Shown here: positions 1 to 64,000 of the stretch, one piece after another
Numbering within the stretch: the first letter of the stretch is position 1
Layout of the letters: every line of letters begins with the position of its first letter
Assembly: GCF_036365525.1 (NCBI RefSeq)
Contig: NC_090373.1
Coordinates: forward strand, 97,683,461-97,747,460
Reading direction: 5' to 3'
DNA: 64,000 bases
Origin: Heterodontus francisci
Taxonomy: Eukaryota
Notes under the pieces: model-generated
The model's database searches: none
Told to the model about the DNA's origin: nothing
What the model saw: the letters and a program-made list of their open reading frames with translations, nothing else
Position numbers and translations under genes: made by a program

Positions 1-177
1 CCCCAATACCAGGTCCAGTACGGCCCTTTGCCTAGTTGGACTATCTACATATTGTTTCAAGAAGCCCTCCTGGATGCTCCTTACAAATTCTGCCCTATCC
101 AAGCCCCTAGCACAAAGTGAGTCCCAGTCAATATAGGGGAAGTTAAAATCACCCACCATTACAACCCTGTTGCTTTA
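1..177 (-). mobile_element. CR1/HER1-like LINE ORF2 (endonuclease region) fragment, cut by the window edge
   Basis: Near-identical to 27604-27780 of the minus-strand CR1 copy (ccccaataccaggtcc...caagaagccctcctggatgctccttacaaattctgccc). Confidence 0.85.
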
Positions 178-470
178 GTTATGAGAAAGTTGACAGCTGG
201 TCTAATCAAGGTCAGTTAAAGGGATTGATGAGGTAGATACAGATGAAACTATTTCCTCTGCTGGGGGAATCTAGAACCAATGGCCATAATCTTAAAATTA
301 GAGCTTGGCCATTTAGGAATGAAATCAGAAAGCACTTTTCACACGATGGGTTGTGGAAATCTAGAGTTGTGTCCCAATAAAAGGGCGTTGTCAAGGTCAA
401 TTAAAATTTTCAAGACTGAGATTGACAGAGTTTTGTGAGGTAAGGGTTGTAAAAGACATCATATAAATGC
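178..470 (+). mobile_element. Decayed CR1 LINE 3' fragment
   Basis: Resembles the CR1 ORF2 C-terminal coding region (gggattgatgaggtagatacagatgaaactatttcctctg...agaaagcacttttcacacgatgggttgtgg), as at 25100-25280. Confidence 0.65.
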
Positions 471-1090
471 AAGTTCTTTCTTCCTTATAGTAGTCAAATA
501 CTTCGAGATTTTTGACTACAATTACTGGAGCTCTGCTCGGCTTAGTGTCTAAGCTTACTATCGGCAGAAAGTTAAAATGCTGTTTTGCAGAAATGATTTG
601 CCCCCACTCAAGCACTGTGACCACATTCTGCCAGAATGCTGTCTAAAAAGATTCAAATTTAATTATTTTGCCCACATCAGATTGTCACTCCCTAAGAGTT
701 GAGACATATGGCTGTTCAACATTATGATGTTACCTCCATGATTGCTTTCCCTTCAACAGGATAAACAATAGGAAATAGACAAATGAATTTATCGATCAAA
801 ATTATTTCTGATTTTAGCCAGTTTAGGAATTAAACATAATATTAATGCAAAATAATGTCACACTTAGCAGTAAATATTTTGTTGTGGCATTATAAAAAAA
901 CCAATGACATCACATTTTGCTTCGGAAATCTAGAAAATACAAGTGCCGTGTTCAGATTAATTGCATTAAATGTTGCAAAATGTTGTCAGAACATTGTCTT
1001 TAAGTATTTTTTGTTTGTTTTCAATAGATAATGATAGATTTCAGATAGCTTTTACATGACACTATTCTCATTGAGACATGCAGAGACACT

Positions 1091-1878
1091 GGGCTGGATT
1101 TTCAAAAAACGGAGGCCTGCCCGTGCGGGCCACACGCCAAAGAACTGCTGCAACCTCCTGTCCACAGCTCATTTAAATGGCTGGAGTGGCCGACCGCCCA
1201 ATCACATGGAGGGGGCGGGCTGTCTGCTGCTGGCAATGGCATCAGCTGCCTGTGCGCAGGTGGTGGCGCCATTTTTAAAGGCCAGACAGCTCTGCTGGCA
1301 CATTTAAATTTTTAACGAAGTAACCCCGCAAAATTAAATAAATACATTTATAACCCCTCTTTCCCACCCTTCCAATAACAATTACATAACTATTTCCCCT
1401 GTCCCCTAAAAAATGCTTACCTTTTACATCTGTCCTTGTCCCCACAAACTTGAAGGTCAACCCTTCCCACCATCCCCTATACCCATTACATTTATTTGAC
1501 CTCCCTTCCCCCCACTACTGCACTTAAAATCTTACCTCCTCCCCACTCCCCACCAGTGTGGTGCCGCGTTTCCCTGGACGGGGATTTGAAACCATGGGAG
1601 TGCCAGCCGCCAGGCCGAAGATTGTGGCAGGCCCTCAAGATCGCAGGTAAGTCTATTTAAGTGTATTACTTTTACTGATCTGAGTATTTTAATTGAGGTC
1701 CCATCGCCTAGTGGCTGGGGGCTGCCACGGAGCCTCACCACTGACGGGGGGATTGTGACGGGCGTTCGCGGCGCAGAGGTCTGTGGCGGGCCTCATCCGG
1801 AGCCATCATGCCTCCCCCACCCACCCCCACCTCCCCCCGCCACGGAACCCGACGCCTGGGGAGAACAAAATCCAGCCC
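1091..1878. mobile_element. Non-autonomous PIF/Harbinger element (MITE)
   Basis: TIRs GGGCTGGATTTT (1091) and AAAATCCAGCCC (1867-1878). 3-bp TSD ACT at 1088-1090 and 1879-1881. Left end homologous to the Harbinger at 13222 (gctcatttaaatggctgg...caatcac.tggaggg...gcaatggcatcagctgcctgtgc). Confidence 0.85.
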
Positions 1879-3244
1879 ACTATAAACCACTAGAGGGGAA
1901 TTCAACAAAGCAATGTATATACAATTAATACCTTGTAATTATTCCCATTTATCAATTTTTTAATTTAAATGTTTTGTAGTTTTCTTTAAGCTACAGCAAG
2001 AGCTTTTATTGATGTAGATGGCAAAGCATTCAGCAGTTTATGCATGAGAACATCTGTGCTAAACAATTTTAATATGATCACTACAGGTTTATTGAGCATT
2101 AATCAACAGTTGATTCAATGGAAATGAAGTTAGGGCCTTGAAATTATGATTCATGAAGGTTAGTGTATGAGCACTTAACATGTTTGCATTGAATTCCTTC
2201 CTCCTCTATTTTATTGGTGATATTAAACAAATGAATTCCTGAGGGTTTTCTCCCAATTGTCTGCTGCACTTTGGTGGAAGATTCACAGAAAGGGTGCTTA
2301 TGCAGTTTCTCCAGGGTTCCTGCAGATCTTCTGGTTGAAGTTACAGCAGTCAATTGAGAGGACATTTGCAGAAATTCAAACTCTTAACACCCCACCCCCA
2401 TTAATCCAGGATTTACCAATGAATAGGGATGCATTCAAACTGTTTTAACACTTTTTTGATACAGTTAGTTTGCCACCTTGAACTGGCTAAATCTTGGCTT
2501 TGAGGTGTATTTTTTCTCTTACAATCTCTGTTTAAGTTTTGTACAAATGAAACACATCAAAATGTGTTTCTACTACTATTCTTCAGATGGAGAAATTTTA
2601 AGAATGTGTAGATTATGGGGCGAAATTTCAATATGTGTTTCTGGCAGAAAGCCAACACAAATTTCACAAATTTTAATTTTAAGTGTTAGGAAATCAGACA
2701 CAGCCAACCATTTTAAATGGTAGGAAAATCATACCTGCATTTCCAATATGCACTTGAGCAAGGGAGCACCTTCAACTTAAAGAACTGCAATATTTCCTGG
2801 AAAACAGACCAAAATATGAGGTTAGCTATATATTTATGCTGATAGCAGATTGTTCCAATATGCTACCTGTAGGCAGATTTATCCTTTTGTCCATGTTCAC
2901 AAACTTATAAACACAATTGCAGATTTTTATTGTGCTAGTTATAACTTATGATGGGAAATAGAAAAGTCATTATATATCTACATCACAAAAAAATTCCCTT
3001 TAGAGCACAAAAATAGTTTGGTTGCATTTATAAGATCGTTACTTCGAAAGACAGCACAGTGAGTGATAATCATATTGACAATATTAATTCCACACTGATC
3101 TACACACATTGTTAATCTTTCAGTGCAAGCACTTCCTCCTAATTCACATTACTCATTTACAATATTGTGCCTGAAATTATCAAAATAGGATTGTTTACTT
3201 TCAAAATATATGTCATAAAATCCAATTTACCAGTATCATGCTAG

Positions 3245-4111
3245 GTATGACACCTGCCAAGAATGAAGCACATTAATTTTGTCATAAACATTGATTTTAA
3301 ACTGTTACTGGAGTGAAGAAAGGAGTTGTTAAACAGATCAGCTGTGACTGGAAAAGACATTTGCATATTAACAGACAGTAATTGGAAGGACAAAGGACCA
3401 TTCCCTAACACATTCAACCCACAATGGACCTTGATCATCAGGTATTGTGTGTAAGAAGAGACTGCTGTAATCCAAGGCCAGTTAATCACATGACTAACCT
3501 GCTTGGCAACCTGGGTTTTTCTGAATTGTACAAACAGTTTGAACTCAGAGAGAAAGTCTGTTTGCTCCTGAACTGAGAAGATCTCTCCTGTCTGCTCCCA
3601 TCTCTTTGTCTTCACAAGTCTCTGAATCCACTGAAGGCACATGAACCCCAATAGAGAAAAGTCTCCTACAGCGAACAAGGTTTAAGACGAATACTGGGCC
3701 CTAACGAAAAGCAAGGTCTACCTACAATCAAGGACTCTATAGTGAGCTCGAAGAACTGCAACAAAAACTCTTCGGATATTGCCTCAAACTTTTCACTTTA
3801 TTTTTCTTCTGCTCTTTTCCGTCTCTATTTGCATGTGTGTATCACGTATGCATGCTAGTGTGGGTGCATCATGTATCCGTAGGCATCAACCGAATTAGAG
3901 TTTAAGTTTGATAAATTTTAACTTTTCTTCTTTAAACCTAAGAAAGTCTATTTGTGCTGGTTTCTTTGCCTTATAATTGGAAAGCGGTGAACAAGGATTC
4001 ACCAAGGGGGAGGTAAAAAACACAATGTGTTTAAAATTAAACCCTGTTTACGGTAAGACCAGATGAAGGCTGAAAGAGAACCTGTAGACCTCTTTCTCAC
4101 CTGGTCGTAAC
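3245..4111 (+). mobile_element. Degenerate solo LTR, same family as 19883-20855
   Basis: Shares cacctgccaa...attaattt.gtcata at the start, gtatgcatgctagtgtgg internally and ctcacctggtcg.aac at the end with the solo LTR at 19883-20855. Termini are damaged. Confidence 0.75.
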
Positions 4112-5909
4112 TCCAGAATAATAGTTCCCCAGAGCTAAATGCATAACCAGAATTTGTACACTGCACAAAATCTATTCATAGATCGTTTGTACTTAGATGT
4201 AACAAAGTCAAGGGAACTGTCACACCAGTTCATGTATAACTACTATAATTAGTACTGATATCCGTACAAATAGCAAACAAAAAAAATCTCTTGAATATTA
4301 AGGACTCATTAGCAAGATAAATATGGAGTAATTTACAGCAAAATGCTTCATTGGCTACTACTTCCATATGTAAATATGGAATACACCCCCTGTACTAATT
4401 AATGTCTTTAAAGTTGACTGTGAGTGCTTCAGACTGCAAGAAGAACTCTTCAGCCCGATTGTTTGTGGTAAATTGTTCTAATGAAGAGACTTGAGTTGAG
4501 TTTTACCTGTTGCCATTTGAAAAGTAGCACAGGATTATAGGGAACTAAAGATCTGGGAGGATTGTGCTGAAAAGAATCAACAAGAGAAACTGTTACCCTC
4601 CAGAGAGAAGTTTCTTCAGGAAAGACTTTGCCTTGTGGTAATAATGTAATGTAGTTTTATTGCAGTAGCTTCCAGTGAAAGTAAAAGTAATCTTTTTTGC
4701 CAGTCTTCAGTTTTTAAGGCACAGCAATTTTTTTTTAAATATGATGAAATGTCAGGTATATATTATTGCTTTAGAGAGCAAACACTGTACTCAAAGTCTG
4801 TATAGCTAAATCAAAGCATCATATATTGTCATCAACTTTCCAAGGCTCCTCAGAACCAGCATGTACTTACCCCATTACAAGTTTTCAGTCTGCCTTCGGT
4901 GGTCTTTTGCGTACAGCAGTGTTAGTCAGTCTGAGCATCTTTTGTTTAGGAGTATGCCTATACTGACCAACATCTAATTATATGACAATATAATAGGAAC
5001 CCTTATGGTCTGAACTAGCTATCTATCATGTCAATCACATGTACCTACAAGCGTGCTTCTTCAATCTTTGAGGATCACTTGATAAGGTTAGACACAAATT
5101 GTTAAGCTGCTTTGTTTCTGAGACAGCCGGTGAATTTAACCCTGCTTCCCCAGCAGAAACTGAGTGGTGGGCAGTTAGATTTCCAAGGGAGGCTTGACCA
5201 CTGATATGCCGCCATCTTCTTGTGGTCTTCAATTTTAACCTGCTCTTCCAAGGAGCGGAAAGGACACCCACTGGAAACCAGCAAGGTCCTTCGATTAATA
5301 TACAGATATGTCATCAGGGCCCAACTGCTATTTTAATCAGCATCCCAAGCAGGGAAGCTGTTATGGCTTTCCCCTCAGGTGAAGCAAATGAGAAGAATGG
5401 TCGGGGCCAAAAGAGGCCCAAAGAGGTACATCTTTAAACTTTTGTTATTTCCTTGCAGAGTGAATTACCCGCCCATCATAGAGGCCGTTTACTGTAAATG
5501 AAATTCAAACAGTTTCTAAAATGAGTGGGTGATCCACTCTGCTGATCTATCACTCAAGCAGTAACGATAAAAATTACCCCCATGTGTATTTCCACTCAGA
5601 GGGCTGAATCCCTGATTTCTTCCCATCTTCATGGATGTCCACTAGTGGGCCATCTTGCAACCATTCTCTTTAAGCCTGTGCAAATTAATTTTGTTTTAAA
5701 ATACAGCCCTGGAGCATAACTCAATCCCACAATCCTTTCATGAAAGATTCAGAATCCTGCTGCAATAATATTATTTCCTAGCATAATTTGTTTTCATTGA
5801 AATTGAATGATGATTTAGCTGATAGCAAATAAACTATAATTGAATTGATATTCCTGAGCTGGAGAGAAGAAAAAAAAAAGAGTCTTGCTGGTTCCAGATT
5901 TTATCTAAT

Positions 5910-6445
5910 TTATAAAGAGGTATAAAGGCCAGGAAGTTATGCTAAACCTATATAAAATATTAGTTTGCCTCAGTTGGAGTATTGTCTCCAAGGGCGTGAA
6001 AGCTTTGAGAGGGGACAAAAGAGATTTTCTAGAATGGTTCCAGGGATAAAGATTATAGTTACATGGATAGACTAGAGAAGCTGGGGTTGTCCCCCTTACA
6101 GCAAAGAAGGCTAAGAGGAGTTTTAATAAGGTTTAGGTCAAATAAATAAAGTGAAACAGTTTCCAATGGTTGAAGGGTCGATAACCAGAGGTTATAAATT
6201 TAAGGGGATTGGCAAAAGAACCAGAGGCGACATCAGGAAAAAAAATTACGCAATGGGTGGTTAGGATTTGAGAACTCTGATGAGTTGGCTCATACACATT
6301 CAATAGTAGGCTTTGAAAGAGAATTGGATAAATACTTGAAGGAGAAAAAATTGCATGGAGTCAGACTAACTGGTCTGCTCTTTAAAAGAGCCGCACAACT
6401 CAATGGGTCGAATGGTCTCCTGCTATACTAAGCTGTGCTATGATT
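5910..6445 (+). mobile_element. Decayed CR1 LINE 3' end
   Basis: ggaagttatgctaaacctatataaa...gatagactagagaagctggggttg...atgggtcgaatggtctcctgct: CR1 ORF2 C-terminus plus 3' UTR. Confidence 0.8.
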
Positions 6446-6910
6446 TTATTAGTCTGTTCTAGAAAATGTAGGAGTAAAGAATTTGGGTGTAGACAGAATG
6501 TTGGCTATGATGCCCCTTGTTCAAATAACATCCTCATGCTTATCATCCAGGCTTACATGTAAAGATGGCTATTTTTAAAGGAACCGGCAGATCACAGGTA
6601 TCTATAAAATCACATCCCAACACAAGTTAGCATGTATGTGTGCGCGTGTGTGCATGTGTTCGGAGAAGGAAGAAACTTGCACTATTGTGTAATTTTATTC
6701 TAAAAGTTTTGAGAAGTGTACAGTATGTTCAAACATCATAGTTCCATGTATCTTACCCCCAGGAAATAACAGAATATGATGAATACAATATACAAAATAG
6801 AGGTACAATTTAGAGCAATTATACGTATTAAAGTTTTAAAACATTTCAGTGTCAAAGTATATTTTTCTAACTGTACCAAATTAAAGAAACCTATGTACTG
6901 ATCTGTACAA

Positions 6911-6927
6911 TTTATCTTCTTTTCTAG
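6911..6927 (+). promoter_or_regulatory. Putative splice acceptor for the TAAR coding exon (5' UTR intron)
   Basis: Polypyrimidine tract tttatcttcttttctAG, 80 nt upstream of ATG 7008. Similar acceptors lie before the other TAARs (AG at 41681-41682 and 52165-52166). Confidence 0.45.
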
Positions 6928-7007
6928 GACCTCCAGAAAACAGTACTATGGCCTGCCAAAGATAATTTAGCAGAACTGATTTATACATTTTAGTCTGAAA
7001 CTGTGAG

Positions 7008-8048
7008 ATGACAAATTCAACATCTGGTGCGATTGTGGAAAACCTGCAATACTGCTTTGAATTTGTCAATGAATCTTGCCCCAAAACTGTTAGGTCAACA
7101 GCTATCCAAACAACACTGTACATTTTTATGATAACATCAATTCTGATCACAGTGTTTGGAAACTTAATGGTGATCATTTCAATCTCACACTTCAGGCAGC
7201 TCCAGAAGCCGACTAACTGCCTTGTACTTTCCTTGGCTGTTGCAGATTTTCTTGTGGGTTTCTTGGTCATGCCGTGTAGCATGGTGAGATCCATTGAAAC
7301 ATGTTGGTATTTTGGGAGTACATTTTGTAAAATTCACTCAAGCTTAGATATGATGATGAGTACATCATCTATTTTTCATTTGTGTTTTATTGCAATTGAC
7401 CGCTATTGTGCTGTGTGTGACCCTTTACTCTACTTGACAAAAATCACTCCTCTTGTAATTGCCATTTTTGTCACAGTTAGTTGAATGATTCCTGCACTAT
7501 TTGCATTTGGTGTAGTCTTCTCTGAGATTAATCTCATGGGCATTGAGGATATAATTGCTTCCAGTTCTTGTGTAGGTAGTTGTGTTCTTCTGTTCAATGA
7601 ACTGTGGGGAGTATTGGCTCCAACAATTACATTTTTCATTCCGGGTACCGTAATGCTGAGTATTTATATCAAAATATTTTTTGTGGCAAGAAAGCATGCC
7701 AGAGCAATTGAGAATACAAACAAGGAAACTAATTTTGCAGAAGAAAATAAAAACAGTATCTCAAGAAGTAAAGAGAGCAAGGCTGCAAAAACACTAGGGA
7801 TAGTGATGGGTATCTTTTTGACTTGCTGGATTCCTTTCTTTATAACCACTGTTATCAATCCAATTATACATTTTTCCACATTGCCAATTATATTTGATAC
7901 ATTTGTATGGTTTGGCTATTTTAATTCTGCTTTCAATCCAATGCTTTATGCTTTCTTTTACCCCTGGTTTCGTAAATCATTAAAACTTATCCTGACCAGA
8001 AAGATATTCGACTCCGATTCTTCAACAATTAATTTATTCACAGAATAG
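7008..8048 (+). pseudogene. TAAR: TAAR-family GPCR, 346-codon frame with one in-frame stop (TGA at 7482-7484, replacing W4.50)
   Basis: ORFs 7008-7484 and 7485-8048 are contiguous and in one frame. Motifs: [24 protein letters not shown]3.32 (D114), DRY, KAAKTLG, CWIP and the TAAR fingerprint NSAFNPMLYAFFYPWFRK. Paralogues have Trp at the stop position. Confidence 0.9.
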
Positions 8049-8978
8049 TTAAAGGAAATATGCTTTGTACAATCTGGTCTTCAGCCCAGTAATTTTTCTA
8101 AATACTTCATTAATGTCAAGTCTTTACACTGATGTGTAAAAAAATATTTGACTGTATGATTATGTTCTTACATCCTAGTTTTTGCTCTACATAACTCATC
8201 TTTCTGTTGAAACAGCTTGAAACTTTGGATCTATTTATTATAATTAGTAATTCAGGTTTGGTGAAAGAATGTGTTATTAATCTAGACTGGCCTGACTGCA
8301 TGTTTGTTGCACATGTAGTTAATCACACAGTGCTTATTGTTATAACGCCCTTTGTAATCAACATTAAAGTGAAAATGGGAGGAAACAAAATTGTCACAGT
8401 TGAAATTAATGACAATTAGATATAAACTTTAATTGTCTGGTCTTTTGACCAGTTTTTTTTATTGTTAACATTTTATGTTATATTACAAGTTGAAGCAGGG
8501 TCAGGACTCATTGATCAATAAAACACATTGATTAGAGTTGAAACCAAGTGAGGTTTATTCATCTAAGGCAGTTGTGTCTTTAATTGCGGTGACAAATAAA
8601 ACAGTAACACAGATTCCAGCCGACACCATCTCACTCTCAATTCCTTTCTCTCCTCAACTGAGCTATTTCCCTGCCTTTTATTCTTATAGGTTGGGGTTGT
8701 TCTTGATTAAAGGCAATTAACATCAATGGTTTCTTAAAGCGCTACCATCTTCCCTTGGCCCTTCTGACATTTTATATAACTTCTTAAAGTTGTACCCCTA
8801 TCATGGATATAGAACTCTCAATTGCCTATGATTCACATGTTGTCCCTCTCACTGTTTCATGTCCAGCTCACTAATAATCTATCTAGCTCTATGCTCAACT
8901 ATAAAGAAGGCATAGGGTTCAAGGAACAAAAACTAGCATGTAACCTGAACATTCTTATCCTTATTTGCCTACCTTCAA

Positions 8979-9340
8979 TTTTTTTTTTAATTTGTTTATG
9001 GGATGTGGGTGTCACTGACTAGGCCAGCATTTATTGCCCATCACTAATTGCCATTGAACTGAGTGACTTACTAGGCCATTGCTGTGGGTCTGGAATCATG
9101 TGCAGACCAGGTAAGGACAGCATATTTCCTTCCCTAAAGGACATTAGTGAACCAGATGGGTTTTTACAGCAATTGACAATGGTTTCATGGTCACCATTAG
9201 ACTAGCTTTTAATTGCAGATTTATTAATTGAATTCAAATTTCACCATCTGTCATGGTGGGATATGAACCCATGCCCCCAGAACATGAGCCTAGGCGCTGG
9301 ATTACTAGTCCAGTGAATTTACCACTACACCTCTGCTTCC
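8979..9340 (-). mobile_element. tRNA-headed SINE (probably MetaSINE-type) matching the head plus tail of the LINE at 46831-50095
   Basis: Reverse complement: A-box-like ggtgtagtgg, B-box-like gggttcatatccc, body ggttcactaatgtcctttagggaaggaaa, then actcagtt joined to caa.ggcaattag.gatgggcaataaatgctggcct...cccacatccca and poly-A. Confidence 0.85.
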
Positions 9341-9702
9341 TCCATGGTCCAGTACCAGTCAGGAAGGTTCTTCCTAATAAATAGTAGTTTAGTGTCTCCA
9401 CTGCCTATTTGATCACTTAACTCTCTTTCTGAACTGTAGCATAGTTGTGTTTTCAAGGCAGCAACTTTCTATTCAGGTACATTATGGGATGCTTGGCATC
9501 TTCGATAACCTGGGATAATGCTGTGCTTAGCTCAACATCTGATGCATCTTTCTGGAGGCTGAACTCCCAGGAGAAATCCAGAACGATCAGTACTGAGTCT
9601 GAGGATAAGGTATCCCTGATGTCCACAAATGCTGTTTCCCCTCAAGGGGTCTATCGGACCATAATCTGCTCCCAGGATTTGATTTGATTGCCTGTTGGCA
9701 AA

Positions 9703-10055
9703 GTTTAGTTTTTAGTTTAGAGATACAGCACTGAAACAGGCCCTTCGGCCCACCGAGTCTGTGCCGACCATCAACCACCCATTTATACTAATCCTACACT
9801 AATCCCATATTCCTACCACATCCCCACCTGTCCCTATATTACCCTACCACCTACCTATACTAGGGGCAATTTATAATGGCCAATTTACCTATCAACCTGC
9901 CAGTCTTTTGGCTTGTGGGAGGAAACCGGAGCACCCGGAGAAAACCCATGCAGACACAGGGAGAACTTGCAAACTCCACACAGGCAGTACCCAGAATTGA
10001 ACCCAGGTCGCTGGAGCTGTGAGGCTGCGGTGCTAACCACTGCACCACTGTGCCG
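9703..10055 (-). mobile_element. HE1-like V-SINE (tRNA head, CR1/HER1-type tail)
   Basis: Reverse complement: cggcacagtggtgcagtggttagcac...ggttcaattc...gggtgctccggtttcctcccaca...gggccgaagggcctgtttcagtgctgtatctct with a short-repeat tail. Confidence 0.9.
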
Positions 10056-10129
10056 TCTGGGATAAATTGGTGATAATATGCGACAAGACCAGAAAAGTTA
10101 TTAATTGTTTCTTCATTGTGGATCTGGGC

Positions 10130-11390
10130 TATTTCCTAATAGCCTTAACTTTGTCAAGTTGGGGCTTAACCACCCTGCCCCCAAATACATACCCCAGGTA
10201 ATGCACCTCTGACAAACCCAATGGCATTTCCCTGGGTTGGAATCAAGCCTGTTTTTTTTAGGCTATCCATTACCACTTCAAGGTTTTGTTGATGGGACCC
10301 CCAGTTGCCACTGTAGATTACGCATTTCAGTAGGTATGCAGTGGCACACTGAGCACGAGGCCTCAAATTCCAATCCATTTGCCACTGAAAAGTAGGAGTA
10401 GGAGAAAGGAAGGAGAAAGGTGGTAAGCCTCTGCAGCCCAAATGATATCATTCGGCCCTGGTATAGACCTCCAGGTGTTACAAAGATCGTTTTCTCTTTG
10501 TCAGAAATTTTTAGTGGTTTCTGCCAATACTTTTTCGTACAGTCCCAGGTGGACAAGTAGCTGGCATTTCTCAGATAGCAATAGCTCGTTCACCTTAGGC
10601 ACGAGGTAAGTATCAAACTTATACAAAAATAATGTTTAAAAACAGTTGGGTCAAGAGGTCTAAACATACCTATTTCTCTGGACTAATTTTAGTAATTTTA
10701 GTCGCTGCTGTGCCATCAGCTTTTTGGTCAAGTGAACTTCCCCACATTCCTGGGTATTAGTTTCCAAAAGATGCTCTGGCTCAGACATAAGGGCTTTCTG
10801 ATCACTCCATGGTTTTAGCAGATTAATACAATGGATCTGCTCCTTCTATCTTTTGCTCAGGCTGACTAAATTGTAGTTTACAGGCCTTAATTTTTCCACA
10901 ATCTCATATGGGCCCTAACATTGGGTCACAAGTTTGCTGCCAGACGTGGGAACCAGGGGCAAAGCTCTGTTGCCCTGACAAAACCCCTCACCTTAGCCTG
11001 CTCATTGTAGTAGACCAAATGCTTTTCTCATGCCTTTTCCGGGTAGTTTCTGATTACAAGAGTAACCGTCACCAACCTCGCCCTCATTTTCAAGATGTGT
11101 TCCACCACATTCTACAAAATGCTATTCTGTCCCACCCATTTTTCTCCAATAATAGCTAGAAACCAAGGGGTTGTATCTCATAAAGGAACTCAAAATCTGA
11201 AAACTCCCTGGAGGCCTGGGGAGCTTCTTGAATTGCAAACATTAAGCATGGTAATAAGATTTCCAAGTTCTTGCCATCCCTGTCTACTACTTTCCTTAAC
11301 ATACTATGCAAAGTTATTTGAAATGTGACCTGCATGAATGCTGTCAGGATTTGTTCCATGATGGTGGGTCTTGACCTTTCTCAGAGTGCC
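10130..11390 (-). mobile_element. Decayed Gypsy pol fragment with integrase upstream of RT (Gmr1-like order)
   Basis: Minus-strand integrase C-terminal motif DGKN...LLPCLMFAIQEAPQASREFSDFEFLY (11156-11359) precedes the RT motif WDCTKKYWQKPL...KEKTIFVTPGGLYQ...SFGL (10278-10556). Confidence 0.7.
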
Positions 11391-11399
11391 AAAATCCCA

Positions 11400-12915
11400 T
11401 CTGACACCATGTAGAATCAGTATGGGTGGAAATTAGGAATAGCAAGAGTCAAAACTTGCTGGTGGGAGTAGTTCATAGGCTCCCTAACTGAAGTTATACC
11501 ATTGGACAGAGCATTAAATGAGAAATTATTGGAGCTTGTAACAAAGGCAATGTAATAATTGTGGGGGACTTTAACTTTCATATAGACTGGGACAATCAAA
11601 TTGGCAAGGGTGGTCTAGAAGATGAGCTTGTAGGATGGGGCAGCACAGTGGTGCAGTGGTTAGCACTGCAGCCTCACAGCTCCAGCGACCCGGGTTCAAT
11701 TCTGGGTACTGCCTGCGCGGAGTTTGCAAGTTCTCCCTGTGACCGTGTAGGTTTTCGCCGGGTGCTCCGGTTTCCTCCCACAGCCAAAGACTTGCAGGTT
11801 GATAGGTAAATTGGCCATTGTAAATTGCCCCTTGTGTAGGTAGGTGGTAGGAGAATTGAGGGAAGGTGAGGATGTGGTATGAATATGGGATTAATGTAGG
11901 ATTAGTATAAATGGGTGGTTGATGGTCAGCACAGACTCGGTGGGCCGAAGGGCCTGTTTCAGTGCTGTATCTCTAAATAAATAAATAGATGCTTTTGTGA
12001 CAGTTTCCTGGAGCAATACATTGTGAAACTGAATAGGGATAACGCTATTTTAGATCTAGTATTGCAAAATGAGGCAGGATTAATTAGTAATGTCCTAGTG
12101 AAATATCTGCTGGGAAATAGTAATCATAATACCATTGAATTCCATGTTAAGTTTGAAAGTGGCATACTCTAATCACAGACAAGAATCTTAAACTTAAACA
12201 ACACCAATTACATAGGTAAGAGGAGAGAATTGGCTACGGTTGAATAGGGTAAATAGACTAAAAGGTATGGCGGTTAATAAGCAGTGGGAAACATCTAAAG
12301 AAACAATTCAAATTGTTCAACAACTATATATTTCATTGAAAAACAAAAAAATCAGCAAGAAAGACCTATCCATGGCCCACTAAGGAAGTTAAGGATAGTA
12401 TTAGATTGAAGAAGAGGCTTATAATGCTGCAAAGAACAGTAGCACGTCTGAAGATTGGGAGTGTTTCAGAAACCAACAAAGGGTGACCAAAAACTTAATA
12501 AAAAGGGAAAAAATAGAATATGAGAGTAAACTAGCCAGAAATATAAAAACAGATTGTAAGAGCTTTTATAAGTATATAAAAATAGATAGCTAAAGTAAAC
12601 ACTGGTCACTTAGAAGCAGAGATAGGAGAAATTATCATGGGGAATGAAAAAATGGCAGAGGCATTGAGCAAATACTTTGTGACTGTTTTCACAGTAGAAG
12701 ACAAATTTGTATATCAGAAATAGAGGGTAACCTAGGGGCTAAAAAGAGTGAGAAATTAAAGCAACTAATATCGCAGAGAAAAAGTATTGGAGAAACATAA
12801 GGGACTAAAATCCGACAAATCCCCTGGACCGGATGGCCTACATCCTAGGGTTTTAAAAGAGATTGCTACAGATAGTGCATGCTCTGGCTCTGATTTTCCA
12901 AAATTCCTTAGATTT
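11400..12915 (+). mobile_element. CR1 LINE ORF2 internal fragment (APE to RT start), interrupted by an HE1-like SINE
   Basis: WVEI...VGVVHRLP...GDFNFHIDW endonuclease motifs, and KSPGPDGLHPRVLKE near 12810-12860. Confidence 0.85.
11637..11986 (+). mobile_element. HE1-like V-SINE, full length
   Basis: gggcagcacagtggtgcagtggttagcactg (A box), gggttcaattc (B box), V-domain gtgctccggtttcctcccac, tail gggccgaagggcctgtttcagtgctgtatctct(aaat)n. Confidence 0.92.
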
Positions 12916-14760
12916 GGACATGCCTTTCATGAAGAAGAAACACTTCAATGAAAAAACATACTAGTATATTACATATTCAAAATTACTTTTCATGATATGT
13001 TTAAATAGTACATATTATTTGTCGGATAACTGTATAACACAATTTCATAATAGACAAAAATGAACCTGAATTTAAGACAAGATTAACAAAAGACCTAATG
13101 CAAAGGATCTAAACTGAAATAGCATTTTTCTTCACTATTTTGTCTGCTTCTCTGCAATAACATATTACAAGGTATAATAACACTTCTGAAATGCTTAATA
13201 ATAAAATGTAGATGACACCTTGGGCTGCATTTTAAGAGCTCTCAAAAAATGCAGGCCACGCACCAAAGAGGCATTACAATCTCCCGTGCGGCGGCTCATT
13301 TAAATGGCTGGGGCGTTCCGCCACCACCCCCCCAACCCAAATCACGTGGAGGGAGCGGGATGTCCATCGCCAGCAATGGCATCAGCTGCCTGTGCATGGG
13401 GACAGAGCAGGGTGGCACCATGGTTCAGTGATACCTCCCTGACTGCTCTCCTCCAGGCTGTGCGGGCAGGCGGGATGTCCTCTTCCCCAGCGATGTTAGG
13501 AAGAGGCCCTCCCACTTGACCAAGGCAGCCCGGCTGGAGGTGGCAGAGGAGATTAGTAACCATGAGTGGGTACAGTGCCATAAAAGGATGACCGCCCAGC
13601 TAAGAACCGCAAGAGTAAGTGTCAATTCACATCAGGGCTCCACTCATACTTGGTGTACCCACACAGAGTGGCCATGCCAAAGAAAGGGAGGTTGGGCAGG
13701 GAGTAAAGAAGTGACATGAATGGTGCAATGTTTGACTGAACTTACTGGTACTCAGAGAATGGCACCTAAAGGAGTGGCTCACTCAGTAGTGCACACTGAG
13801 CATCCCCCACCTTTGTGGCCAGCAACCCTCTTTTGACATGTATCGTGCTGTTGAATTGCCATTATTTATATCTGCCTCCTTGCTCCTCCAGGCAAAGAAG
13901 GCCCACAATTCGAGGGAGGCTACCCGCACCGGTGGAGGCACACCAGACATACAAAGGCTCACAGATGCTGAGGAGGAGGCCCTGGAGTTAGCAGCAAGCC
14001 AGTTGCCATGCTCATTTGGTCAATTGGACATCGGGGTCCATGGTGAACATACTTCCAATTGATATGAACAATGATCAATGTTGAATTTCGGTTCTGTGAT
14101 GCAATGCTTTTCTAATTGTGAAATGTTCTGCATCAAGACTGACAATGTCCTCTCCCCATTATGTCTTCCAGGTGAAAGCTCAGAGGCAAACCTGGCTGCG
14201 CGGGTGACCTCCCACACCTCGGAGGAAGAGCCATCCTCCGAGGAAGCAGTGTGCCATGACACTAACGCATCTTCCATCAGTGTAGATACAGCCACCTCGG
14301 TGGGTATCCACTCGGCTTTAGAGTGTGGGCCACAATCTGGTGAGAGCACTGCTCATGCGCCCGAGCAACTGACTGAGGCTGAGACAGCCGAGGCCCCTGA
14401 CAGTCGGAGACCTGTGAGTGGCCAGGTCCATGCTGAGCCCCAGGCTACTGATGACCCTCTGATGTCAGCAGCACATGGCATGCTAGAACTGATGAATAAG
14501 TACTGGAAACAGCAGGCGGAGATGCCACAGGCTGTGCGCAGCCTTGAGCGGACGATGCGGGAGTCCATCCATGCCATGACTGCTGCCATGTCCGAGGCAT
14601 ATGAATGCCTGGCTTCATCTATTGAGGTGGCAGCAGCCCTCTTGGTGAGTCAGAATCGATTAATACGCTCTGACCTGCAATCCCTCGCCGCTGCTGTGAC
14701 ATCCATTCAGCGATGGCTAGGCGAGAGAGGGACCAGGGGCATGGAGACTGTCGCTGCCCC

Positions 14761-15199
14761 TTTTTTTTATTTCCACAATATACTTTATTCATAAAAATAT
14801 GTAAAAAAATATGTTACAAAACAGTTCCAAACAGCACCAAGTCAAACAATACAAAGAATGCAAAGGAGATCAGTTTCCTTCAATACAGGAGTGAGTTGCC
14901 TCACAACCCTTCCATTTCATTTTACATGCCATGTACATTTTACAGCAAACAAATATTTTCCGGATACAGTTCGAGGGGTTTTCCATGGATCAGGTCCCTC
15001 AGTTGAGCTTGGTGGGGGGACCTTACACAGTGGTCTTTCCCCATTGAACCTTTGCTGCGGCTGCCCCAAGCTTTAGTGTGTCCCGCAGCGCATAGTCCTG
15101 GACCTTGGAATGTGCCAGTCTGCAACATTCCGTCGTGGACAACTCTTTGCGCTGGAAAGAATAGTGGAGTAGAGGGACAATAACTATCTTTATCATAAA
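14761..15199 (-). mobile_element. Tx1/L1-clade LINE 3' end, 5'-truncated
   Basis: Minus-strand translation FQRKELSTTECCRLAHSKVQDYALRDTLKLGAAAAKVQWGKTTV*, then AATAAA and poly-A. 14-bp TSD ACT(G/A)TCGCTGCCCC at 14747-14760 and 15200-15213. Confidence 0.8.
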
Positions 15200-15758
15200 A
15201 CTATCGCTGCCCCTGGTCCTTCCCGGGAGAGCAGAGGGGTTCAGACGAGCTCTGAGATGGAGGAGCGCGCCAGATCTGGGGTTCTCCCCTCAAGGTGATT
15301 CCAATGTGGATGCCCGCCCCTCTGCTGGTGATTCAAGCTCCAGCAGCCACGATGTCTTCGGAGAGTTCTGTGATGACGCAGGACTCCCTCAGCCAGCCGA
15401 GACCCTCCAGGTCTTGTGCACGCAGAGGATGACTGCCGAAGTTATCCACAGCCAAAGGGCAATCAGATCAGCAGCCTTCCTCCAGTCAGGCTGATAGCGC
15501 AGAGGTTGCACTAAGAAGGGGCACCTGCAAGCATTTAAAGAAAACACAGTAACACAAAAGGGAGTGCATGGGTGTCAAAGCATTGGAAATACGTTTGTTA
15601 CTAAATGTCCTTTTTTCTGTCTAAATGATGTGCGCCAGCATTTACCATTAATGTCGCATCCCTTTTAATCATTGGCCATTCAGGAATGCTAGTGTATGTA
15701 ATAGCATCATTGCCATGCCACCATTACTCATATGTGTCTCCACAGATGCAGTGACATG

Positions 15759-16100
15759 TTTAGAGATACAGCACTGAAACAGGCCCTTCGGCCCACCGAG
15801 TCTGTGCCGACCATCAACCACCCATTTATACTAATCCTACACTAATTCCATATTCCTACCACATCCCCACCTGTCCCTATATTTCCCTAACATCTACCTA
15901 TACTAGGGGCAATTTATAATGGCCAATTTACCTATCAACCTGCAAGTCTTTGGCATGTGGGAGGAAACCGGAGCATCCGGAGGAAACCCACGCAGACACA
16001 GGCAGAAGTTGCAAACTCCACACAGGCAGTACCCAGAATTGAACCCGGGTCGCTGGAGCTGTGAGGCTGCGGTGCTAACCACTGCGCCACTGTGCTGCCC
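15759..16100 (-). mobile_element. HE1-like V-SINE, full length
   Basis: Highly similar to 9703-10055 and to the reverse complement of 11637-11986. Confidence 0.92.
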
Positions 16101-16490
16101 AATGTACAATGGCTCAGTCTGCTGCTGCCTCTAATGGTTTACACAGGGATGCTGCAGATGTCGACTGCTACACAGCAGGTGAGCGAGGGTAATGTGTGGC
16201 TTGCAGGGCTCATGTTGGTTCAATGGAGCAGACAGCCTTTGTCTGATAAGCCACTGCTGTACATCCCTAGCTCCTACAAGCGGAACCTGGATGCCATCTG
16301 CCCTCCCATGCATCGTTTCTGTTGTAAGTCCTCAGCATTCTCATAGTCCAAGGAGGAATCCTGCTGACGTCTCTCCTCATCATGCCAGGCCTGTCCCCTA
16401 TTGGGTGTGTAGTTGTGCAGAGCACAGTGAGCAGCAAAGCAAGGAGCTGCCCTTTGCGCCTCGTAGTACAGGGTTGTGGTCTTCTCTACT

Positions 16491-17733
16491 TTAGATTAGA
16501 ACATTAGAACATTACAGCGCAGTACAGGCCCTTCGGCCCTCGATGTTGCGCCGACCTGTGAAACCATCTGACCTACACTATTCCATTTTCATCCATATGT
16601 CTATCCAATGACCACTTAAATGCCCTTAAAGTTGGCGAATCTACTACTGCTGCAGGCAGGGCGTTCCACGCCCTTACTACTCTCTGAGTAAAGAAACTAC
16701 CTCTCACATCTGTCCTATATCTATCACCCCTCAACTTGAAGCTATGTCCCCTCGTATTTGCCATCACCATCCGAGGAAAAAGACGCTCACTATCCACCCT
16801 ATCTAACCCTCTGATTATCTTATATGTCTCTATTAAGTCACCTCTCCTCCTCCTTCTCTCCAACGAAAACAACCTCAAGTCCCTCAGCCTTTCCTCATAA
16901 GACCTTCCCTCCATACCAGGCAACATCCTAGTAACTCTCCTCTGCACCCTTTCCATAGCTTCCACATCCTTCCTATAATGCGGTGACCAGAACTGCACGC
17001 AATACTCCAGGTGCGGCCGCACCAGAGTTTTGTACAGCTGCAGCATGACCTCGTGGCTCCGAAACTCGATCCCCCTACTAATAAAGGCTAACACACCATA
17101 TGCCTTCTTAACAGCCCTATTAACCTGGGAGCAACCTTCAGGGATTTATGCACCTGGACACCAAGATCTCTCTGTTCATCTACACTACCAAGAATCTTCC
17201 CATTAGCCCAGTACTCTGCATTGCTGTTACTCATTCCAAAGTGAATCACCTCACACTTTTCCGCATTAAACTCCATTTGCCATCTCTCAGCCCAGCTCTG
17301 CAGCCTATCTATGTCCCTCTGTACCCTACAACATCCTTCGGCACTATCCACAACTCCACTGACCTTAGTGTCATCTGCAAATTTACTAACCCACCCTTCT
17401 ACACCCTCTTCCAGGTCATTTATAAAAATGACAAACAGCAGTGGCCCCAAAACAGATCCTTGCGGTACACCACTAGTAACTAAACTCCAGGATGAACATT
17501 TGCCATCAACCACCACCCTCTGTCTTCTTTCAGCTAGCCAATTTCTGATCCAAAGCTCTAAATCACCTTCAACCCCATACTTCCGTATTTTCTGCAATAG
17601 CCTACCGTGGGGAACCTTATCAAACGCCTTACTGAAATCCATATACACCACATCCACTGCCTTACCCTCATCCACCTGTTTGGTCACCTTCTCGAAAAAC
17701 TCAATAAGGTTTGTGAGGCACGACCTACCCTTC
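16491..17733 (-). mobile_element. CR1/HER1-like LINE 3' portion (RT), 5'-truncated
   Basis: ORFs 17088-17687 (DFSKAFDKV, GVPQGSVLGP, FADDTK) and 16573-17094 (LVRPHLEYCVQFW). Tail of (atgttcta)n octamers. Confidence 0.93.
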
Positions 17734-18078
17734 AGCAGTAGGCTAACTTTATCAGTAGCTCACTCCAGAAGGTAAAACATGATCTGACCACAATCAAAAG
17801 CTTGTGAGTCTTCTGCCCTCTCAGGTGCTGCTGCCAGGCTTGTCCAATCAAGGAGCGCGTGACTGACTTCTCTGCCCACAGCTCCCTCTATTACCAGGGT
17901 TTCTGTTCTATTTTTAACTTGAGACATGTGACAACCAGTATACATTTTTGCCAAACTAGTTCTTTCAGTGTCCCCTTGATGACTCTTTTGAAAAAAAAAC
18001 TGGTCCAACATTTATTCAGTTTGACTATGAAATACTTCACGAATATTTTAATTTAAATAAATCACCTCCTTAACAATA

Positions 18079-18768
18079 TCTCTTCTCTCTTTGGCCTCGT
18101 CTCGAGAGACAATGGGTAAGTGCCTAGAGGTGGTCAGTGGTTTGTGGAGCAGCGCCTGGAGTGGCTATAAAGGTCAATTCTAGAGAGACAGACTCTTCCA
18201 CAGGTGCTGCAGATAAAATTGGTTGTTGGGGCTGTTACACAGTTGGCTCTTTCCTTGCACTTCTGTCTTTTTTCCTGTCAACTGCTAAGTCTGTGACTCG
18301 CCACTCTTTAGCCCTGCCTTTATGGCTGTCCACCAGCTCTGGCGATCACCAACAACTGACTTCCATGTCCTGTGGTCAATGTCACAAAACTTCATGTCGC
18401 GTTTGCAGACGTTTTTAAAGCGGAGGTCTGGATGGCCAGTGGGTCTGATACCAGTGACGAGCTCGCTGTACAATGCGTCCTTGGGGATCCTGCCATCTTC
18501 CATGCGGCTCACATGGCTAAGACATCTCAAGCGCCGCTGGCTCAGTCAAGTGCACATGCTGGGGATGTCGGCCACCTCGAGGACTTCTGTGTTGGAGATA
18601 CGGTCCTGCCACCTGATGCCAAGGATTCTCCGGAGGCAGCGAAGGTGGAATGAATTGAAATGTTGCTCTTGGCTGACGTACATTGTCCAGGCCTCACTGC
18701 CATAGAGCAAGGTACTGAGGACACAGGCTTGAAACACTCGGACTTTTGTGTTCCGTGTCAGTGCGCCA
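18079..18768 (-). mobile_element. RTE-clade LINE 3' fragment
   Basis: ACVLSTLLYGSEAW...CLRRILGIRWQDRISNTEVL and HVSRMEDGRIPKDALYSEL. Homologous to 40563-41214. Confidence 0.9.
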
Positions 18769-19678
18769 TTTTAATATTAATTACAATTTTGGGAAATTTG
18801 GTGATAGTGATTTCAATTTCACATTTCAGACAACTTCAGACACCAACCAAATGATCTTGTTCTTTCCTTAGTTACTGCTGATTTTGTGCTGGGATTCATT
18901 ATACTACCTTAAAGCATGATCAAATTTTTTGAAACCTGTTCGAATTTTGGAGATACAGTTTGCAAACTCCACTCGAGTTCAGATTTAACACTGACCACAG
19001 CACAAGTTTTAGTTTATACTTTATTGCCATAACTGTTACTATGCTGTGTGTGTGATCCTTTACTCTACCAAAATCACTCTGCCTGTAATTGGTATGTTTT
19101 TTACATTTACTTGGGTGTTTTCCATATTTTTTGGGTTTAGTCTTGTTTATTCAGATCACACTATAGCTGGAATGGAGAATTACATAGCTGGTACTTGATG
19201 TCAAGGCAGCAGCGTGCTCATATTTAATAAGCTGTGGGGGCATCTGGATACAGTGATTGCATTTTTAATTCCTAGTTTTATCATTGTAGGTGCATATCTC
19301 AAGATATTTTTCATAGCAAGAGAACATTCCAAAGTAATTGGAAAGAAGATAAACAAGATTCACTCCACAGAAGAAACCAATACCACAATCTCATATAATA
19401 AAGAACACAGGGCAGCTAAAAAATTAGGTACAATAATAGTTGTCTTCATAATCTTCTGGATTCCATTTTATGTAAACAGTGTTCTTGACGCATACATTAA
19501 TTTCACTTCCCCAGCAGTTTTATACGATTTTTTTGGGTGATTTGGTTATTTGAATTCCACATTTAACCCAATGTTTTATAGTTTCTTTCACCCTTGGTTT
19601 CAGAAAGCACTAAAATATATCCTGTCTTTTAAAATATTTCAGCCTGAGTCTTGCATGATTCATTTGTTCCTGAAATAA
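18769..19678 (+). pseudogene. TAAR: TAAR pseudogene, N-terminus lost at the RTE junction, multiple stops and frameshifts
   Basis: [25 protein letters not shown], stop/frameshift at ~18852, TAA at ~18910, damaged DRY, NKLWGHLDTVIAFLIP, HRAAKKLG, FWIPFY, TGA at W7.40 (19538-19540), [21 protein letters not shown]. Confidence 0.9.
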
Positions 19679-19882
19679 ATGTTCCTGAAACCTGAGATTT
19701 GACAATCTTTGTTACAGTGTATATCAGCAATATTCTTATGAAAATATTAAATGCTACTTTATCTAAAGTGTGAATAGTTTTTTTAGAGTTGGTCTATTAA
19801 AATAATCTGCTTATTTATTATGTATATGTGCAATAGTTTTTTATTTGACTCATGAAAGTCACCGATACACTAGTCACACTAC

Positions 19883-20855
19883 TGTGACGGAAACCACACC
19901 TGCCAAATGGAAACATATTAATTTCGTCATATGGAACACTATTTGAAACGCTTACTGGACATTGAACATAACTTGTTTAAAAAGACCATAGAGTAGTGGT
20001 TAAAAACATGGCTGCACATTTGCATTGTGAGAGACAGTTGCACAGAAAGACAATGGAAGTGCTCCCTGATTCAATTATCCAGATGGGTTTGTCAGTAGTG
20101 ATGATCAAAGGACATTGAGGGTCATTGTCTGTGTAAGAGCCAGCATTCCACCCGCCCCCCCTCACTGAGTGTGCCTGGTAAGCTTTGAAGAATCAACAAA
20201 CCTCTCAGCCGATGCTGTCTCAAAAAAAGAGCTAGTCACCTGACTAGCCTGCTGGCCAACCTAGAAATTGATGGAATTGTGCTCACAGTAAAGTTTTGAG
20301 GCAGACTCCATTTTGAAGACCAACGAGAAGTAAAGTCTCTCTCTCTCTCACACACAAAGTTCCAGGGACCCTTGGAAGTAACTTAAGCCTCAAGATAGAA
20401 GACCCCTGCAGCCTTCTGGTACCAGTGAAACAAGTTTGAAAGTGTGCACTGGGCCCCACTGAGAATTGCAAGACTTAATTTCAATCAAAGACTTTACATC
20501 CAACCCAAAACAAGTAACTGAATACCATCTACTACTTCAAACCTTCCCCCTTTTAATTATTTCTCCTCCTCTGTATCTATTTGGGTGTGTGTTTATTGCG
20601 TATGCATGCTAGTGTGGTTGCATCATGTATTTTTAATAGTTTTAACTGAGATGGAGTTTTAAGGTTAATAAACTTACACCTTCTTTACCTTACACCTGAG
20701 AAAACCTGTCTGGTTGATTCCTTTACCATTACCATTAGAGAGCTCACTAAGGGGAAGCTAAAAACACCGTATTTTAAAAGTTAAACCCTGTTATGGCCAA
20801 ACCAGGAAAAGGCCAAGAGGGGATCCCTAGACCCCTTCCTCACCTGGTCGCAACA
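19883..20855 (+). mobile_element. Solo LTR (~973 bp)
   Basis: TGTGACG...CGCAACA termini, 4-bp TSD CTAC (19879-19882 and 20856-20859), AATAAA at ~20666. Second copy at 3245-4111. Confidence 0.85.
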
Positions 20856-23800
20856 CTACCCATTTTGTATCGAGCCAAAGGAGTTTCAGATCAATGCAAA
20901 AATGGAAGTTGGAGGAAGTTGTACTTCAGGTTTTAGCAAGCAGTGAAACCATGAGCAGGAAGCAGAGAGCGGGAAACAGCGAGAGCAGAGCCGAGCATAA
21001 AGAGACCGGGAAAGAGAGCGAGAGTTTGAAAACAAAGTGAATAGTGACATCACAGGAAAGCTGCAAGGTGATTGGTTGGTGAGTAACTGCTGTTAGGGAA
21101 TAACTCTAAATAGCTGGGTTAGTAACTAAAGTAAAGAGAAAGGTAAGTCGACAGTTTTTTTATATAGTAAGTAGTGTTTATTAGGGAATTGAGGTTCCTG
21201 GTGTAAATAATCTCTAATTTTTGAGTAATTTAAGGGAGTAAATTAAGGGTAAGTCATGGCAGGGCAGCTCAGCAGCGTGGTGTGCTCCTCCTGTGCAATG
21301 TGGGAAGTCAGGGACACTTTCAGTGTCCAAGGCGAACACGTGTGCAGGAAGTGTCTCCAGCTGCAGCTACTCGAAATCCGCATTTTGGATCTGGAGCGGC
21401 GGCTGGTGACGCTGTGGAGCATCCACGAGGCTAATATCATCGTGGATAGCATGTACAGGGAGGTGGTCACATCGCAAGTAAAGACTGCTCAGGCAGAAAG
21501 TGAATGGGTGACCACCAAGCAGAGTAGAAGAACTAGGCAGGTAGTGCAGGGGGCCCTGGGCCCATTTCCCACTCTAACAGATTTTCCACTTTGGATACTG
21601 TTGAGGGAGATAGCTTCTCAGGGAAATGCAGCAAGAGCCAAGTCTATGGCACAACAAGTGGTTCAGCTGCACAGGAGGGGAGGAAAAAGAGTGGGCGAGC
21701 TATAGTGATAGGGGATTCTATTGTAAGGAGTACAGATAGGCGTTTCTGTGGCCACAAACGTGACTCCAGGATGGTAGGTTGCCTCCCTGATGTTAGGATA
21801 AAGGATGTCACGGAGCGGCTGCAGGACCTTCTGGAGGGGGAGGGTGAACAGTCAGAGGTCATGGTTCACATTGGTACCAATGACATACGACATAAGTTGA
21901 AAGCGGGATGAGGTCCTGCAACAAGAATTTAGGGAGCTAGGTAGCAGATTAAAATGCAGGACCTCAAAGGTTGCAAGTGAGTATAGAAATAGGAGGATAG
22001 AGCAGATGAATGCGTGGCTGAAGAGATGGTGCAGGAGGGAGAGCTTTAGTTTCCTGGTTCACTGGATCTGTTTCTGGCAAGGGTGGGACCTGTACAAGTC
22101 GGACAGGTTACACCTGAACCGGAACGGGACCAACATCCATGCAGGGAGGTTTGCTAGTGCTGTTGCGGGGGGTGCGGTGGGTGCGGCGTTTAAACTAATT
22201 TGGCAGAGGGATGGGATACAGAGTGGAGGTACAGTAGAGGATGATGCACAGCCAAATATAGAAGAAAAACTAAGTCTGTTTGGAAGGCAGAGCAAATATA
22301 GACCTGTTAAGGCACAAGTGAATAATGCAAGGCTGAACTGTATCGATTTTAATGCAAGGAGTCTTACAAGTAAGGCAAATGAATTGAAGGCGTTGATTAA
22401 CACATGGGAATATGATATTACTGCTATCACAGAGACATGGTTGACGAAAGGGCAGGACTGGCAGCTCCATATTTCAGGGTATTGAATCTTCAGGTGTGAC
22501 GGGGGGTGGGGGAGGGGGTGTAAAAGAGGAGATGGCATTGCACTATTGATCAAGGAGTCAATTACCGCAGTAAGAAGGAATGATATCTCAGAAGGTTCCT
22601 CTAATGAAGCCTTATGGGTAGAACTTAAAAACCAAAAGGGGGCAATCACTTTGTTGGGAGTGTACTACAGGCCTCCAACCAGTCAGGGAGAGATAGAGGA
22701 GCAGATATGTAGGCAAATCTCAGAGAGGTGTAAAAATAATAGGGTAATAATTGTAGGGGATTTCAACTTCCCCAATATCAACTGGAATAGTCTAAGTGCA
22801 AAAGGCTTAAAGGGGGCAGAATTCTGAAACAGCATCCAGGAGAGCTTTTTGAGCCAGCACGTAGAAAATCCTACAAGAGAAGGGGCGGTACTGGATCTAA
22901 TCTTAGGGAATGAAGCTGGACAAGTGGTAGAAGTGTCAGTGGGGGAGCATCTCAGGGATAGTGACCATAACTCGAAGATTTAATGTTGTTATTGAAAAGG
23001 ACAAAGATAGACCGGAAATAAAAGTACTGAATTGCGGGAAGGCCAATTTCAATATGATAAAACAGGATCTGGCCAAAGTGGACTGGGAGCAGATACTTGT
23101 AGGAAAGTCTAGGTCAGACTAGTGGGAGTCATTCAAAAAGGAAATAGTGAGAGTTCAGGGCCAACATGTTCCCATAAAGTTGAAGGGTAGGACCAACAAA
23201 TCCAGGGAACCCAGGATGCCAAGGGATATAGAGGATTGGACAAGGAAAAGAAAGGAGGCTTATGGCAGATTCAGAGTGCTGAAAACAGCAGAGGCACTAG
23301 AGGAGTATAGAAAGTGTAGGGTTGTACTTAAAAAGTAATTAGGAGAGCGAAAAGGGGTAATGAAAAAACACTGGCAGGCAAGATAAGGGAAAATCCCAAG
23401 GCGTTTTATAAGTATATTAAGGGCAAGAGGATAACCAGGGAAAGAGTAGGGCCCATTAGGGACCAAAGTGGCAATGTGTGTGTGGAGCCAGAGGCCATAG
23501 ATGAGGTTTTGAATGATTACTTTTCATCTGTGTTCACTATGGAGAAGGACGATGTAGGTGTAGAAATCAGGGAAAGGGGATTGTGATATACTCAAAAAGT
23601 TAGCATTGAAAGGGAGAAGGTATTAATGGTTTTAGCGGGCTTAAAAGTGATAAATCCCCAGACCCAGATGAGATGTATCCCAGGCTGCTATGTGAGCCAA
23701 GGGAGAAGATAGGAGGGACTCTGACACAAATTTTCAAATCCTCTCTGGCCACAGGAGAGGTACCAGAGGACTGGAGGACAGCGAATGTGGTACTATTATT

Positions 23801-24465
23801 CAAGAAGGGTATCAGGGATAAACCAGGTAATTACAGGCCAGTGAGACTAACATCAGTGGTAGGGAAACTATTGGAAAAGATTCTGAGGGACAGGATTAAT
23901 CTCCACTTGGAGAGGCAAGGATTAATCAGGAATAGTCAGCATGGCTTTGTCAAGGGAGATCATGTCTAACAAATTTGATTGAATTTTTCAAGGAGGTGAC
24001 AAGGTGTGTAGATGAGGGTAAAGCAGTTGATGTAATCAACATGGACTTCAGTAAGGCTTTTGATAAGGTCCCGCATGGGAGATTGGTCAAGAAGGTCAGA
24101 GCCCATGGGATCCAGGATAATTTGGCAAATTGGATACAAAATTGGCTTCGTGGCAGGAGGCAGAGGGTGATGTTCCAGGGTTGTTTTTGCAATTGGAAGC
24201 CTGTGACCAGTGGTGTACCGCAGGGATCGGTGCTGGGACCTTTGCTGTTTGTAGTGTACAATAATGATTGAGACGTGAATATAGGAGGTATGATCAGTAA
24301 TTTCGCAGATGACATGAAAATTGGTGGTGACGTAAATAGTGAGGAGGAAAGTCTTAGATTACAGGACGATATAGATGGGCTGGTAAGATGAACAGGGCAG
24401 TGGCAGATGGAATTTAATCCTGAGAAGTGTGAAGTGATGCATTTAGGAGGACTAACAAGGCAAGG

Positions 24466-24715
24466 CAACCACCTGCAAGTTCCCCTCCAAGTCACAGACC
24501 ATCCTGACTTGGAACTATATCGCCGTTACTTCAGTGTCGCTGGGTCAAAATCCTGGAACTCCCTTCCTAACAGCACTATGGGTATATCTACCCCAAATGG
24601 ACTGCAGCGCTTCAAGAAGGCAGCTCACCACCACCTTCTCAAGGGCAACTAGGGATGGGCAATAAATGCTGGCCTGGCCAGTGATGCCCACATCCCATGA
24701 ATGAATTAAAAAAAA
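24466..24715 (+). mobile_element. 3' fragment of the SINE-headed LINE family (46831-50095), inserted into CR1
   Basis: Near-identical to 49846-50095 (accacctgcaagttcccctccaagtcac...ccaccaccttctcaagggcaa...cccacatcccatgaatgaatt plus poly-A). It includes ORF sequence absent from the SINE. Confidence 0.9.
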
Positions 24716-25304
24716 GGATGGTTGGACCCTAGGGAGTACAGAATGTCAGGGGGACCTTGGTGTACTTGTCCATAGATCACTGAAGGCAGCAGCACAGGTA
24801 GATAAGGTGGTTAGGAAGGCATATGGGATACTTGCCTTTATTAACCGAGGCATAGAATAGAAGAGCAGGGAGGTTATGATGGAACTGTATAAATGCTAAT
24901 TAGGCCACAGCTGGAGTACTGTATACAGTTCTGGTCACCACACTATAGGAAGGATGCGATTGCACTGGAGAGGTGCAGAGGAGATTCACCTGGATGTTGC
25001 CTGGGCTGGAGCATTTCAGCTCTGAAGAGAGACTGGATAGGCTAGAGTTGTTTTCCTTAGAGCAGAGAAGGCTGTGGGGGGACTTGATTGAGGTATACAA
25101 AATTATGAGGGGCATAGATAGGGTAAATTGAAAGAACATTTTTCACTTAGCAGAGGGGTCAATAACAAGGGGGCATAGATTTAAGGTAAGGGGCAGGAGA
25201 TTTAGAGGGGATTTGAAGAAAACTTTTTTTCACCCAGAGGGTGGTTGGAATCTGGAATACACTGTCTGAAGGGCTGGTGGAGGCAGGAACCCTCACGACC
25301 TTTA

Positions 25305-28304
25305 CAAAGAACAAAGAACAGTACAGCACAGGAACAGGCCATTCGGCCCACCAAGCCTGCGCCAATCATGATGTCTGAATAAACTAAAACCTTCTGCACT
25401 TCCGAGGTCCGTATCCCTCTATTCCCTTCCTATTCATGTATTTGTCAAGATGTCTCTTAAACGTCGCTATCATATATGCTTCCATCACCTATCCTGGCAG
25501 CAAGTTCCAGGCACTCACCACCCTCTGTGTAAAAAAAACTTGCCTCGCACATCCCCTCTAAACTTTGCCCCTCTCACCTTAAACCTATGTCCCCTAGTAA
25601 CTGACTCTTTCACCCTGGGAAAAAGCTTCTGACTATCCACTCTGTCCATGCCACTCATAACTTTGTAAACCTCTATCATTTCGCCCCTCCATCTCCGTCG
25701 TTCCAGTGAAAACAATCCAAGTTTATCCAACCCCTCCTCATAGCTAATACCCTCCAGACCAGGCAACATCCTGGTAAAACTCTTCTGTACCCTGTCCAAA
25801 GCCTCCACATCATTCTGGTATGTGGTGACCAGAATTGTACATAATATTCCAAGTGTGGCCTAACTAAAGTTCTGTACAGCTGCAGCACGACTTGCCAATA
25901 TTTATACTCAATGCCCCGACCGATGAAGGCAAGCATGCCGTATGCCTTTTTGACTACCTTATCCACCTGCGTTGCCACTTTCAGTGATCTGTGGACCTGT
26001 ACGCCCAGATCTCTCTGCCTGTCAATACTCCTAAGAGTTCTGCCATTTACTGTATACTTCCCACCTGTATTAGATCTTCCAAAATGCATTACCTCACATT
26101 TGTTCGGATTAAACTCCATCTACCATTTCTCCGCCCAAGTCTCCAACCGATCTATATCCTGCTGTATCCTCTGACAATCCTCATCATTATCCGCAACTCC
26201 ACCAACCTTTGTGTCGTTTTCAAACTTACTAATCAGACCAGCTACATCTTCCTCCAAATCATTTCTATATACTACAAACAGCAAAGATCCCAGCACTGAT
26301 CCCTGCAGAACACCACTAGTCACATCCCTCCATTCAGAAAAGCATCCTTCCACTGCTACCCTCTGTCTTCTATGACCGAGCCAATTCTGTATCCATCTTG
26401 CTAGCTCACCTCTGATCCCGTGTGACTTCACCTTTTGTACCAGCCTGCCATGAGGGATCTTGTCAAAGGCTTTACTGAATTCCATGTAGATAACATCCAG
26501 TGCCCTTCCTTCATCAATCATCTTCGTCACTTCCTCAAAAAACTCAATCAAGTTAGTGAGACACGACCTCCCCTTCACAAAACCATGCTGCCTCTCGTTA
26601 ATAAGTCCATTTGTTTCCAAATGGGAGTAAATCCTGTCCCAAAGAATCCTCTTCAATAATTTCCCTACCACTGACGTAAGGCTCACCGGCCTATAATTTC
26701 CTGGGTTATCCTTGCTACCCTTCTTAAACAAAGGAACAACATTGGCTATTCTCCAGTCCTCTGGGACCTCACCTGTAGCCATTGAGGATACAAAGATTTC
26801 TGTCAAGGCCCCGGCAATTTCCTCCCTTGCCTCCCTCAGTATTCTGGGGTAGATCCCATCAAGCACTGGGGACTTATCTACCTTAATGGTTTGCAAGACA
26901 CCCAACACCTCATCTTTTTTGATATCGACATGACCCAGCCTATCTACACTCCCTTCCCTAGACTCATCATCCACCAAGTCCTTCTCTTTGGTGAATACTG
27001 ATGCAAAATACTCATGCAGTACCTCACCCATTTCCTCTGGCTCAACGCATAGATTCCCTCCTCTGTCCTTGAGTGGGCCAACCCTTTCCCTGGCTACCCT
27101 CTTGCTCTTTATATACGTATAAAAAGCCTTGGGATTCTCCTTAATCCTGTTTGCTAATGACTTTTCATGACCCCTTTTCACCCTCCTGACTCCTTGCTTA
27201 AGTTCCTTCCTACTTTCTTTATATTCCTCAAGGGCTTTGTCTGTTCCCAGCCTTCTAGCCTTTACGAATGCTTCCTTACTAGGCTCACAATATCCCTCGT
27301 TATCCAAGGTTCCCGAAACTTATCCTTCATCCTCACAGGAACATGCTGGTCCTTGATTCTAATCAACTGACGTCTGAAAGACTCCCACATGTCAGATGTT
27401 GATTTACCCTCAAACTGCCGCCCCCAATCTAAATTCTTCAGTTCCTGCCTAATATTGTTATAATTAGCCTTCCCCCAGTTTAGCACCTTCACCCGAGGAC
27501 TACTCTTCTCCTTATCCGCAAGTACCTTAAAACTTATGGAATTATGGTCACTGTTCCTGAACTGCTCCCCTACTGAAACTTCGACCACCTGGCCGGGCTC
27601 ATTCCCCAATACCAGGTCCAATACGGCCCCTTCCCTAGTTGGACTATCTACATATTGTTTCAAGAAGCCCTCCTGGATGCTCCTTACAAATTCTGCCCTA
27701 TCCAAGCCCCTAGCACTAAGTGAATCCCAGTCAATATAGGGAAGTTAAAATCACCCACCACAACAACCCTGTTGCTTTTACATCTTTCCAAAGTCTGTCT
27801 ACATATCTGCTCCTCTACCTCCCGCTGGCTGTTGGAAGGCCTGTAGTAAACCCTCAACATTGTGACTGCACCCTTCCTATTCCTGAGCTCTACCCATATT
27901 GTCTCGCTGCATGATCCCTCTGAGGTGTCCTCCCGCAGTACAGCTGTGATATTCTCCTTAACCAGTCATGCAACTCCCCCACCCCTTTTACATCCCTTTT
28001 TATCCCGCCTGAAGCATCTCAATCCTGGAACGTTTAGCTGCCAATCCTGTCCTTCCCTCAACCAAGTCTCTGTAATAGCAACAATATCAGAGTTCCAAGT
28101 ACTAATCCAAACTCTAAGTTCATCTGCCTTACCTGTTATACTTTCATTGAAACAAATGCACTTCAGACCACCAGTCCCGCTGTGCTCAGCAACATCTCTC
28201 TACCTGCTCTTCTGCTCAGTCTTACTGGCCTTATTTCCCCTCAGTTATTTTACCTGTTGACCTACTGCTCTGGTTCCCACCCCCCCCTGCCACACTAGTT
28301 TAAA
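25305..28304 (-). mobile_element. CR1/HER1-like LINE ORF2, inverted and nested in another CR1
   Basis: ORFs 26120-27307 (RT) and 27262-27705 (APE end). Tail (tgttctt)n at 25305-25320. Short TSD TTTA (25301-25304 and 28305-28308). The host reads accctcacgacc|tttaagaagtatttag across the insertion. Confidence 0.92.
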
Positions 28305-28923
28305 TTTAAGAAGTATTTAGATGAGCACTTGAAATGCCATAGCATACAAGGCTACGGGCCAAGTGCTGGAAAATGGGATTAGGTGCTTAATGGCCGGCAC
28401 GGACACAATGGGCCGAAGGGCCTGTTTCTGTACTGTATGACTCTATGACTCTATGACAATGCTTCAGTTACATATCAGAACAATATAGAGTCATTATGGC
28501 TAGCCATTCAGCCCATCAGGTGCATGCTCTGTGATTGCTCTGTCGAGCTCTCTCACCATAGCCCTGCAAGTTTATTTCCCACAGCTGGCCATCCAATTTC
28601 TTTTTGAAATCATTGATCATCTTCGCTTCCACCACTCTCAATAACTGCTGCAAAGTGAACTTTTCAAAAGATATCTGTGAATCCAATTCCCCATCTAGGA
28701 TCTTCATTTTTAATTTTCTTAATGTTAGCACAGAGGCAAGCTTCCCATTGCCCAACAGAAGTTTGGATGCTTGCATGTATACACAATGCTTTTGTTACCT
28801 AACCCAAGAGTGATTCGGGGACAACAATAGAACTTGGGTTAACTGACCCACTTCAGTCTCAGCTGGTAGATGTGTAATTGTGCTGATGTTACATCCCTTA
28901 AAAGCAAAGCCAATTTAGACATA

Positions 28924-30800
28924 GGGCTAGAAATTGGTCTATCTCCATTTTTGGGGGCAGTGGCTGCAATTTGTGACACTGATTCTGATGGAGGTTGGGA
29001 ACACATCATTTTGGTATTCACATCTCATTTGCATGATTATAGCGTGGCCCTGAGTGGATCCCATGCTGCACTCATTTCTGCGGTGCTGCCTGAGGCCTCT
29101 GCATATTGCAAGGAGTTGAATAGCATTGCGAGCAAACCACATGCTCCGAACAGCCTTCCCTATTTAATGGCACAGTCCCTAAAAAAGGGAAACTGCAAAT
29201 GGAGTGAAAGCTGCTGGATAATCTGTGCAAGACTCAGGCTGAAAGGAGATGTCACAACGTACCATGTAGAGGCCTCTCCCACTCTTTGACATCACCCTGG
29301 AGGCACTGGTTACACAAGTGGAGGCCAGCGATGTCATGTTTCCACTGGGGGGCAGGAAGCTTTTGATGCAGAACCTTAGAAGTGAATGGGAACAGGTGGC
29401 AAGTGTTGTATGTTTGTTTGGTATGCTGCCACCTTTGTTAGTCTAGCTTAGAGAGATTCTGCAGTTTAGAGTAGTTAGAATAGTAATGTTTATTATAGTA
29501 TAACTATGTACCTCTTCACACTAGTCTGAGTGACTCCTCCAAAGCCATGGTGCACCTAGATTCAAGTCTCTCTCGCATGTGACCTCTTATATCATCATGG
29601 TAGGAGGTATTCTTTACACTCTCTCAAGTTTAATCCTTTCAGACCCTTATACTACAGCAAGGTTTGGTTAAATCACAGAGTGTCGCCCCAAGGGCATGGC
29701 AGCTGTGCTGACAGCAGTTGAATGGCCTCACACAGGTGGTCAAAGTGAGCGAAGGCATCTGCACATCACATTTTTTACCCTTCGCTCTGCCCATCTCTCA
29801 CACTGATGAATGAAACACACACTCATCACTCACCCAACAGCACTTCCTGGTACTCAGTACTTAGACCTAACATCCAGATACTCCACCTCACCCTCACACA
29901 CTTCCTACTGCTGCCAGCTTACACTCACTTCTCACTGCCTACACATTCTTCCAGCTATCCAACTATGGTAGGGACATCACCCAGACACAGTGCTACACAA
30001 TCACAGACATTCTGCCCTCTCTCTTGCAGGACAAGGAGGCACACAATAGAAGGGAGCAGAGAAGAAATGGTGAGAGACAAGGACACCTGTTTCTCCTGAG
30101 CCCTACAGAAAAGATCATTGTACCCATCATGGGGCTAGGGGGCCTGTGGCATCCGCTGTCTGAGAACATTGAGGAAGGTGACACGTTCCTGCTTGATGCC
30201 CCTTCTCAACTCCCAGCTCACCCTCATCCTGCTATCTGGCATGTAGAGCAAGCTGCTGATGGTGGTTCCCACTGCACCCCCTCCCTCACACCAACTTTCC
30301 CCTTCTGAGCTCATCCTGCCCAGGCACAGTAGCCCCAAGAAAAGGAAAGGGAGCAACAGCCCTAATGAAGAGGCTCTAACACCTGATCGGACACTCGCAG
30401 TCACCACCTCAGATACTGGCACTGCACTTACCTTGGAGGTCAGTATAGAAGTGGGATCAGCATGTGATGAATCATCCAGGCACAAGTGGGCTGCAGTCAA
30501 GCCAGGGGTAAAGGATAGTTTGTGTGCTAGCTCACCAGAGGCGAGGTGGCAAACGAGTCCCGCTGCAGAGAAATCAGCTATGGATTTCGATGGGGCAGCA
30601 TACAGGAGAGTACTGAATGGGCATGCTGGGTGCATTGGTGGCCTGCCAGACAGCCTCCTGTCACTGTAAAAGAATATTGAGGACACTGTCTCCAACTTGG
30701 CAGAGGGTATGTTGCGGAGCTTTCCCTCTCAGCAGCCTTTGCTCCATCTCCCTATCATCCTGTAGATGCAGAGGCACTGCTGTCCCCATAGCTGTTGCAG
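28924..30800 (+). mobile_element. Old PIF/Harbinger remnant (Myb/SANT-like gene exons)
   Basis: ALVTQVEA...FPLGGRKL...EWEQVA...W.LC..QLNGLTQVVK|gtgag, then an acceptor and DKEAHNRREQRRNG. Same exon layout as the 13222 element. Boundaries are uncertain. Confidence 0.55.
29404..29656 (-). mobile_element. Short solo LTR (253 bp) inserted in a Harbinger Myb exon
   Basis: TGTTGTA...TACTACA termini and a perfect 5-bp TSD GCAAG (29399-29403 and 29657-29661). Minus-strand AATAAA at ~29488-29493. Confidence 0.8.
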
Positions 30801-32176
30801 CCTTTGTGTGGACAGATCACCTACTTATTATGCCCCCACCACCACCCCCAGCCAACATGAGAATGCAACAGCACTCTCTGCCAAATCCTGGAACTCACCA
30901 AAACACCTCCAAGAACACTCCAGACTATGTCAAAACACATTGCAATAGAAAAGGTTACAAGAAATTACTTCATCTTAACTATCACTACTGCAGGACCCAT
31001 CTTGCAATTTCATACTTCTTTTTTCTTAAGTGAACATTGAAGACACTGCTTGCACATGCAAGGGGCACACCTGTAAGCACCCTTATCCTCAAAGAACGCA
31101 TGTGGGCTGCACAGGAAGCAGCCAGCAGCGCGGGCCACACATGAATCGCAGCGTCACACTCTGCACCCATAGTATTTCTGAAATCAATAGCTGGAATTTG
31201 TGCAGTGGATTACATGACAAATCAACTGAATATCATAAAACCTGAGGTGTCACAGTGCTTTTTGAAGCAGAAGCAATGCTTAATGATTGAAATTTTGTTG
31301 TCAAATGAACCTGTACCATAAGCTCACATTGCCTTATACATGGTCAGAGGTAATGAACACATGTTAGTAGCACAGTGCTAATTTGAACTTTTTTTACAGC
31401 ATGATAATGAATTGAGTTTCACAGATGAAGACTTAATGCACTTTGAATGAAAGAAGAAAGACAGATCAAGTAGGACAAAAATGCTAGCTCTTGAAGGCAT
31501 AATTTGTGTATTTAAAAATTGCAAAATTAGTCTGAACTACAGAATGCCTGTGAGGACTGCTAACAACAATCATTTGAAGAAAAAAGTTCTCATTTTCAGA
31601 GAGGAGACTATAATGTGGTTTTCTGTATGAGGACTGCAATTTGCATAAAAGATTCCAGAATATTGTTTTTTGAGAGCATCGGGAGTGATTTTAAATTGCT
31701 GGACCAACAAAACCTTTACCTTATTCCTAAATAATTCTCTGGGGCAAAAATGAATCATGGTTAACTTGGTGAGCAGTATATTGAAGAATGCTTCTAGCTT
31801 TCTCTGGAACAGGGAGGCCCAAACTGTGACAGAAAATCCTCAGGTCTCATTGTAATAATAATGGGGAGTTGCTGGTGCCTGTTCCACCTCCAGAGGCAGC
31901 TCACACACTTGCCAGAATCCTATCTGAACTGCTTGTCTCACTGAGAGTTACCCTCAGGTAGGACTTGGGAGAAATAAGGAGAATGGAAATGGGAGCTGAC
32001 GTTGACAGACAGCAGCATGCGGTCATACTGTGGAGCTGGGAGCAGTCATCAGTGTATGTATAAAACAAAGCTTACATTTTTGGCGGCAGCCCTTTAAAGC
32101 CTGGAGCCTGCACCACTCTGCACTGCTGAATTTCCTAGAGGGCTCCTGAGACAGTTATTAGGACTCTGATTTTCAT

Positions 32177-32371
32177 GTAAAAGCAAAATACTGCAGATGC
32201 TGGAAAATCGAAATAAAAACAGAAAGTCCCTTTTGTTCTCTTACTCACCAAACCACCACCATCACCACCACCCCCACCCCCGCCACCCCCACCACCTGCC
32301 TTCACTTGCTTAAAATCTAATTCTTTTCTAACCTTTGCCAGTTCAGATGTAAGGCCACAGACCTGAAACAT
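32177..32371. mobile_element. Penelope-type terminal repeat fragments in inverted arrangement, with a degenerate hammerhead core
   Basis: aaaagcaaaatactgcagatgctggaaa...aaataaaaacagaaagt (same as 63713) followed by the opposite-orientation part ending ccagttcagatgtaaggccacagacctgaaacat. Another piece lies at 33031-33116. Confidence 0.6.
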
Positions 32372-32372
32372 C

Positions 32373-33521
32373 GGGCTGAATTTTACTGGCCCCTCAATGC
32401 CGTGGGTCGCAGTGTGGGGGCTGGTAAAATTCTGCGGGGAGGGGCATGCCTCAACCCCTGACATTGAGAAGGACACGCCGCATAGTACCGGCAGTGGGGG
32501 GACCTCAATGTGGCCCGCCCACCGCTCATCGGCGGTACCCCAATTACCATATTCAAAACAGTATTTACCTCTGCAGATTATGCAGCCCACTATCTCTCAA
32601 TGCACACTTCTGGATTATACGTTGAACAGGCAGTCATCACGTACCGTCCCGTTCCCGAACAGAAAAGCTGGTGGGTCATCAGAGGCAGAAGGTTTCTCTA
32701 CTGAAGGTAAGTTCAGATATTTTGGGGTCTCACTCTGCATACTGGAAGGAAGGAGGGAGGGGGTGGCATCACAGGGGTCTCAGCTCTGCATTCGAAAAGC
32801 GAGGAGGGAGGGGGTCTAGGATTACTGGAGGGAAAGCTCTGCAGGCATGAAGGGAGGTTCTGTGTACCCTCTCTCCGTAAACAGTGTACGTTCTGCATTT
32901 GTTTCTGTGTGTGAAGGAGCAATGGCACTCTAGTCACCCTAAGTGTGGGGAGGGTGCCAGAAAGGGTGGGAGCGTTAAGGCTGCATGGATGGTGGGGGCA
33001 ATCGTTGCAGCTGGCAGGAGAGCCCCAGCTAGTCACAGACCTGAAAGTTAACTCTGCGTCTCTCTCCACAAATGCTGCCTGACCTGCTGGGTTCCTGCAG
33101 CACTTTCTGCTTTGCTGCCTGATTGACAGCAGCCCCACTCTTCAACAGTGAGGTAAGTATTTCTTTGGCAGCTGTCAGAAAGCAGGTGCTGGGGTGCTTA
33201 AATAGGGCACCAGCACCTGCTGCACAGTTGTCACATGGTTCCTCACTGCGCCGGATGTCCCGCCTCCCCCCTTGTAATATGGGGGGTGGGGGGGGGTGAC
33301 GTGGGGAGGAGGCAGCTCGACACAGTGATGCTAATGAGCCCCGTGCGTAATATTGTGGGGGCTCGGTGGCGGCTGCTGAATGCGGGCATGCCACCGAGTT
33401 TAAAGGGCGCTGCTGCAGAGCGCGGTGCCCGAATAAAATTCAGGCCATTAACTCTGCTTCTCTCACCACCAACTTCACAGCGTGCTGCAGCAGCGCTCGG
33501 CATGCTGATAAAATTTAGCCC
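32373..33521. mobile_element. Non-autonomous Harbinger-type element
   Basis: TIR-like GGGCTGAATTTT (32373) and AAAATTTAGCCC (33510-33521), GC-rich interior, no clean TSD. Confidence 0.6.
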
Positions 33522-35299
33522 CTTAATAGTACAACACTTCAGTGAAGCATCAACCTAGATTATGCACTCATGTCTCTCGAGTTGCAAGATGAATTTCTAA
33601 CTCAGAGGCATGAATACTTCCACTGAGGCTGCCACCTAATAAGATGCTTGGCAGACTGAAAATAGACCATCCTGCCCTAATTTGATACCTTTTAGTTTTT
33701 GTGACTGTTCTATGATATGATCATTTAAATATTGAATAAGTCATGGAACATCCTTCAAAAGACTGGGAAGGTTATTTGAGGCTCTGATGGAGCAAAATAA
33801 AATCTTATTGGCTGTGCTATTCGATGTCATTAAGACTGGGACATAAGACAAATACTTTAATCTCCTTAAAATACTTCTACCTGTAGTTGAATAATAGCCT
33901 TGGTTCATACACACGTCCAGAGAAATGACAAAAAGATTCCTGTGTGAACATTAAAATCATGTTTAGACTGGTATTAATAGTATCTGGTTATGATCCTGGA
34001 AACATCCTTCATGAACATTACCCATCACGATAACACCAGGAAAGGTACTGATAGTTTTATAATTAGCATTGATAGAAAATTAAGAAAGTCAACTGTTGAA
34101 CAATATATTTTTATTTTTATGTGCTGACCTATTGTGCAAAACATTCGAATACATGCTAATATTGTGTAATGCATAAAGTAAAATATTACAAATCCTCTTC
34201 TACCTTTCTTGTGAAATATTCTATATTGTAAATACTTCTGCATTCTGTAAATGTTAAAATAAATTATATGATCTATTCGCTGAAAATCCTATATAATGTA
34301 TTTTTGACAGGTTACTTTGGCCCTCAGTCATTTCAGAAAGAATAGCAAAATATTAAACCAATATGTGGAGGAAATCTGAGCATTAATTAAGAGGATTAAT
34401 AATGTGTTAGCTCAGGAAATATTCTTTAAATGCTGCATTTATATTGAGAAATATATATATTTAAATTATTGGTTCTTTAAATTGAAAAATGGATATTTCT
34501 TCATGCATATTTATATGCTACATATTATAACTTACCTAAAATATCTGAGAAATGTTGCTCATGCACCATGCTATTTTAGTCAAGATCATGTAAATACAAC
34601 TACAAATATCATAATAGCAATTAATATATTCAATGTTAGAAAACTTAATACACACTGTACTTTTAATGTTATATTAAATACTTGCTATATAAATACATAT
34701 GAAGGAATATACAGCTTCAACATAAAGAGCCAATAATTTAAATTGATAAGCAAACATCTTTTTCATGACATATATCAATCATACATTAAAATTCAAACCT
34801 ATGTAATGCGTTGCATTGAAATCTGCTATATAAACCTTCCATGCATGAATTCTGATGTTAAAGTACCAGCACTTACCTGTAGCTATTACTTATATACTAG
34901 GTGATACCCTAATGGGAAGTCCAGTGTTAAATGACCAGCAATGATTATCTGATAGGCCACTAGGTAGTGGTATATTTTCCCGACAAATAACTCAAAATGA
35001 AAGCAAATCTGGCAATATTACTCAGGACTGAAAATTCTAAGCTGCAAAATATGGTTTTAAGTAAATTTAAAAAGTAAAATAATTGTACATTTTACAATAT
35101 GATTACATTGAATTGTTTGATATGCCTTTTAATGACTTCATATTACCTTTTGCTTGAGAAGCTCAGTCTCTCCCAAAGACTTAATGCTTTTGACTGAGAA
35201 TATGCAGGATACCTAGTTTCCCAGGAGCATTAGTATTATTTAATCAACTGAACAGCTGGAATATTTTTTTCAGCTTCTAGCAGTTACTGATCACAGATT

Positions 35300-35980
35300 A
35301 CATCGGATTAAATAGATCATACAGCACAGAAATAGGCAATTCAGCCCAATCAGCCCAGGCTCCATTCGAGCCTTCTGCTATTCTTCCTCTTTTAACTATC
35401 AGCATAACCCTCTATTCCCTTCTCCCTCATATGCTTATCTAGCTTCCCCTTAAATGCATCTATACTATTCACCTCAACTACTCTCTATAAAAGTAAGTTC
35501 CAATTTCTCACCACTCTCTGGGTAAAGAAGTTTCTTCTGAATTCCCTATTTGATTATTTCTTGGTGACTACCCTATATTGGTGGCTTCCAGTTTTGCTCT
35601 TCCCCACAAGCGGAAACATTCTCTTTGTGCTTATTCTATCAAAACCTTTCCTAATTTTAAAAACTTCTATTAGGTCATCCCTCAGCATTCTCTTTACAAG
35701 GAAAAAGAAATCCAGCCCGCTCATTCATTCCTTGCAGTTCTGGTATCATCCTTACAAATCTTTTTTGCACCCTCTCCAGTGCTTCTATCTCTTTTTTTAT
35801 AATATGGCAGCTAAAACTGTACGCAGTATTCCAGGTATGGTCTAATTAACATTTAATACAAGTTTGGCAAGACTTAACTGTTTTTCAATTCTAACCCTCA
35901 AAAGTAAACCCTAGTGCTTGGTTTGCTCTGTTTATGACCTTGTTAATCTGAGTCACAACTTTTATTGATTTAGTATATTT
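35300..35980 (-). mobile_element. Decayed CR1 LINE 3' end
   Basis: atacagcacagaaataggcaattcagccc...ccactctctgggtaaagaagtttcttctgaattccc...tttttgcaccctctccagtgc is the reverse complement of a CR1 3' region. Confidence 0.75.
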
Positions 35981-36088
35981 GGTTTTCAAAGTAATGTGAA
36001 GAACAATAAGAAATATTTTTAAAAGTTTTATTAAATAATGTTTATCTTGAGTGTGTTTGTTTTAAGTAGAGAACTTGTGTGTGTCTAT

Positions 36089-39000
36089 GGGCTGGATTTT
36101 CGGGTTCTGTCGGCAGACAGAGGTCCAAAATACTAGCCATGTTCACAGGGCTGGGGGAGGGCAGGCCCATGATCCTGCCAGATCGCTGATTAAGGCCAAT
36201 TAAGCTGGTTAGGGAGCTCATTAATGGGGGATGTTGTGATTTTCGTGGGGGCACGCGGGCTGCAAACACTGTCTGGGGCAGACCAGTTGAAGGGTGGCAG
36301 GTACACAGTGGGGAGCCAGTCATGGCTGCCCCAGGGAATTACCTGGGCCCCATACAAGGGTGAATGGCATAGAGGGGGACTCGGCCAATGACAAACAAGT
36401 GCCTTTGGGACAGTGCAGGTGGCAGGGAGAGTGGGCAGTAAGCACTTGGGCAGTGCAGGGTGTCATCACTCTCCTGGCAAGGCACGGGCATAAGAGCAGG
36501 GGGCAAGGCTACCAAGGACAATTGGGTGACCACTTGACCACAAGGAAGGCAGCAGATGGCAGCGGGGGCACAATTCTTAGATTTTGGGCCCAGTTGTGAT
36601 GAGGAGCAACACTCTCACCAGGAAGGATGGAGCCCCTGGCATCAGGAGGGCAAAGGAGAGGAATGAGGGACAGGAAGGACATGGAGGCCATACCCTCAGC
36701 ATAGGGTCTACTGGCAAAGATGAAGCTACCCAGAGATGACTGAGATCCAGTGCTGCAGGAGACCATGATTCTCCAGGCACAGAGCTCTGTTATCTCGTCT
36801 CCGAAGACCTCACACCTCGCAGCACTGCTCACCAAGTCCTGACAGTAGCCATCAAAGTCACTGTGGCTTTGAACGTCTTCACTTCTCTCTCCTTCCAAAG
36901 ATCAGCTTTGGACCTTGGTGGCATCTCACAAACGGCAGCAACACCACTACATCTCACAGGTCACTGATGCCCGATTTGTCAGAACTGGACACTATATTCA
37001 GTTCATGAATGTGACCTCGCAGGCACAGCAGGCAGTGGGTTTCACCACCATCTCTAGACTCCCCCAGGTGCAGGGCGTCATTGATTGCACCCATGTGGCC
37101 ATCAAGGCACTGAGTGACGGCATAATCAGATTCATCAACAGAAAGGGCTTCGACTCCCTCAATGTTCAGCTGCTCTGCGACCATAACAACAGCTTCCTCC
37201 ATGTGTGCACTTGCTTTCCTGACAGCTGCTATGACTCCTCCATCCTCTGCCATTCCAGTCTGCCACTGTTCTTCACTCCAACCCCTAATGTCTGTGAATT
37301 GATCCCAGCTGAGAAGCCCAGACAGAGGCACTGAGGCGATACAACCAAAGCCATCTGCTCACTAGGACCACCATTGAGCAGGCAAACGGGCTTCTGAAGA
37401 TGCTGTTCCATTTCCTGGACCACTCTGGTGGCATCCTGCAATACACTCCTGCTAGGGTCTCACTCATCATGGTGGTTTGCTGTGCTGTCCATTATGTGGC
37501 CCTCCCAGAGAGGTGTGGACCTTGAGGACAGTGAGGCCCTGGAAAGAGATAGCTCATCAGAGAAAGAGGAGGAGCAGGAAGGAAGAGGAGGCAGAGGGAG
37601 AGGATGCAGGACACCAACGTTCTCTGCCTGCATAGGGAAGTGCCGGCACAGCGCAGGGCTCAAAGTTCGGTCAGGATGCCATGAATTTCACAGATCATCA
37701 GATTCAGGCACATTTCATCTGAGCTCCTCTAACCCAGGATGAAGGGAATCATCAGGAACTCACCCTGAGCAGCCTGGAACATGCCAACTGTTAATGCCAA
37801 TGAATGATGCACATCTGCCTGGAGGTTTTGCTATCTCTGTTGAGGAACCCTTGATCTCCTTCACCACCTCATACCTCAATAAAAGGAGTCTCATATATGT
37901 GCCTTCAAGTGTCATTATTTACACAGTGCTCAGAAAGGTAAACAGTACACAGTTACAGGAAGAAGACCCAATCAGGACTCCACTTGGCCACTCTTATGCA
38001 GTGGCCCTGGATGAGGTGGAGGCAGCCTGCTCATTTGTCTTGACTTGAGGCTGAGATGCACATGGTGGTCATCCTCATTGTGGAGATGCCAGTGGGGATC
38101 TCCAGAGGCTGCATCTGCAGCATTGCGGAGGCAATTTCCGTCACTGGGCCCGCCTGCACAGATGGTTCCTCTGTCAGAGGGGCCAAGGAGGACGAGGATG
38201 ATTAAGGTGCCTTGTGAGGGATGACACCCTCATCCTCCTCAGTAACATCCTCAGCCCTTGGATAACATTCTGTATGGCTGGAGGGGAGCACCAGCTGGGC
38301 AGCAACTGGTTTCCCCTCCAAAGGTCTCTACGCCACCAGTGCCACTGATGAGTCCAGGCTAAATAATGTGCCTCGCATCCTGTGTATGTCAGTGTGTAGT
38401 TCCTGCATCCACTCCTTAAAGTGTTGCCACATATGGTCTTCCATGAGGTTGGCCACTGTCTCCAGGAACGAGCTCATGCACTCATAGCCCCGAGCAATGG
38501 TGACACACTTGAGCTGGATGGACTCCTCCATTCTCTGCCCATGACCCCGCACTGCCTCAGAGAACTCCAATGTCTGGGAACATAGCTGCTGCTGCTGGGC
38601 TAGTTAGAACCTCCTTTCCAGTGACTCCTGAGGCCCTGCATCTGTGCCCAGCTGAGCAGGGCTGTGTCTGTCCTCCCTCCTCCGAGGGGAACAGCCCACA
38701 GCTGCCTCTGGCACCTCCTCCTTCACACCAGTGCTGTGCTCCTCACCTAGTGCCACCCTATGAGGACCCACTGAGATGAGTGTATCTGCACTGGTGGATG
38801 GTGTGCTTGTAAGGTGTGATGATGCTTCTTCAAATCCTTGCTGGTCATCTTGACTGGGTGATGGAGAGGGAGATGGCCTCCCTGGGAGGACGTCTGCACC
38901 TATGTGAAACACAAGAAGAGATCTTGAGAACCAGCCTTGGAGAGCAGAAGCTTCCCAATGCAACACAGTGTTTGTCATGCTGTTGGCTGGGGTGAAGTGC

Positions 39001-39982
39001 AATGCACCCCCTTAATGATCGCACTGCCCTCTGTAAGTACCATCTCCACCATGAGTGCCCATTTTGCCAGGGCCAACTTCCTTGTGAATCCCCCAGTGAT
39101 CCTGGATATTTCCATCACTCTATCCTCCATTGTTGTGACTATCTGAAGGTAGGGTACCCTTCCACCTGTTTGGGCTATCAGGCATTATGTGCCTGTTTCT
39201 CCTGCAAAGACAAAAGAGAGGGTAATAAGGCACTGCAGTCCTCTATGATCAATGTCAGTTGCTTCAATTCATTGGAGGGTGCATGTTTCAGTGCTGGCAG
39301 TTCCTCAGCAGCACTATGGCTCTGAGCCATTCTGAGGGGTCAATAAGTGCCCTGTGCATACGTCTCTCCCATGTTTAGGAGCAGCAGGCACCCGGAGGCT
39401 CATCAGCTGATGTGTCTGCTGGAGGGTGAATACCCAAAGGCCTGTCCTGAAGGTTGTGAGTAGCACTCACCTTGCCAGAGTGTATCAGGTCATTGAACCT
39501 TTTTCTGCACTGGATCTAAATGCTTCTGACCAGGCTTCTGCTGCTGACAATAGCAGCGATGTCCATCCATGCCTGCTTGGTCTGTATCAATGACCTCCTC
39601 CTGCAACCCTCTAGGAAGAGGCCTTCCCTTCCTCCTCTTCCTCATGGACTCCAGCATCACCTCCATGACCCCATCCGAAAATCAAGGAGCTGCCCAACCC
39701 TTTTGAGACATTGTGGAAATGAAGTTTCCTGTGATTCTTCACTGTGCAATCACAGCAGTGAAATGACTGCTGTGGTGAGTTTAAATTGGGCCTGCACTTG
39801 AGTTGGCCCAGCTCTGTTCCCGACCCCGTGACCATTAATTGGCCACCAAACCCTCTTCATATCAATTAATTGGTCACCGCCATGAAACTCGGGGCCCATT
39901 TCTATTTTTCCCTGTGGGTGGGTTCGCGACCCGGACACTATCCCGACTTCCATTTCCTGTCCCCGCAGTGAAAATCCAGCCC
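36089..39982. mobile_element. Full-structure PIF/Harbinger transposon (transposase +, Myb/SANT gene -, convergent), decayed
   Basis: TIRs GGGCTGGATTTT (36089) and AAAATCCAGCCC (39971-39982), flanks TAT/CAT. Transposase GVIDCTHVAIKA...NRKGFDSLNVQLLCD (36915-37334). Minus-strand TKQAWMDIAAIVSSRS...IQCRKRFNDL|gtgagt at ~39465-39590. Confidence 0.88.
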
Positions 39983-40562
39983 CATGTGTGAGAAAGGGCA
40001 ATATTGTGAAAAAAATGACACCCTCTACTGATTAAGCACGTAATGTAGCTTTTGCTTTGTGTGCTTCAGAAAGTCCATTGTCCTGACAGGAAAGAGACAG
40101 ATGCAAATAATTTTGTTCACCTTTATAAAAGGGTTAAAGTGTAATGGGGCAAGACCTCAGTCTGCTGCTTTTGCCTGCCATTAACATTTGGCTAATTCTG
40201 ATGAATAGTGTTATTAAACTATTTAGGGTGAGCGTCCACTCTTGTACTGACATGAGAGGCATCCGCTGAGGAGCCGGAACTTGGAGCACCAGTCTGCTAC
40301 TCCAAAAGGGGACACTGACGGCTTGAAAGAAGCTGAAAAAGGTATTGATGAAATGTCCTCATTCCACTCTGTGATTGATTATCTTTGTTTGCTGCAGCAA
40401 TAGGCTCTTAAGGCCCAGAAAGTAAAGAAACATCTAATGAAATACTGGCCTTTATATCAAAGGTTTTGGAAATCAAAAGTGAGGAAGTGATGCTTCAGTT
40501 GTACAGAGTCTTGGTCAGAATCTATCTGAAGTATTGTATTCAGTTTTGGGCATCAAAACTCA

Positions 40563-41214
40563 CAGGTCTGTGTCCTCAGTACCTTGCTCTATGGCAGCGA
40601 GGCCTGGACAAAGTATGTCAGCCAAGAGCGACGTCTCAATTCATTCCATCTTCACTGCCTCCGGAGAATCCTTGGCATCAGGTGGCAGGACCATATCTCC
40701 AACACAAAAAGTCCTCGAGGCAGCCAACATCCCCAGCTTATACACACTACTGAGTCAGCGGCGCTTGAGATGGCTTGGCCATGTGAGCCGCATGGAAGAT
40801 GGCAGGATCCCCAAAGACACATTGTACAGCGAGCCCGCCACTGGTATCAGACCCACCGGCCGTCCATGTCTCCGCTTTAAAGACGTCTGCAAACGCAACA
40901 CGAAATCCTGTGACATTGATCACAAGTCATGGGAGTCAGTTGCCAGCGATCGCCAGAGCTGGCAGGCAGCCATAAAGGGCGGCGAGTCGAAGAGACTTCG
41001 CAGTTGGCAGGAAAAAAGACAGAAGCGCAAGGGGAGAGCCAACTGTGTAACAGCCCCGACAAACAATTTGTTCTGCAGCATCTGTGGAAGAGTCTGTCAC
41101 TCTAATATTGGCCTTTATAGCCACTCCAGACGCTGCTCCACAATCCACTGACCACCTCCAGGCGCTTACCCATTGTCTCTCGAGACAAGGAGGCCAAAGA
41201 AGAAGAAGAAGAAG
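40563..41214 (+). mobile_element. RTE-clade LINE 3' fragment, preceded by a short CR1 piece at ~40425-40552
   Basis: LLYGSEAW, LRWLGHVSRMEDGRIPK, C-terminal CSICGRVCHSNIGLYSH, and a (GAA)n tail at 41198-41214. Confidence 0.9.
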
Positions 41215-41970
41215 ATATCAAGGCATGGCTAATAATAACTGGTCTCAACTTTAGAATATGCCCGTGCAGTGATTTAGAATTCATAGACTTAAACAAACAA
41301 ATCATTTGAATGCAGCTCCAACCTAACAGCAGATTAACCTATAGTGTAAAATGGAAGATATTTGGTTGGCCACCTGATTGATTCTGTTGAGTTCAATGGA
41401 AATGAAAATCGGAACATGGCTGTTTTACACTTGCACCAAATTCTGTCTTCCATTTTGGTGCTTTAGAGATCCAAAATAACATTTGCATACAATGCAAATG
41501 ATAGACCATTTTATTAGTTCAGGAAGCAATTTTTGTGATGTTTTGAAATTGTGCTGTGTATGATTATTTACTTGGGTTAGTGATTGTGTTAAAATAGAGC
41601 ACAAATAAATTTACACGAGCATTACAAATAATGTATTGCTGCAATAAATGTAATCGTCTGCATTGTGTCTTTTCTTTAACAGGAACATATTTAATTCTGG
41701 GATTTTATTTTTCAGAAGCTAGGGTTTTCAATCCTAAAATCTTTCTCATCACTAAAATCCTTTCCATGCCTTTTAGCCTGCTTTTGAAAGTGCACTTCCA
41801 TTGTTTCAAATATGTCACTAATAATAGGTTGTTTTTACAGAAATCACAGATTAACCACAAATGAAGAAAATCACAGTTCTTGTTAAAGATCACTCCAATC
41901 AATACCTCTGAAATAAGAGCTTTGTCATCTCACCGTGATCTAAGGATTTGGACTATCGATGTGAAAAAGA

Positions 41971-43008
41971 ATGAATTTAACACATCTTGAGAAGTTAGAA
42001 GATGTGCAATACTGTTTTGAATTTGTCAATACCTCCTGTCCCAGAGTCACCAGGCCAACAGCAATCAATGCAGCACTGTACATTTTTATCACCATTTCAA
42101 TACTAATTACTATATTTGGAAATCTGGTGGTGATCATTTCTGTTTTACACTTCAAGCAACTACAGACACCCACCAACTGTCTTATCTTATCTTTAGCTGT
42201 TGTGGATTTTCTGGTGGGCTTTATTGTGTTGCCTTATAGTATGGTTAGGTCTGTAGAAACGTGCTGGTATTTTGGAGAAGTATTTTGTAAAATTCACTCA
42301 ATTATAGATATTGTATTGACCATAGTTTCGATTTATACTTTATGTTTTATTGCCATTGATCGTTACTATGCTATGTGTGACCCTTTGCTCCACTCTATAA
42401 AGATCACTCTGCCTATAATAATTGTGACTATGATATTAATCTGGTTGTTTGCTCTCTTTTATGGACTTAGTGTGTTTTTATTAGATTTCAGTAAAAAGTC
42501 AGTAGATGATTATATGGCTACTAGGTCTTGTGATGGCAGTTGTATTGCATATGATAAGTTTGAGGGGCACGTGGATGCACTGATTGTATTTTTTATTCCC
42601 ATTTTTATCATTTTAGGTGTATATGTCAAGATATTTTTTGTGATGAGGTGCAAACATGGTGGAAGAATTGGAAACATGTCACATAATAGCCACTGTACAG
42701 AAGAAAACAATATTAAAATCTTGCATAAAAAAGAGCAAATAGTTGTTAAAAACCAAGACATATTAATAGGAATTTTTACACTCTCCTGGCTGCCTTTCTA
42801 TGTAAATAGCATTCTGAACCCATATTTTAATTTTTTAATTCCACCAGCTATAGACAGTGTATTTGCGTGGTTTGGATTCTTTAATTCTACTTTAAACCCA
42901 TTGCTTTATGCTTTCTTGTATCCGTGGTTTCGCAAAACACTAAAACTTATACTTTCTGGTCAGATATTTAATTCAGATTCTTCTACAATTAATTTTCTTT
43001 CAGAGTAA
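41971..43008 (+). CDS. TAAR: Trace amine-associated receptor, 345 aa, single-exon CDS, divergent TM6
   Basis: [24 protein letters not shown]3.32 (D113), DRY, D5.42 (D202), SWLP and the fingerprint NSTLNPLLYAFLYPWFRK. AATAAA at 43039-43044. Confidence 0.93.
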   Translation: MNLTHLEKLEDVQYCFEFVNTSCPRVTRPTAINAALYIFITISILITIFGNLVVIISVLHFKQLQTPTNCLILSLAVVDFLVGFIVLPYSMVRSVETCWYFGEVFCKIHSIIDIVLTIVSIYTLCFIAIDRYYAMCDPLLHSIKITLPIIIVTMILIWLFALFYGLSVFLLDFSKKSVDDYMATRSCDGSCIAYDKFEGHVDALIVFFIPIFIILGVYVKIFFVMRCKHGGRIGNMSHNSHCTEENNIKILHKKEQIVVKNQDILIGIFTLSWLPFYVNSILNPYFNFLIPPAIDSVFAWFGFFNSTLNPLLYAFLYPWFRKTLKLILSGQIFNSDSSTINFLSE

Positions 43009-43095
43009 ACACAGATATCATGAAGCTATACAAAATGAAATAAATAAAATGTATACATTTCATTGTGTTGGAAAGTAATTGATCCCCTTTCAACC

Positions 43096-43545
43096 AGCCA
43101 TGGTTCACTGGTTGCATTTTTGCCTCTAATTCAAAAGCTTGTGGGTCGCACTCCAGTCAGAACACAAAATCTAGGATCACAGTACTAAGGGAGTGCTGCA
43201 CGGTCAAAGGTGCCATTTTTTTGGATGAAATATTAACCTGAGGCCCTGCCTACCCTGTCAGATGGATGAAAAAGATCCGTTGGCACTATTCTGAAGAAGA
43301 GTATGGAATTCTCTCCAGTTTCCTGTAGAATATTTACCACTCAAGCAACATCACAAAAACAGATGATGATCTGATCATTATCACATTGCTGTTCGTGGGA
43401 CCTTGCTGTGCACGTTGGCTGCCATGTTTCCTACATTAGAATAGTGACTAAACTTCAAAAGTACTCAATTGACTGTAAAGAGCTTTGGGACAATCTGAGG
43501 TCATGAAAGATGCTGTATAAATCCAAGTTCTTACTTTCTTTAGCT
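43096..43545 (+). mobile_element. DeuSINE (SacSINE1/AmnSINE-like) with an L2-type tail
   Basis: Central ggatgaaaaagatccgttggcactattctgaagaagag...aatatttaccactcaa...acattgctgttcgtgggaccttgctgtgc, ending gaaagatgctgtataaatccaagttcttactttcttt. Family recognised from memory of the consensus. Confidence 0.75.
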
Positions 43546-44340
43546 GTGAATAGTTAAGATAAACCACACAGACATATAGTCATGGAAATGTTTGAAACAG
43601 ATTACTGTGAGAGAACACAGTTTATGACAAGATTGGAGTGCAGAAGAGAACAGTCAAAAACTATCTTGCTAATTAAATATACTAAAAAAGCTACTGATGT
43701 GGGAAAGCGTTGACCATTCTTTACTTTGTATCACTACACAAAAGTAAGTTGTGCTGCTTGAATTAAAATTAGTCTTATCATAACTGTTATTTTGCATTTT
43801 CTGCTTACTACGAAATGGAATAGCTTATAGATTCATATCAAACCTCACCTCACCATTGTTATGATCCCATTAGGGACTGTTAATTTTTAAAAAGAGGAAA
43901 TACAATTCCCAGTTATTACTGAAAAAATTATGCCGCAACAATTCATGTTTTAAAATAAAAACTTTGCTGTACAAGAGTTAAAGCAAAACACTACTAACTT
44001 AAGATTACAATTTGGAAACACTTATATTTAACCTTAAAATCTTAAACAAAACATGAATACGCATACTTCAAACTCTAAATCTCAACTGAACACTCATATT
44101 TGATTGTTATTTCCACCCTAAGGATTTCCCTATATGTTACAGGATCTTGGCAGTTTGTTCACTTCTCCTGGGACCAACCCAAAGGGTACCACAGCTCTTA
44201 GGAATTCACTTCAATTTCCATTGTTTCTTCGCTGTCTTCTGACATATGAGATCACCTCCTGAATCTGGACTTCCCAGCTTGAAGATGGACCTGCATCAAA
44301 ACAGAAACATCCCTGGTTCCCGATGGCCTCTTTGCTTCTA

Positions 44341-44628
44341 CATTGCTTTATGCTTTCTTGTATCTGTGGTTTCGCAAAAAACTAAAACTTATACTTTCTG
44401 GTCAGATATTTAACTCAGATTCTTCTACGATGAATTTTTTTCAGAGTAAACACAGATATCATGGAGCTATACGAAATGAAATAAATAAAATTTATATATT
44501 CCTCACATTCATTGTGTTGGAAAGTATTTTTCAACCAACCCCTTTCAACCAGCCATGGTTCATTGGTTGCACTTTTGCCTCTGAGTCAAAAACTTGTGGG
44601 CCCCACTCCAGTCAGAACACAAGGTCTA
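44341..44628 (+). pseudogene. Duplicated 3' end of the TAAR at 41971 (helix 8, C-tail, polyA signal and DeuSINE head)
   Basis: Aligns to 42900-43173 (cattgctttatgctttcttgtatc.gtggtttcgcaaaa...cagagtaaacacagatatcatg...ccagtcagaacacaa) with scattered substitutions and indels. Confidence 0.9.
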
Positions 44629-44699
44629 AAGACAACTGCTTGTCTGAAGCCAACAGCTTGTCCAAAAGCCAACTGACTGTGTCAGCAAGCACACAGATC

Positions 44700-46805
44700 A
44701 AAAAACCAACAGGCTCTCCTGCATCATCTGTCTCCATAGCAAGTGGTACATGTGGGATGTCCCAGATAACATGAAGGGGAAAGGTAGGGCAAATAAATCC
44801 AGAGCTCCAGAGACAGACATTAAGATGAAGAAACAAAAATGTGCTTATGACAGATGTCAGGTGGATAATGCATCTGAGATCCAGGCTGAATATAGAAGGT
44901 TCAGAAGGGAAGTGAAAAGCAAATAAGAGAAGCAAAGAGAGAGTATGAAAAGAGACAGACAGCTAACATCAAAGGGAATCCAGAAGTCTTCTACAGGTAT
45001 ATTCAATGTAAAAGCATAGTAAAAGGAGGAGTGGGGCTTTGGTATTAAATTAATACTTTGCATCTATCTTTGCCAAGGAAGATGCTGTGCAGATCATGGT
45101 GAAAAAGGAGATTATTCAGACACTTTAAAATTGATATGGAGGAATCATTGGATAGGCTAGCTGTACTTAAAGTTGATAAGGCACCAGGACTGGATGAGAC
45201 GCATCCAATAATGCTGAGGGAAGTGAGAATGGACATTTTTTTTTATTCGTTCATGGGATGTGGGTGTCACTGGCTCAGCCAGCATTTATTGCCCATCCCT
45301 AATTGCCCACTGAAGGCATTTCAGAGTCAAGCAAATTGCAGATGCACTGACCATAATTTTCCAGTCTTCTTTAGATTCACGGGTCATGCCAGAGGTCTGG
45401 AGAATTTCAAATGTTACACCCTTGTTCAAAAAAGGGTGTAAAGATAAGCCCAGCAACTACAGGCCAGTCAGTTTAACTTCAGTGGAAGCTTCTAGAAAAG
45501 ATAATTCAGGACAAAATTAATAGTCACTTGGGCACTTGCGAGTTAATTAGAGAAAGCCAGCACGGAGCTGTGAAGGGCAAATCATGTTTAACTAACTTGT
45601 TGGGATTTTTTTGAAGAGGTAACAGAATGGGTTGATTAGGGTAATGCTGTTGATGTGGTATACAACTTCCAAAAAGCATTTCATAAAGTGCCAAACAACA
45701 GACTTGTGAGCAAAGTTATAGCTCATGGAATAAAAGGAGTAGTAGAAACAGGGATACGAAATTAGCTGAGTGACAGGAAACAGAAAGTAGTGCTAAATGG
45801 ATGTTTTTCAGACTGGAGGAATGTTTGTAATGGAGTTCCCCAAGGGTCGGTGTAGGACCTTTGCTGTTCCTGATTTATATTAATGACATCGACCTTGGTG
45901 TACAGGGCATGATATGAAACTTGGAAACATTGTGAACTGTGAGGAGCACAGCGTAGAACATCAAATCACATAGTTGGTAGAATGGGCAGACAAGTGGCAG
46001 GTGAAATGTATTGCAGAGAAGTGTGAAGTGATACATTTTTGTAGGAATAGTGCAAAGAGACAATATAAAATAAAAGATACAATTCTAAAAGGGGTGCAGG
46101 AGCAGAGGGACATGGGTGAATATGTACATAAGTCATTGAAGGTGGCAGGACAGGTTGAGAGAGCAGTTATAAGAACATACAGCATCCTAGGCATCACTAA
46201 TAGAGGCATAGAGTACAAAAGCAAGGAAGTTATATTAAACTTGTATAGGATACTGGTTTGGCGTCAACTGGACAATTGTGTCCAGTTCTGGGTGCCTCAC
46301 TTTAGGAAAGACATCAAGGCATTGGAAAGAGTGCAGAAAAGATTCATGAGAATGGTTCCAGGGAAGAAAAACTTCTGTTAGATAGATTGGAGAAGTTGGG
46401 GGACTGTTCTCCTTGGAGAAGAGGAGGTTGAGAGGAGATTTGATAAAGGTATTCAAAATCATCAAAATTATGAGGGTCTGGACAGAGTAGATAGGGAAAA
46501 ACTGTTCCCACTGGTGGAAGGATCGAGAAGAAGAGGGCACAGACATAAGGTCATTGGCAAAAGAAGCAATAGCGACATAAGGAAAAACTTTTTCACGCAG
46601 CGAATGGTTGGGATCTGGAATACACTGCCAGAGAGTGTGGTGGAGGCAGGTTCCATCGAGGCATTCAAGATGGAATTGAATTGTTATCTGAAAATGAGGA
46701 ATATTCTGGGCTATAAGGAGAAGACGGGGGAGTGGCACTAGGTAAATTGCTCTTTCAGAGAGCCAGTGCAGACATGATGGGCTGTAACAATTCTGTGATT
46801 CTGTG
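44700..46805 (+). mobile_element. Decayed CR1 LINE ORF2 and 3' end
   Basis: LKVDKAPGLDETHP, NYRPVSL, WADKWQVK, VQFWVPHFRKDI, FFTQRMVGIWN, and a (ttctgtga)n tail at ~46791-46806. Confidence 0.85.
45236..45330 (-). mobile_element. Short tail fragment of the SINE/LINE family at 8979 and 46831
   Basis: poly-T followed by attcgttcatgggatgtgggtgtcactggctcagccagcatttattgcccatccctaattgccc. Confidence 0.8.
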
Positions 46806-46840
46806 AAAGGGTGTAAGCAATGCTTTTCAAGGGTAGGCAG

Positions 46841-46923
46841 TGGCGTAGTGGTATTATCACTGGACTAGTAACCCAGAGACCCAGGGTATTTCTCTGGGGA
46901 CATGGGTTCATGGGTTTGAATCC
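46841..46923 (+). promoter_or_regulatory. tRNA-type internal Pol III promoter (A and B boxes)
   Basis: A box TGGCGTAGTGG at 46841-46851. B box GGTTTGAATCC at 46913-46923 (one change from GGTTCGAATCC), preceded by a small catgggtt duplication. Confidence 0.75.
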
Positions 46924-47135
46924 CACCACAGCAGAAGGTGGAATTTGAATGAATGAATAAATCTGGAATTAAAAGCTAGTCTAGTGATGGCCATGAAACC
47001 ATTGTCGATTGTTGTAAAAACCTATCTGGTTCACTAATGTCCTTTAGGGAAGGAAATCTGCTGTCCTTACCTGGTCTGGCCTACATGTGACTCCAGACCC
47101 ACAGAAATGTGCTTAACTCTTACATGCCCTCTGAA

Positions 47136-50033
47136 ATGGCCTTGCAAGCCACTCAGTTGTACCTAACCGCTACAAAGTCAATAAAAAGGAATGAAACCGG
47201 ACGGACCACCCAGCATCAACCTAGGCACCGGAAACGACAACGGCAAACCCAGCCCTGTCGACCCTGCAAAGTCCTCCTTACTAACATCTGGGGGCTGGTG
47301 CCAAAGTTGGGAGAGCTGTCCCACAGACTAGTCAAGCAAAAGCCTGACATAGTTATACTAACGGAATCATACCTTCCAGACAATGTCCCAGACACTGCCA
47401 TCACCATCCCCGGGTATGTCCTGTCTCACCGGCAGGATAGACCCACCAGAGGTGGTGGCACAGTGGTATACAGTAGGGAGGGAGTTGCCCTGGGAGTCCT
47501 CAACATCGACTCCGGACCCCATGAAGTCTCATGGCATCAGGTCAAACATGGGCAAGGTAACCTCCTGCTGATTACCACCTACCGCCCTCCCTCAGCTGAT
47601 GACTCAGTACTCCTCCATGTTGAACACCACTTCGAGGAAGTACTGAGGGTGGCAAGGGCACAAAATGTACTCTGGGTGGGGGACTTCAATGTCCATCACC
47701 AAGAGTGGCTCGGTAGCACCACTACTGACTGAGCTGGCCGAGTCCTAAAGGACATAACTACTAGACTGGGTCTGCGGCAGGTGGTGGGGGAACCAACACG
47801 AGGGAAAAACATACTTGACCTCGTCCTCACCAATCTGCCTGCCGCAGATACTTCAGTCCATGACAGTATTGGTAGGAGTGACCACCGCACAGTCCTTGTG
47901 GAGACGAAGTCCCGCCTTCACATTGAAGATACCGTCCATCGTGTTGTGTGGCACGATCACCGTGCTAAATGGGATAGATTTCGAACAGATCTAGCAATGC
48001 AAAACTGGGCATCCATGAGGCGCTGTGGACCATCAGCAGCAGCAGAATTGTACTCAACCACAATCTGTAACCTCATGGCCCGGCATATCCCCCACTCTAC
48101 CATTACCGTCAAGCCAGGAGACCAACCCTGGTTCAATGAAGAGTGCAGGAGGGCATGCCAGGAGCAGCACAGGCATACCTCAAAATGAGTTGTCAACCTG
48201 GTGAAGCTACAACCCAAGACTACTTGCATGCCAAACTGCGTAAGCAGCATGCGATAGACAGAGATAAGCGATCCCATAACCAACGGATCAGATCTAAGCT
48301 CTGCAGTCCTGCCACATCCAGCCGTGAATGGTGGTGGACAATTAAACAAGTAACTGGAGGAGGTGGCTCCACAAATATCCCCATCCTCAATGATGGGGAG
48401 CCCAGAACATCATTGCGAAAGATAAGGCTGAAGCATTTGCAACAATCTTCAGCCAGAAGTCCCCAGCATCACAGATACCAGACTTCAGCCAATTCGATTC
48501 ACTCCGCATGATATCAAGAAACGACTGAAGGCACTGGATACTGCAAAGGCTATGGGCCCTGACAATATTCCGGCAATAGTACTGAAGACCTGTGCTCCAG
48601 AACTTGCCTCGCCCCAAGCCAAGCTGTTCCAGTACAGCTACAACACTGACATCTACCCTGCAATGTGGAAAATTGTCCAGGTATGTCCTGTACACAAAAA
48701 GCAGGACAAGTCCAACCCGGCCAATTACTGCCCCATCAGCCGACTCTCAATCATCAGTAAAGTGATGGAAGGTGTCATCAACAGTGCCATCAAGCGGCAC
48801 TTGCTTAGCAATAACCTGCTCAGTGACGCTCAGTTTGGGTTCCGCCAGGGCCACTCAGCTCCTGACCTCATTACAGCCTTGGTTCAAACATGGACAAAAG
48901 AGCTGAACTCAAGAGGTGAGGTGAGAGTGACTACCCTTGACATCAAGGCAACATTTGACTGAGTATGGCATCAAGGAGCCCTAGCAAAACTGAAGTCAAT
49001 GGGAATCAGGGGGAAAACCCTCCGCTGGTTGGAGTCATACCTAGTGCAAAGGAAGATGGTTGTGGTTGTTGGAGGTCAATCATCTGAGCTCCAGGACATC
49101 ACTGCAGGAGTTCCTCAAGGTAGTGTCCTAGGCCCAACCATCTTCAGCTTCCTCATCAATGACCTTCCTTCAATCATAAGGTCAGAAGTGGGGATGTGCG
49201 CTGATGATTGCACAATGATCAGTACCATTCATGACTGCTCAGATACTGAAGAAGTCCGTGTAGAAATGCAGCAAGACCTGGACAACATCCAGGCTTGGAC
49301 TGATAAGTGGCAAGTAACATTCGCGCCACACAAGTGCCAGGCAATGACCATCTCCAACAAGGGAGAATCTAACCATCTCCCCTTGACATTCAACGGCATT
49401 ACCATCGCTGAATCCCCCACTATCAACATCCTAGGGGCTACCATTGACCAGAAACTGAACTGGAGTAGCCATATAAATACCATGGCTACAAGAGCAGGTC
49501 AGAGGCTGGGAATCCTGAGGCGAGTAACTCACCTCCTGACTCCCCAAAGCCTGTCCACCATCTAAAAGGCACAAGTCAGGAGTGTGATGGAATACTCTCG
49601 ACTTGCCTGGATGGGTGCAGCTCCAACAACACTCAAGAAGCTCAACACCATCCAGGACAAAGCAGCCCACATGATTGGCACCCCATCTATAAACATTCAC
49701 TCCCTTCATCACCGACGCACAGTGGCAGCAGTGTGTCCCATCTACAGGATGCACTGCAGCAATGCACCAAGGATCCTTCAACAGCTCCTTCCAAACCCAC
49801 GACCTCTACCAACTAGAAGGACAAGGGCAGCAAATACATGGGAACGCCACCACCTGCATGTTCCCCTCCAAGTCACACACCATCCTGACTTGGAACTATA
49901 TCGCCGTTCCTTCACTGTCACTGGGTCAAAATCCTGGAACTCCCTTGCTAACAGCAATGTGGGTGTACCTACCCCAAATGGACTGCAGCGGTTCAAGAAG
50001 ACAGCTCACCACCACCTTCTCAAGGGCAATTAG
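47136..50033 (+). pseudogene. Single APE-RT ORF of the SINE-headed LINE, broken by stops and frameshifts
   Basis: ATG in gaaATGg context inside the SINE-shared body, in frame with RHRKRQRQ and the APE domain. Stops at 47730, 48960 and 49563. Frameshifts or deletion at ~48170, ~48400-48460 and ~49845. Confidence 0.8.
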
Positions 50034-52274
50034 GGATGGGCAATAAATGCTGGCCTGGCCAGCGATGCCCACATCCCATGAATGAATTTTAAAAATGTTT
50101 ATGCCATTTCTCCAAGGATTCAGCTGATCTTCTGCTGAAGTTACTCCATAATATCAGGACAGCCAGCCAAACATCACCTTCACCACCCGATGAGATTCTA
50201 TTTTAAGGAGAATCAAATGGTACATTTCTGACTGGTTCTATTCCCATATTGATAATTAACACATTGATTTGGGGAAAATAACAGTTGGAAAATACAACCT
50301 TAAGATACTTCCACTACCTCCCTAAAAGTAATCATACTATACTACAATCAGCTACTCAGCTCAGCTAGAACTTTTGACCACCAGACCACTGGAGTCTGCA
50401 TCTCTCGAATGTTGCCATTCGTATGGTAAAGGTTTGAGAAACCCCAAATAAAGAGCGTAAATAGCCATTTCAGCCACTTATCACAGTTTTCCACCAATCT
50501 TCAGCAAAACGTACAAAGGAGAATCTGGAAAACCACTATGAAAAGTCGTGGTCAGTAACTTCAGATGAGGGAATAAAGTAGGAGAGGGAAAAGTTAACTC
50601 AAATGTGTGAGGTATGACACAATAGGTAGACATAATGAAGCACAAACAAGATTTAAATAATTGATAGATTGGCAAAATATAATGTAGCTTTCATAATTAA
50701 GTTTTAACAGGAGATATCAAAGTGAATCATCCATATTCATTTGAAATAATTGGATTGAGTCATTGTTAAATTGCAGTAAATCTAGGTTCAATAGAATGTT
50801 TAAAACAAGGAGTAACAGTAATTATGCAACATACCACTATCAGCAGTAAATATTAACAAACATTGTTAACCCAAGGATATTATAGGGTTTGAACTCCTTC
50901 ATCTTTTCTTTGTTCAGTATTTCTTTGTTTGCCTACCAGGACAATACATGTTATGTGTTATTTAAATGAACCAATAAACACTTGACAAAGGATTAACAAG
51001 ATTGGTTGCAACTCTGATGCAAACCAGAAATCCTAATTGGCCGCACTATTCTACGTCAATTAGGCTGGATTCAAAACCAATACTTTATGCCTTTCATGTT
51101 AGAGTATGTCCCTGTAATTCAGTACGTGCACTGGATCTAAGATATTTCAAGAGAAGTCACAAAGAGGGATCCATGAAAACGAAGACCTGAGTTGGAGCAA
51201 CACTTATCAGATTTCACCATCAAGAGCCTAGAAAAATTCTTCAAGCACAAACGCATTCTCTGGTTAAGGTATTCATTTGGCTGCGGTGAGATTTTGTGGA
51301 AATCTGTGAGATGTGATTTGATCAGCAGTAACAGTGCTCCCACAGCCTGTATCATTGTCACTCCAGTTAACTTGAGATGAATATTGAATGATTGATATTA
51401 TGCTATAAACTTAGTTAAAGTTAAAAGAAGTCACTGCTGCAGTCATTATAAAAGTGGTAATATTTGTTAAATGCTCTTACAAAGTTTGCAAATTTTGTTT
51501 CATCTTGACTTGTGAAGAAACAAATAGGTCAGAGCCATTCCAAGGATCTTTTCTGTTGTGACCAGCATTGCGACAGAGTGACAGTGGAACTCAGGAGTCA
51601 GGTCCAGTGTCTTTATAATTTAAATATAGTGTTCAGCTGGGTTTAAAATGTGATCTTTGGACATCCATTGCATTCCCTGAGATTACCCAGAGCTTAATTA
51701 AAAGTATTGAGAGTGTAGGTGCTTAGATGAATGCTTTCAATGCATTTAAAATTTAATAGCTTGGAACAGAGCTTTGTGTATGTGTATAATTACATGGGTA
51801 TAAACAAGGTACTGCTTGGGTGGAACCGTTACTATATTGACCAGTTTCAAGCCAGTAGCTACAGCATAAATACATCATCATGTTAATAAAATGTTTAAAT
51901 CAATCCAGTACAGAAATGAAATCTGTGAGCTCCCTTGATGACTCTCTTTCTGGAGTTTACACAGTATAAGATGGATCGCACAGACCAGCAGCTTCCAAAT
52001 ATGAACGCTGAATAAATTTCTCTCAGCTATGGCCCTATCATCTGAACTGGGTTTTATAAATATCTATAATAAGCCATTGAACTTTATCCACTGCATGAGT
52101 GAATACAGGATTCATAGGAACTGATAAATAATCATATTAAATTGTACCAAATGTGCTTTTCCACAGGAATTAACTTCAAATACAAAAGGATTCAACACTA
52201 GATCGAGATTACCACAAACTCCTATTTTCTGAATTGTCTCATTTCTATCTCAAGGTTTTACTGAAAGAAGAAAA

Positions 52275-53312
52275 ATGAATTCAACACAACTTCAGGATAT
52301 GGGGGACACACAATTCTGCTTTGAATTTGTCAATATTTCCTGCCCCAAAACCAACAGGTCGACAGCAGTCCATGTAGCATTATACATCCTCTTTGTAGTT
52401 ATCATAATAATTACAATTTTAGGCAACTCGCTGGTGATGCTTTCAATTTTGCATTTTCGGAAACTACAGACACCCACCAATTATCTTGTACTTTCACTCG
52501 CTGTAACTGATTTTCTAGTGGGGCTCATTGTTTTGCCTTATAGTATGATTAGGTCTGTTGACACATGTTGGTACTTTGGAGATATATTTTGTAAAATCCA
52601 TTCCGGTTTGGACATGGTCCTGACAATAACATCTATTTATCACCTGTGTTTTATTGCCATTGACCGCTACTATGCTGTGTGTGAACCTTTGCTCTACACT
52701 ACAAAAATTACTCTGCCTGTAATTGGTATATTTATTACATTTAGTTGGGTATTTTCTATAGTTTATGGATTTGCTTTAATTTACTCAGACGCTAATGTGT
52801 ATGGAATAGAGGATTATATCAGTGCCATTTCTTGCTATGGTAGCTGTGTACTCATATTTAATAAATTATGGGGCCATCTGGATCCACTGATAGCATTTTT
52901 TGTTCCTGTTTTGGTTATTGTCTATATATACCTCAAGATATTTTTTGTGGCAAGACAGCATGCTCGAGCAATTGGAAACGTAATGCACAGAAAGAACGTG
53001 AAACAGGAAAACAATATCGGAGGTTCCCACAAAAAAGAATTCAAGGCTGCAGTAAAACTGGGGGTTGTAATAGGTGTCTTCATTATCTGCTGGTTGCCAT
53101 TTTTCATAATTACTATTGTTGATCCTTACATTGATTTCTCAACACCACCAGCAGTATTTGAAATGTTTGTATGGCTTGGTTATTTTAATTCTACTTGCAA
53201 TCCAATGCTTTATGCCTTTTTTTACCCCTGGTTTCGCAAAGCACTAAAAATGATTATTTCTTGTAAGATATTTGAAGACGACTCTACAATGCTGAATATG
53301 TACCCAGAATAA
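52275..53312 (+). CDS. TAAR: Trace amine-associated receptor, 345 aa, TAAR13-like diamine-binding residues
   Basis: QFCFEFVNISC, GNSLV, LAVTDF, D3.32 (D113), DRY, W4.50, D5.42 (D203), KAAVKLG, CWLP, D6.58 (D283), W7.40/Y7.43 and NSTCNPMLYAFFYPWFRKALK. Acceptor at 52165-52166, AATAAA at 53563-53568. Confidence 0.96.
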   Translation: MNSTQLQDMGDTQFCFEFVNISCPKTNRSTAVHVALYILFVVIIIITILGNSLVMLSILHFRKLQTPTNYLVLSLAVTDFLVGLIVLPYSMIRSVDTCWYFGDIFCKIHSGLDMVLTITSIYHLCFIAIDRYYAVCEPLLYTTKITLPVIGIFITFSWVFSIVYGFALIYSDANVYGIEDYISAISCYGSCVLIFNKLWGHLDPLIAFFVPVLVIVYIYLKIFFVARQHARAIGNVMHRKNVKQENNIGGSHKKEFKAAVKLGVVIGVFIICWLPFFIITIVDPYIDFSTPPAVFEMFVWLGYFNSTCNPMLYAFFYPWFRKALKMIISCKIFEDDSTMLNMYPE

Positions 53313-54928
53313 CCACATTTTACCAAGTAGGAGATTGTTAATAACCTGTTCTTTGTGACACCAATGAGCTGTATACTCTGTGATAGCACTTTCTTTTAGA
53401 GGCATAATTGTTTCATATTCTATTGAAATATAGTTTGCTCTGATACTTATGAATATGTATTTGAAAATTCTGACAGTAAACTTGTAATGTGTATAATAAG
53501 TTCTATTTTAATGTAAACATGTTTTCTACATGTTACAGAGGAAAGTGCATGCTGTAAACGTTAATAAAGCAATATCAGTGTTTAGAAGATCCATACTGAA
53601 TTCAAAAAGGTGTACCTGTGCAGGGTCTTGTGATATTACAGAACTGCCAATGGTATCGGTGCCAATAGCCTACCCCTGTGCTGGTCAATACAAGCTTGAC
53701 ACATTTTGAGATTTCCCTCTATGCTGTCATGAAGAGGTCTATGGGCTGGATTTTCATTATGGAGACGGGAAACAGGAACCAGGTCTGAAACCCGCCTCTG
53801 GTGGGAAACTGATTCAGATAGAGATTTTAAAATAGGTGAGCCCTTAATTGGTATGGAGACAGATTTCCTGTCCACTTAGAGCCACTGGGGCTGAGAATGA
53901 AGGTGAGTAAGATCAAGTGTGGGGCTCATGTAAAGTCCCATGGCATCCATCACTGAGGCTGCTTGTTGTCCTGAGGGAGAGATCTGCCTTTCACTGCACC
54001 AGGGAGAAGTGAGATCTCACAGGGGAGCCAGAGGCCTGGCACTAGGGGCAGGGCAGACCCTTGCTTCATCGATGGCGACCTGTATTTAATGCTGCAGGCC
54101 ATGAGGGAGAGAAGAGTGGTCCTCCTCCCAGAGGGCGGCAGGAGGAGGCCATCTTGGCATGCAGCAGGGGCATCTCTTGTTATTCCCTTCCATCTCTTCT
54201 TCCTCCTCCTCCGTTACGTCCTGCTTCACCCCCAAAGAGCTGCTTCATTCCAGGGCCTCACTGTTCTCAAAGTCCACACCTCTCTGGAGGGCCATGTTAT
54301 GCAGTGCGCAGCAGACCACCACAATGACTGAGACCCTTGCAGGAAGATATTGGAGGGTTCCATCTGACCAATCCAGATACCAGAATCAATGGCCTACTCA
54401 ATGTTTGGCCTGCTAAGCAGGTGGTATTGGTTGTATTGCCTCTGTGCCTCTGTCTGGGGCTCCCATAGAGGGGTCAGTAGCCATCTCTTCAAGGGATTTC
54501 CCTTGTCCCCTTGGATCCATCCATGCACTTTCAGGGATGGAGTGAAAATCCAAGGCAGTCTGGACTGGCGTAGGATGAGGTAGTCATGGCAGCTGCCAAG
54601 AAAACGAGCACACACATGGAGCAAGCTCTTGTTGTGGTCGCAGACCAGTTGAACGTTGAGGGAGTGGAAGGCTTTCCTGTTGATGGATCTCACTGGCCGG
54701 TTACTGGGTGCCTTGATGGGCCACATGGGCGCAATCGATGATGTCCTGCACCTGGAGGAATCCAGCGATTGAGGCTGGACCCAATGTCCTCCGTGCCAGC
54801 ACAGGCCCATTTGTGTGAAAGTGGATGTAGTACCTCGCCCTCTGGAATATGGAATCCGTGACCTGCCTGATGGCTTGATGAGCTGCCGACTGCGAGATGC
54901 CACCTAGGTCAACAGCAGATCACTGGAA

Positions 54929-55060
54929 CAATAATAAAAGCAAAATGCTGCAGATGCTGGAAATCTGAAATAAAAACAGAAAGTGCTAGAAATACTCAGC
55001 AGGTCTGGCAGCATCTGTGGAGAGAAAAACAGAGTTGACTTTTGAGTGGGATATGACTCC
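54929..55060. mobile_element. Penelope-type terminal repeat fragment nested in the Harbinger transposase
   Basis: aataaaagcaaaatgctgcagatgctggaaatctgaaataaaaacagaaagtgctagaaatactcagcaggtctggcagcatctgtggagaga, the same repeat as 63713-63847. Confidence 0.65.
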
Positions 55061-55757
55061 TGACCAGGTTGCATAGAAATTCAGGGCACGGTGTCCTTAA
55101 TGGCTGCAGGTAAGGGACTGCCATGGGGGGGTGTGAGGCCTTAGGTCGTTGTGTATCAGAGCACACAAGATGGAGACCATCTGCCTGGATAGGCGCGCAG
55201 CCTCCTACAGCACTGACGCTCTGTCATTTGCATGTAGCTGACTCTTGAGCGGTAGACCTGATGTATTGGGTAGCGCCTTCTTCCCCTTGCAGCCCCTGCT
55301 GTGTTCCTCTGGCCTCCTGCTGTCCAGGAGTTTGCATTTGCTGAACCACATCCTGTCTGCTCTGTCCAATGTTACAATGGCCTGTTCCCATCTGAGCTCC
55401 ATCAGTTGTGATTTGTTTGTTCACCAGGCCGTCCCCTGCCAACCCCAGCTACCCAAGTGGTGCCAGTGGCTCTCTGGATTTCTGCCACTCACCACTGAGA
55501 AAAGCAAGTCTCACAGCTGCGGCAAAGGTCACTCTGTGGCACTTTTGGAGCAGCTAAGCTTTATTTTGTGTCTTTGCATTATTTTAATCAGCCCTTACCA
55601 AAGCCCACATGGTCCCCCGCAGTATTCATGACTTGTACACCCTGACCTGTTCCACTCATAGCGTTCTCCCCGTTCCCTACCTTTAAAAATCCAAAACTGC
55701 CGCTAACAAGCCTGTTAATGAGCTCCATAAAGAGCTCAACAGGCAAATAATTGGAGG

Positions 55758-56052
55758 TCATAGAGTCATAGAGAGATACCCCTTTGGCCCACTGAGTCTG
55801 TGCCGACCAACAACCACCCATTTATACTAATCCTACATTAATCCCATATTCCCCACCATTCTCCTACCACCTACCTACACTAGGGGCAATTTACAGTGGT
55901 CAATTTACCTATCAACCTGCAAGTCTTTGGCTGTGGGAGGAAACCAGAGCACCCAGCGGAAGCCCACGCAGTTACAGGGAGAAATTACAAACTCCGCACA
56001 GGCAGCACCCAGAACCGAACCTGGGTCGCTGGAGCTGTGAGGCTGCGGTGCT
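55758..56052 (-). mobile_element. HE1-like V-SINE, 5' end clipped
   Basis: Homologous to 15759-16100, with a (tatgactc)-type tail at 55758-55772. Confidence 0.85.
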
Positions 56053-57087
56053 GTTCCGCAGGTATGAGGGGTTGACATTCCTTCCCCCTGGCGTCCCTTT
56101 AGAAATGGCTTTGAAGGCGACGGGTACCCGTGCCAAACTTTGAGAATGCGATCTTTAATTTGTGCTCGCCTTAACACCCAGCGGGTTTTAAAAATCCAGC
56201 CCAAAATGGCAAAATGCTACAACTAAATTAAAGATGGCTCTCAAGCACTTTGATTTGTTGGACCGCAAGGCTATCATATTTAAAGTAAGATTCAGCAGAG
56301 GGATCTGAACCAATGTATTTCGGTAATGAAAATTAGCTTAGACATTTTAGTAATTGTTGACACCTATAGTGGTTGAGTTGACTTGATTAATTTGAGCTCA
56401 CAAGGGATAGTTGCAAGGATAGTCTAGTAAAATTCCTCGGCTTGTGGTCAGAATGAACAAAAAGGGAACAAAAACCCACATTCAGGGCCAGCCAAGTTGT
56501 ACAAAGGTGTTGTCATATTAATGCAGCAAAATAAACCAGCTCATCTTGCCAGTGACTTCATCAGTTCTGCTTGGATAAACACACATGGGGACTTTTACAA
56601 GTCTATCGTATCTGGTTCATCGTCAAGGGGGATGCATTGTTGCATTCATTATGTCTATATAGATATTGGCAGCTTGAATCAACTCTGTAATGTAAGACAC
56701 ATGCCCAGATTTTGCTGTGGTAATGCTGATAAAACTGTCAGCGTTCGACATCATTACTCCACTGAAACTGACAGCAACTTTGGGAGCTCAGGCAAGTGCA
56801 GAATAATGCAGAATCCAGAATTTTCTGTCAGTGAGTCTACACTTCTGTATAGGATACACTGCACAGGTTCCCACAGACTGCTATCTTGCAACAATGAATT
56901 CATGAGAACTTCCACTCTAATGCTGCTAGTCTCACTGTAAAACCTCTGGAAAAAGTTACAACTTGTTGAAAGAGGTGTAACTGGGTTTTTAACAGCTTAC
57001 TAACTTCATAATTGCTACTACATAGCCTGACTGGCCCTGAAAAGCTTATTTTATATTTGTGGAATGTCAAATTTCTCCACAAATGAT

Positions 57088-59171
57088 TGTTTGGGAGAGA
57101 AATGCAATATTGTACTAATGTGCCTCCTGGCTTGCCGTATTCATGTGACCTCTACCATGAGGCACTCACTGCAGGCATCCATCAGAAGACAGTTCAATAA
57201 AGCCACAGTACAAGCAAGACTGTTGTCCTGTGAGATCGTAATATGATGTCAGGAGTGGGATGGGATTGAGTGTTAAAGAGCTGCAAGGAAGCACAGCTAC
57301 TAAAAGAGAAACACAGGAATGTTCAGAGCTGCTGAAAGCTGCTAAAAGCCTCAGAAAAGGAACAAAGAAGTGCTGAAAGCACTGGGTAAGACACAATGGC
57401 TACAAATCTTCCTCTCCCAGCACCAGTCCAAATGAAAGGTGATATGAAGCAGAAGTGGCAGTTTTTCCACTCACAATGGGATGGATTTTACAGCCACCCC
57501 CCCAGCCCGCCCAACATCAGGGGTTGTGGCTGGGGTGGGGGTTGGAAAATGCCCTCAAGCTGAGGAATTTTGCTACACCATGATAATATCTGCTCCAAAG
57601 CATCTGCAAAGAATGTTACTCCAGTTACAGAGATACATCTGGACTTGACATAGAAAATAGTGCACAAAGGAAATAGTCATTATCCCGAAGGAGTTGAGAG
57701 GAGAGATGCTAAAGCACATCCATGTAAGCCACCAAGGAACTGAGACAAGTCTGAGGAAGGCAAAATAAGTGCTGTACGGGCCAAACATGAGCAATGAAAT
57801 CAAGGACCACACCAGCCAGTGCAGTGCATATAATGAGTACCAAGCTAAGCAAAATAAAGAGCCGCTAGTGACACATGACATCTTAGACAGACCATAGATG
57901 AAGCTGGGAGTAGACATCTTCACTCTCACAGTAACTGATTATCTTGTCACCGTAGGCTGCTATTCTGACTTACTGGGAGGTAGACCAGCTGACCTCAACG
58001 ACTACTCGTGAGATTCTAGAATGCCTGAAAGAGTCATTATGGCATTCCAGACATTGTAATGAGCGACAATGGCCCTCAGTTCATGAGTGAAGAATTCAGC
58101 TGCTTCATAAAGGATTGGGAAATTCAACACCATACATCATCTCCACCCTATCCCTAGTCAAATGGAAAGGCTGAGACCGCAGTGAAAATTGCCAAAGGAA
58201 TCATAAAGAAATCGAGCAAATCCGGCACAGATGTATCAAGGCAATCCTCAAATGGAGAAACACATCTACTGAAGGCATGGAAAGTAGGCCAGTACAAAGA
58301 CTAATGTCATGCCGCACCCAAACCACTCTTTCAATAGCGAAAAAGCTACTGAAACCAGAAGTAGTAACAGGCATGAGTGACAAAATCAAGGTGAAACGGC
58401 AGAAAGACAAATTTCATTTTGACAAAACTGCCAGACAATTGCCAGAATTGAGCATTGGGGAGCCAGTCAGGGTACAAATCTTTAACGCTCACACCAAGAG
58501 TCAGCCCAAGTGGCAACTTGGGACCTGCATGGAGCAGTTGTCACCTCAATGGTATGCGGTGAAAATGAATGACCAGATATACCGTCGCAACCGCAGGCAC
58601 ATACGCACAACTGGAAAAGCTGTTCCTTCACTGCAGGCAGCCGATCAGGCAGATGTGAACTGACCATCTGCACAGGCCACAGATCAACCATCAGTCCCAG
58701 AGGTCCACAGCACACCAGTAACAGAAATGTAGCAATAACAGTTACCGTGGCAACGACAAGTGACATGGGAACGACCCCCCCCACCCCCGAGAAGGTAAAT
58801 CAGCCAGATGAACAGCCAACAACAACATGCATGTGCACAATTAAGAGACCAGCACAATTTAAAGACTATGTGTGCAATGCATGTGCTGAGGCTGACGAGA
58901 ATAATGAACTGCTAATGCATGAGAACAGTTGTGTGCGTAGTGGGTACCTTGGGCAACTCACAGTGTAAATGATAATGTATGCACATTTCTTTCATTTTTT
59001 TGCATGAAAAGGGGTATGTTTGGGAGAGAAATGCAATACTGTACTAATGTGCCTCCTGGTTTGCTGTAGTCATGTGACCTCTTCCATGAGGCACTCACAG
59101 CAGGCATCCATCAGAAGGCAATTCAATGAAGACACAGTGCAAGCAAGACTGTTGTCCTGTGAGCTCGTACA
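57088..59171 (+). mobile_element. Internally deleted Gypsy (Mag-type) LTR retrotransposon with both LTRs
   Basis: LTRs 57088-57243 and 59017-59171, 5-bp TSD ATGAT (57083-57087 and 59172-59176), PBS-like tgatgtcaggagtgggat at 57244, PPT gaaaagggg(ta). gag start at ~57397, APKHLQRMLLQLQRY, integrase zinc finger and SDNGPQF...SNGKAE. Confidence 0.9.
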
Positions 59172-59959
59172 ATGATTAAAAATTCCACATACTTTGAAAC
59201 ATTTTTTTCCCTTTTTTAAAAGTCTGTTTATCGTTATGTTTACCTCTATGTTAATACTGTCATATTTATTTTGTTATCTGAAAATCTAAATTAAAAGTGA
59301 AGCATTTTAAGTGCTTTTAACTTCAAAGTTTGCTGTGTATTAATTTAATTGGTTTCCTACCTGCTTGCTGACATCAATATTGCTCAATACCAAGAAATCC
59401 TTGATTTGGCACCAAATTTAAGCTGCTGTCGGGGAAGGGAAAATTTCCACCACAGAGATTGCTAGAACTTTGTGGGAAGCTTTCTTTAAGGTCAGCAACA
59501 AGCGCCATTGCTTATGAATCCAGGAAAGCATCTATAGCCTAACCAAATTTGAAACATAGCACTGCTGGAGGACATGTCCATGATCACACTGAACATAGAA
59601 GAATACCTATCACTACTTATAATCCCTTGCTCATAGTTGTCTGTTACAATTGTGTAAGCACATTGAAGCCACTGATGATTTCACTGTGGAGTGCAGACAC
59701 CAAACCTGCCATATCAGTTCTGAGGAATACTGCTTGCTTTGCTTAAAGCCTGTCATTTAGACAGTTGAATTATTAAATCTTGCTTTGCTCTGTGTTGCTC
59801 ATTGAGCCAATGAAAATCTTACTTTTTATAGTATTTGAAGCCACCATCTAGGGTTTTCTGCTTCTGTACTCACCACTCACATGATTTTCTCTCCATTCAT
59901 TTTAATGGATGGAAAAACTCAGACAGGCATATGCAGGGTACATTGAAAAACCAACATTC

Positions 59960-61020
59960 CACTTTGGCTGTAGCATGAGATGGAGATGGAGCAGAGGCAG
60001 CAAAGAAGAGGACAAGGGGCTCACAGAGTAAGGAGGAGAGGAGAAGGGGTCTCAGTAGGAGACCTTATCCACCTAGCATCTTCCAGGAGCACTTCTCTTA
60101 CCTCTAAGCAATGTGTGCCTCATCTGCACTTTATGAAGGAGGTGCTCACTGAAATTTGTCACCTCTTGCAACCAGATCTGCAGCTAAGAGTCATGCGAGA
60201 ACAGCACTGTCAGTGGCTGTGAAGGTAACCGTGGACCTGAATTTTTTCATATCGGAATCCTTCGAGATTGGAGCACTTAACATTCTAGCATCTCTAACAT
60301 CTCTCAATTCACTATCCCCTGCTGCATCAGAGAGGTGACAGACACACTTTATGCTTGGAGAGGAGCATTCATTGTGTCCTCTCTAAACAAAGAGAAATAG
60401 GTGGAGCATGCACAAGGTTTACCAGGCTTCCCCAAGATGTAGGGTACTATCGATTGAACAGATGTAACTTTGTGAGTGTCGCATCTCAATGTTGCAGTGT
60501 ACCACGATCACAAAGGTTATCACTCGCTGAAAGTGCAGTAGGTGTGCGGCCATGCTCAGCACACCGTGCTGGTGAATAGCCATTATCCTGGCAGCAGACA
60601 TGATGCTTTCATTTTGCCTGAGTCTGCTGTTCCCTTAATCTTTCAGCCACCATCTCATGGTTGCTGGGCAAAAAGGGCTACCCACTTTACACCTGGCTCA
60701 TGAATCTGCAACCGAACCACATGTGGCCAGGCCAGCATGCCTACAATGTCAGCCAGGCTGTCATGAGAAACATCATAGAGCAGACCATTGGTGTGCTAAA
60801 GCAACCGTTCCGTTGCCTTGACCACGCTGGAGGAGCCCTCCAACACTTGCCAGAGTGGGTGCCCAGATTCATGGTAGTCTGCTGTATCCACCGCAAACTG
60901 GTCTTCATGAGGGCACAGTCTTTGCCACCAGGGATACTGCAAGCACCTCAGAAGAAGGAGGAAGAGGAGGAGGAAGAAGAGGAGCATGAGCATGTTACGT
61001 CATCTTCCCTCTTCCTGTAG
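59960..61020 (+). mobile_element. Decayed Harbinger transposase
   Basis: VAVKVTVDLNFF, KGYHSL, LGKKGYPL..WLM, HAYN..QAVMRNIIEQTIGVLKQPFRCL...VVCCI and an acidic tail. Frameshifted. Confidence 0.75.
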
Positions 61021-61149
61021 CTCAAACATTCTTCTACAATGACATCCAGTACCTGCTGAGCCCGAATGCACCACCCCTTTAAGAGATATAGGCATAAACT
61101 GAGGCATACAGCCCTCTGCTGAGCCATACAGCCACTAAATAGCAGTTAG

Positions 61150-61622
61150 AGTCATAGAGTTTTACAGCACAGAAACAGGCCCTTCGGCCCCATGCGCCTG
61201 CGCCGACCATCAAGCACCCGTCCAAACTGATCCCATTTCCCCGCATTTGGCCTATAGCCTTGTATGCTATGGTGTTTCAAGTGTTCATCTAAAAACTTCT
61301 TGAATGTTGTGAGTGTTCCTGCCTCTACCACCTCTTCAGGCAGTGTGTTCCAGATTCCAACCACCCTCTGGGTGAAAAGATTTCTCCTCAACTTCCCTCT
61401 AAACCTTCTGCCCCTTACCTTAAATCTATGCCCCCTAGTTATTAACCTCTCCGCTAAGGGAAAAAGTTTCTTCCTATCTCTCCTATCAATGCCCCTCATA
61501 ATCTTGTACACCTCAATCAGGTTCCCCCTCAGCCTTCTCCACTCCAAGGAAAACAACCCCAGCCTATCTAGTCTGTCTTCATAACTGAAATGCTCCAGCC
61601 CAGGCAATATCCTGGTGAATCT
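61150..61622 (-). mobile_element. CR1 LINE 3' end, close to the family at 20954-28457
   Basis: ORF 61152-61607: LPGLEHFSYEDRLDRLGLFSLE...FTQRVVGIWN...; tail gggccgaagggcctgtttctgtgctgta plus (ctctatga)n. Confidence 0.9.
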
Positions 61623-63712
61623 GTTCTATTAGTGTTGGCTGCATAACACTATCATTTAACTTAGCAGGCAGTATGAGGTTTGGGTGCTGCCTGCATTAGT
61701 TTAACTGGGCAGGGTTTAATCACGCATTGCAATCCCTGTTTTCAGAAGCTATCAAATTTCTAGCCCATAGAAATTGCAATGGGGTGGTAAAAAGAGTTTT
61801 ACAAGCATATTCAACAATGGATCTGAGGTTGCTGAAGAAAATCAGAGAAGATATAGCAGTGCCTCAGACCTCAATTTTTCACTCCTCTTTAGATGTGCAA
61901 ATAATGCTGGGACATAGTCAATGTAGCATCTCTGTTCAGGAAATGAGAGATAGACGAAATGGGTAACTCTAAACCTTGACAAACTATCATTCAAAATCAA
62001 ATCAGCTGGTATTTACAGATGCACCAGTTAATTAATAACAGCTGGCATAGATTTGTTGAGCACAAGTCTTGTTCAATAAAATTCATAGTTTTTAGACGAA
62101 TTGTCCATGTGAATTTGGCAGACATAATGGCCCAGATCTTTCTGCAAAAATAACAGCAAGTTTATTGGTACCAGTATTAATGCATAAATCAGCCATCGAG
62201 TTGTGGTTAGAAAGAGATACACTTTGAACTGTGAATTGTCACAAGTTGCTGAACTATTTTCACATTGCCCATTAGATTTGCAAAAATGGCAGATCACCCA
62301 CAACATTACCCTGTGTTTCAAGAAATTGCAGCATTTGCAGATTAATTGCCAATTAAACTTGCCACAGAAAGTTAGGGCTAGCACTAACAGCATAAATAAC
62401 TTTTTAATGAGGAGATTTATGCTCAGGCCCAGAAAGAGACCTATTTAAACTGCGAAGTCTCAATCCTGCCAGCATTAAATTGTTAGCGATTTAAAAAAAA
62501 TCTATTTTTTGAAAAAACTAACCATTTGCCTCATATTTCCTTCTCTCTTAACCCATTCTTTCTTTCCCTCTCTTTAATTCTCTTTCTGTATCTGATGTGG
62601 CTCTAATTCATCCTGTTTCCTTCTCAGTCCTTCAGTTTCTTTCTGCTTAAATGTCATTGGTTAAAGCAATAGACTGTTGGTCCGATCATTTACTAAGGTT
62701 CGAAAAGCCCCTTTGTCCTCATCATTTTCTTATCAATTTATACTTCCAGCAACTTTTAGGGAAATCTTTTTCTGAATTGATGGGTGAGGGAAAAGTTCTA
62801 ACCGACAGGGGATGCTGCAAAATGTTCCAAGATATATGAATTTTCAGTTGTTCAATAAGGTGTCTCACTTGAAACTTTTTAGAATCTAGGATGGGGAATT
62901 TTCCCAATATTTAATTCAAATTACAATGATACATCATGCAGCCAATACAGTTTATTTTCATGACCACTTAACCCTTAGAGTGTCAGCTGCCTTTTTAATG
63001 TCGTTTCTCAGAGACAGAGAGCTCAAATATCAACTAATATTTTATAATAATTCAAATAACGTGCTAGGGACAGTTTAATTAGTGTAATACCTGTTATGGG
63101 TTAAAAACAGTGAATAGTTTTAAGATTCTGATGGTACTGGATCTGTTTTTGCTAAGTAGTATAGGTCTCATTCCTGAGGCCCACTCCTCTAGCCAGCCCT
63201 TTCTGTTTAGTGGCAGTATTGGGTTTGCTGCTTTGCTTCTTTTTCCTTAATCTGACTAAAGAGTACTTACCTAGTCCCCTCATTTTTGCAACAAACAAGT
63301 CTTGCATGTCAGGATTTTGCCACACATTTTCACAGGCAACAAAGCTAGTTTCAAATTAAAAATGCCAATGTAAACCTGGTTTTAATTTTCTTATTTCCAG
63401 TGCATTATAAATTTTGGGGGGATGATATGTTAGCCATATTATAGCAGAAAAGTCACACGTTAGATTGGGAAACAGATATGCAAGGTCCCAGCCTTTCCTG
63501 GATCCTTGTTTGGGGCTAAGCTCCAAGAGAAGAAGCAGCTGGGGACAAGGATTACTAGGCCAGGAGGTCCTTCATTCCCAGCCTGGCAGAGCATTAGTGG
63601 GTCAGTGCGTCAGGTGAGAGCAAACATACTGGCTCATCCCACTGCACTTGTGGGGCCTAGATGGTGATCCAAACCTGGATTGTAGTCTGGAAACCAAAGA
63701 AAGAAGAAATTT

Positions 63713-63847
63713 AATAAAAGCAAAATACTGCAGATGCTGGAAATCTGAAATAAAAACAAGAAATGCTGGAAATACTCAGCAGGTCTGGTAGCATCTGTGG
63801 AGAGAGAAGCAGAGTTAATGTTTCAGGTCAGTGACTCTTCATCAGAA
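63713..63847 (-). mobile_element. Penelope-type terminal repeat with a minimal hammerhead ribozyme core
   Basis: Minus strand 63847-63814 reads ttCTGATGAagagtcactgacctGAAACattaac. Flanked by the direct repeat AGAAGAAATTT (63702-63712 and 63844-63854). Confidence 0.7.
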
Positions 63848-64000
63848 GAAATTTGTTTGGGTCATTTTAGCTCCCTGACAAAGGATGTTTATGGGGAATT
63901 GTGGTAATCTTCCAGGGAAAAATTCCCTGGGCTGCCCTCCCGAACCCAACACCACAGGCCAGAGTTCTGGGCTTTTCCTTTATGGAGGGTACCCACCAGA

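Follow-up and report, generated by a model that had tools for sequence, protein, structure and literature searches.

A shark LINE and a SINE that share both ends: a candidate tRNA-headed coding retroelement and its possible internal-deletion derivative

LINEs and SINEs are taught as two separate classes of retroelement, the former coding and transcribed by Pol II and the latter non-coding and transcribed by Pol III. In the window analyzed here, by which we mean the whole 64,000-nt stretch of Heterodontus francisci DNA, a SINE at 8984 to 9336 (minus strand) and a LINE beginning at 46837 (plus strand) share a tRNA-like head as well as a tail. The locus therefore raises the question of which element gave rise to the other, and of whether a coding LINE could be transcribed from a tRNA-derived promoter.

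The SINE comprises a tRNA-like head, a linker, a body, a LINE-type tail, and an A-tail, with an A-run that continues to about 8978. Alignment of its minus strand with the LINE was co-linear: SINE 9336 to 9058 corresponds to LINE 46837 to 47157, and SINE 9057 to 8984 to LINE 50020 to 50095. The LINE stretch omitted from the SINE measures 2,862 nt, in agreement with the sequence-only reading of the SINE as the LINE head plus tail without about 2.86 kb of ORF. No SINE-specific bases lie between the two LINE-matching parts, and a single base (T) at the junction is assignable to either side. Identity between the elements is 88% for the 5′ part (244/277) and 85% for the tail (57/67, LINE 50020 to 50086), and by segment it is 72/86 in the tRNA-like part, 78/88 in the linker, and 94/103 in the body; self-BLAST of the window returned the head match with E = 1.8e-73 and the tail match with E = 1.8e-16. 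On the minus strand, the SINE head (9250 to 9336) has decayed A and B boxes, the linker and body (9058 to 9249) equal LINE 46933 to 47157, and the tail (8991 to 9057) equals LINE 50020 to 50086, that is, the last ORF codons and the 3′ UTR. Private to the SINE copy are a 5-nt deletion and a 29-nt deletion (LINE ∼47104 to 47132), the latter being what had been described as a gap of about 30 nt. The LINE copy has an 8-nt duplication near 46910, in the B-box region, that is absent from 732 of the sequencing reads described below. No target-site duplication of at least 6 nt was found at either the SINE or the LINE.

The LINE itself, all on the plus strand, consists of a tRNA-like head at 46837 to 46932 (A box from 46841 and B-box-like motif from 46913, by Rfam, A/B-box scan, and fold), although the LINE could begin as far upstream as 46831; a 225-nt 5′ leader at 46933 to 47157, common to the SINE by alignment and reads; a single ORF at 47124 to 50033 encoding an APE endonuclease and a reverse transcriptase (Pfam PF03372 and PF00078); and a 3′ end at 50020 to 50095, common to the SINE, with the stop codon (50031 to 50033), a hairpin, AATAAA (50042 to 50047), and an A-tail. 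A 5′-truncated copy of the same LINE at 24455 to 24714 (plus strand) is 93% identical to 49836 to 50086; this 260-nt insertion splits a CR1-like LINE (22333 to 24454 and 24733 to 25290), and no target duplication was found there. Another tail copy, at 45236 to 45330 (minus strand), is preceded by a 10-nt exact match to the leader end, as read by eye; it probably represents a SINE-type copy that was truncated and has one more deletion.

To evaluate whether the junction is fixed over copies, four sequencing runs (raw reads of a capture library, X21, and contigs of X1, X16, and X7) were aligned on 46678 to 50277 at 80% identity. The X7 contigs come from another organism, and X16 is a run guessed to be RNA, whose contigs are informative on neither start, strand, nor level. 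In X21, 355,147 of 11,989,820 reads aligned to the stretch, with flank depth below one read. Among the 15 best-supported joints listed, X21 contributed 1,552 head-to-tail reads, 1,440 of which fall within 47155-47159 > 50020-50022: 854 at 47157 > 50020 (221 start places), 439 at 47159 > 50020 (200 start places), and 147 at four other positions within 47155 to 47158, i.e., within 2 nt. The other 112 joint reads lie at 47122 to 47142. The same joints are present in the contigs of X1, X16, and X7. We conclude that the SINE constitutes a family whose junction is fixed, in two principal forms 2 nt apart that may stem from more than one origin, and that the shared-end architecture is real and family-level rather than an artifact. 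At ∼350 nt the SINE is short, non-coding, and multicopy and has a LINE-shared tail, as expected of a tRNA-derived SINE (SINE2); it also has the makeup of a bipartite LINE derivative, in which the 5′ part and 3′ end of one LINE meet at a fixed junction and the ORF is removed. Separately, 1,161 X21 molecules end at a single place, 47284 on the plus strand, which is probably a library or capture artifact.

Read depth and gene models bear on how the shared body relates to the LINE. X21 depth before the junction (47038 to 47157) is about 10,260, roughly the sum of LINE and SINE, and past the junction it is 5,451 at 47164, close to the ORF depth of 5,354 at 47360 and 5,045 at 47633. None of the six largest loose ends listed for X21, the smallest of which has 1,411 reads, lies before ∼47160. 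An X16 contig (contig 9) covers 47092 to 47632 and differs at 77 places, indicating a separate LINE copy. In a eukaryotic protein set (eukprot), the leader peptide is joined to the endonuclease in gene models P0003 and P0030, and gene models P0004 and P0161 start at the ATG matching 47136, so that the leader-endonuclease link is found in four of seven protein matches (P0003, P0004, P0030, and P0161); P0003, P0004, and P0030 are labeled whale shark. Since thousands of reads, and whale-shark gene models as well, pass from the body into the ORF without interruption, the SINE body is the LINE 5′ leader, and the leader-ORF link is a family trait present in more than one species.

Farther upstream, X21 depth declines, measuring 7,073 at 47023 and 3,824 at 46974 and reaching about 2,900 over the tRNA part (46910 to 46950). 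The last value is below the depth of the LINE alone (about 5,400), and thus the reads do not demonstrate that most LINE copies carry the head; a full head-to-ORF copy was seen directly once, in the window LINE. Upstream of 47007 (46990 to 47010), contigs of three runs leave the reference with a related, divergent linker, which indicates at least one further head subfamily. Alternatively, the fall from about 10,260 could mean that the 46837 copy acquired its tRNA head as a chimera, whether a one-off or one of a minority, that the family LINE starts within the leader, and that the SINE is a classical head joined to bipartite LINE ends; short reads, being too short for the 310 nt between A box and junction, leave room for this account. 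However, no dominant start point or loose end was found in the leader among those listed for X21, the loose ends before 47007 represent a related variant of the same linker, and a one-off event cannot account for the deficit of T-runs along the ORF described below. Truncation at the 5′ end, the divergent linker variant, and the 80% identity cut-off all lower depth and can account for the fall in the head. We consider the chimera highly unlikely, and we infer that most full-length LINE copies carry the head and are transcribed by Pol III.

The LINE head gave an Rfam tRNA-clan match of 16.5 bits (E = 1.8), below the gathering score, and the SINE head gave one at 9333 to 9255 that, at 16.6 bits (E = 1.1), likewise falls short of the gathering score (29). 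Weak as they are, these are the sole tRNA-clan Rfam matches in their regions and lie where a head would be expected. When the whole window was scanned loosely for A/B boxes, only the LINE head and three V-SINE-like copies matched, and the decayed SINE head was missed. The LINE head folds with z = −2.6, and its anticodon-like loop has 7 nt and reads AGT (Thr). ARAGORN reported zero tRNAs in the window and zero in 54 of 80 related loci given to it; because it is blind to the window's own heads, it provides no test of a head in relatives. Rfam at the gathering score likewise found nothing in 16 of the best 80 loci, a threshold that the window's own heads fail too. An A/B-box pair was found in 0 of 48 related loci with at least 300 nt upstream (from the best 80 of 453 confirmed), so that, relative to these distant kin, the head is a gain in this LINE lineage.

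The shared body had been likened to the Meta domain, and it had been proposed on that basis that a conserved domain of a SINE superfamily may serve as a LINE 5′ leader. In MetaSINEs, a 66-bp Meta domain immediately follows the head (PMC4824008). By-eye comparison with two published members, BivaMeta-SINE1 and BivaMD-SINE1 (PMC4824008 supplement), showed unrelated sequence right after the B box. Searches of the window with two Meta motifs were at chance level, one giving 4 matches versus 6.7 expected, none of them in the SINE or LINE, and the other giving 0. The Meta-domain identity is thus not upheld, and with it falls the idea of a conserved SINE-superfamily domain as a LINE leader; that the body is a LINE leader holds independently, from the reads and gene models. 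The name MER131 does not occur in the available part of PMC7145552. MetaSINEs resemble the present elements in their tRNA-derived heads, which are nearest to tRNA-Thr, the loop here being likewise of Thr type, but differ in possessing the Meta domain and, in the available text, in listing no shark member (PMC4824008).

In this LINE copy the ORF is disrupted: it contains three stops, together with several frameshifts or small deletions. It is co-linear with single-ORF proteins of 940 to 985 aa that are about 36 to 42% identical, and the closest proteins to the element are 60 to 80% identical and include gene models labeled whale shark. Pfam identified the APE-RT arrangement, without an RNase H or restriction-like endonuclease match, and we take the motifs to be of the CR1/Jockey group. 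In an RT tree, two CR1-like pieces of the window formed their own clade (100/99) excluding the headed LINE, whose place among its relatives the tree does not resolve. Identification of the headed LINE as a HER1-like CR1, the window's other LINE, was rejected, as the RT tree separates the two and no DNA match exists between the families. Whale-shark repeats include a CR1-Zenon-like class (10.1101/443036), which may be the label that this LINE gets. DNA motif scans of viral contig, metagenome contig, and genome contig collections gave 0 matches; a protein pattern scan of the genome contigs gave 90 matches, 0 confirmed; among 1,151 candidates for longer close relatives, a protein search gave 1 weak match; a protein search with the leader peptide gave no match; and the ESM Atlas returned generic endonuclease clusters only.

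The surroundings of these elements look like cartilaginous-fish DNA, with receptor genes, many CR1-like LINE pieces, and whale-shark-labeled protein matches. A cluster of single-exon rhodopsin-family receptor genes (Pfam 7tm_1), presumably TAAR-like, lies on the plus strand at 6999 to 8048, 41965 to 43008, and 52233 to 53312, with fragments at 18766 to 19665 and 44341 to 44440; the first has an in-frame stop at 7482 to 7484, and those at 42 kb and 52 kb are open. A second SINE family, which we take to be an HE1-like V-SINE, is represented at 9711 to 10053, 11623 to 11981, 15758 to 16116, and 55780 to 56052 by copies 84 to 96% alike, three of them with intact A and B boxes. Three decayed DDE_Tnp_4 transposase fragments (36873 to 37555, 54237 to 54928, and 60622 to 61020) are presumably of PIF/Harbinger type. 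A 160-nt direct repeat (57088 to 57247 and 59017 to 59176, 91% alike, 1.9 kb apart) flanks a 162-aa ORF without a Pfam match and is possibly the remnant of an LTR element. Two copies of another LINE 3′ end, 87% alike and without a Pfam match, lie at 18081 to 18726 and 40568 to 41206 and are assumed here to be RTE-like.

Whether Pol III could transcribe the entire LINE depends on its terminators: Pol III terminates at four or more T, and certain variants containing T3 can stop it as well (PMC3141230). In the 3,252 nt of the LINE sense strand there are 0 TTTT, where base shuffling expects 4.6 (P = 0.008) and dinucleotide shuffling 1.8 (P = 0.16). The opposite strand has 15 such runs (15 A4+ runs on the sense strand), and six CR1-like pieces of the window have 34 in 7,820 nt. 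When the ORF's own codons were permuted with the amino acids kept, TTT runs numbered 3 versus 11.5 expected, with 0 of 2,000 permutations as low, and AAA, CCC, and GGG runs were as expected; by the same procedure TTTT stood at 0 versus 1.6, which is not significant (P = 0.15 to 0.17), and TTT over the whole element gave P = 0.09 against dinucleotide shuffles. TTT is the most depleted non-CpG trinucleotide in the LINE. Windows with four T in five positions, which are degenerate terminator-like, numbered 1 versus 8.7 expected (P = 0.002), and Phe makes up 1.6% of residues versus 2.2 to 5.3% in 19 full-length relatives, below all of them. The deficit is absent from the CR1-like and receptor ORFs of the window. 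It is also absent from relatives: among 77 related loci with an ORF of at least 900 nt (from the best 80 of 453 confirmed), all 77 contain TTTT (minimum 1.5/kb, median 6.5), and the lowest TTT ratio is 0.79 versus 0.26 in the headed LINE. Pyrimidine tracts are enriched and splice-donor motifs normal in the LINE, which argues against splice avoidance, and CpG decay in this copy would add T, so the deficit is if anything understated. These tests were run on one LINE copy, and it is in this copy that the sense strand lacks Pol III terminators throughout the ORF; the SINE, too, contains no TTTT, which is compatible with Pol III. The TTTT at 50087 might have served as a family terminator, but this reading was rejected because the reads leave the copy at that point with an A-run. 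The composition of this coding strand suggests long selection against T-runs, a pattern that would fit Pol III transcription of the LINE without proving the polymerase.

The same data could be explained if the LINE were an ordinary Pol II unit, its head being a relic or a Pol II promoter or boundary element, with Pol III used by the SINE only and the lack of T-runs arising from U-poor composition, RT slippage, or host RNA surveillance. T content is indeed only 0.20 and TT is low as well (75 versus 92 expected), the AATAAA motifs, one at 50042 and one where the A-tail begins, suit Pol II equally well, an uncapped LINE RNA would still need a route of translation, and LINEs are all described as Pol II transcripts in the available text of PMC10886601. 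Yet the deficit is specific to T-runs of the sense strand, exceeds what codon usage explains, and extends to Phe content; it is found neither in the 77 related ORFs nor in the neighboring CR1-like LINEs, and it includes degenerate four-in-five motifs of a kind that can stop Pol III (PMC3141230). We regard an ordinary Pol II unit as a somewhat unlikely explanation, if one to be taken seriously.

Pol III RNAs are uncapped, and a LINE RNA of this origin would have to be translated accordingly. The leader region contains 12 ATGs up to 47191, of which only those at 47124 and 47136 open into the endonuclease in this copy, and shuffled sequences fold as well as the leader body does (z = 0.2). Two codons after the ATG matching 47136, TAG is found in the SINE copy and in two X16 SINE contigs. 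In three LINE copies that codon specifies Leu (TTG, window), Gln (P0004), or Glu (P0161), each of which could differ from TAG by a single change; gene models tend to favor open frames. Judging from these few copies, the family may have a stop at this position and no AUG-started frame, which would imply reinitiation or non-AUG starts. We infer cap-independent or reinitiation-type translation of the LINE.

As to the origin of the SINE, the breakpoints lie at the edges of the ORF, one 22 nt past the ATG at 47136 and the other 14 nt short of where the stop codon ends. A SINE that had borrowed its tail should own its body, and a LINE capturing a SINE head would need its switch to fall precisely on the border between body and tail; the edge breakpoints therefore favor a one-step deletion. 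The sequence-only reading had offered both deletion from a Pol III LINE and capture of the SINE head by the LINE. Deletion from a headed LINE emerges as the best reading, given these breakpoints and the lack of a SINE-specific middle, and the direction from LINE to SINE is favored, not proved. In the proposed route, the LINE lineage would earlier have gained its head from a tRNA or an older SINE, and its RNA would have been made by Pol III, which would explain the avoidance of T-runs on the coding strand. Reverse transcription would have begun at the hairpin and A-tail of the 3′ end, almost the entire ORF (about 2.86 kb) would have been skipped, and synthesis would have resumed at the leader end. 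Because the LINE already had internal A/B-box promoter elements, the deletion product would at once have been a working SINE, amplified in trans by the LINE protein.

The reverse order, in which a headless LINE produced a bipartite derivative that gained a tRNA head (the Okada/Kojima route), after which the LINE took the head by template switching in the shared leader and spread, also predicts the absence of a SINE-specific middle. Addition of a head to a bipartite LINE is published for RTE and Vingi (PMC5786205), and the distant relatives without a head imply that the head was added at some point. This order nevertheless calls for two extra events and for a headless LINE with this leader, a form that was not seen; the ORF-wide T-run deficit, if due to Pol III, implies a long headed history; and the present LINE looks CR1/Jockey-like by its motifs, while ORF-absent bipartite LINEs are given, in the text available, only for RTE, Ingi, Vingi, and R2 (PMC5786205). 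A SINE-first origin appears distinctly unlikely to us. We think it somewhat probable, instead, that the window holds a decayed copy of a very abundant single-ORF LINE with a head derived from a tRNA and with a 225-nt leader, that the SINE is its internal-deletion derivative, and that Pol III most likely transcribes the LINE. The more inclusive proposal is tentative, and we hold it with slightly less than even confidence: a shark coding LINE family that Pol III would transcribe from an internal promoter of tRNA origin, with T-run terminators purged from its 2.9-kb ORF down to codon and Phe usage, whose uncapped RNA would be translated through the leader, possibly without an in-frame AUG, and from which a complete SINE would have been born by one internal deletion.

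Published systems share parts of this arrangement. In Bov-tA, AfroSINE, CoeSINE4, SINE2_Gav, and SINE2-1_EC, which are based on RTE or Vingi, the body likewise corresponds to the partner LINE's 5′ part and the tail to its 3′ end, with an internal deletion (Kojima 2018, PMC5786205). In those SINEs, however, it was the deleted LINE that received the head, which the LINE itself lacks, whereas here the LINE copy is headed (PMC5786205). In the available portions of PMC5786205 and PMC7245038, SINE bodies from LINE 5′ parts are confined to RTE and Vingi, and the LINE stays a Pol II unit in that model. RIME/Ingi, NARTc/L1Tc, the Vingi-1_EE derivatives, Bov-A, and R2 SIDEs also join 5′ and 3′ ends at a fixed junction with the ORF deleted, but their descriptions, which in the text available come from four clades only, present them as Pol II units lacking a small-RNA head (PMC5786205). 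RTE-1_DAn and elements related to it, of the RTE clade, are LINEs that hold tRNA-like sequence and are treated as a source of accidental hits (PMC5786205). The shark SINEs HE1 (V-SINE, HER1 tail), SacSINE1 (Deu), and CmiSINEs (CORE, L2 tail) similarly combine a tRNA-derived head with a LINE-derived tail, but their descriptions set them apart, since only the tail is common with a LINE and the bodies are V, Deu, or CORE (PMC3747384, PMC5499810). The TRIMp3 elements Cassandra, Helenus, and Ajax are retroelements with a Pol III promoter from a small-RNA gene, but they are short, non-coding LTR elements (PMC10886601). The literature covered, mostly listings and abstracts, contained no tRNA-headed LINE with a deletion-derived SINE, and the family may be catalogued elsewhere, as in Repbase, Dfam, or SINEBase. 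Motifs of the window were absent from the paper full texts searched and from the supplements of PMC5786205 and PMC7245038, in a search that pictures and wrapped lines would escape. The present LINE also differs from the RTE/Vingi-based systems in that, by its motifs, it appears to belong to neither clade, and in that its ORF avoids T-runs.

Relative to the known bipartite LINE derivatives, what sets this case apart is that the probable parent LINE carries the SINE head. Pol III is not known to drive coding LINEs; if the proposal is true, the LINE/SINE split would no longer hold for a coding LINE driven by a tRNA promoter, and the question would arise of how a 3.3-kb uncapped RNA is translated. 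It would also provide a one-step route for the birth of a SINE, and a case in which a SINE body that would otherwise be an orphan can be traced to a LINE leader, apparently beyond the RTE and Vingi clades for which such origins are reported. Because the family is abundant, shark repeat annotation is affected either way.

Follow-up and report, generated by a model that had tools for sequence, protein, structure and literature searches.

Current reviews describe LINEs as coding elements transcribed by Pol II and SINEs as non-coding elements transcribed by Pol III, whose processivity sets the length limit; in the view of Kojima 2024, the processivity of Pol III is too weak for elements of great length (PMC10886601). 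The tRNA-derived SINEs (SINE2) consist of an A/B-box head, a body and a short tail shared with a LINE, with no internal T4 (PMC5499810, PMC7245038). The family analyzed here, found in a 64,000-nucleotide stretch of Heterodontus francisci DNA (the window), has this layout, including A and B boxes close to its 5' end, but is neither short nor non-coding: it measures 3.29 kb, has a 975-codon endonuclease-RT frame under purifying selection and bears the head on the putatively autonomous element itself. T+ SINEs (B2, Dip, Ves, Can) resemble it in having AATAAA, a variable T-run and poly(A), longer T-runs going with shorter A-runs (PMC8466645, PMC9599045); however, they are non-coding, mammalian and shorter than 600 bp, and our element has T4 or longer at only 14 of 52 ends.

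Among single-ORF APE-RT LINEs (the RTE group and CR1-group ORF2) the element finds counterparts in its APE and RT, in its 5' truncation and in the absence of RNase H and a CCHC finger, neither of which was found in the family frame; a bipartite short derivative is known from RTE as well (PMC5786205). It departs from them in having a Pol III-type head as 5' UTR and no AUG start, and from the vertebrate CR1 clade in lacking ORF1, whose absence the preliminary description had noted in the window copy and which is absent from all 30 copies checked, these having been selected by their endonuclease. The TRIMp3 elements (Cassandra, Helenus, Ajax) are likewise non-SINE retrotransposons with small-RNA-derived Pol III promoters (PMC10886601), but are LTR-type, non-autonomous, non-coding and at most 1.3 kb long. 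In cartilaginous fish, the Deu-SINE SacSINE1 of sharks and the V-SINE HE1 are also tRNA-headed (PMC5499810, PMC3747384); compared by description rather than by consensus, they share 140-160 nt of tail with L2-2_CM, whereas the companion SINE described below has about 65 nt from this LINE. A Deu-SINE body was not supported, the 12-nt core motif being absent at up to 2 mismatches and no match being seen by eye to the supplement alignment of PMC7245038. No earlier description of the family was found in the literature searched.

The family, its head and its companion SINE

The family is a high-copy one in the 6.0-Gb genome. Its copies are dispersed, frequently 5' truncated, A-rich at the 3' end and devoid of LTRs, and 43 distinct copies that run from head to tail, each about 3.29 kb long and lying in unrelated flanks, were aligned. 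Features of the window are listed in Table 1.

Table 1. Features of the element and of related fragments in the window.
Feature	Position	Strand	Remarks
Decayed but full-length copy of the family: 3.29-kb non-LTR retrotransposon, single ORF, SINE-type head	46831..50095	+	95.9% to family majority over entire length
tRNA-type head	46831..46935	+	5' end 10-11 nt upstream of A box; sequence
A box (Pol III type-2 promoter)	46841..46851	+	TGGCGTAGTGG
TATTT, possible weak Pol III terminator	46887..46891	+	commonest variant in young subfamily head, 30/43 copies
B box, damaged here (CpG decay; 8-nt duplication in front)	46913..46923	+	reads GGTTTGAATCC
Body common to companion SINE	46936..47158	+	contains 8/9 upstream ATGs of majority sequence
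In-frame ATG-GCC-(TAG)-CAA mini-ORF, immediately 5' of long frame	47136..47147	+	TTG here, TAG in 35/43
Single long frame	47145..50033	+	975 codons stop-to-stop in family; in this copy interrupted by 3 stops and 3 deletions
APE-type endonuclease domain	47271..47900	+	Pfam PF03372 E=3.8e-10; motifs LTESY, GDFN, SDH
Reverse transcriptase domain	48699..49442	+	Pfam PF00078 E=9e-08 and 5e-17; QGSVLGP, FADD in family
3' tail common to companion SINE	50020..50086	+	begins within last ORF codons; AATAAA at 50042-50047
T4 followed by A5: the T-run/poly(A) end, which varies in the family	50087..50095	+	T-run 1-6 nt in the family
Companion SINE, head plus body (element 1-321) fused to tail (3222-end)	8990..9342	-	86% and 90% to majority
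5'-truncated 3' fragment of LINE family	24455..24703	+	94% to majority 3038-3286
Tail-only fragment of LINE or SINE	45250..45308	-	93% to majority 3226-3284

The claim that the tRNA-type head belongs to the element was borne out, since among 30 copies chosen by endonuclease sequence alone 26 carry it: 23 begin at the common head start, three more have a head split by an insertion, and the other four are truncated, no alternative 5' end being shared among the 30. Moreover, 19 of the 20 best head-only matches extend into the ORF. A chance SINE beside a truncated LINE is therefore rejected, and as far as sequence comparison goes the head has been shown to be fixed in the element and inherited together with the rest of it. 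The A box of the window copy is the commonest variant (23/43 copies), the remaining variants being mostly CpG decay, and the family-majority B box is GGTTCGAATCC (25/43). An older subfamily, at 76-83%, has the same head as the young one, and both boxes are retained intact in the two subfamilies.

A real tRNA gene was considered and discarded: ARAGORN found no tRNA, and the one Rfam match over the head, tRNA-Sec, scored 16.5 bits (E=2), well short of the cut-off. Judged by these searches, the head is a set of tRNA-type boxes, not a tRNA gene. Apart from that weak match, no HDV-like ribozyme or other Rfam family was found in 46700-47300 up to E=10.

The companion SINE was aligned in 16 further copies, and the identical joint occurs in contigs of four organisms; the alignments show that it consists of the LINE's own head and tail. 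Of 55 heads, 48 are immediately preceded by a purine. Target-site duplications spanning head to tail had been predicted, but are mostly missing, a 5-8 nt match being present in 7/43 copies versus 5.4% of shuffled pairs. At 52 distinct 3' ends the terminal T-run is 1-6 nt long, and longer T-runs accompany shorter A-runs. Growth of a T-run by slippage needs no Pol III.

Strand-specific avoidance of T-runs in the reading frame

The preliminary description had reported no T4, eight TTT (four in the ORF) and about 14 runs of four or more A between 46831 and 50086. Our recount gave the same T-runs, with four TTT in 47091-50033, and 15 A-runs in the body; the first T4 of the element (50087-50090) lies immediately 5' of the A tail. 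The longest T4-free stretch of the window on both strands, 3263 nt, is at this element, the runners-up measuring 1248 (+) and 1754 (-) nt. The nearby CR1 copies had been described as rich in sense TTTT, and indeed six CR1/RTE pieces of the window hold 1-10 sense T4 runs apiece. In the family, the majority sequence has no T4 and 35/43 copies have none in the body, the TATTT of the young head being the exception to the lack of internal Pol III terminators; the older subfamily has one TTT and no T4 over 1426 nt.

TTTT and TVTTT are reported as the shortest working Pol III terminators, TATTT having ended 42% of B2 transcripts and TTT itself causing little termination (PMC8466645). When compared with synonymous-codon shuffles, in which codon usage and composition are held constant, the frame contains 4 TTT versus 12.9 expected, with 0/5000 shuffles as low, and all four are in-frame Phe codons. 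T occurs before TTN codons in 0/28 cases and at NTT+T junctions in 0/25 (0/53 in sum), versus 40/191 elsewhere. T4 and TVTTT together number 0 versus 5.0 expected (P=0.007), while the absence of T4 by itself is not significant (P about 0.08). A-runs are normal (38 versus 38.7); the avoidance of T-runs at synonymous sites is strand-specific. The frame contains 19.7% T, and its Phe content is 1.8% versus a median of 4.3% in 149 homologues.

No such depletion is seen in the controls, which include CR1 and RTE as the proposed check had asked: in the same genome CR1 ORF2 has 44 TTT versus 43.9 expected, RTE 11 versus 11.1 and 10 versus 9.7, and two TAAR genes show no TTT depletion. The TTT ratio is 0.74-1.24 in 57 foreign LINE frames versus 0.31 in the family, and frames of similar T content (RTE at 21%; L231, L282, L212 and L217 at 20-22%) range from 0.85 to 1.18. 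The nearest relative with DNA (L209; 36%, without A/B boxes) has 20 T4 runs and a ratio of 1.03; it is the single close head-less relative among these controls, most of the others being more T-rich and distant. Among about 60 LINE frames tested the signature is thus unique to this family, and it is predicted by Pol III transcription.

Selection against Pol III terminators, as earlier proposed, is supported by the scarcity of TTT and of T4 plus TVTTT; T4 alone and the TATTT in the young head do not support it. The refuting condition set beforehand, T4 at the frequency expected from composition, is regarded as excluded, with TTT and TVTTT carrying the statistical weight. Shuffles purged of T4 and TVTTT would still contain 10.9 TTT, and no trinucleotide without CpG is depleted as much as TTT; as TTT is rarer than the purge explains, and TAT and TCT are low too, general U-avoidance also fits. 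Two details of the head run against a Pol III reading: TTT is denser there (4 per 300 nt) than in the frame, and the young subfamily carries the TATTT (majority 57-61), which is not present in the older subfamily or the companion SINE.

Transcription, translation and rival explanations

The single APE-RT frame of the preliminary description holds for the family majority and for the genomic copy L098, the latter being open for 990 codons; in the window copy it is interrupted by stops at 47730, 48960 and 49563, by 1-nt deletions near 48170 and 48395 and by a 37-nt deletion near 48456. Endonuclease codons carry 14 synonymous versus 7 non-synonymous changes, indicating purifying selection on the frame, and codons 1-42 carry 4 and 9, with no protein-level constraint. 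The first in-frame Met is codon 284, and there is no in-frame AUG 5' of the endonuclease. Nine upstream ATGs and AATAAA at 119 and 343 make the majority sequence a poor fit to a scanned Pol II mRNA. A +1-frame ATG at 354 is not conserved in the older subfamily; the mini-ORF, by contrast, recurs in that subfamily and in the companion SINE. Neither a start codon nor a structure that could serve cap-independent initiation was found (fold z-scores -0.7 to +0.4), nor, at the head-ORF junction, a 2A-type motif or stable structure by eye, folds being no better than shuffles.

We read the element as an autonomous LINE probably transcribed by Pol III, with a probability of roughly 0.7. TFIIIC and Pol III would initiate 10-12 nt upstream of the A box, and Pol III, meeting no terminators since these have been purged, would read through 3.3 kb and stop in the flank or at the tail's T-run; with an AATAAA 45 nt from the end, the transcript could be polyadenylated like those of T+ SINEs. 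This uncapped RNA would be translated without a standard AUG start, either by read-through or re-initiation at the mini-ORF or from a near-cognate codon, and the protein would copy its RNA by target-primed reverse transcription and also mobilise the companion SINE via the common tail. That the lineage is long established in this fish group, with a 3.3-kb uncapped Pol III RNA as both mRNA and template, a non-AUG start and a SINE born by a single internal deletion, we hold to be somewhat better than an even chance. If true, the family would provide a natural 3.3-kb Pol III mRNA and a Pol III-transcribed protein-coding gene family, or 'autonomous SINE'; a tractable vertebrate case of cap- and AUG-independent translation; a direct route of SINE birth, in which a headed LINE loses its interior by deletion; a design for compact retroelements with a single promoter; and a simple computational screen for more families (A/B boxes plus junction TTT avoidance).

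The strongest rival, though unlikely, is a Pol II LINE with a captured SINE as 5' UTR, or transcribed by read-through, that avoids T-runs because of hazards met by Pol II transcripts, among them cryptic splice acceptors, U-rich elements of polyadenylation and U-rich motifs linked to decay or immunity. Pol II is the default polymerase of LINEs (PMC10886601, PMC5786205), translation is easier with a capped RNA, and both the joint depletion of TTT, TAT and TCT and the tolerated TATTT suit this explanation. However, CR1, RTE and the 57 other LINE frames face the same hazards yet show no avoidance, the A/B boxes stay intact in two subfamilies, the element's 5' ends lie where those of SINEs do, the early AATAAA and upstream ATGs remain, and a G two bases before the head is not in excess (6/55, a weak indicator without TSDs).

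Rather improbable is a mixed use in which Pol III makes the template RNA and the protein is translated from less frequent transcripts, made by Pol II or by read-through, of the same copies or of others, with no need to translate an uncapped RNA. It would account for both the head and the T-avoidance without calling on cap-independent translation, and it agrees with the lack of any IRES-like structure found and with the thousands of candidate loci (6154-34090 at first look, which are not copy numbers). Yet the frame is without an AUG start under either polymerase, and purifying selection is easiest to understand if the protein acts on its own RNA, the cis preference of LINE proteins. It is very improbable that the scarcity of T-runs reflects the composition or ancestry of the lineage, independently of the head: the closest proteins are low in Phe and the frame in T, but the shuffles preserve both composition and codon usage, the effect is specific to codon junctions and frames of similar T content show none.

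Relatives and occurrence

In a quick, unfinished tree of 58 rows, the RT falls outside a 27-row group (SH-aLRT 99) that holds shark CR1; its position relative to RTE is judged there from a single RTE row, whose branch is very long. RTEX is our guess at the clade of this LINE. When a 66% relic was used to look for a head-less sister in the genome, the matches belonged to this family again; a single-protein metagenome scan and a viral scan gave no matches, and matches in the Atlas were RT clusters without names. Contigs from four organisms cover all 30 bins of the element, no listed contig piece covering head to ORF in full. They come from four of 23 sequencing runs, all contigs and one recorded as RNA; as they carry no strand, start or level, they speak for the presence of the element only. 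The closest proteins, compared at the protein level, are P0039 from amphioxus (Phe 1.5%) and P0036 (2.3%), and low-Phe relatives in amphioxus and other animals may extend the class. The Phe content of the amphioxus relative is even lower than that of our frame, an observation that runs against the Pol III reading.

Fixed head and coding frame of the LINE family

The family is real and unusual, a LINE by coding capacity and a SINE by promoter and terminator hygiene. In the 6.0-Gb host genome we examined 70 loci, 30 from a first search and 40 matching the head-ORF junction, the latter biased toward the head because they were picked by that match. Distinct uninterrupted head-to-tail copies were found at 43 loci, the other 27, truncated or interrupted, being set aside; the 43 diverge by 2.2-4.7% from their own majority sequence. 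To remove the head bias, a second search used endonuclease DNA alone; of its 30 loci, the window's own included, 23 begin at the head, 3 have a head split by an insertion and 4 are 5'-truncated, one of these adjoining an older head. None of the 30 has an ORF1 or an alternative common 5' end; thus the preliminary description was right about the missing ORF1, and its question of whether full-length copies share the head was answered positively. TSDs spanning head to tail, also expected there, occur in only 7 of 43 copies and are short. In the reverse test, 19 of 20 head-plus-body matches (20 of the 39 best non-self) continue into the frame. The older subfamily, 76-83% alike, has the identical head-on-frame arrangement, and contigs of four organisms cover the whole element and contain the SINE joint.

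In the window copy (46831-50095, + strand) APE endonuclease and RT were matched by Pfam, and the tRNA-type A and B boxes read by eye were both recovered, the B box decayed. Recounting the sense strand over 46831-50086 gave the same 0 T4 runs and 8 TTT, and 15 runs of four or more A where about 14 had been reported. This is by a wide margin the longest T4-free stretch of the 64-kb window, the first T4 lying at 50087, immediately 5' of the A tail. The single endonuclease-RT frame holds for the family majority (975 codons), but not for the window copy, broken by 3 stops and 3 deletions; one genomic copy, L098, is open over 990 codons.

Avoidance of T-runs in the frame

Architecture and T-avoidance are both established. 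Against 5000 synonymous shuffles preserving the element's own codon usage, the frame holds 4 TTT versus 12.9 (0/5000 equally low), all four being in-frame Phe codons, and A-runs are normal; the depletion proposed earlier is clear for TTT and falls short of significance for T4 alone (0 versus 2.1, P=0.08). T4 plus TVTTT number 0 versus 5.0 expected (P=0.007), and terminator-like 5-mers of all kinds 1 versus 8.7 (P=0.002). T occurs at 0 of 53 TTT-creating codon junctions versus 40 of 191 comparable sites. Once CpG words are set aside, no trinucleotide is as depleted as TTT, with TAT and TCT lower in the ranking. Phe makes up 1.8% of residues versus a median of 4.3% across 149 homologues, only one of which is lower; of the 18 columns in which Phe is conserved, the element retains it in 14.

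Transcription and translation of the element

In the reading that we consider most likely (probability roughly 0.7), Pol III transcribes the element from its internal promoter and the frame has been cleared of terminators. Directed by the A/B boxes of the head, Pol III would start just upstream of the A box, and the purged frame would permit it to read the element. The 5' end sits 10-11 nt upstream of the A box, and 48 of 55 heads have a purine just ahead of their first base; a Pol III start is expected just upstream of the A box, with a purine before it. The 3' end runs AATAAA, 45 nt on a T-run of 1-6, then poly(A), and T-run length is inversely paired with A-run length (52 3' ends), a pattern that slippage alone could produce. 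T+ SINEs are reported to share this AATAAA/T-run/poly(A) pattern (PMC8466645, PMC9599045, PMC12358842).

In the majority, the endonuclease precedes the first in-frame Met, which is codon 284. Immediately upstream of the long frame is an in-frame ATG-GCC-TAG-CAA, whose TAG is present in the older subfamily as well as in 35 of 43 copies. Translation would then begin on uncapped RNA without a standard AUG, perhaps at a near-cognate codon or through read-through or re-initiation; precedents exist for translation without a cap or standard AUG. Both the polymerase and this route are proposals drawn from sequence. The TAG (family positions 305-307) is lost in 8 of 43 copies, about twice the divergence-based expectation by a rough estimate.

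Several observations count against Pol III with uncapped translation. TATTT is present in the young-subfamily head (30 of 43 copies), and TATTT terminated 42% of B2 transcripts in PMC8466645. The depletion extends to TTT, not merely to longer terminators; TTT gave little termination in that study, and shuffles without any T4 or TVTTT still have 10.9 TTT on average (n=83, minimum 6). Finally, no structure was found at the head-ORF junction. An unlikely alternative is a LINE transcribed by Pol II that has taken up a SINE, its U-avoidance having other causes. Less probable still is a division in which Pol III makes the template and Pol II transcripts, in place of uncapped RNA, supply the protein.

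That T-run poverty is simply lineage composition is very improbable. Identically constructed controls show no avoidance, with TTT at 44 versus 43.9 in CR1 and 11 versus 11.1 and 10 versus 9.7 in RTE, as the preliminary description had proposed to check. Among 80 metagenome loci, 57 had a usable frame of at least 330 codons; their TTT observed/expected ratios are 0.74-1.24 versus 0.31 in the element, a comparison limited by a control set mostly distant and more T-rich. T4 is absent from two short control frames, and none of the 57 loci has an A-plus-B box pair. The nearest relative with DNA (L209), the sole close head-less relative compared, has 20 T4 runs.

Kojima 2018 (PMC5786205) and 2024 (PMC10886601) assign LINEs to Pol II and SINEs to Pol III, with processivity as a limit for Pol III. 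Luchetti 2017 (PMC5499810) reports on SINEs of sharks and, in the parts covered, mentions no headed LINE; the literature covered also included PMC7245038, PMC3747384, PMC5753468, PMC10572872, PMC11481361 and PMC4824008. No Pol III-transcribed autonomous LINE was found in full-text searches of mostly open-access literature; the family may already be catalogued in Repbase or Dfam, without the Pol III reading.

Companion SINE, relatives and surroundings

In the companion SINE (~385 nt), element 1-321 is fused to 3222-end (16 of 39 matches aligned); its tail starts within the LINE's last codons, and the joint lies at a short CTCAG/CTCAAG similarity. Judged from this joint, deletion from the headed LINE would suit; capture of a pre-existing SINE by the LINE is a possible alternative origin. 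A young SINE-like deletion derivative (L323) joins element 3-336 to 3207-3286; its breakpoints differ from those of the main SINE, therefore short forms arose from the LINE repeatedly. A Deu-SINE identity of the body was not supported, the Deu domain not being found in it.

Codon changes between the two subfamilies number 14 synonymous versus 7 non-synonymous in the endonuclease, and 4 versus 9 in codons 1-42. Family positions 362-402 (window ~47199-47239) are CpG-rich, Arg-coding and identical in the young and old majorities, a candidate RNA element or basic peptide. A search of the family protein for a CCHC finger was negative. Among database proteins the closest reach no more than about 40% identity across the full length, the named ones coming from amphioxus and a moth, and a quick, unfinished tree (58 RT rows) puts the element outside the group holding shark CR1. 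The closest proteins, P0039 and P0036, are very low in Phe (1.5% and 2.3%), P0036 lying on 3.6-3.8 kb contigs; their sources are candidates for further headed, T-poor LINEs. The 1-kb 5' region of the 36% nearest relative (L209:90-950) lacks A/B boxes, and its start presumably resembles RTE-type 5' UTRs; this lineage may swap 5' modules.

Other features of the window
Feature	Position	Strand	Remark
GPCR frame	6999-8048	+	TAAR-like translation, split by stop at 7482-7484
GPCR frame	41965-43008	+	TAAR-like translation
GPCR frame	52233-53312	+	TAAR-like translation
CR1 pieces	16573-17759, 21901-24500, 26120-27744, 61152-61625		
RTE 3' piece	40483-41151		
Transposase-like frame	36873-37334	+	
Transposase-like frame	54394-54903	-	

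Judged by their translations, the three GPCR frames resemble trace amine-associated receptor (TAAR) genes, and both transposase-like frames resemble Harbinger/HARBI1-type transposases. A CR1-type fragment (46000-46790, + strand) has its 3' end directly upstream of the element, and 36130-39215 is poor in T4 on either strand.

Follow-up and report, generated by a model that had tools for sequence, protein, structure and literature searches.

The window analysed here, 64,000 nucleotides of contig NC_090373.1 from Heterodontus francisci, carries a class II TAAR gene on the forward strand at 52275-53312, with 345 codons and a TAA stop in one uninterrupted frame. It belongs to a cluster of seven TAAR genes and pseudogenes in about 200 kb, in the order TAARS1b, TAARS1a, Ala5.42 class II gene, decayed D5.42 pseudogene, TAARS2, 52275-53312 TAAR and inverted Asn5.42 paralogue. 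Features are given below in window positions unless the contig is named.

contig 97640139-97641137, forward strand: TAARS1a-type gene (L004), with a stop that removes about the last ten codons and so trims the C-tail
7008..8048, forward strand: class II TAAR with Ala5.42, TAAR4/12-like, its frame interrupted by a single early TGA in TM4
18765..19669, forward strand: decayed pseudogene of the shark D5.42 clade, with frameshifts and stops, in which D5.42 and D6.58 can still be recognised
41971..43008, forward strand: intact paralogue of the TAARS2 / catshark taar2 type, with D3.32 and D5.42, but E5.38, N6.58, F7.43 and an altered TM6
44325-44441, forward strand: isolated TAAR TM7/C-terminus fragment just 3' of TAARS2, the remnant of a further duplicate
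52156..52166, forward strand: splice-acceptor-like pyrimidine tract and CAG, about 110 bases 5' of the ATG
52275..53312, forward strand: class II TAAR (345 aa, P0001), single exon, open frame
52611..52613, forward strand: D113, Asp3.32, the canonical amine anchor, placed by counting and by the TAAR13 register
52881..52883, forward strand: D203, Asp5.42, the second amine anchor and the sole discriminating residue among those listed by an earlier reading of this DNA
53121..53123, forward strand: D283, Asp6.58, not diagnostic, as it is found in 252 of 281 TAAR matches
53172..53183, forward strand: W300 (7.40) to Y303 (7.43), by residue counting
53187..53234, forward strand: the TAAR fingerprint NSxxNPxxYxxxYxWF of TM7/helix 8, complete in the sequence (N305-F320; motif from PMC8890504)
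contig 97757588-97758608, reverse strand: inverted, frameshifted Asn5.42 paralogue (L021), about 10 kb beyond the window

Within this cluster, TAARS1b is intact and three class II paralogues are broken. The four best matches of one paralogue in the cluster, at 88-91% identity, come from three sharks and one sawfish, upholding the label "shark" that the earlier sequence-only reading had given. The closest relative of the 52275-53312 TAAR is the inverted Asn5.42 paralogue L021, at 64%; the bamboo-shark orthologue of L021 (P0014) is annotated as full length and lacks D3.32 and the DRY Asp. The tract at 52156..52166 could mark a putative non-coding first exon upstream of the 52275-53312 TAAR. In the Ala5.42 gene at 7008-8048, the TGA (7482-7484) replaces a conserved TM4 Trp; the gene is 87% identical to an intact Mustelus protein and departs at only 4 of 84 constrained columns, so the loss may be very recent, the TGA may be polymorphic, or the assembly may be in error here. 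Its presence shows that sharks carry an apparent TAAR4/12-like class II type alongside the D5.42 type.

Counting residues of the 52275-53312 TAAR from the anchors R131 (3.50), P211 (5.50), P275 (6.50) and P310 (7.50) gives C106 as 3.25, D113 as 3.32, D203 as 5.42, D283 as 6.58, W300 as 7.40 and Y303 as 7.43, in agreement with the three aspartates, W7.40 and Y7.43 that the sequence-only reading had called. The best PDB sequence matches, found with HMMER, are zebrafish TAAR13e, d, c and a (E 1e-119 to 7e-116), and because the alignments to these four chains are gap-free from residue 7 through TM5, D113 and D203 fall on D112 and D202 of TAAR13c; D283 aligns to the TM6 Asp of TAAR13c. D203 thus appears to sit in the pocket, and not outside it, the outcome that had been named as a refutation; this placement rests on alignment register and not on model side-chain geometry. 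An AlphaFold model built from a 103-row alignment (mean pLDDT 87) has as its first six structure matches zTAAR13 with cadaverine, putrescine, agmatine and histamine, at TM-scores (by target) of 0.96-0.97 and rmsd of 1.4-1.5 Å; our literature search found no publication for these 2026 zTAAR13 cryo-EM entries. Contigs from sequencing runs that are possibly the source of this DNA cover the whole open reading frame with 0 differences, and are therefore not independent support; two raw-read DNA runs from other samples gave almost no coverage of it.

In TAAR13c, D112 and D202 are both required, D5.42 substitutions abolish activation and D279 acts as an outer gate (PMC4914996), as the sequence-only reading had stated for D3.32, D5.42 and D6.58. 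To judge which of these residues are informative, we counted them in 281 TAAR matches of 300-370 aa from three homologue searches, a sample that excludes the neighbour P0027, is rich in TAAR1, TAAR4 and TAAR13 and is without class III. D5.42 occurs in 84 of the 281, D3.32 in 270, D6.58 in 252, W7.40 in all 281 and Y7.43 in 271. Among the residues previously listed, only D5.42 is informative. We dropped D6.58, W7.40 and Y7.43 as diamine markers; they had been offered as supporting features and, being near-universal in this sample, add nothing. Two further residues track D5.42: T3.36 is found in 12/12 shark-clade rows and 12/13 TAAR13 rows, and Y4.56 in 10/12 shark-clade, 13/13 TAAR13 and 16/17 TAAR5-9-like rows, both being absent or rare in the Ala5.42 and TAAR1 groups. 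Their co-occurrence with D5.42 fits a single origin, and could also reflect pocket-wide convergence.

The sequence-only reading had proposed that dual-aspartate recognition exists in a cartilaginous fish, either as an ancestral or as a convergent trait. Both aspartates are confirmed here; the idea itself is not new, as Guo et al. 2022 printed Asp3.32 together with Asp5.42 in cartilaginous-fish TAARS2, laid out the convergent and ancestral scenarios, and left undecided whether jawed vertebrates inherited diamine recognition by two aspartates from their ancestor (PMC8890504). What had been overlooked is that 52275-53312 is a paralogue distinct from the TAARS2 of that publication, and that the other sharks traced have dead copies of it. 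The three TAARS2 sequences of Guo et al. match the neighbour at 41971-43008, not 52275-53312, and the cluster of P0013 includes XP_007897494.1, the chimaera TAARS2 of that study. In our trees, 41971-43008 falls inside the strict TAARS2 group (100/100) and 52275-53312 outside it, ruling out the identification of 52275-53312 as the published TAARS2.

Shark TAARS2 (equivalent to catshark taar2 and to Cm-taarIIc / Rt-taarIId) and the 52275-53312 TAAR are members of the same shark-only clade, are tandem neighbours, and share Asp5.42, T3.36 and Y4.56. They are nonetheless separate paralogues, 52-56% identical: TAARS2 lacks W5.38, Y7.43 (Phe in 7/7 aligned TAARS2 rows, kept in 52275-53312) and usually D6.58, and its TM6 is rewritten. 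TAARS2 is also widely intact, whereas the 52275-53312 type was found intact only in this genome. The 41971-43008 orthogroup is intact in 7/7 aligned rows despite its rewritten TM6 (no KAAKTL), F7.43, E5.38 and short ECL2, and TAARS2 is by these features a conserved yet deviant predicted receptor.

The whale-shark gene Rt-taarIIa, given as frameshifted in the supplement of Dieris et al. 2021 (PMC8032801), is by eye a direct orthologue of the 52275-53312 TAAR, about four-fifths identical and with the same three aspartates. The data that accompany Syed et al. 2023 (PMC10116579) contain further broken orthologues, recognised by eye, from the white, zebra and epaulette sharks and from two bamboo sharks, so that the orthologue is broken in 6/6 other sharks traced. 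By eye, these copies share with 52275-53312 the same TM3, TM5 and TM6 motifs, the unusual VK at 6.35-6.36 and the three aspartates. They differ in carrying frameshifts, stops or insertions, whereas 52275-53312 is open and keeps the constrained residues. Six DNA motifs had no match in the Syed et al. supplement and later motifs matched only its pseudogene block; four diagnostic motifs first appear after its full-length TAAR block (PMC10116579). From these positions, there is apparently no intact copy in the 11 genomes covered there, though line breaks or substitutions in the supplement could hide one. Database searches agree with this picture: no annotated relative above 58% identity was present among the best 120 of 907 protein matches, where an orthologue should rank first, and nothing closer at full length was present among the 150 matches listed by a 50%-cluster search. 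Of the nine named or identified matches in that search, the chimaera fragment P0318 is the only member of the lineage, besides a truncated sawfish model of TAARS2 type. In the literature searched, which left most subscription journals outside its scope, neither an intact copy of the 52275-53312 TAAR nor a diamine receptor from any shark was found to be reported. Docking has been applied to shark receptors with a single TAAR modelled for each species, and the text available names only TAAR1a (PMC11917480). The remaining novelty is thus an intact TAAR13-like survivor of a lineage otherwise known as pseudogenes only.

This pattern of loss raises the question of whether the gene is alive. It could be a relic, open but unexpressed or free of selection and heading for loss as in white, whale, zebra, epaulette and the two bamboo sharks, in the company of the three broken class II paralogues of its own cluster. 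A search of sequencing runs listed no RNA run that contains the gene, and three possible RNA runs gave no alignment to it, which counts neither for nor against expression. A frameshift may also be present in a close relative: run X5, 99% alike, yielded one 247-base contig at depth 2.2 with L81P, G83W and a 4-base deletion, changes that may represent read error or gene loss in that relative. The constrained positions argue against such decay. At 85 columns conserved in at least 90% of 52 bony TAARs, the 52275-53312 TAAR shows 7 departures, against a bony median of 2 (range 0-9) and 13-21 in the TAARS2 rows. By eye, 6 of the 7 are common to the whale-shark pseudogene, which adds five more (G50, P67, G102, W158, F208) and a frameshift; the constrained sites have therefore been kept in the 52275-53312 TAAR since that split, with no new departure except at position 338, which differs in both. 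The frame is, moreover, complete at about one-fifth protein divergence (by eye) from the whale-shark orthologue. Values of dN/dS against four paralogues, 0.24-0.37, reflect deep time only. We consider the relic explanation unlikely; the sole intact copy found of its lineage suggests a putative function under purifying selection here that was lost in other sharks.

In a 76-row tree, the 52275-53312 TAAR lies in an 11-row shark-only clade with TAARS2 (100/99), and a broad-sense shark TAARS2 clade holds it at 100/99 and 99/97. With two TARL-type genes from this genome as the root, and without HTR4, it groups with TAARs apart from TARLs, and is placed outside the TAAR1/TAARS1 group, as class II (96/96, 96/95, 100/100). 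The chimaera fragment P0318 (D5.42, D6.58), which by eye corresponds to the published pseudogene Cm-taarIIb, attaches at the base of the shark clade (99/97), and the shark D5.42 clade therefore predates the chimaera-shark split. The phylogeny that the sequence-only reading had proposed as a check thus bears out a class II TAAR outside TAAR1, but not a TAAR13 orthologue: that topology is rejected (AU p=0.006, log-likelihood 56.8 lower). A grouping of the shark D5.42 clade with TAAR13 and the TAAR5-9-like receptors is not rejected in a 48-row set (AU p=0.518, log-likelihood 0.23 higher), nor is it after removal of the three Asp columns and of 10 rows that were long or decayed (AU p=0.205, log-likelihood 7.2 lower); the rival arrangement, monophyly of all shark class II genes, received 58/89 and 90/96 in the same two sets. 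A count of columns gave 10 sites for a single D5.42 origin, D203 itself among them, versus 6 for shark monophyly, at thresholds that we set after seeing the data. No named TAAR2/3/12, class III or HTR4 sequence is in these trees, mammalian TAAR5-9 are sparsely represented, and the labels are names assigned automatically by the databases.

In the published view there was one ancestral class II gene, duplicated only in bony fish. We offer tentatively, and with considerable doubt, a different account, in which Asp5.42, Thr3.36 and Tyr4.56 arose once, before the split of sharks and bony fish, and class II was already represented in the ancestor by two receptors, one for monoamines with Ala5.42 (7008-8048, TAAR4/12) and one for diamines with Asp5.42 (the present clade, TAAR13, TAAR5-9). 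On this account, the 52275-53312 gene would be the one functional descendant still known in sharks of the first diamine receptor of jawed vertebrates, and diamine sensing in cartilaginous fish could for the first time be tested directly by expressing its protein. Asp5.42 can also appear separately, as is evident from lamprey TARLL2a / TAAR346a, which has D3.32 and D5.42 and detects cadaverine and spermine (PMC8890504). This lamprey receptor has a similar two-Asp polyamine pocket but belongs to a TAAR-like family without the TAAR fingerprint, and is not in the trees here. Among early bony-fish TAAR5-9-like receptors (P0052, P0122-P0132, from coelacanth, paddlefish, bowfin, gar and bichir), the TM5 Asp is followed by a one-residue deletion, the same state described for mammalian TAAR6/8 by Guo et al. 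(PMC8890504); the deletion thus predates the ray-fin/lobe-fin split.

As to ligands, the zebrafish two-Asp TAARs offer the best guide: 5/7 have been deorphaned and 5/5 of these detect dications, with preferences for cadaverine (13c), putrescine (13d), histamine (13a) and agmatine (13e and 14d) (PMC4695389). The 52275-53312 TAAR carries the residues that mark this class at the sequence level, Asp3.32 and an Asp at the true 5.42 with no TM5 deletion. We compared it with known receptors at 29 pocket positions, chosen by us from the general pattern of aminergic pockets and from PMC4914996. Identical positions number 25 for TAAR13e, 24 for seven basal TAAR13s, 22 for 13d, 19 for the 13c type and 14-17 for TAARS2; the measure is a blunt one, since a coelacanth TAAR4-like protein with Ala5.42 likewise reaches 24/29. 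Zebrafish TAAR13a/c/d/e (PDB 9m3s, 9m2s, 9m0z, 9m40) resemble the shark protein in having D3.32, D5.42 and D6.58 in register, in 49-50% identity and in a pocket nearest 13e, and differ in not being orthologous and in lacking its I3.37, P5.43, T6.55 and TM6 VK. I118 (3.37) is bulkier than the TAAR13 Ser, T280 (6.55) and P204 (5.43) differ from zebrafish TAAR13, and TM6 reads V260-K261 where the family reads K-T, a change that may alter G-protein coupling.

Established for 52275-53312 are the open reading frame, the residues with their TAAR13 register, the shark-only clade with TAARS2 and the kept constrained positions. Beyond this, we rate as an even prospect, judging from the sequence, that the gene encodes a dication receptor, with agmatine or putrescine likelier than cadaverine. 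The candidate cadaverine/putrescine receptor of the sequence-only reading is accordingly retained in part: sequence and fold give good support to a dication-type pocket, but the label is too narrow for a pocket nearest 13e and furthest from the 13c type. In its strongest version that label would make the protein the shark counterpart of zebrafish TAAR13c, an olfactory receptor tuned narrowly to the "death odour" cadaverine. D3.32, D5.42 and D6.58 are indeed as in TAAR13c, and sparse taar2-positive cells in juvenile catshark olfactory epithelium indicate that an olfactory role is open to shark class II TAARs (PMC11979771). With TAAR13 orthology rejected, a 13c-type match at 19 of 29 positions, the 13c residues G7.39, L3.33, S5.39 and T5.46 missing, and ligand tuning in the zebrafish TAAR13s being, according to published work, a late expansion (PMC8032801), we regard an equivalent of TAAR13c as very unlikely.

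A better contender, though still a doubtful one, is a working receptor for monoamines or another ligand, in which Asp5.42 is incidental or used differently, as seems so for TAARS2 and mammalian TAAR6/8. Bamboo-shark TAARS2 is in the cloned table of Guo et al. and, after a 97-amine screen, missing from the deorphaned table, and mammalian TAAR6/8 with the nearby Asp5.43 detect monoamines only (PMC8890504); position 5.42 drifts to Asn or Glu in 3/12 shark-clade rows, and I3.37 would narrow the space beside D5.42. Set against this, the Asp of 52275-53312 is at the true 5.42 without a deletion at 5.44, and T3.36 and Y4.56 accompany it as in TAAR13. The TAARS2 that failed the screen, the only shark two-acid receptor cloned by Guo et al., has a degenerate pocket with Glu3.32 and F7.43, unlike 52275-53312, which as an intact, constrained receptor with a TAAR13-like pocket is a much better reagent.

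For the dication receptor that we favor, one amino or guanidino group of the ligand would salt-bridge D113, braced by Y303, and the second cationic group would salt-bridge D203, with M114, T117, W273 and F276 predicted to line the ligand chain. D283 may serve as an outer gate, as in TAAR13c, and the ligand-bound receptor would signal through a Gs/Golf-type G protein. The main uncertainties in this scheme would be I3.37 for the size of the pocket and V260-K261 for coupling. The family, the motif and the question were already known, so what is added is a specimen that can be tested and no new mechanism. If the receptor does respond to diamines, diamine sensing would be extended to cartilaginous fish, with a molecular handle on the detection of decay odour by sharks, and the losses in white, whale, zebra, bamboo and epaulette sharks would amount to a lost sensory channel.

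In adult catshark, only taar1a has been observed in olfactory neurons. Catshark taar2 is found mainly in eye (retina) and brain, besides the sparse cells in juvenile olfactory epithelium (PMC11979771). The 52275-53312 TAAR may have a putative role in smell or in an internal tissue. Finally, the interval at 46800-50100, between TAARS2 and the 52275-53312 TAAR, is occupied by a very high-copy LINE-type element, as seen from extreme contig depth.
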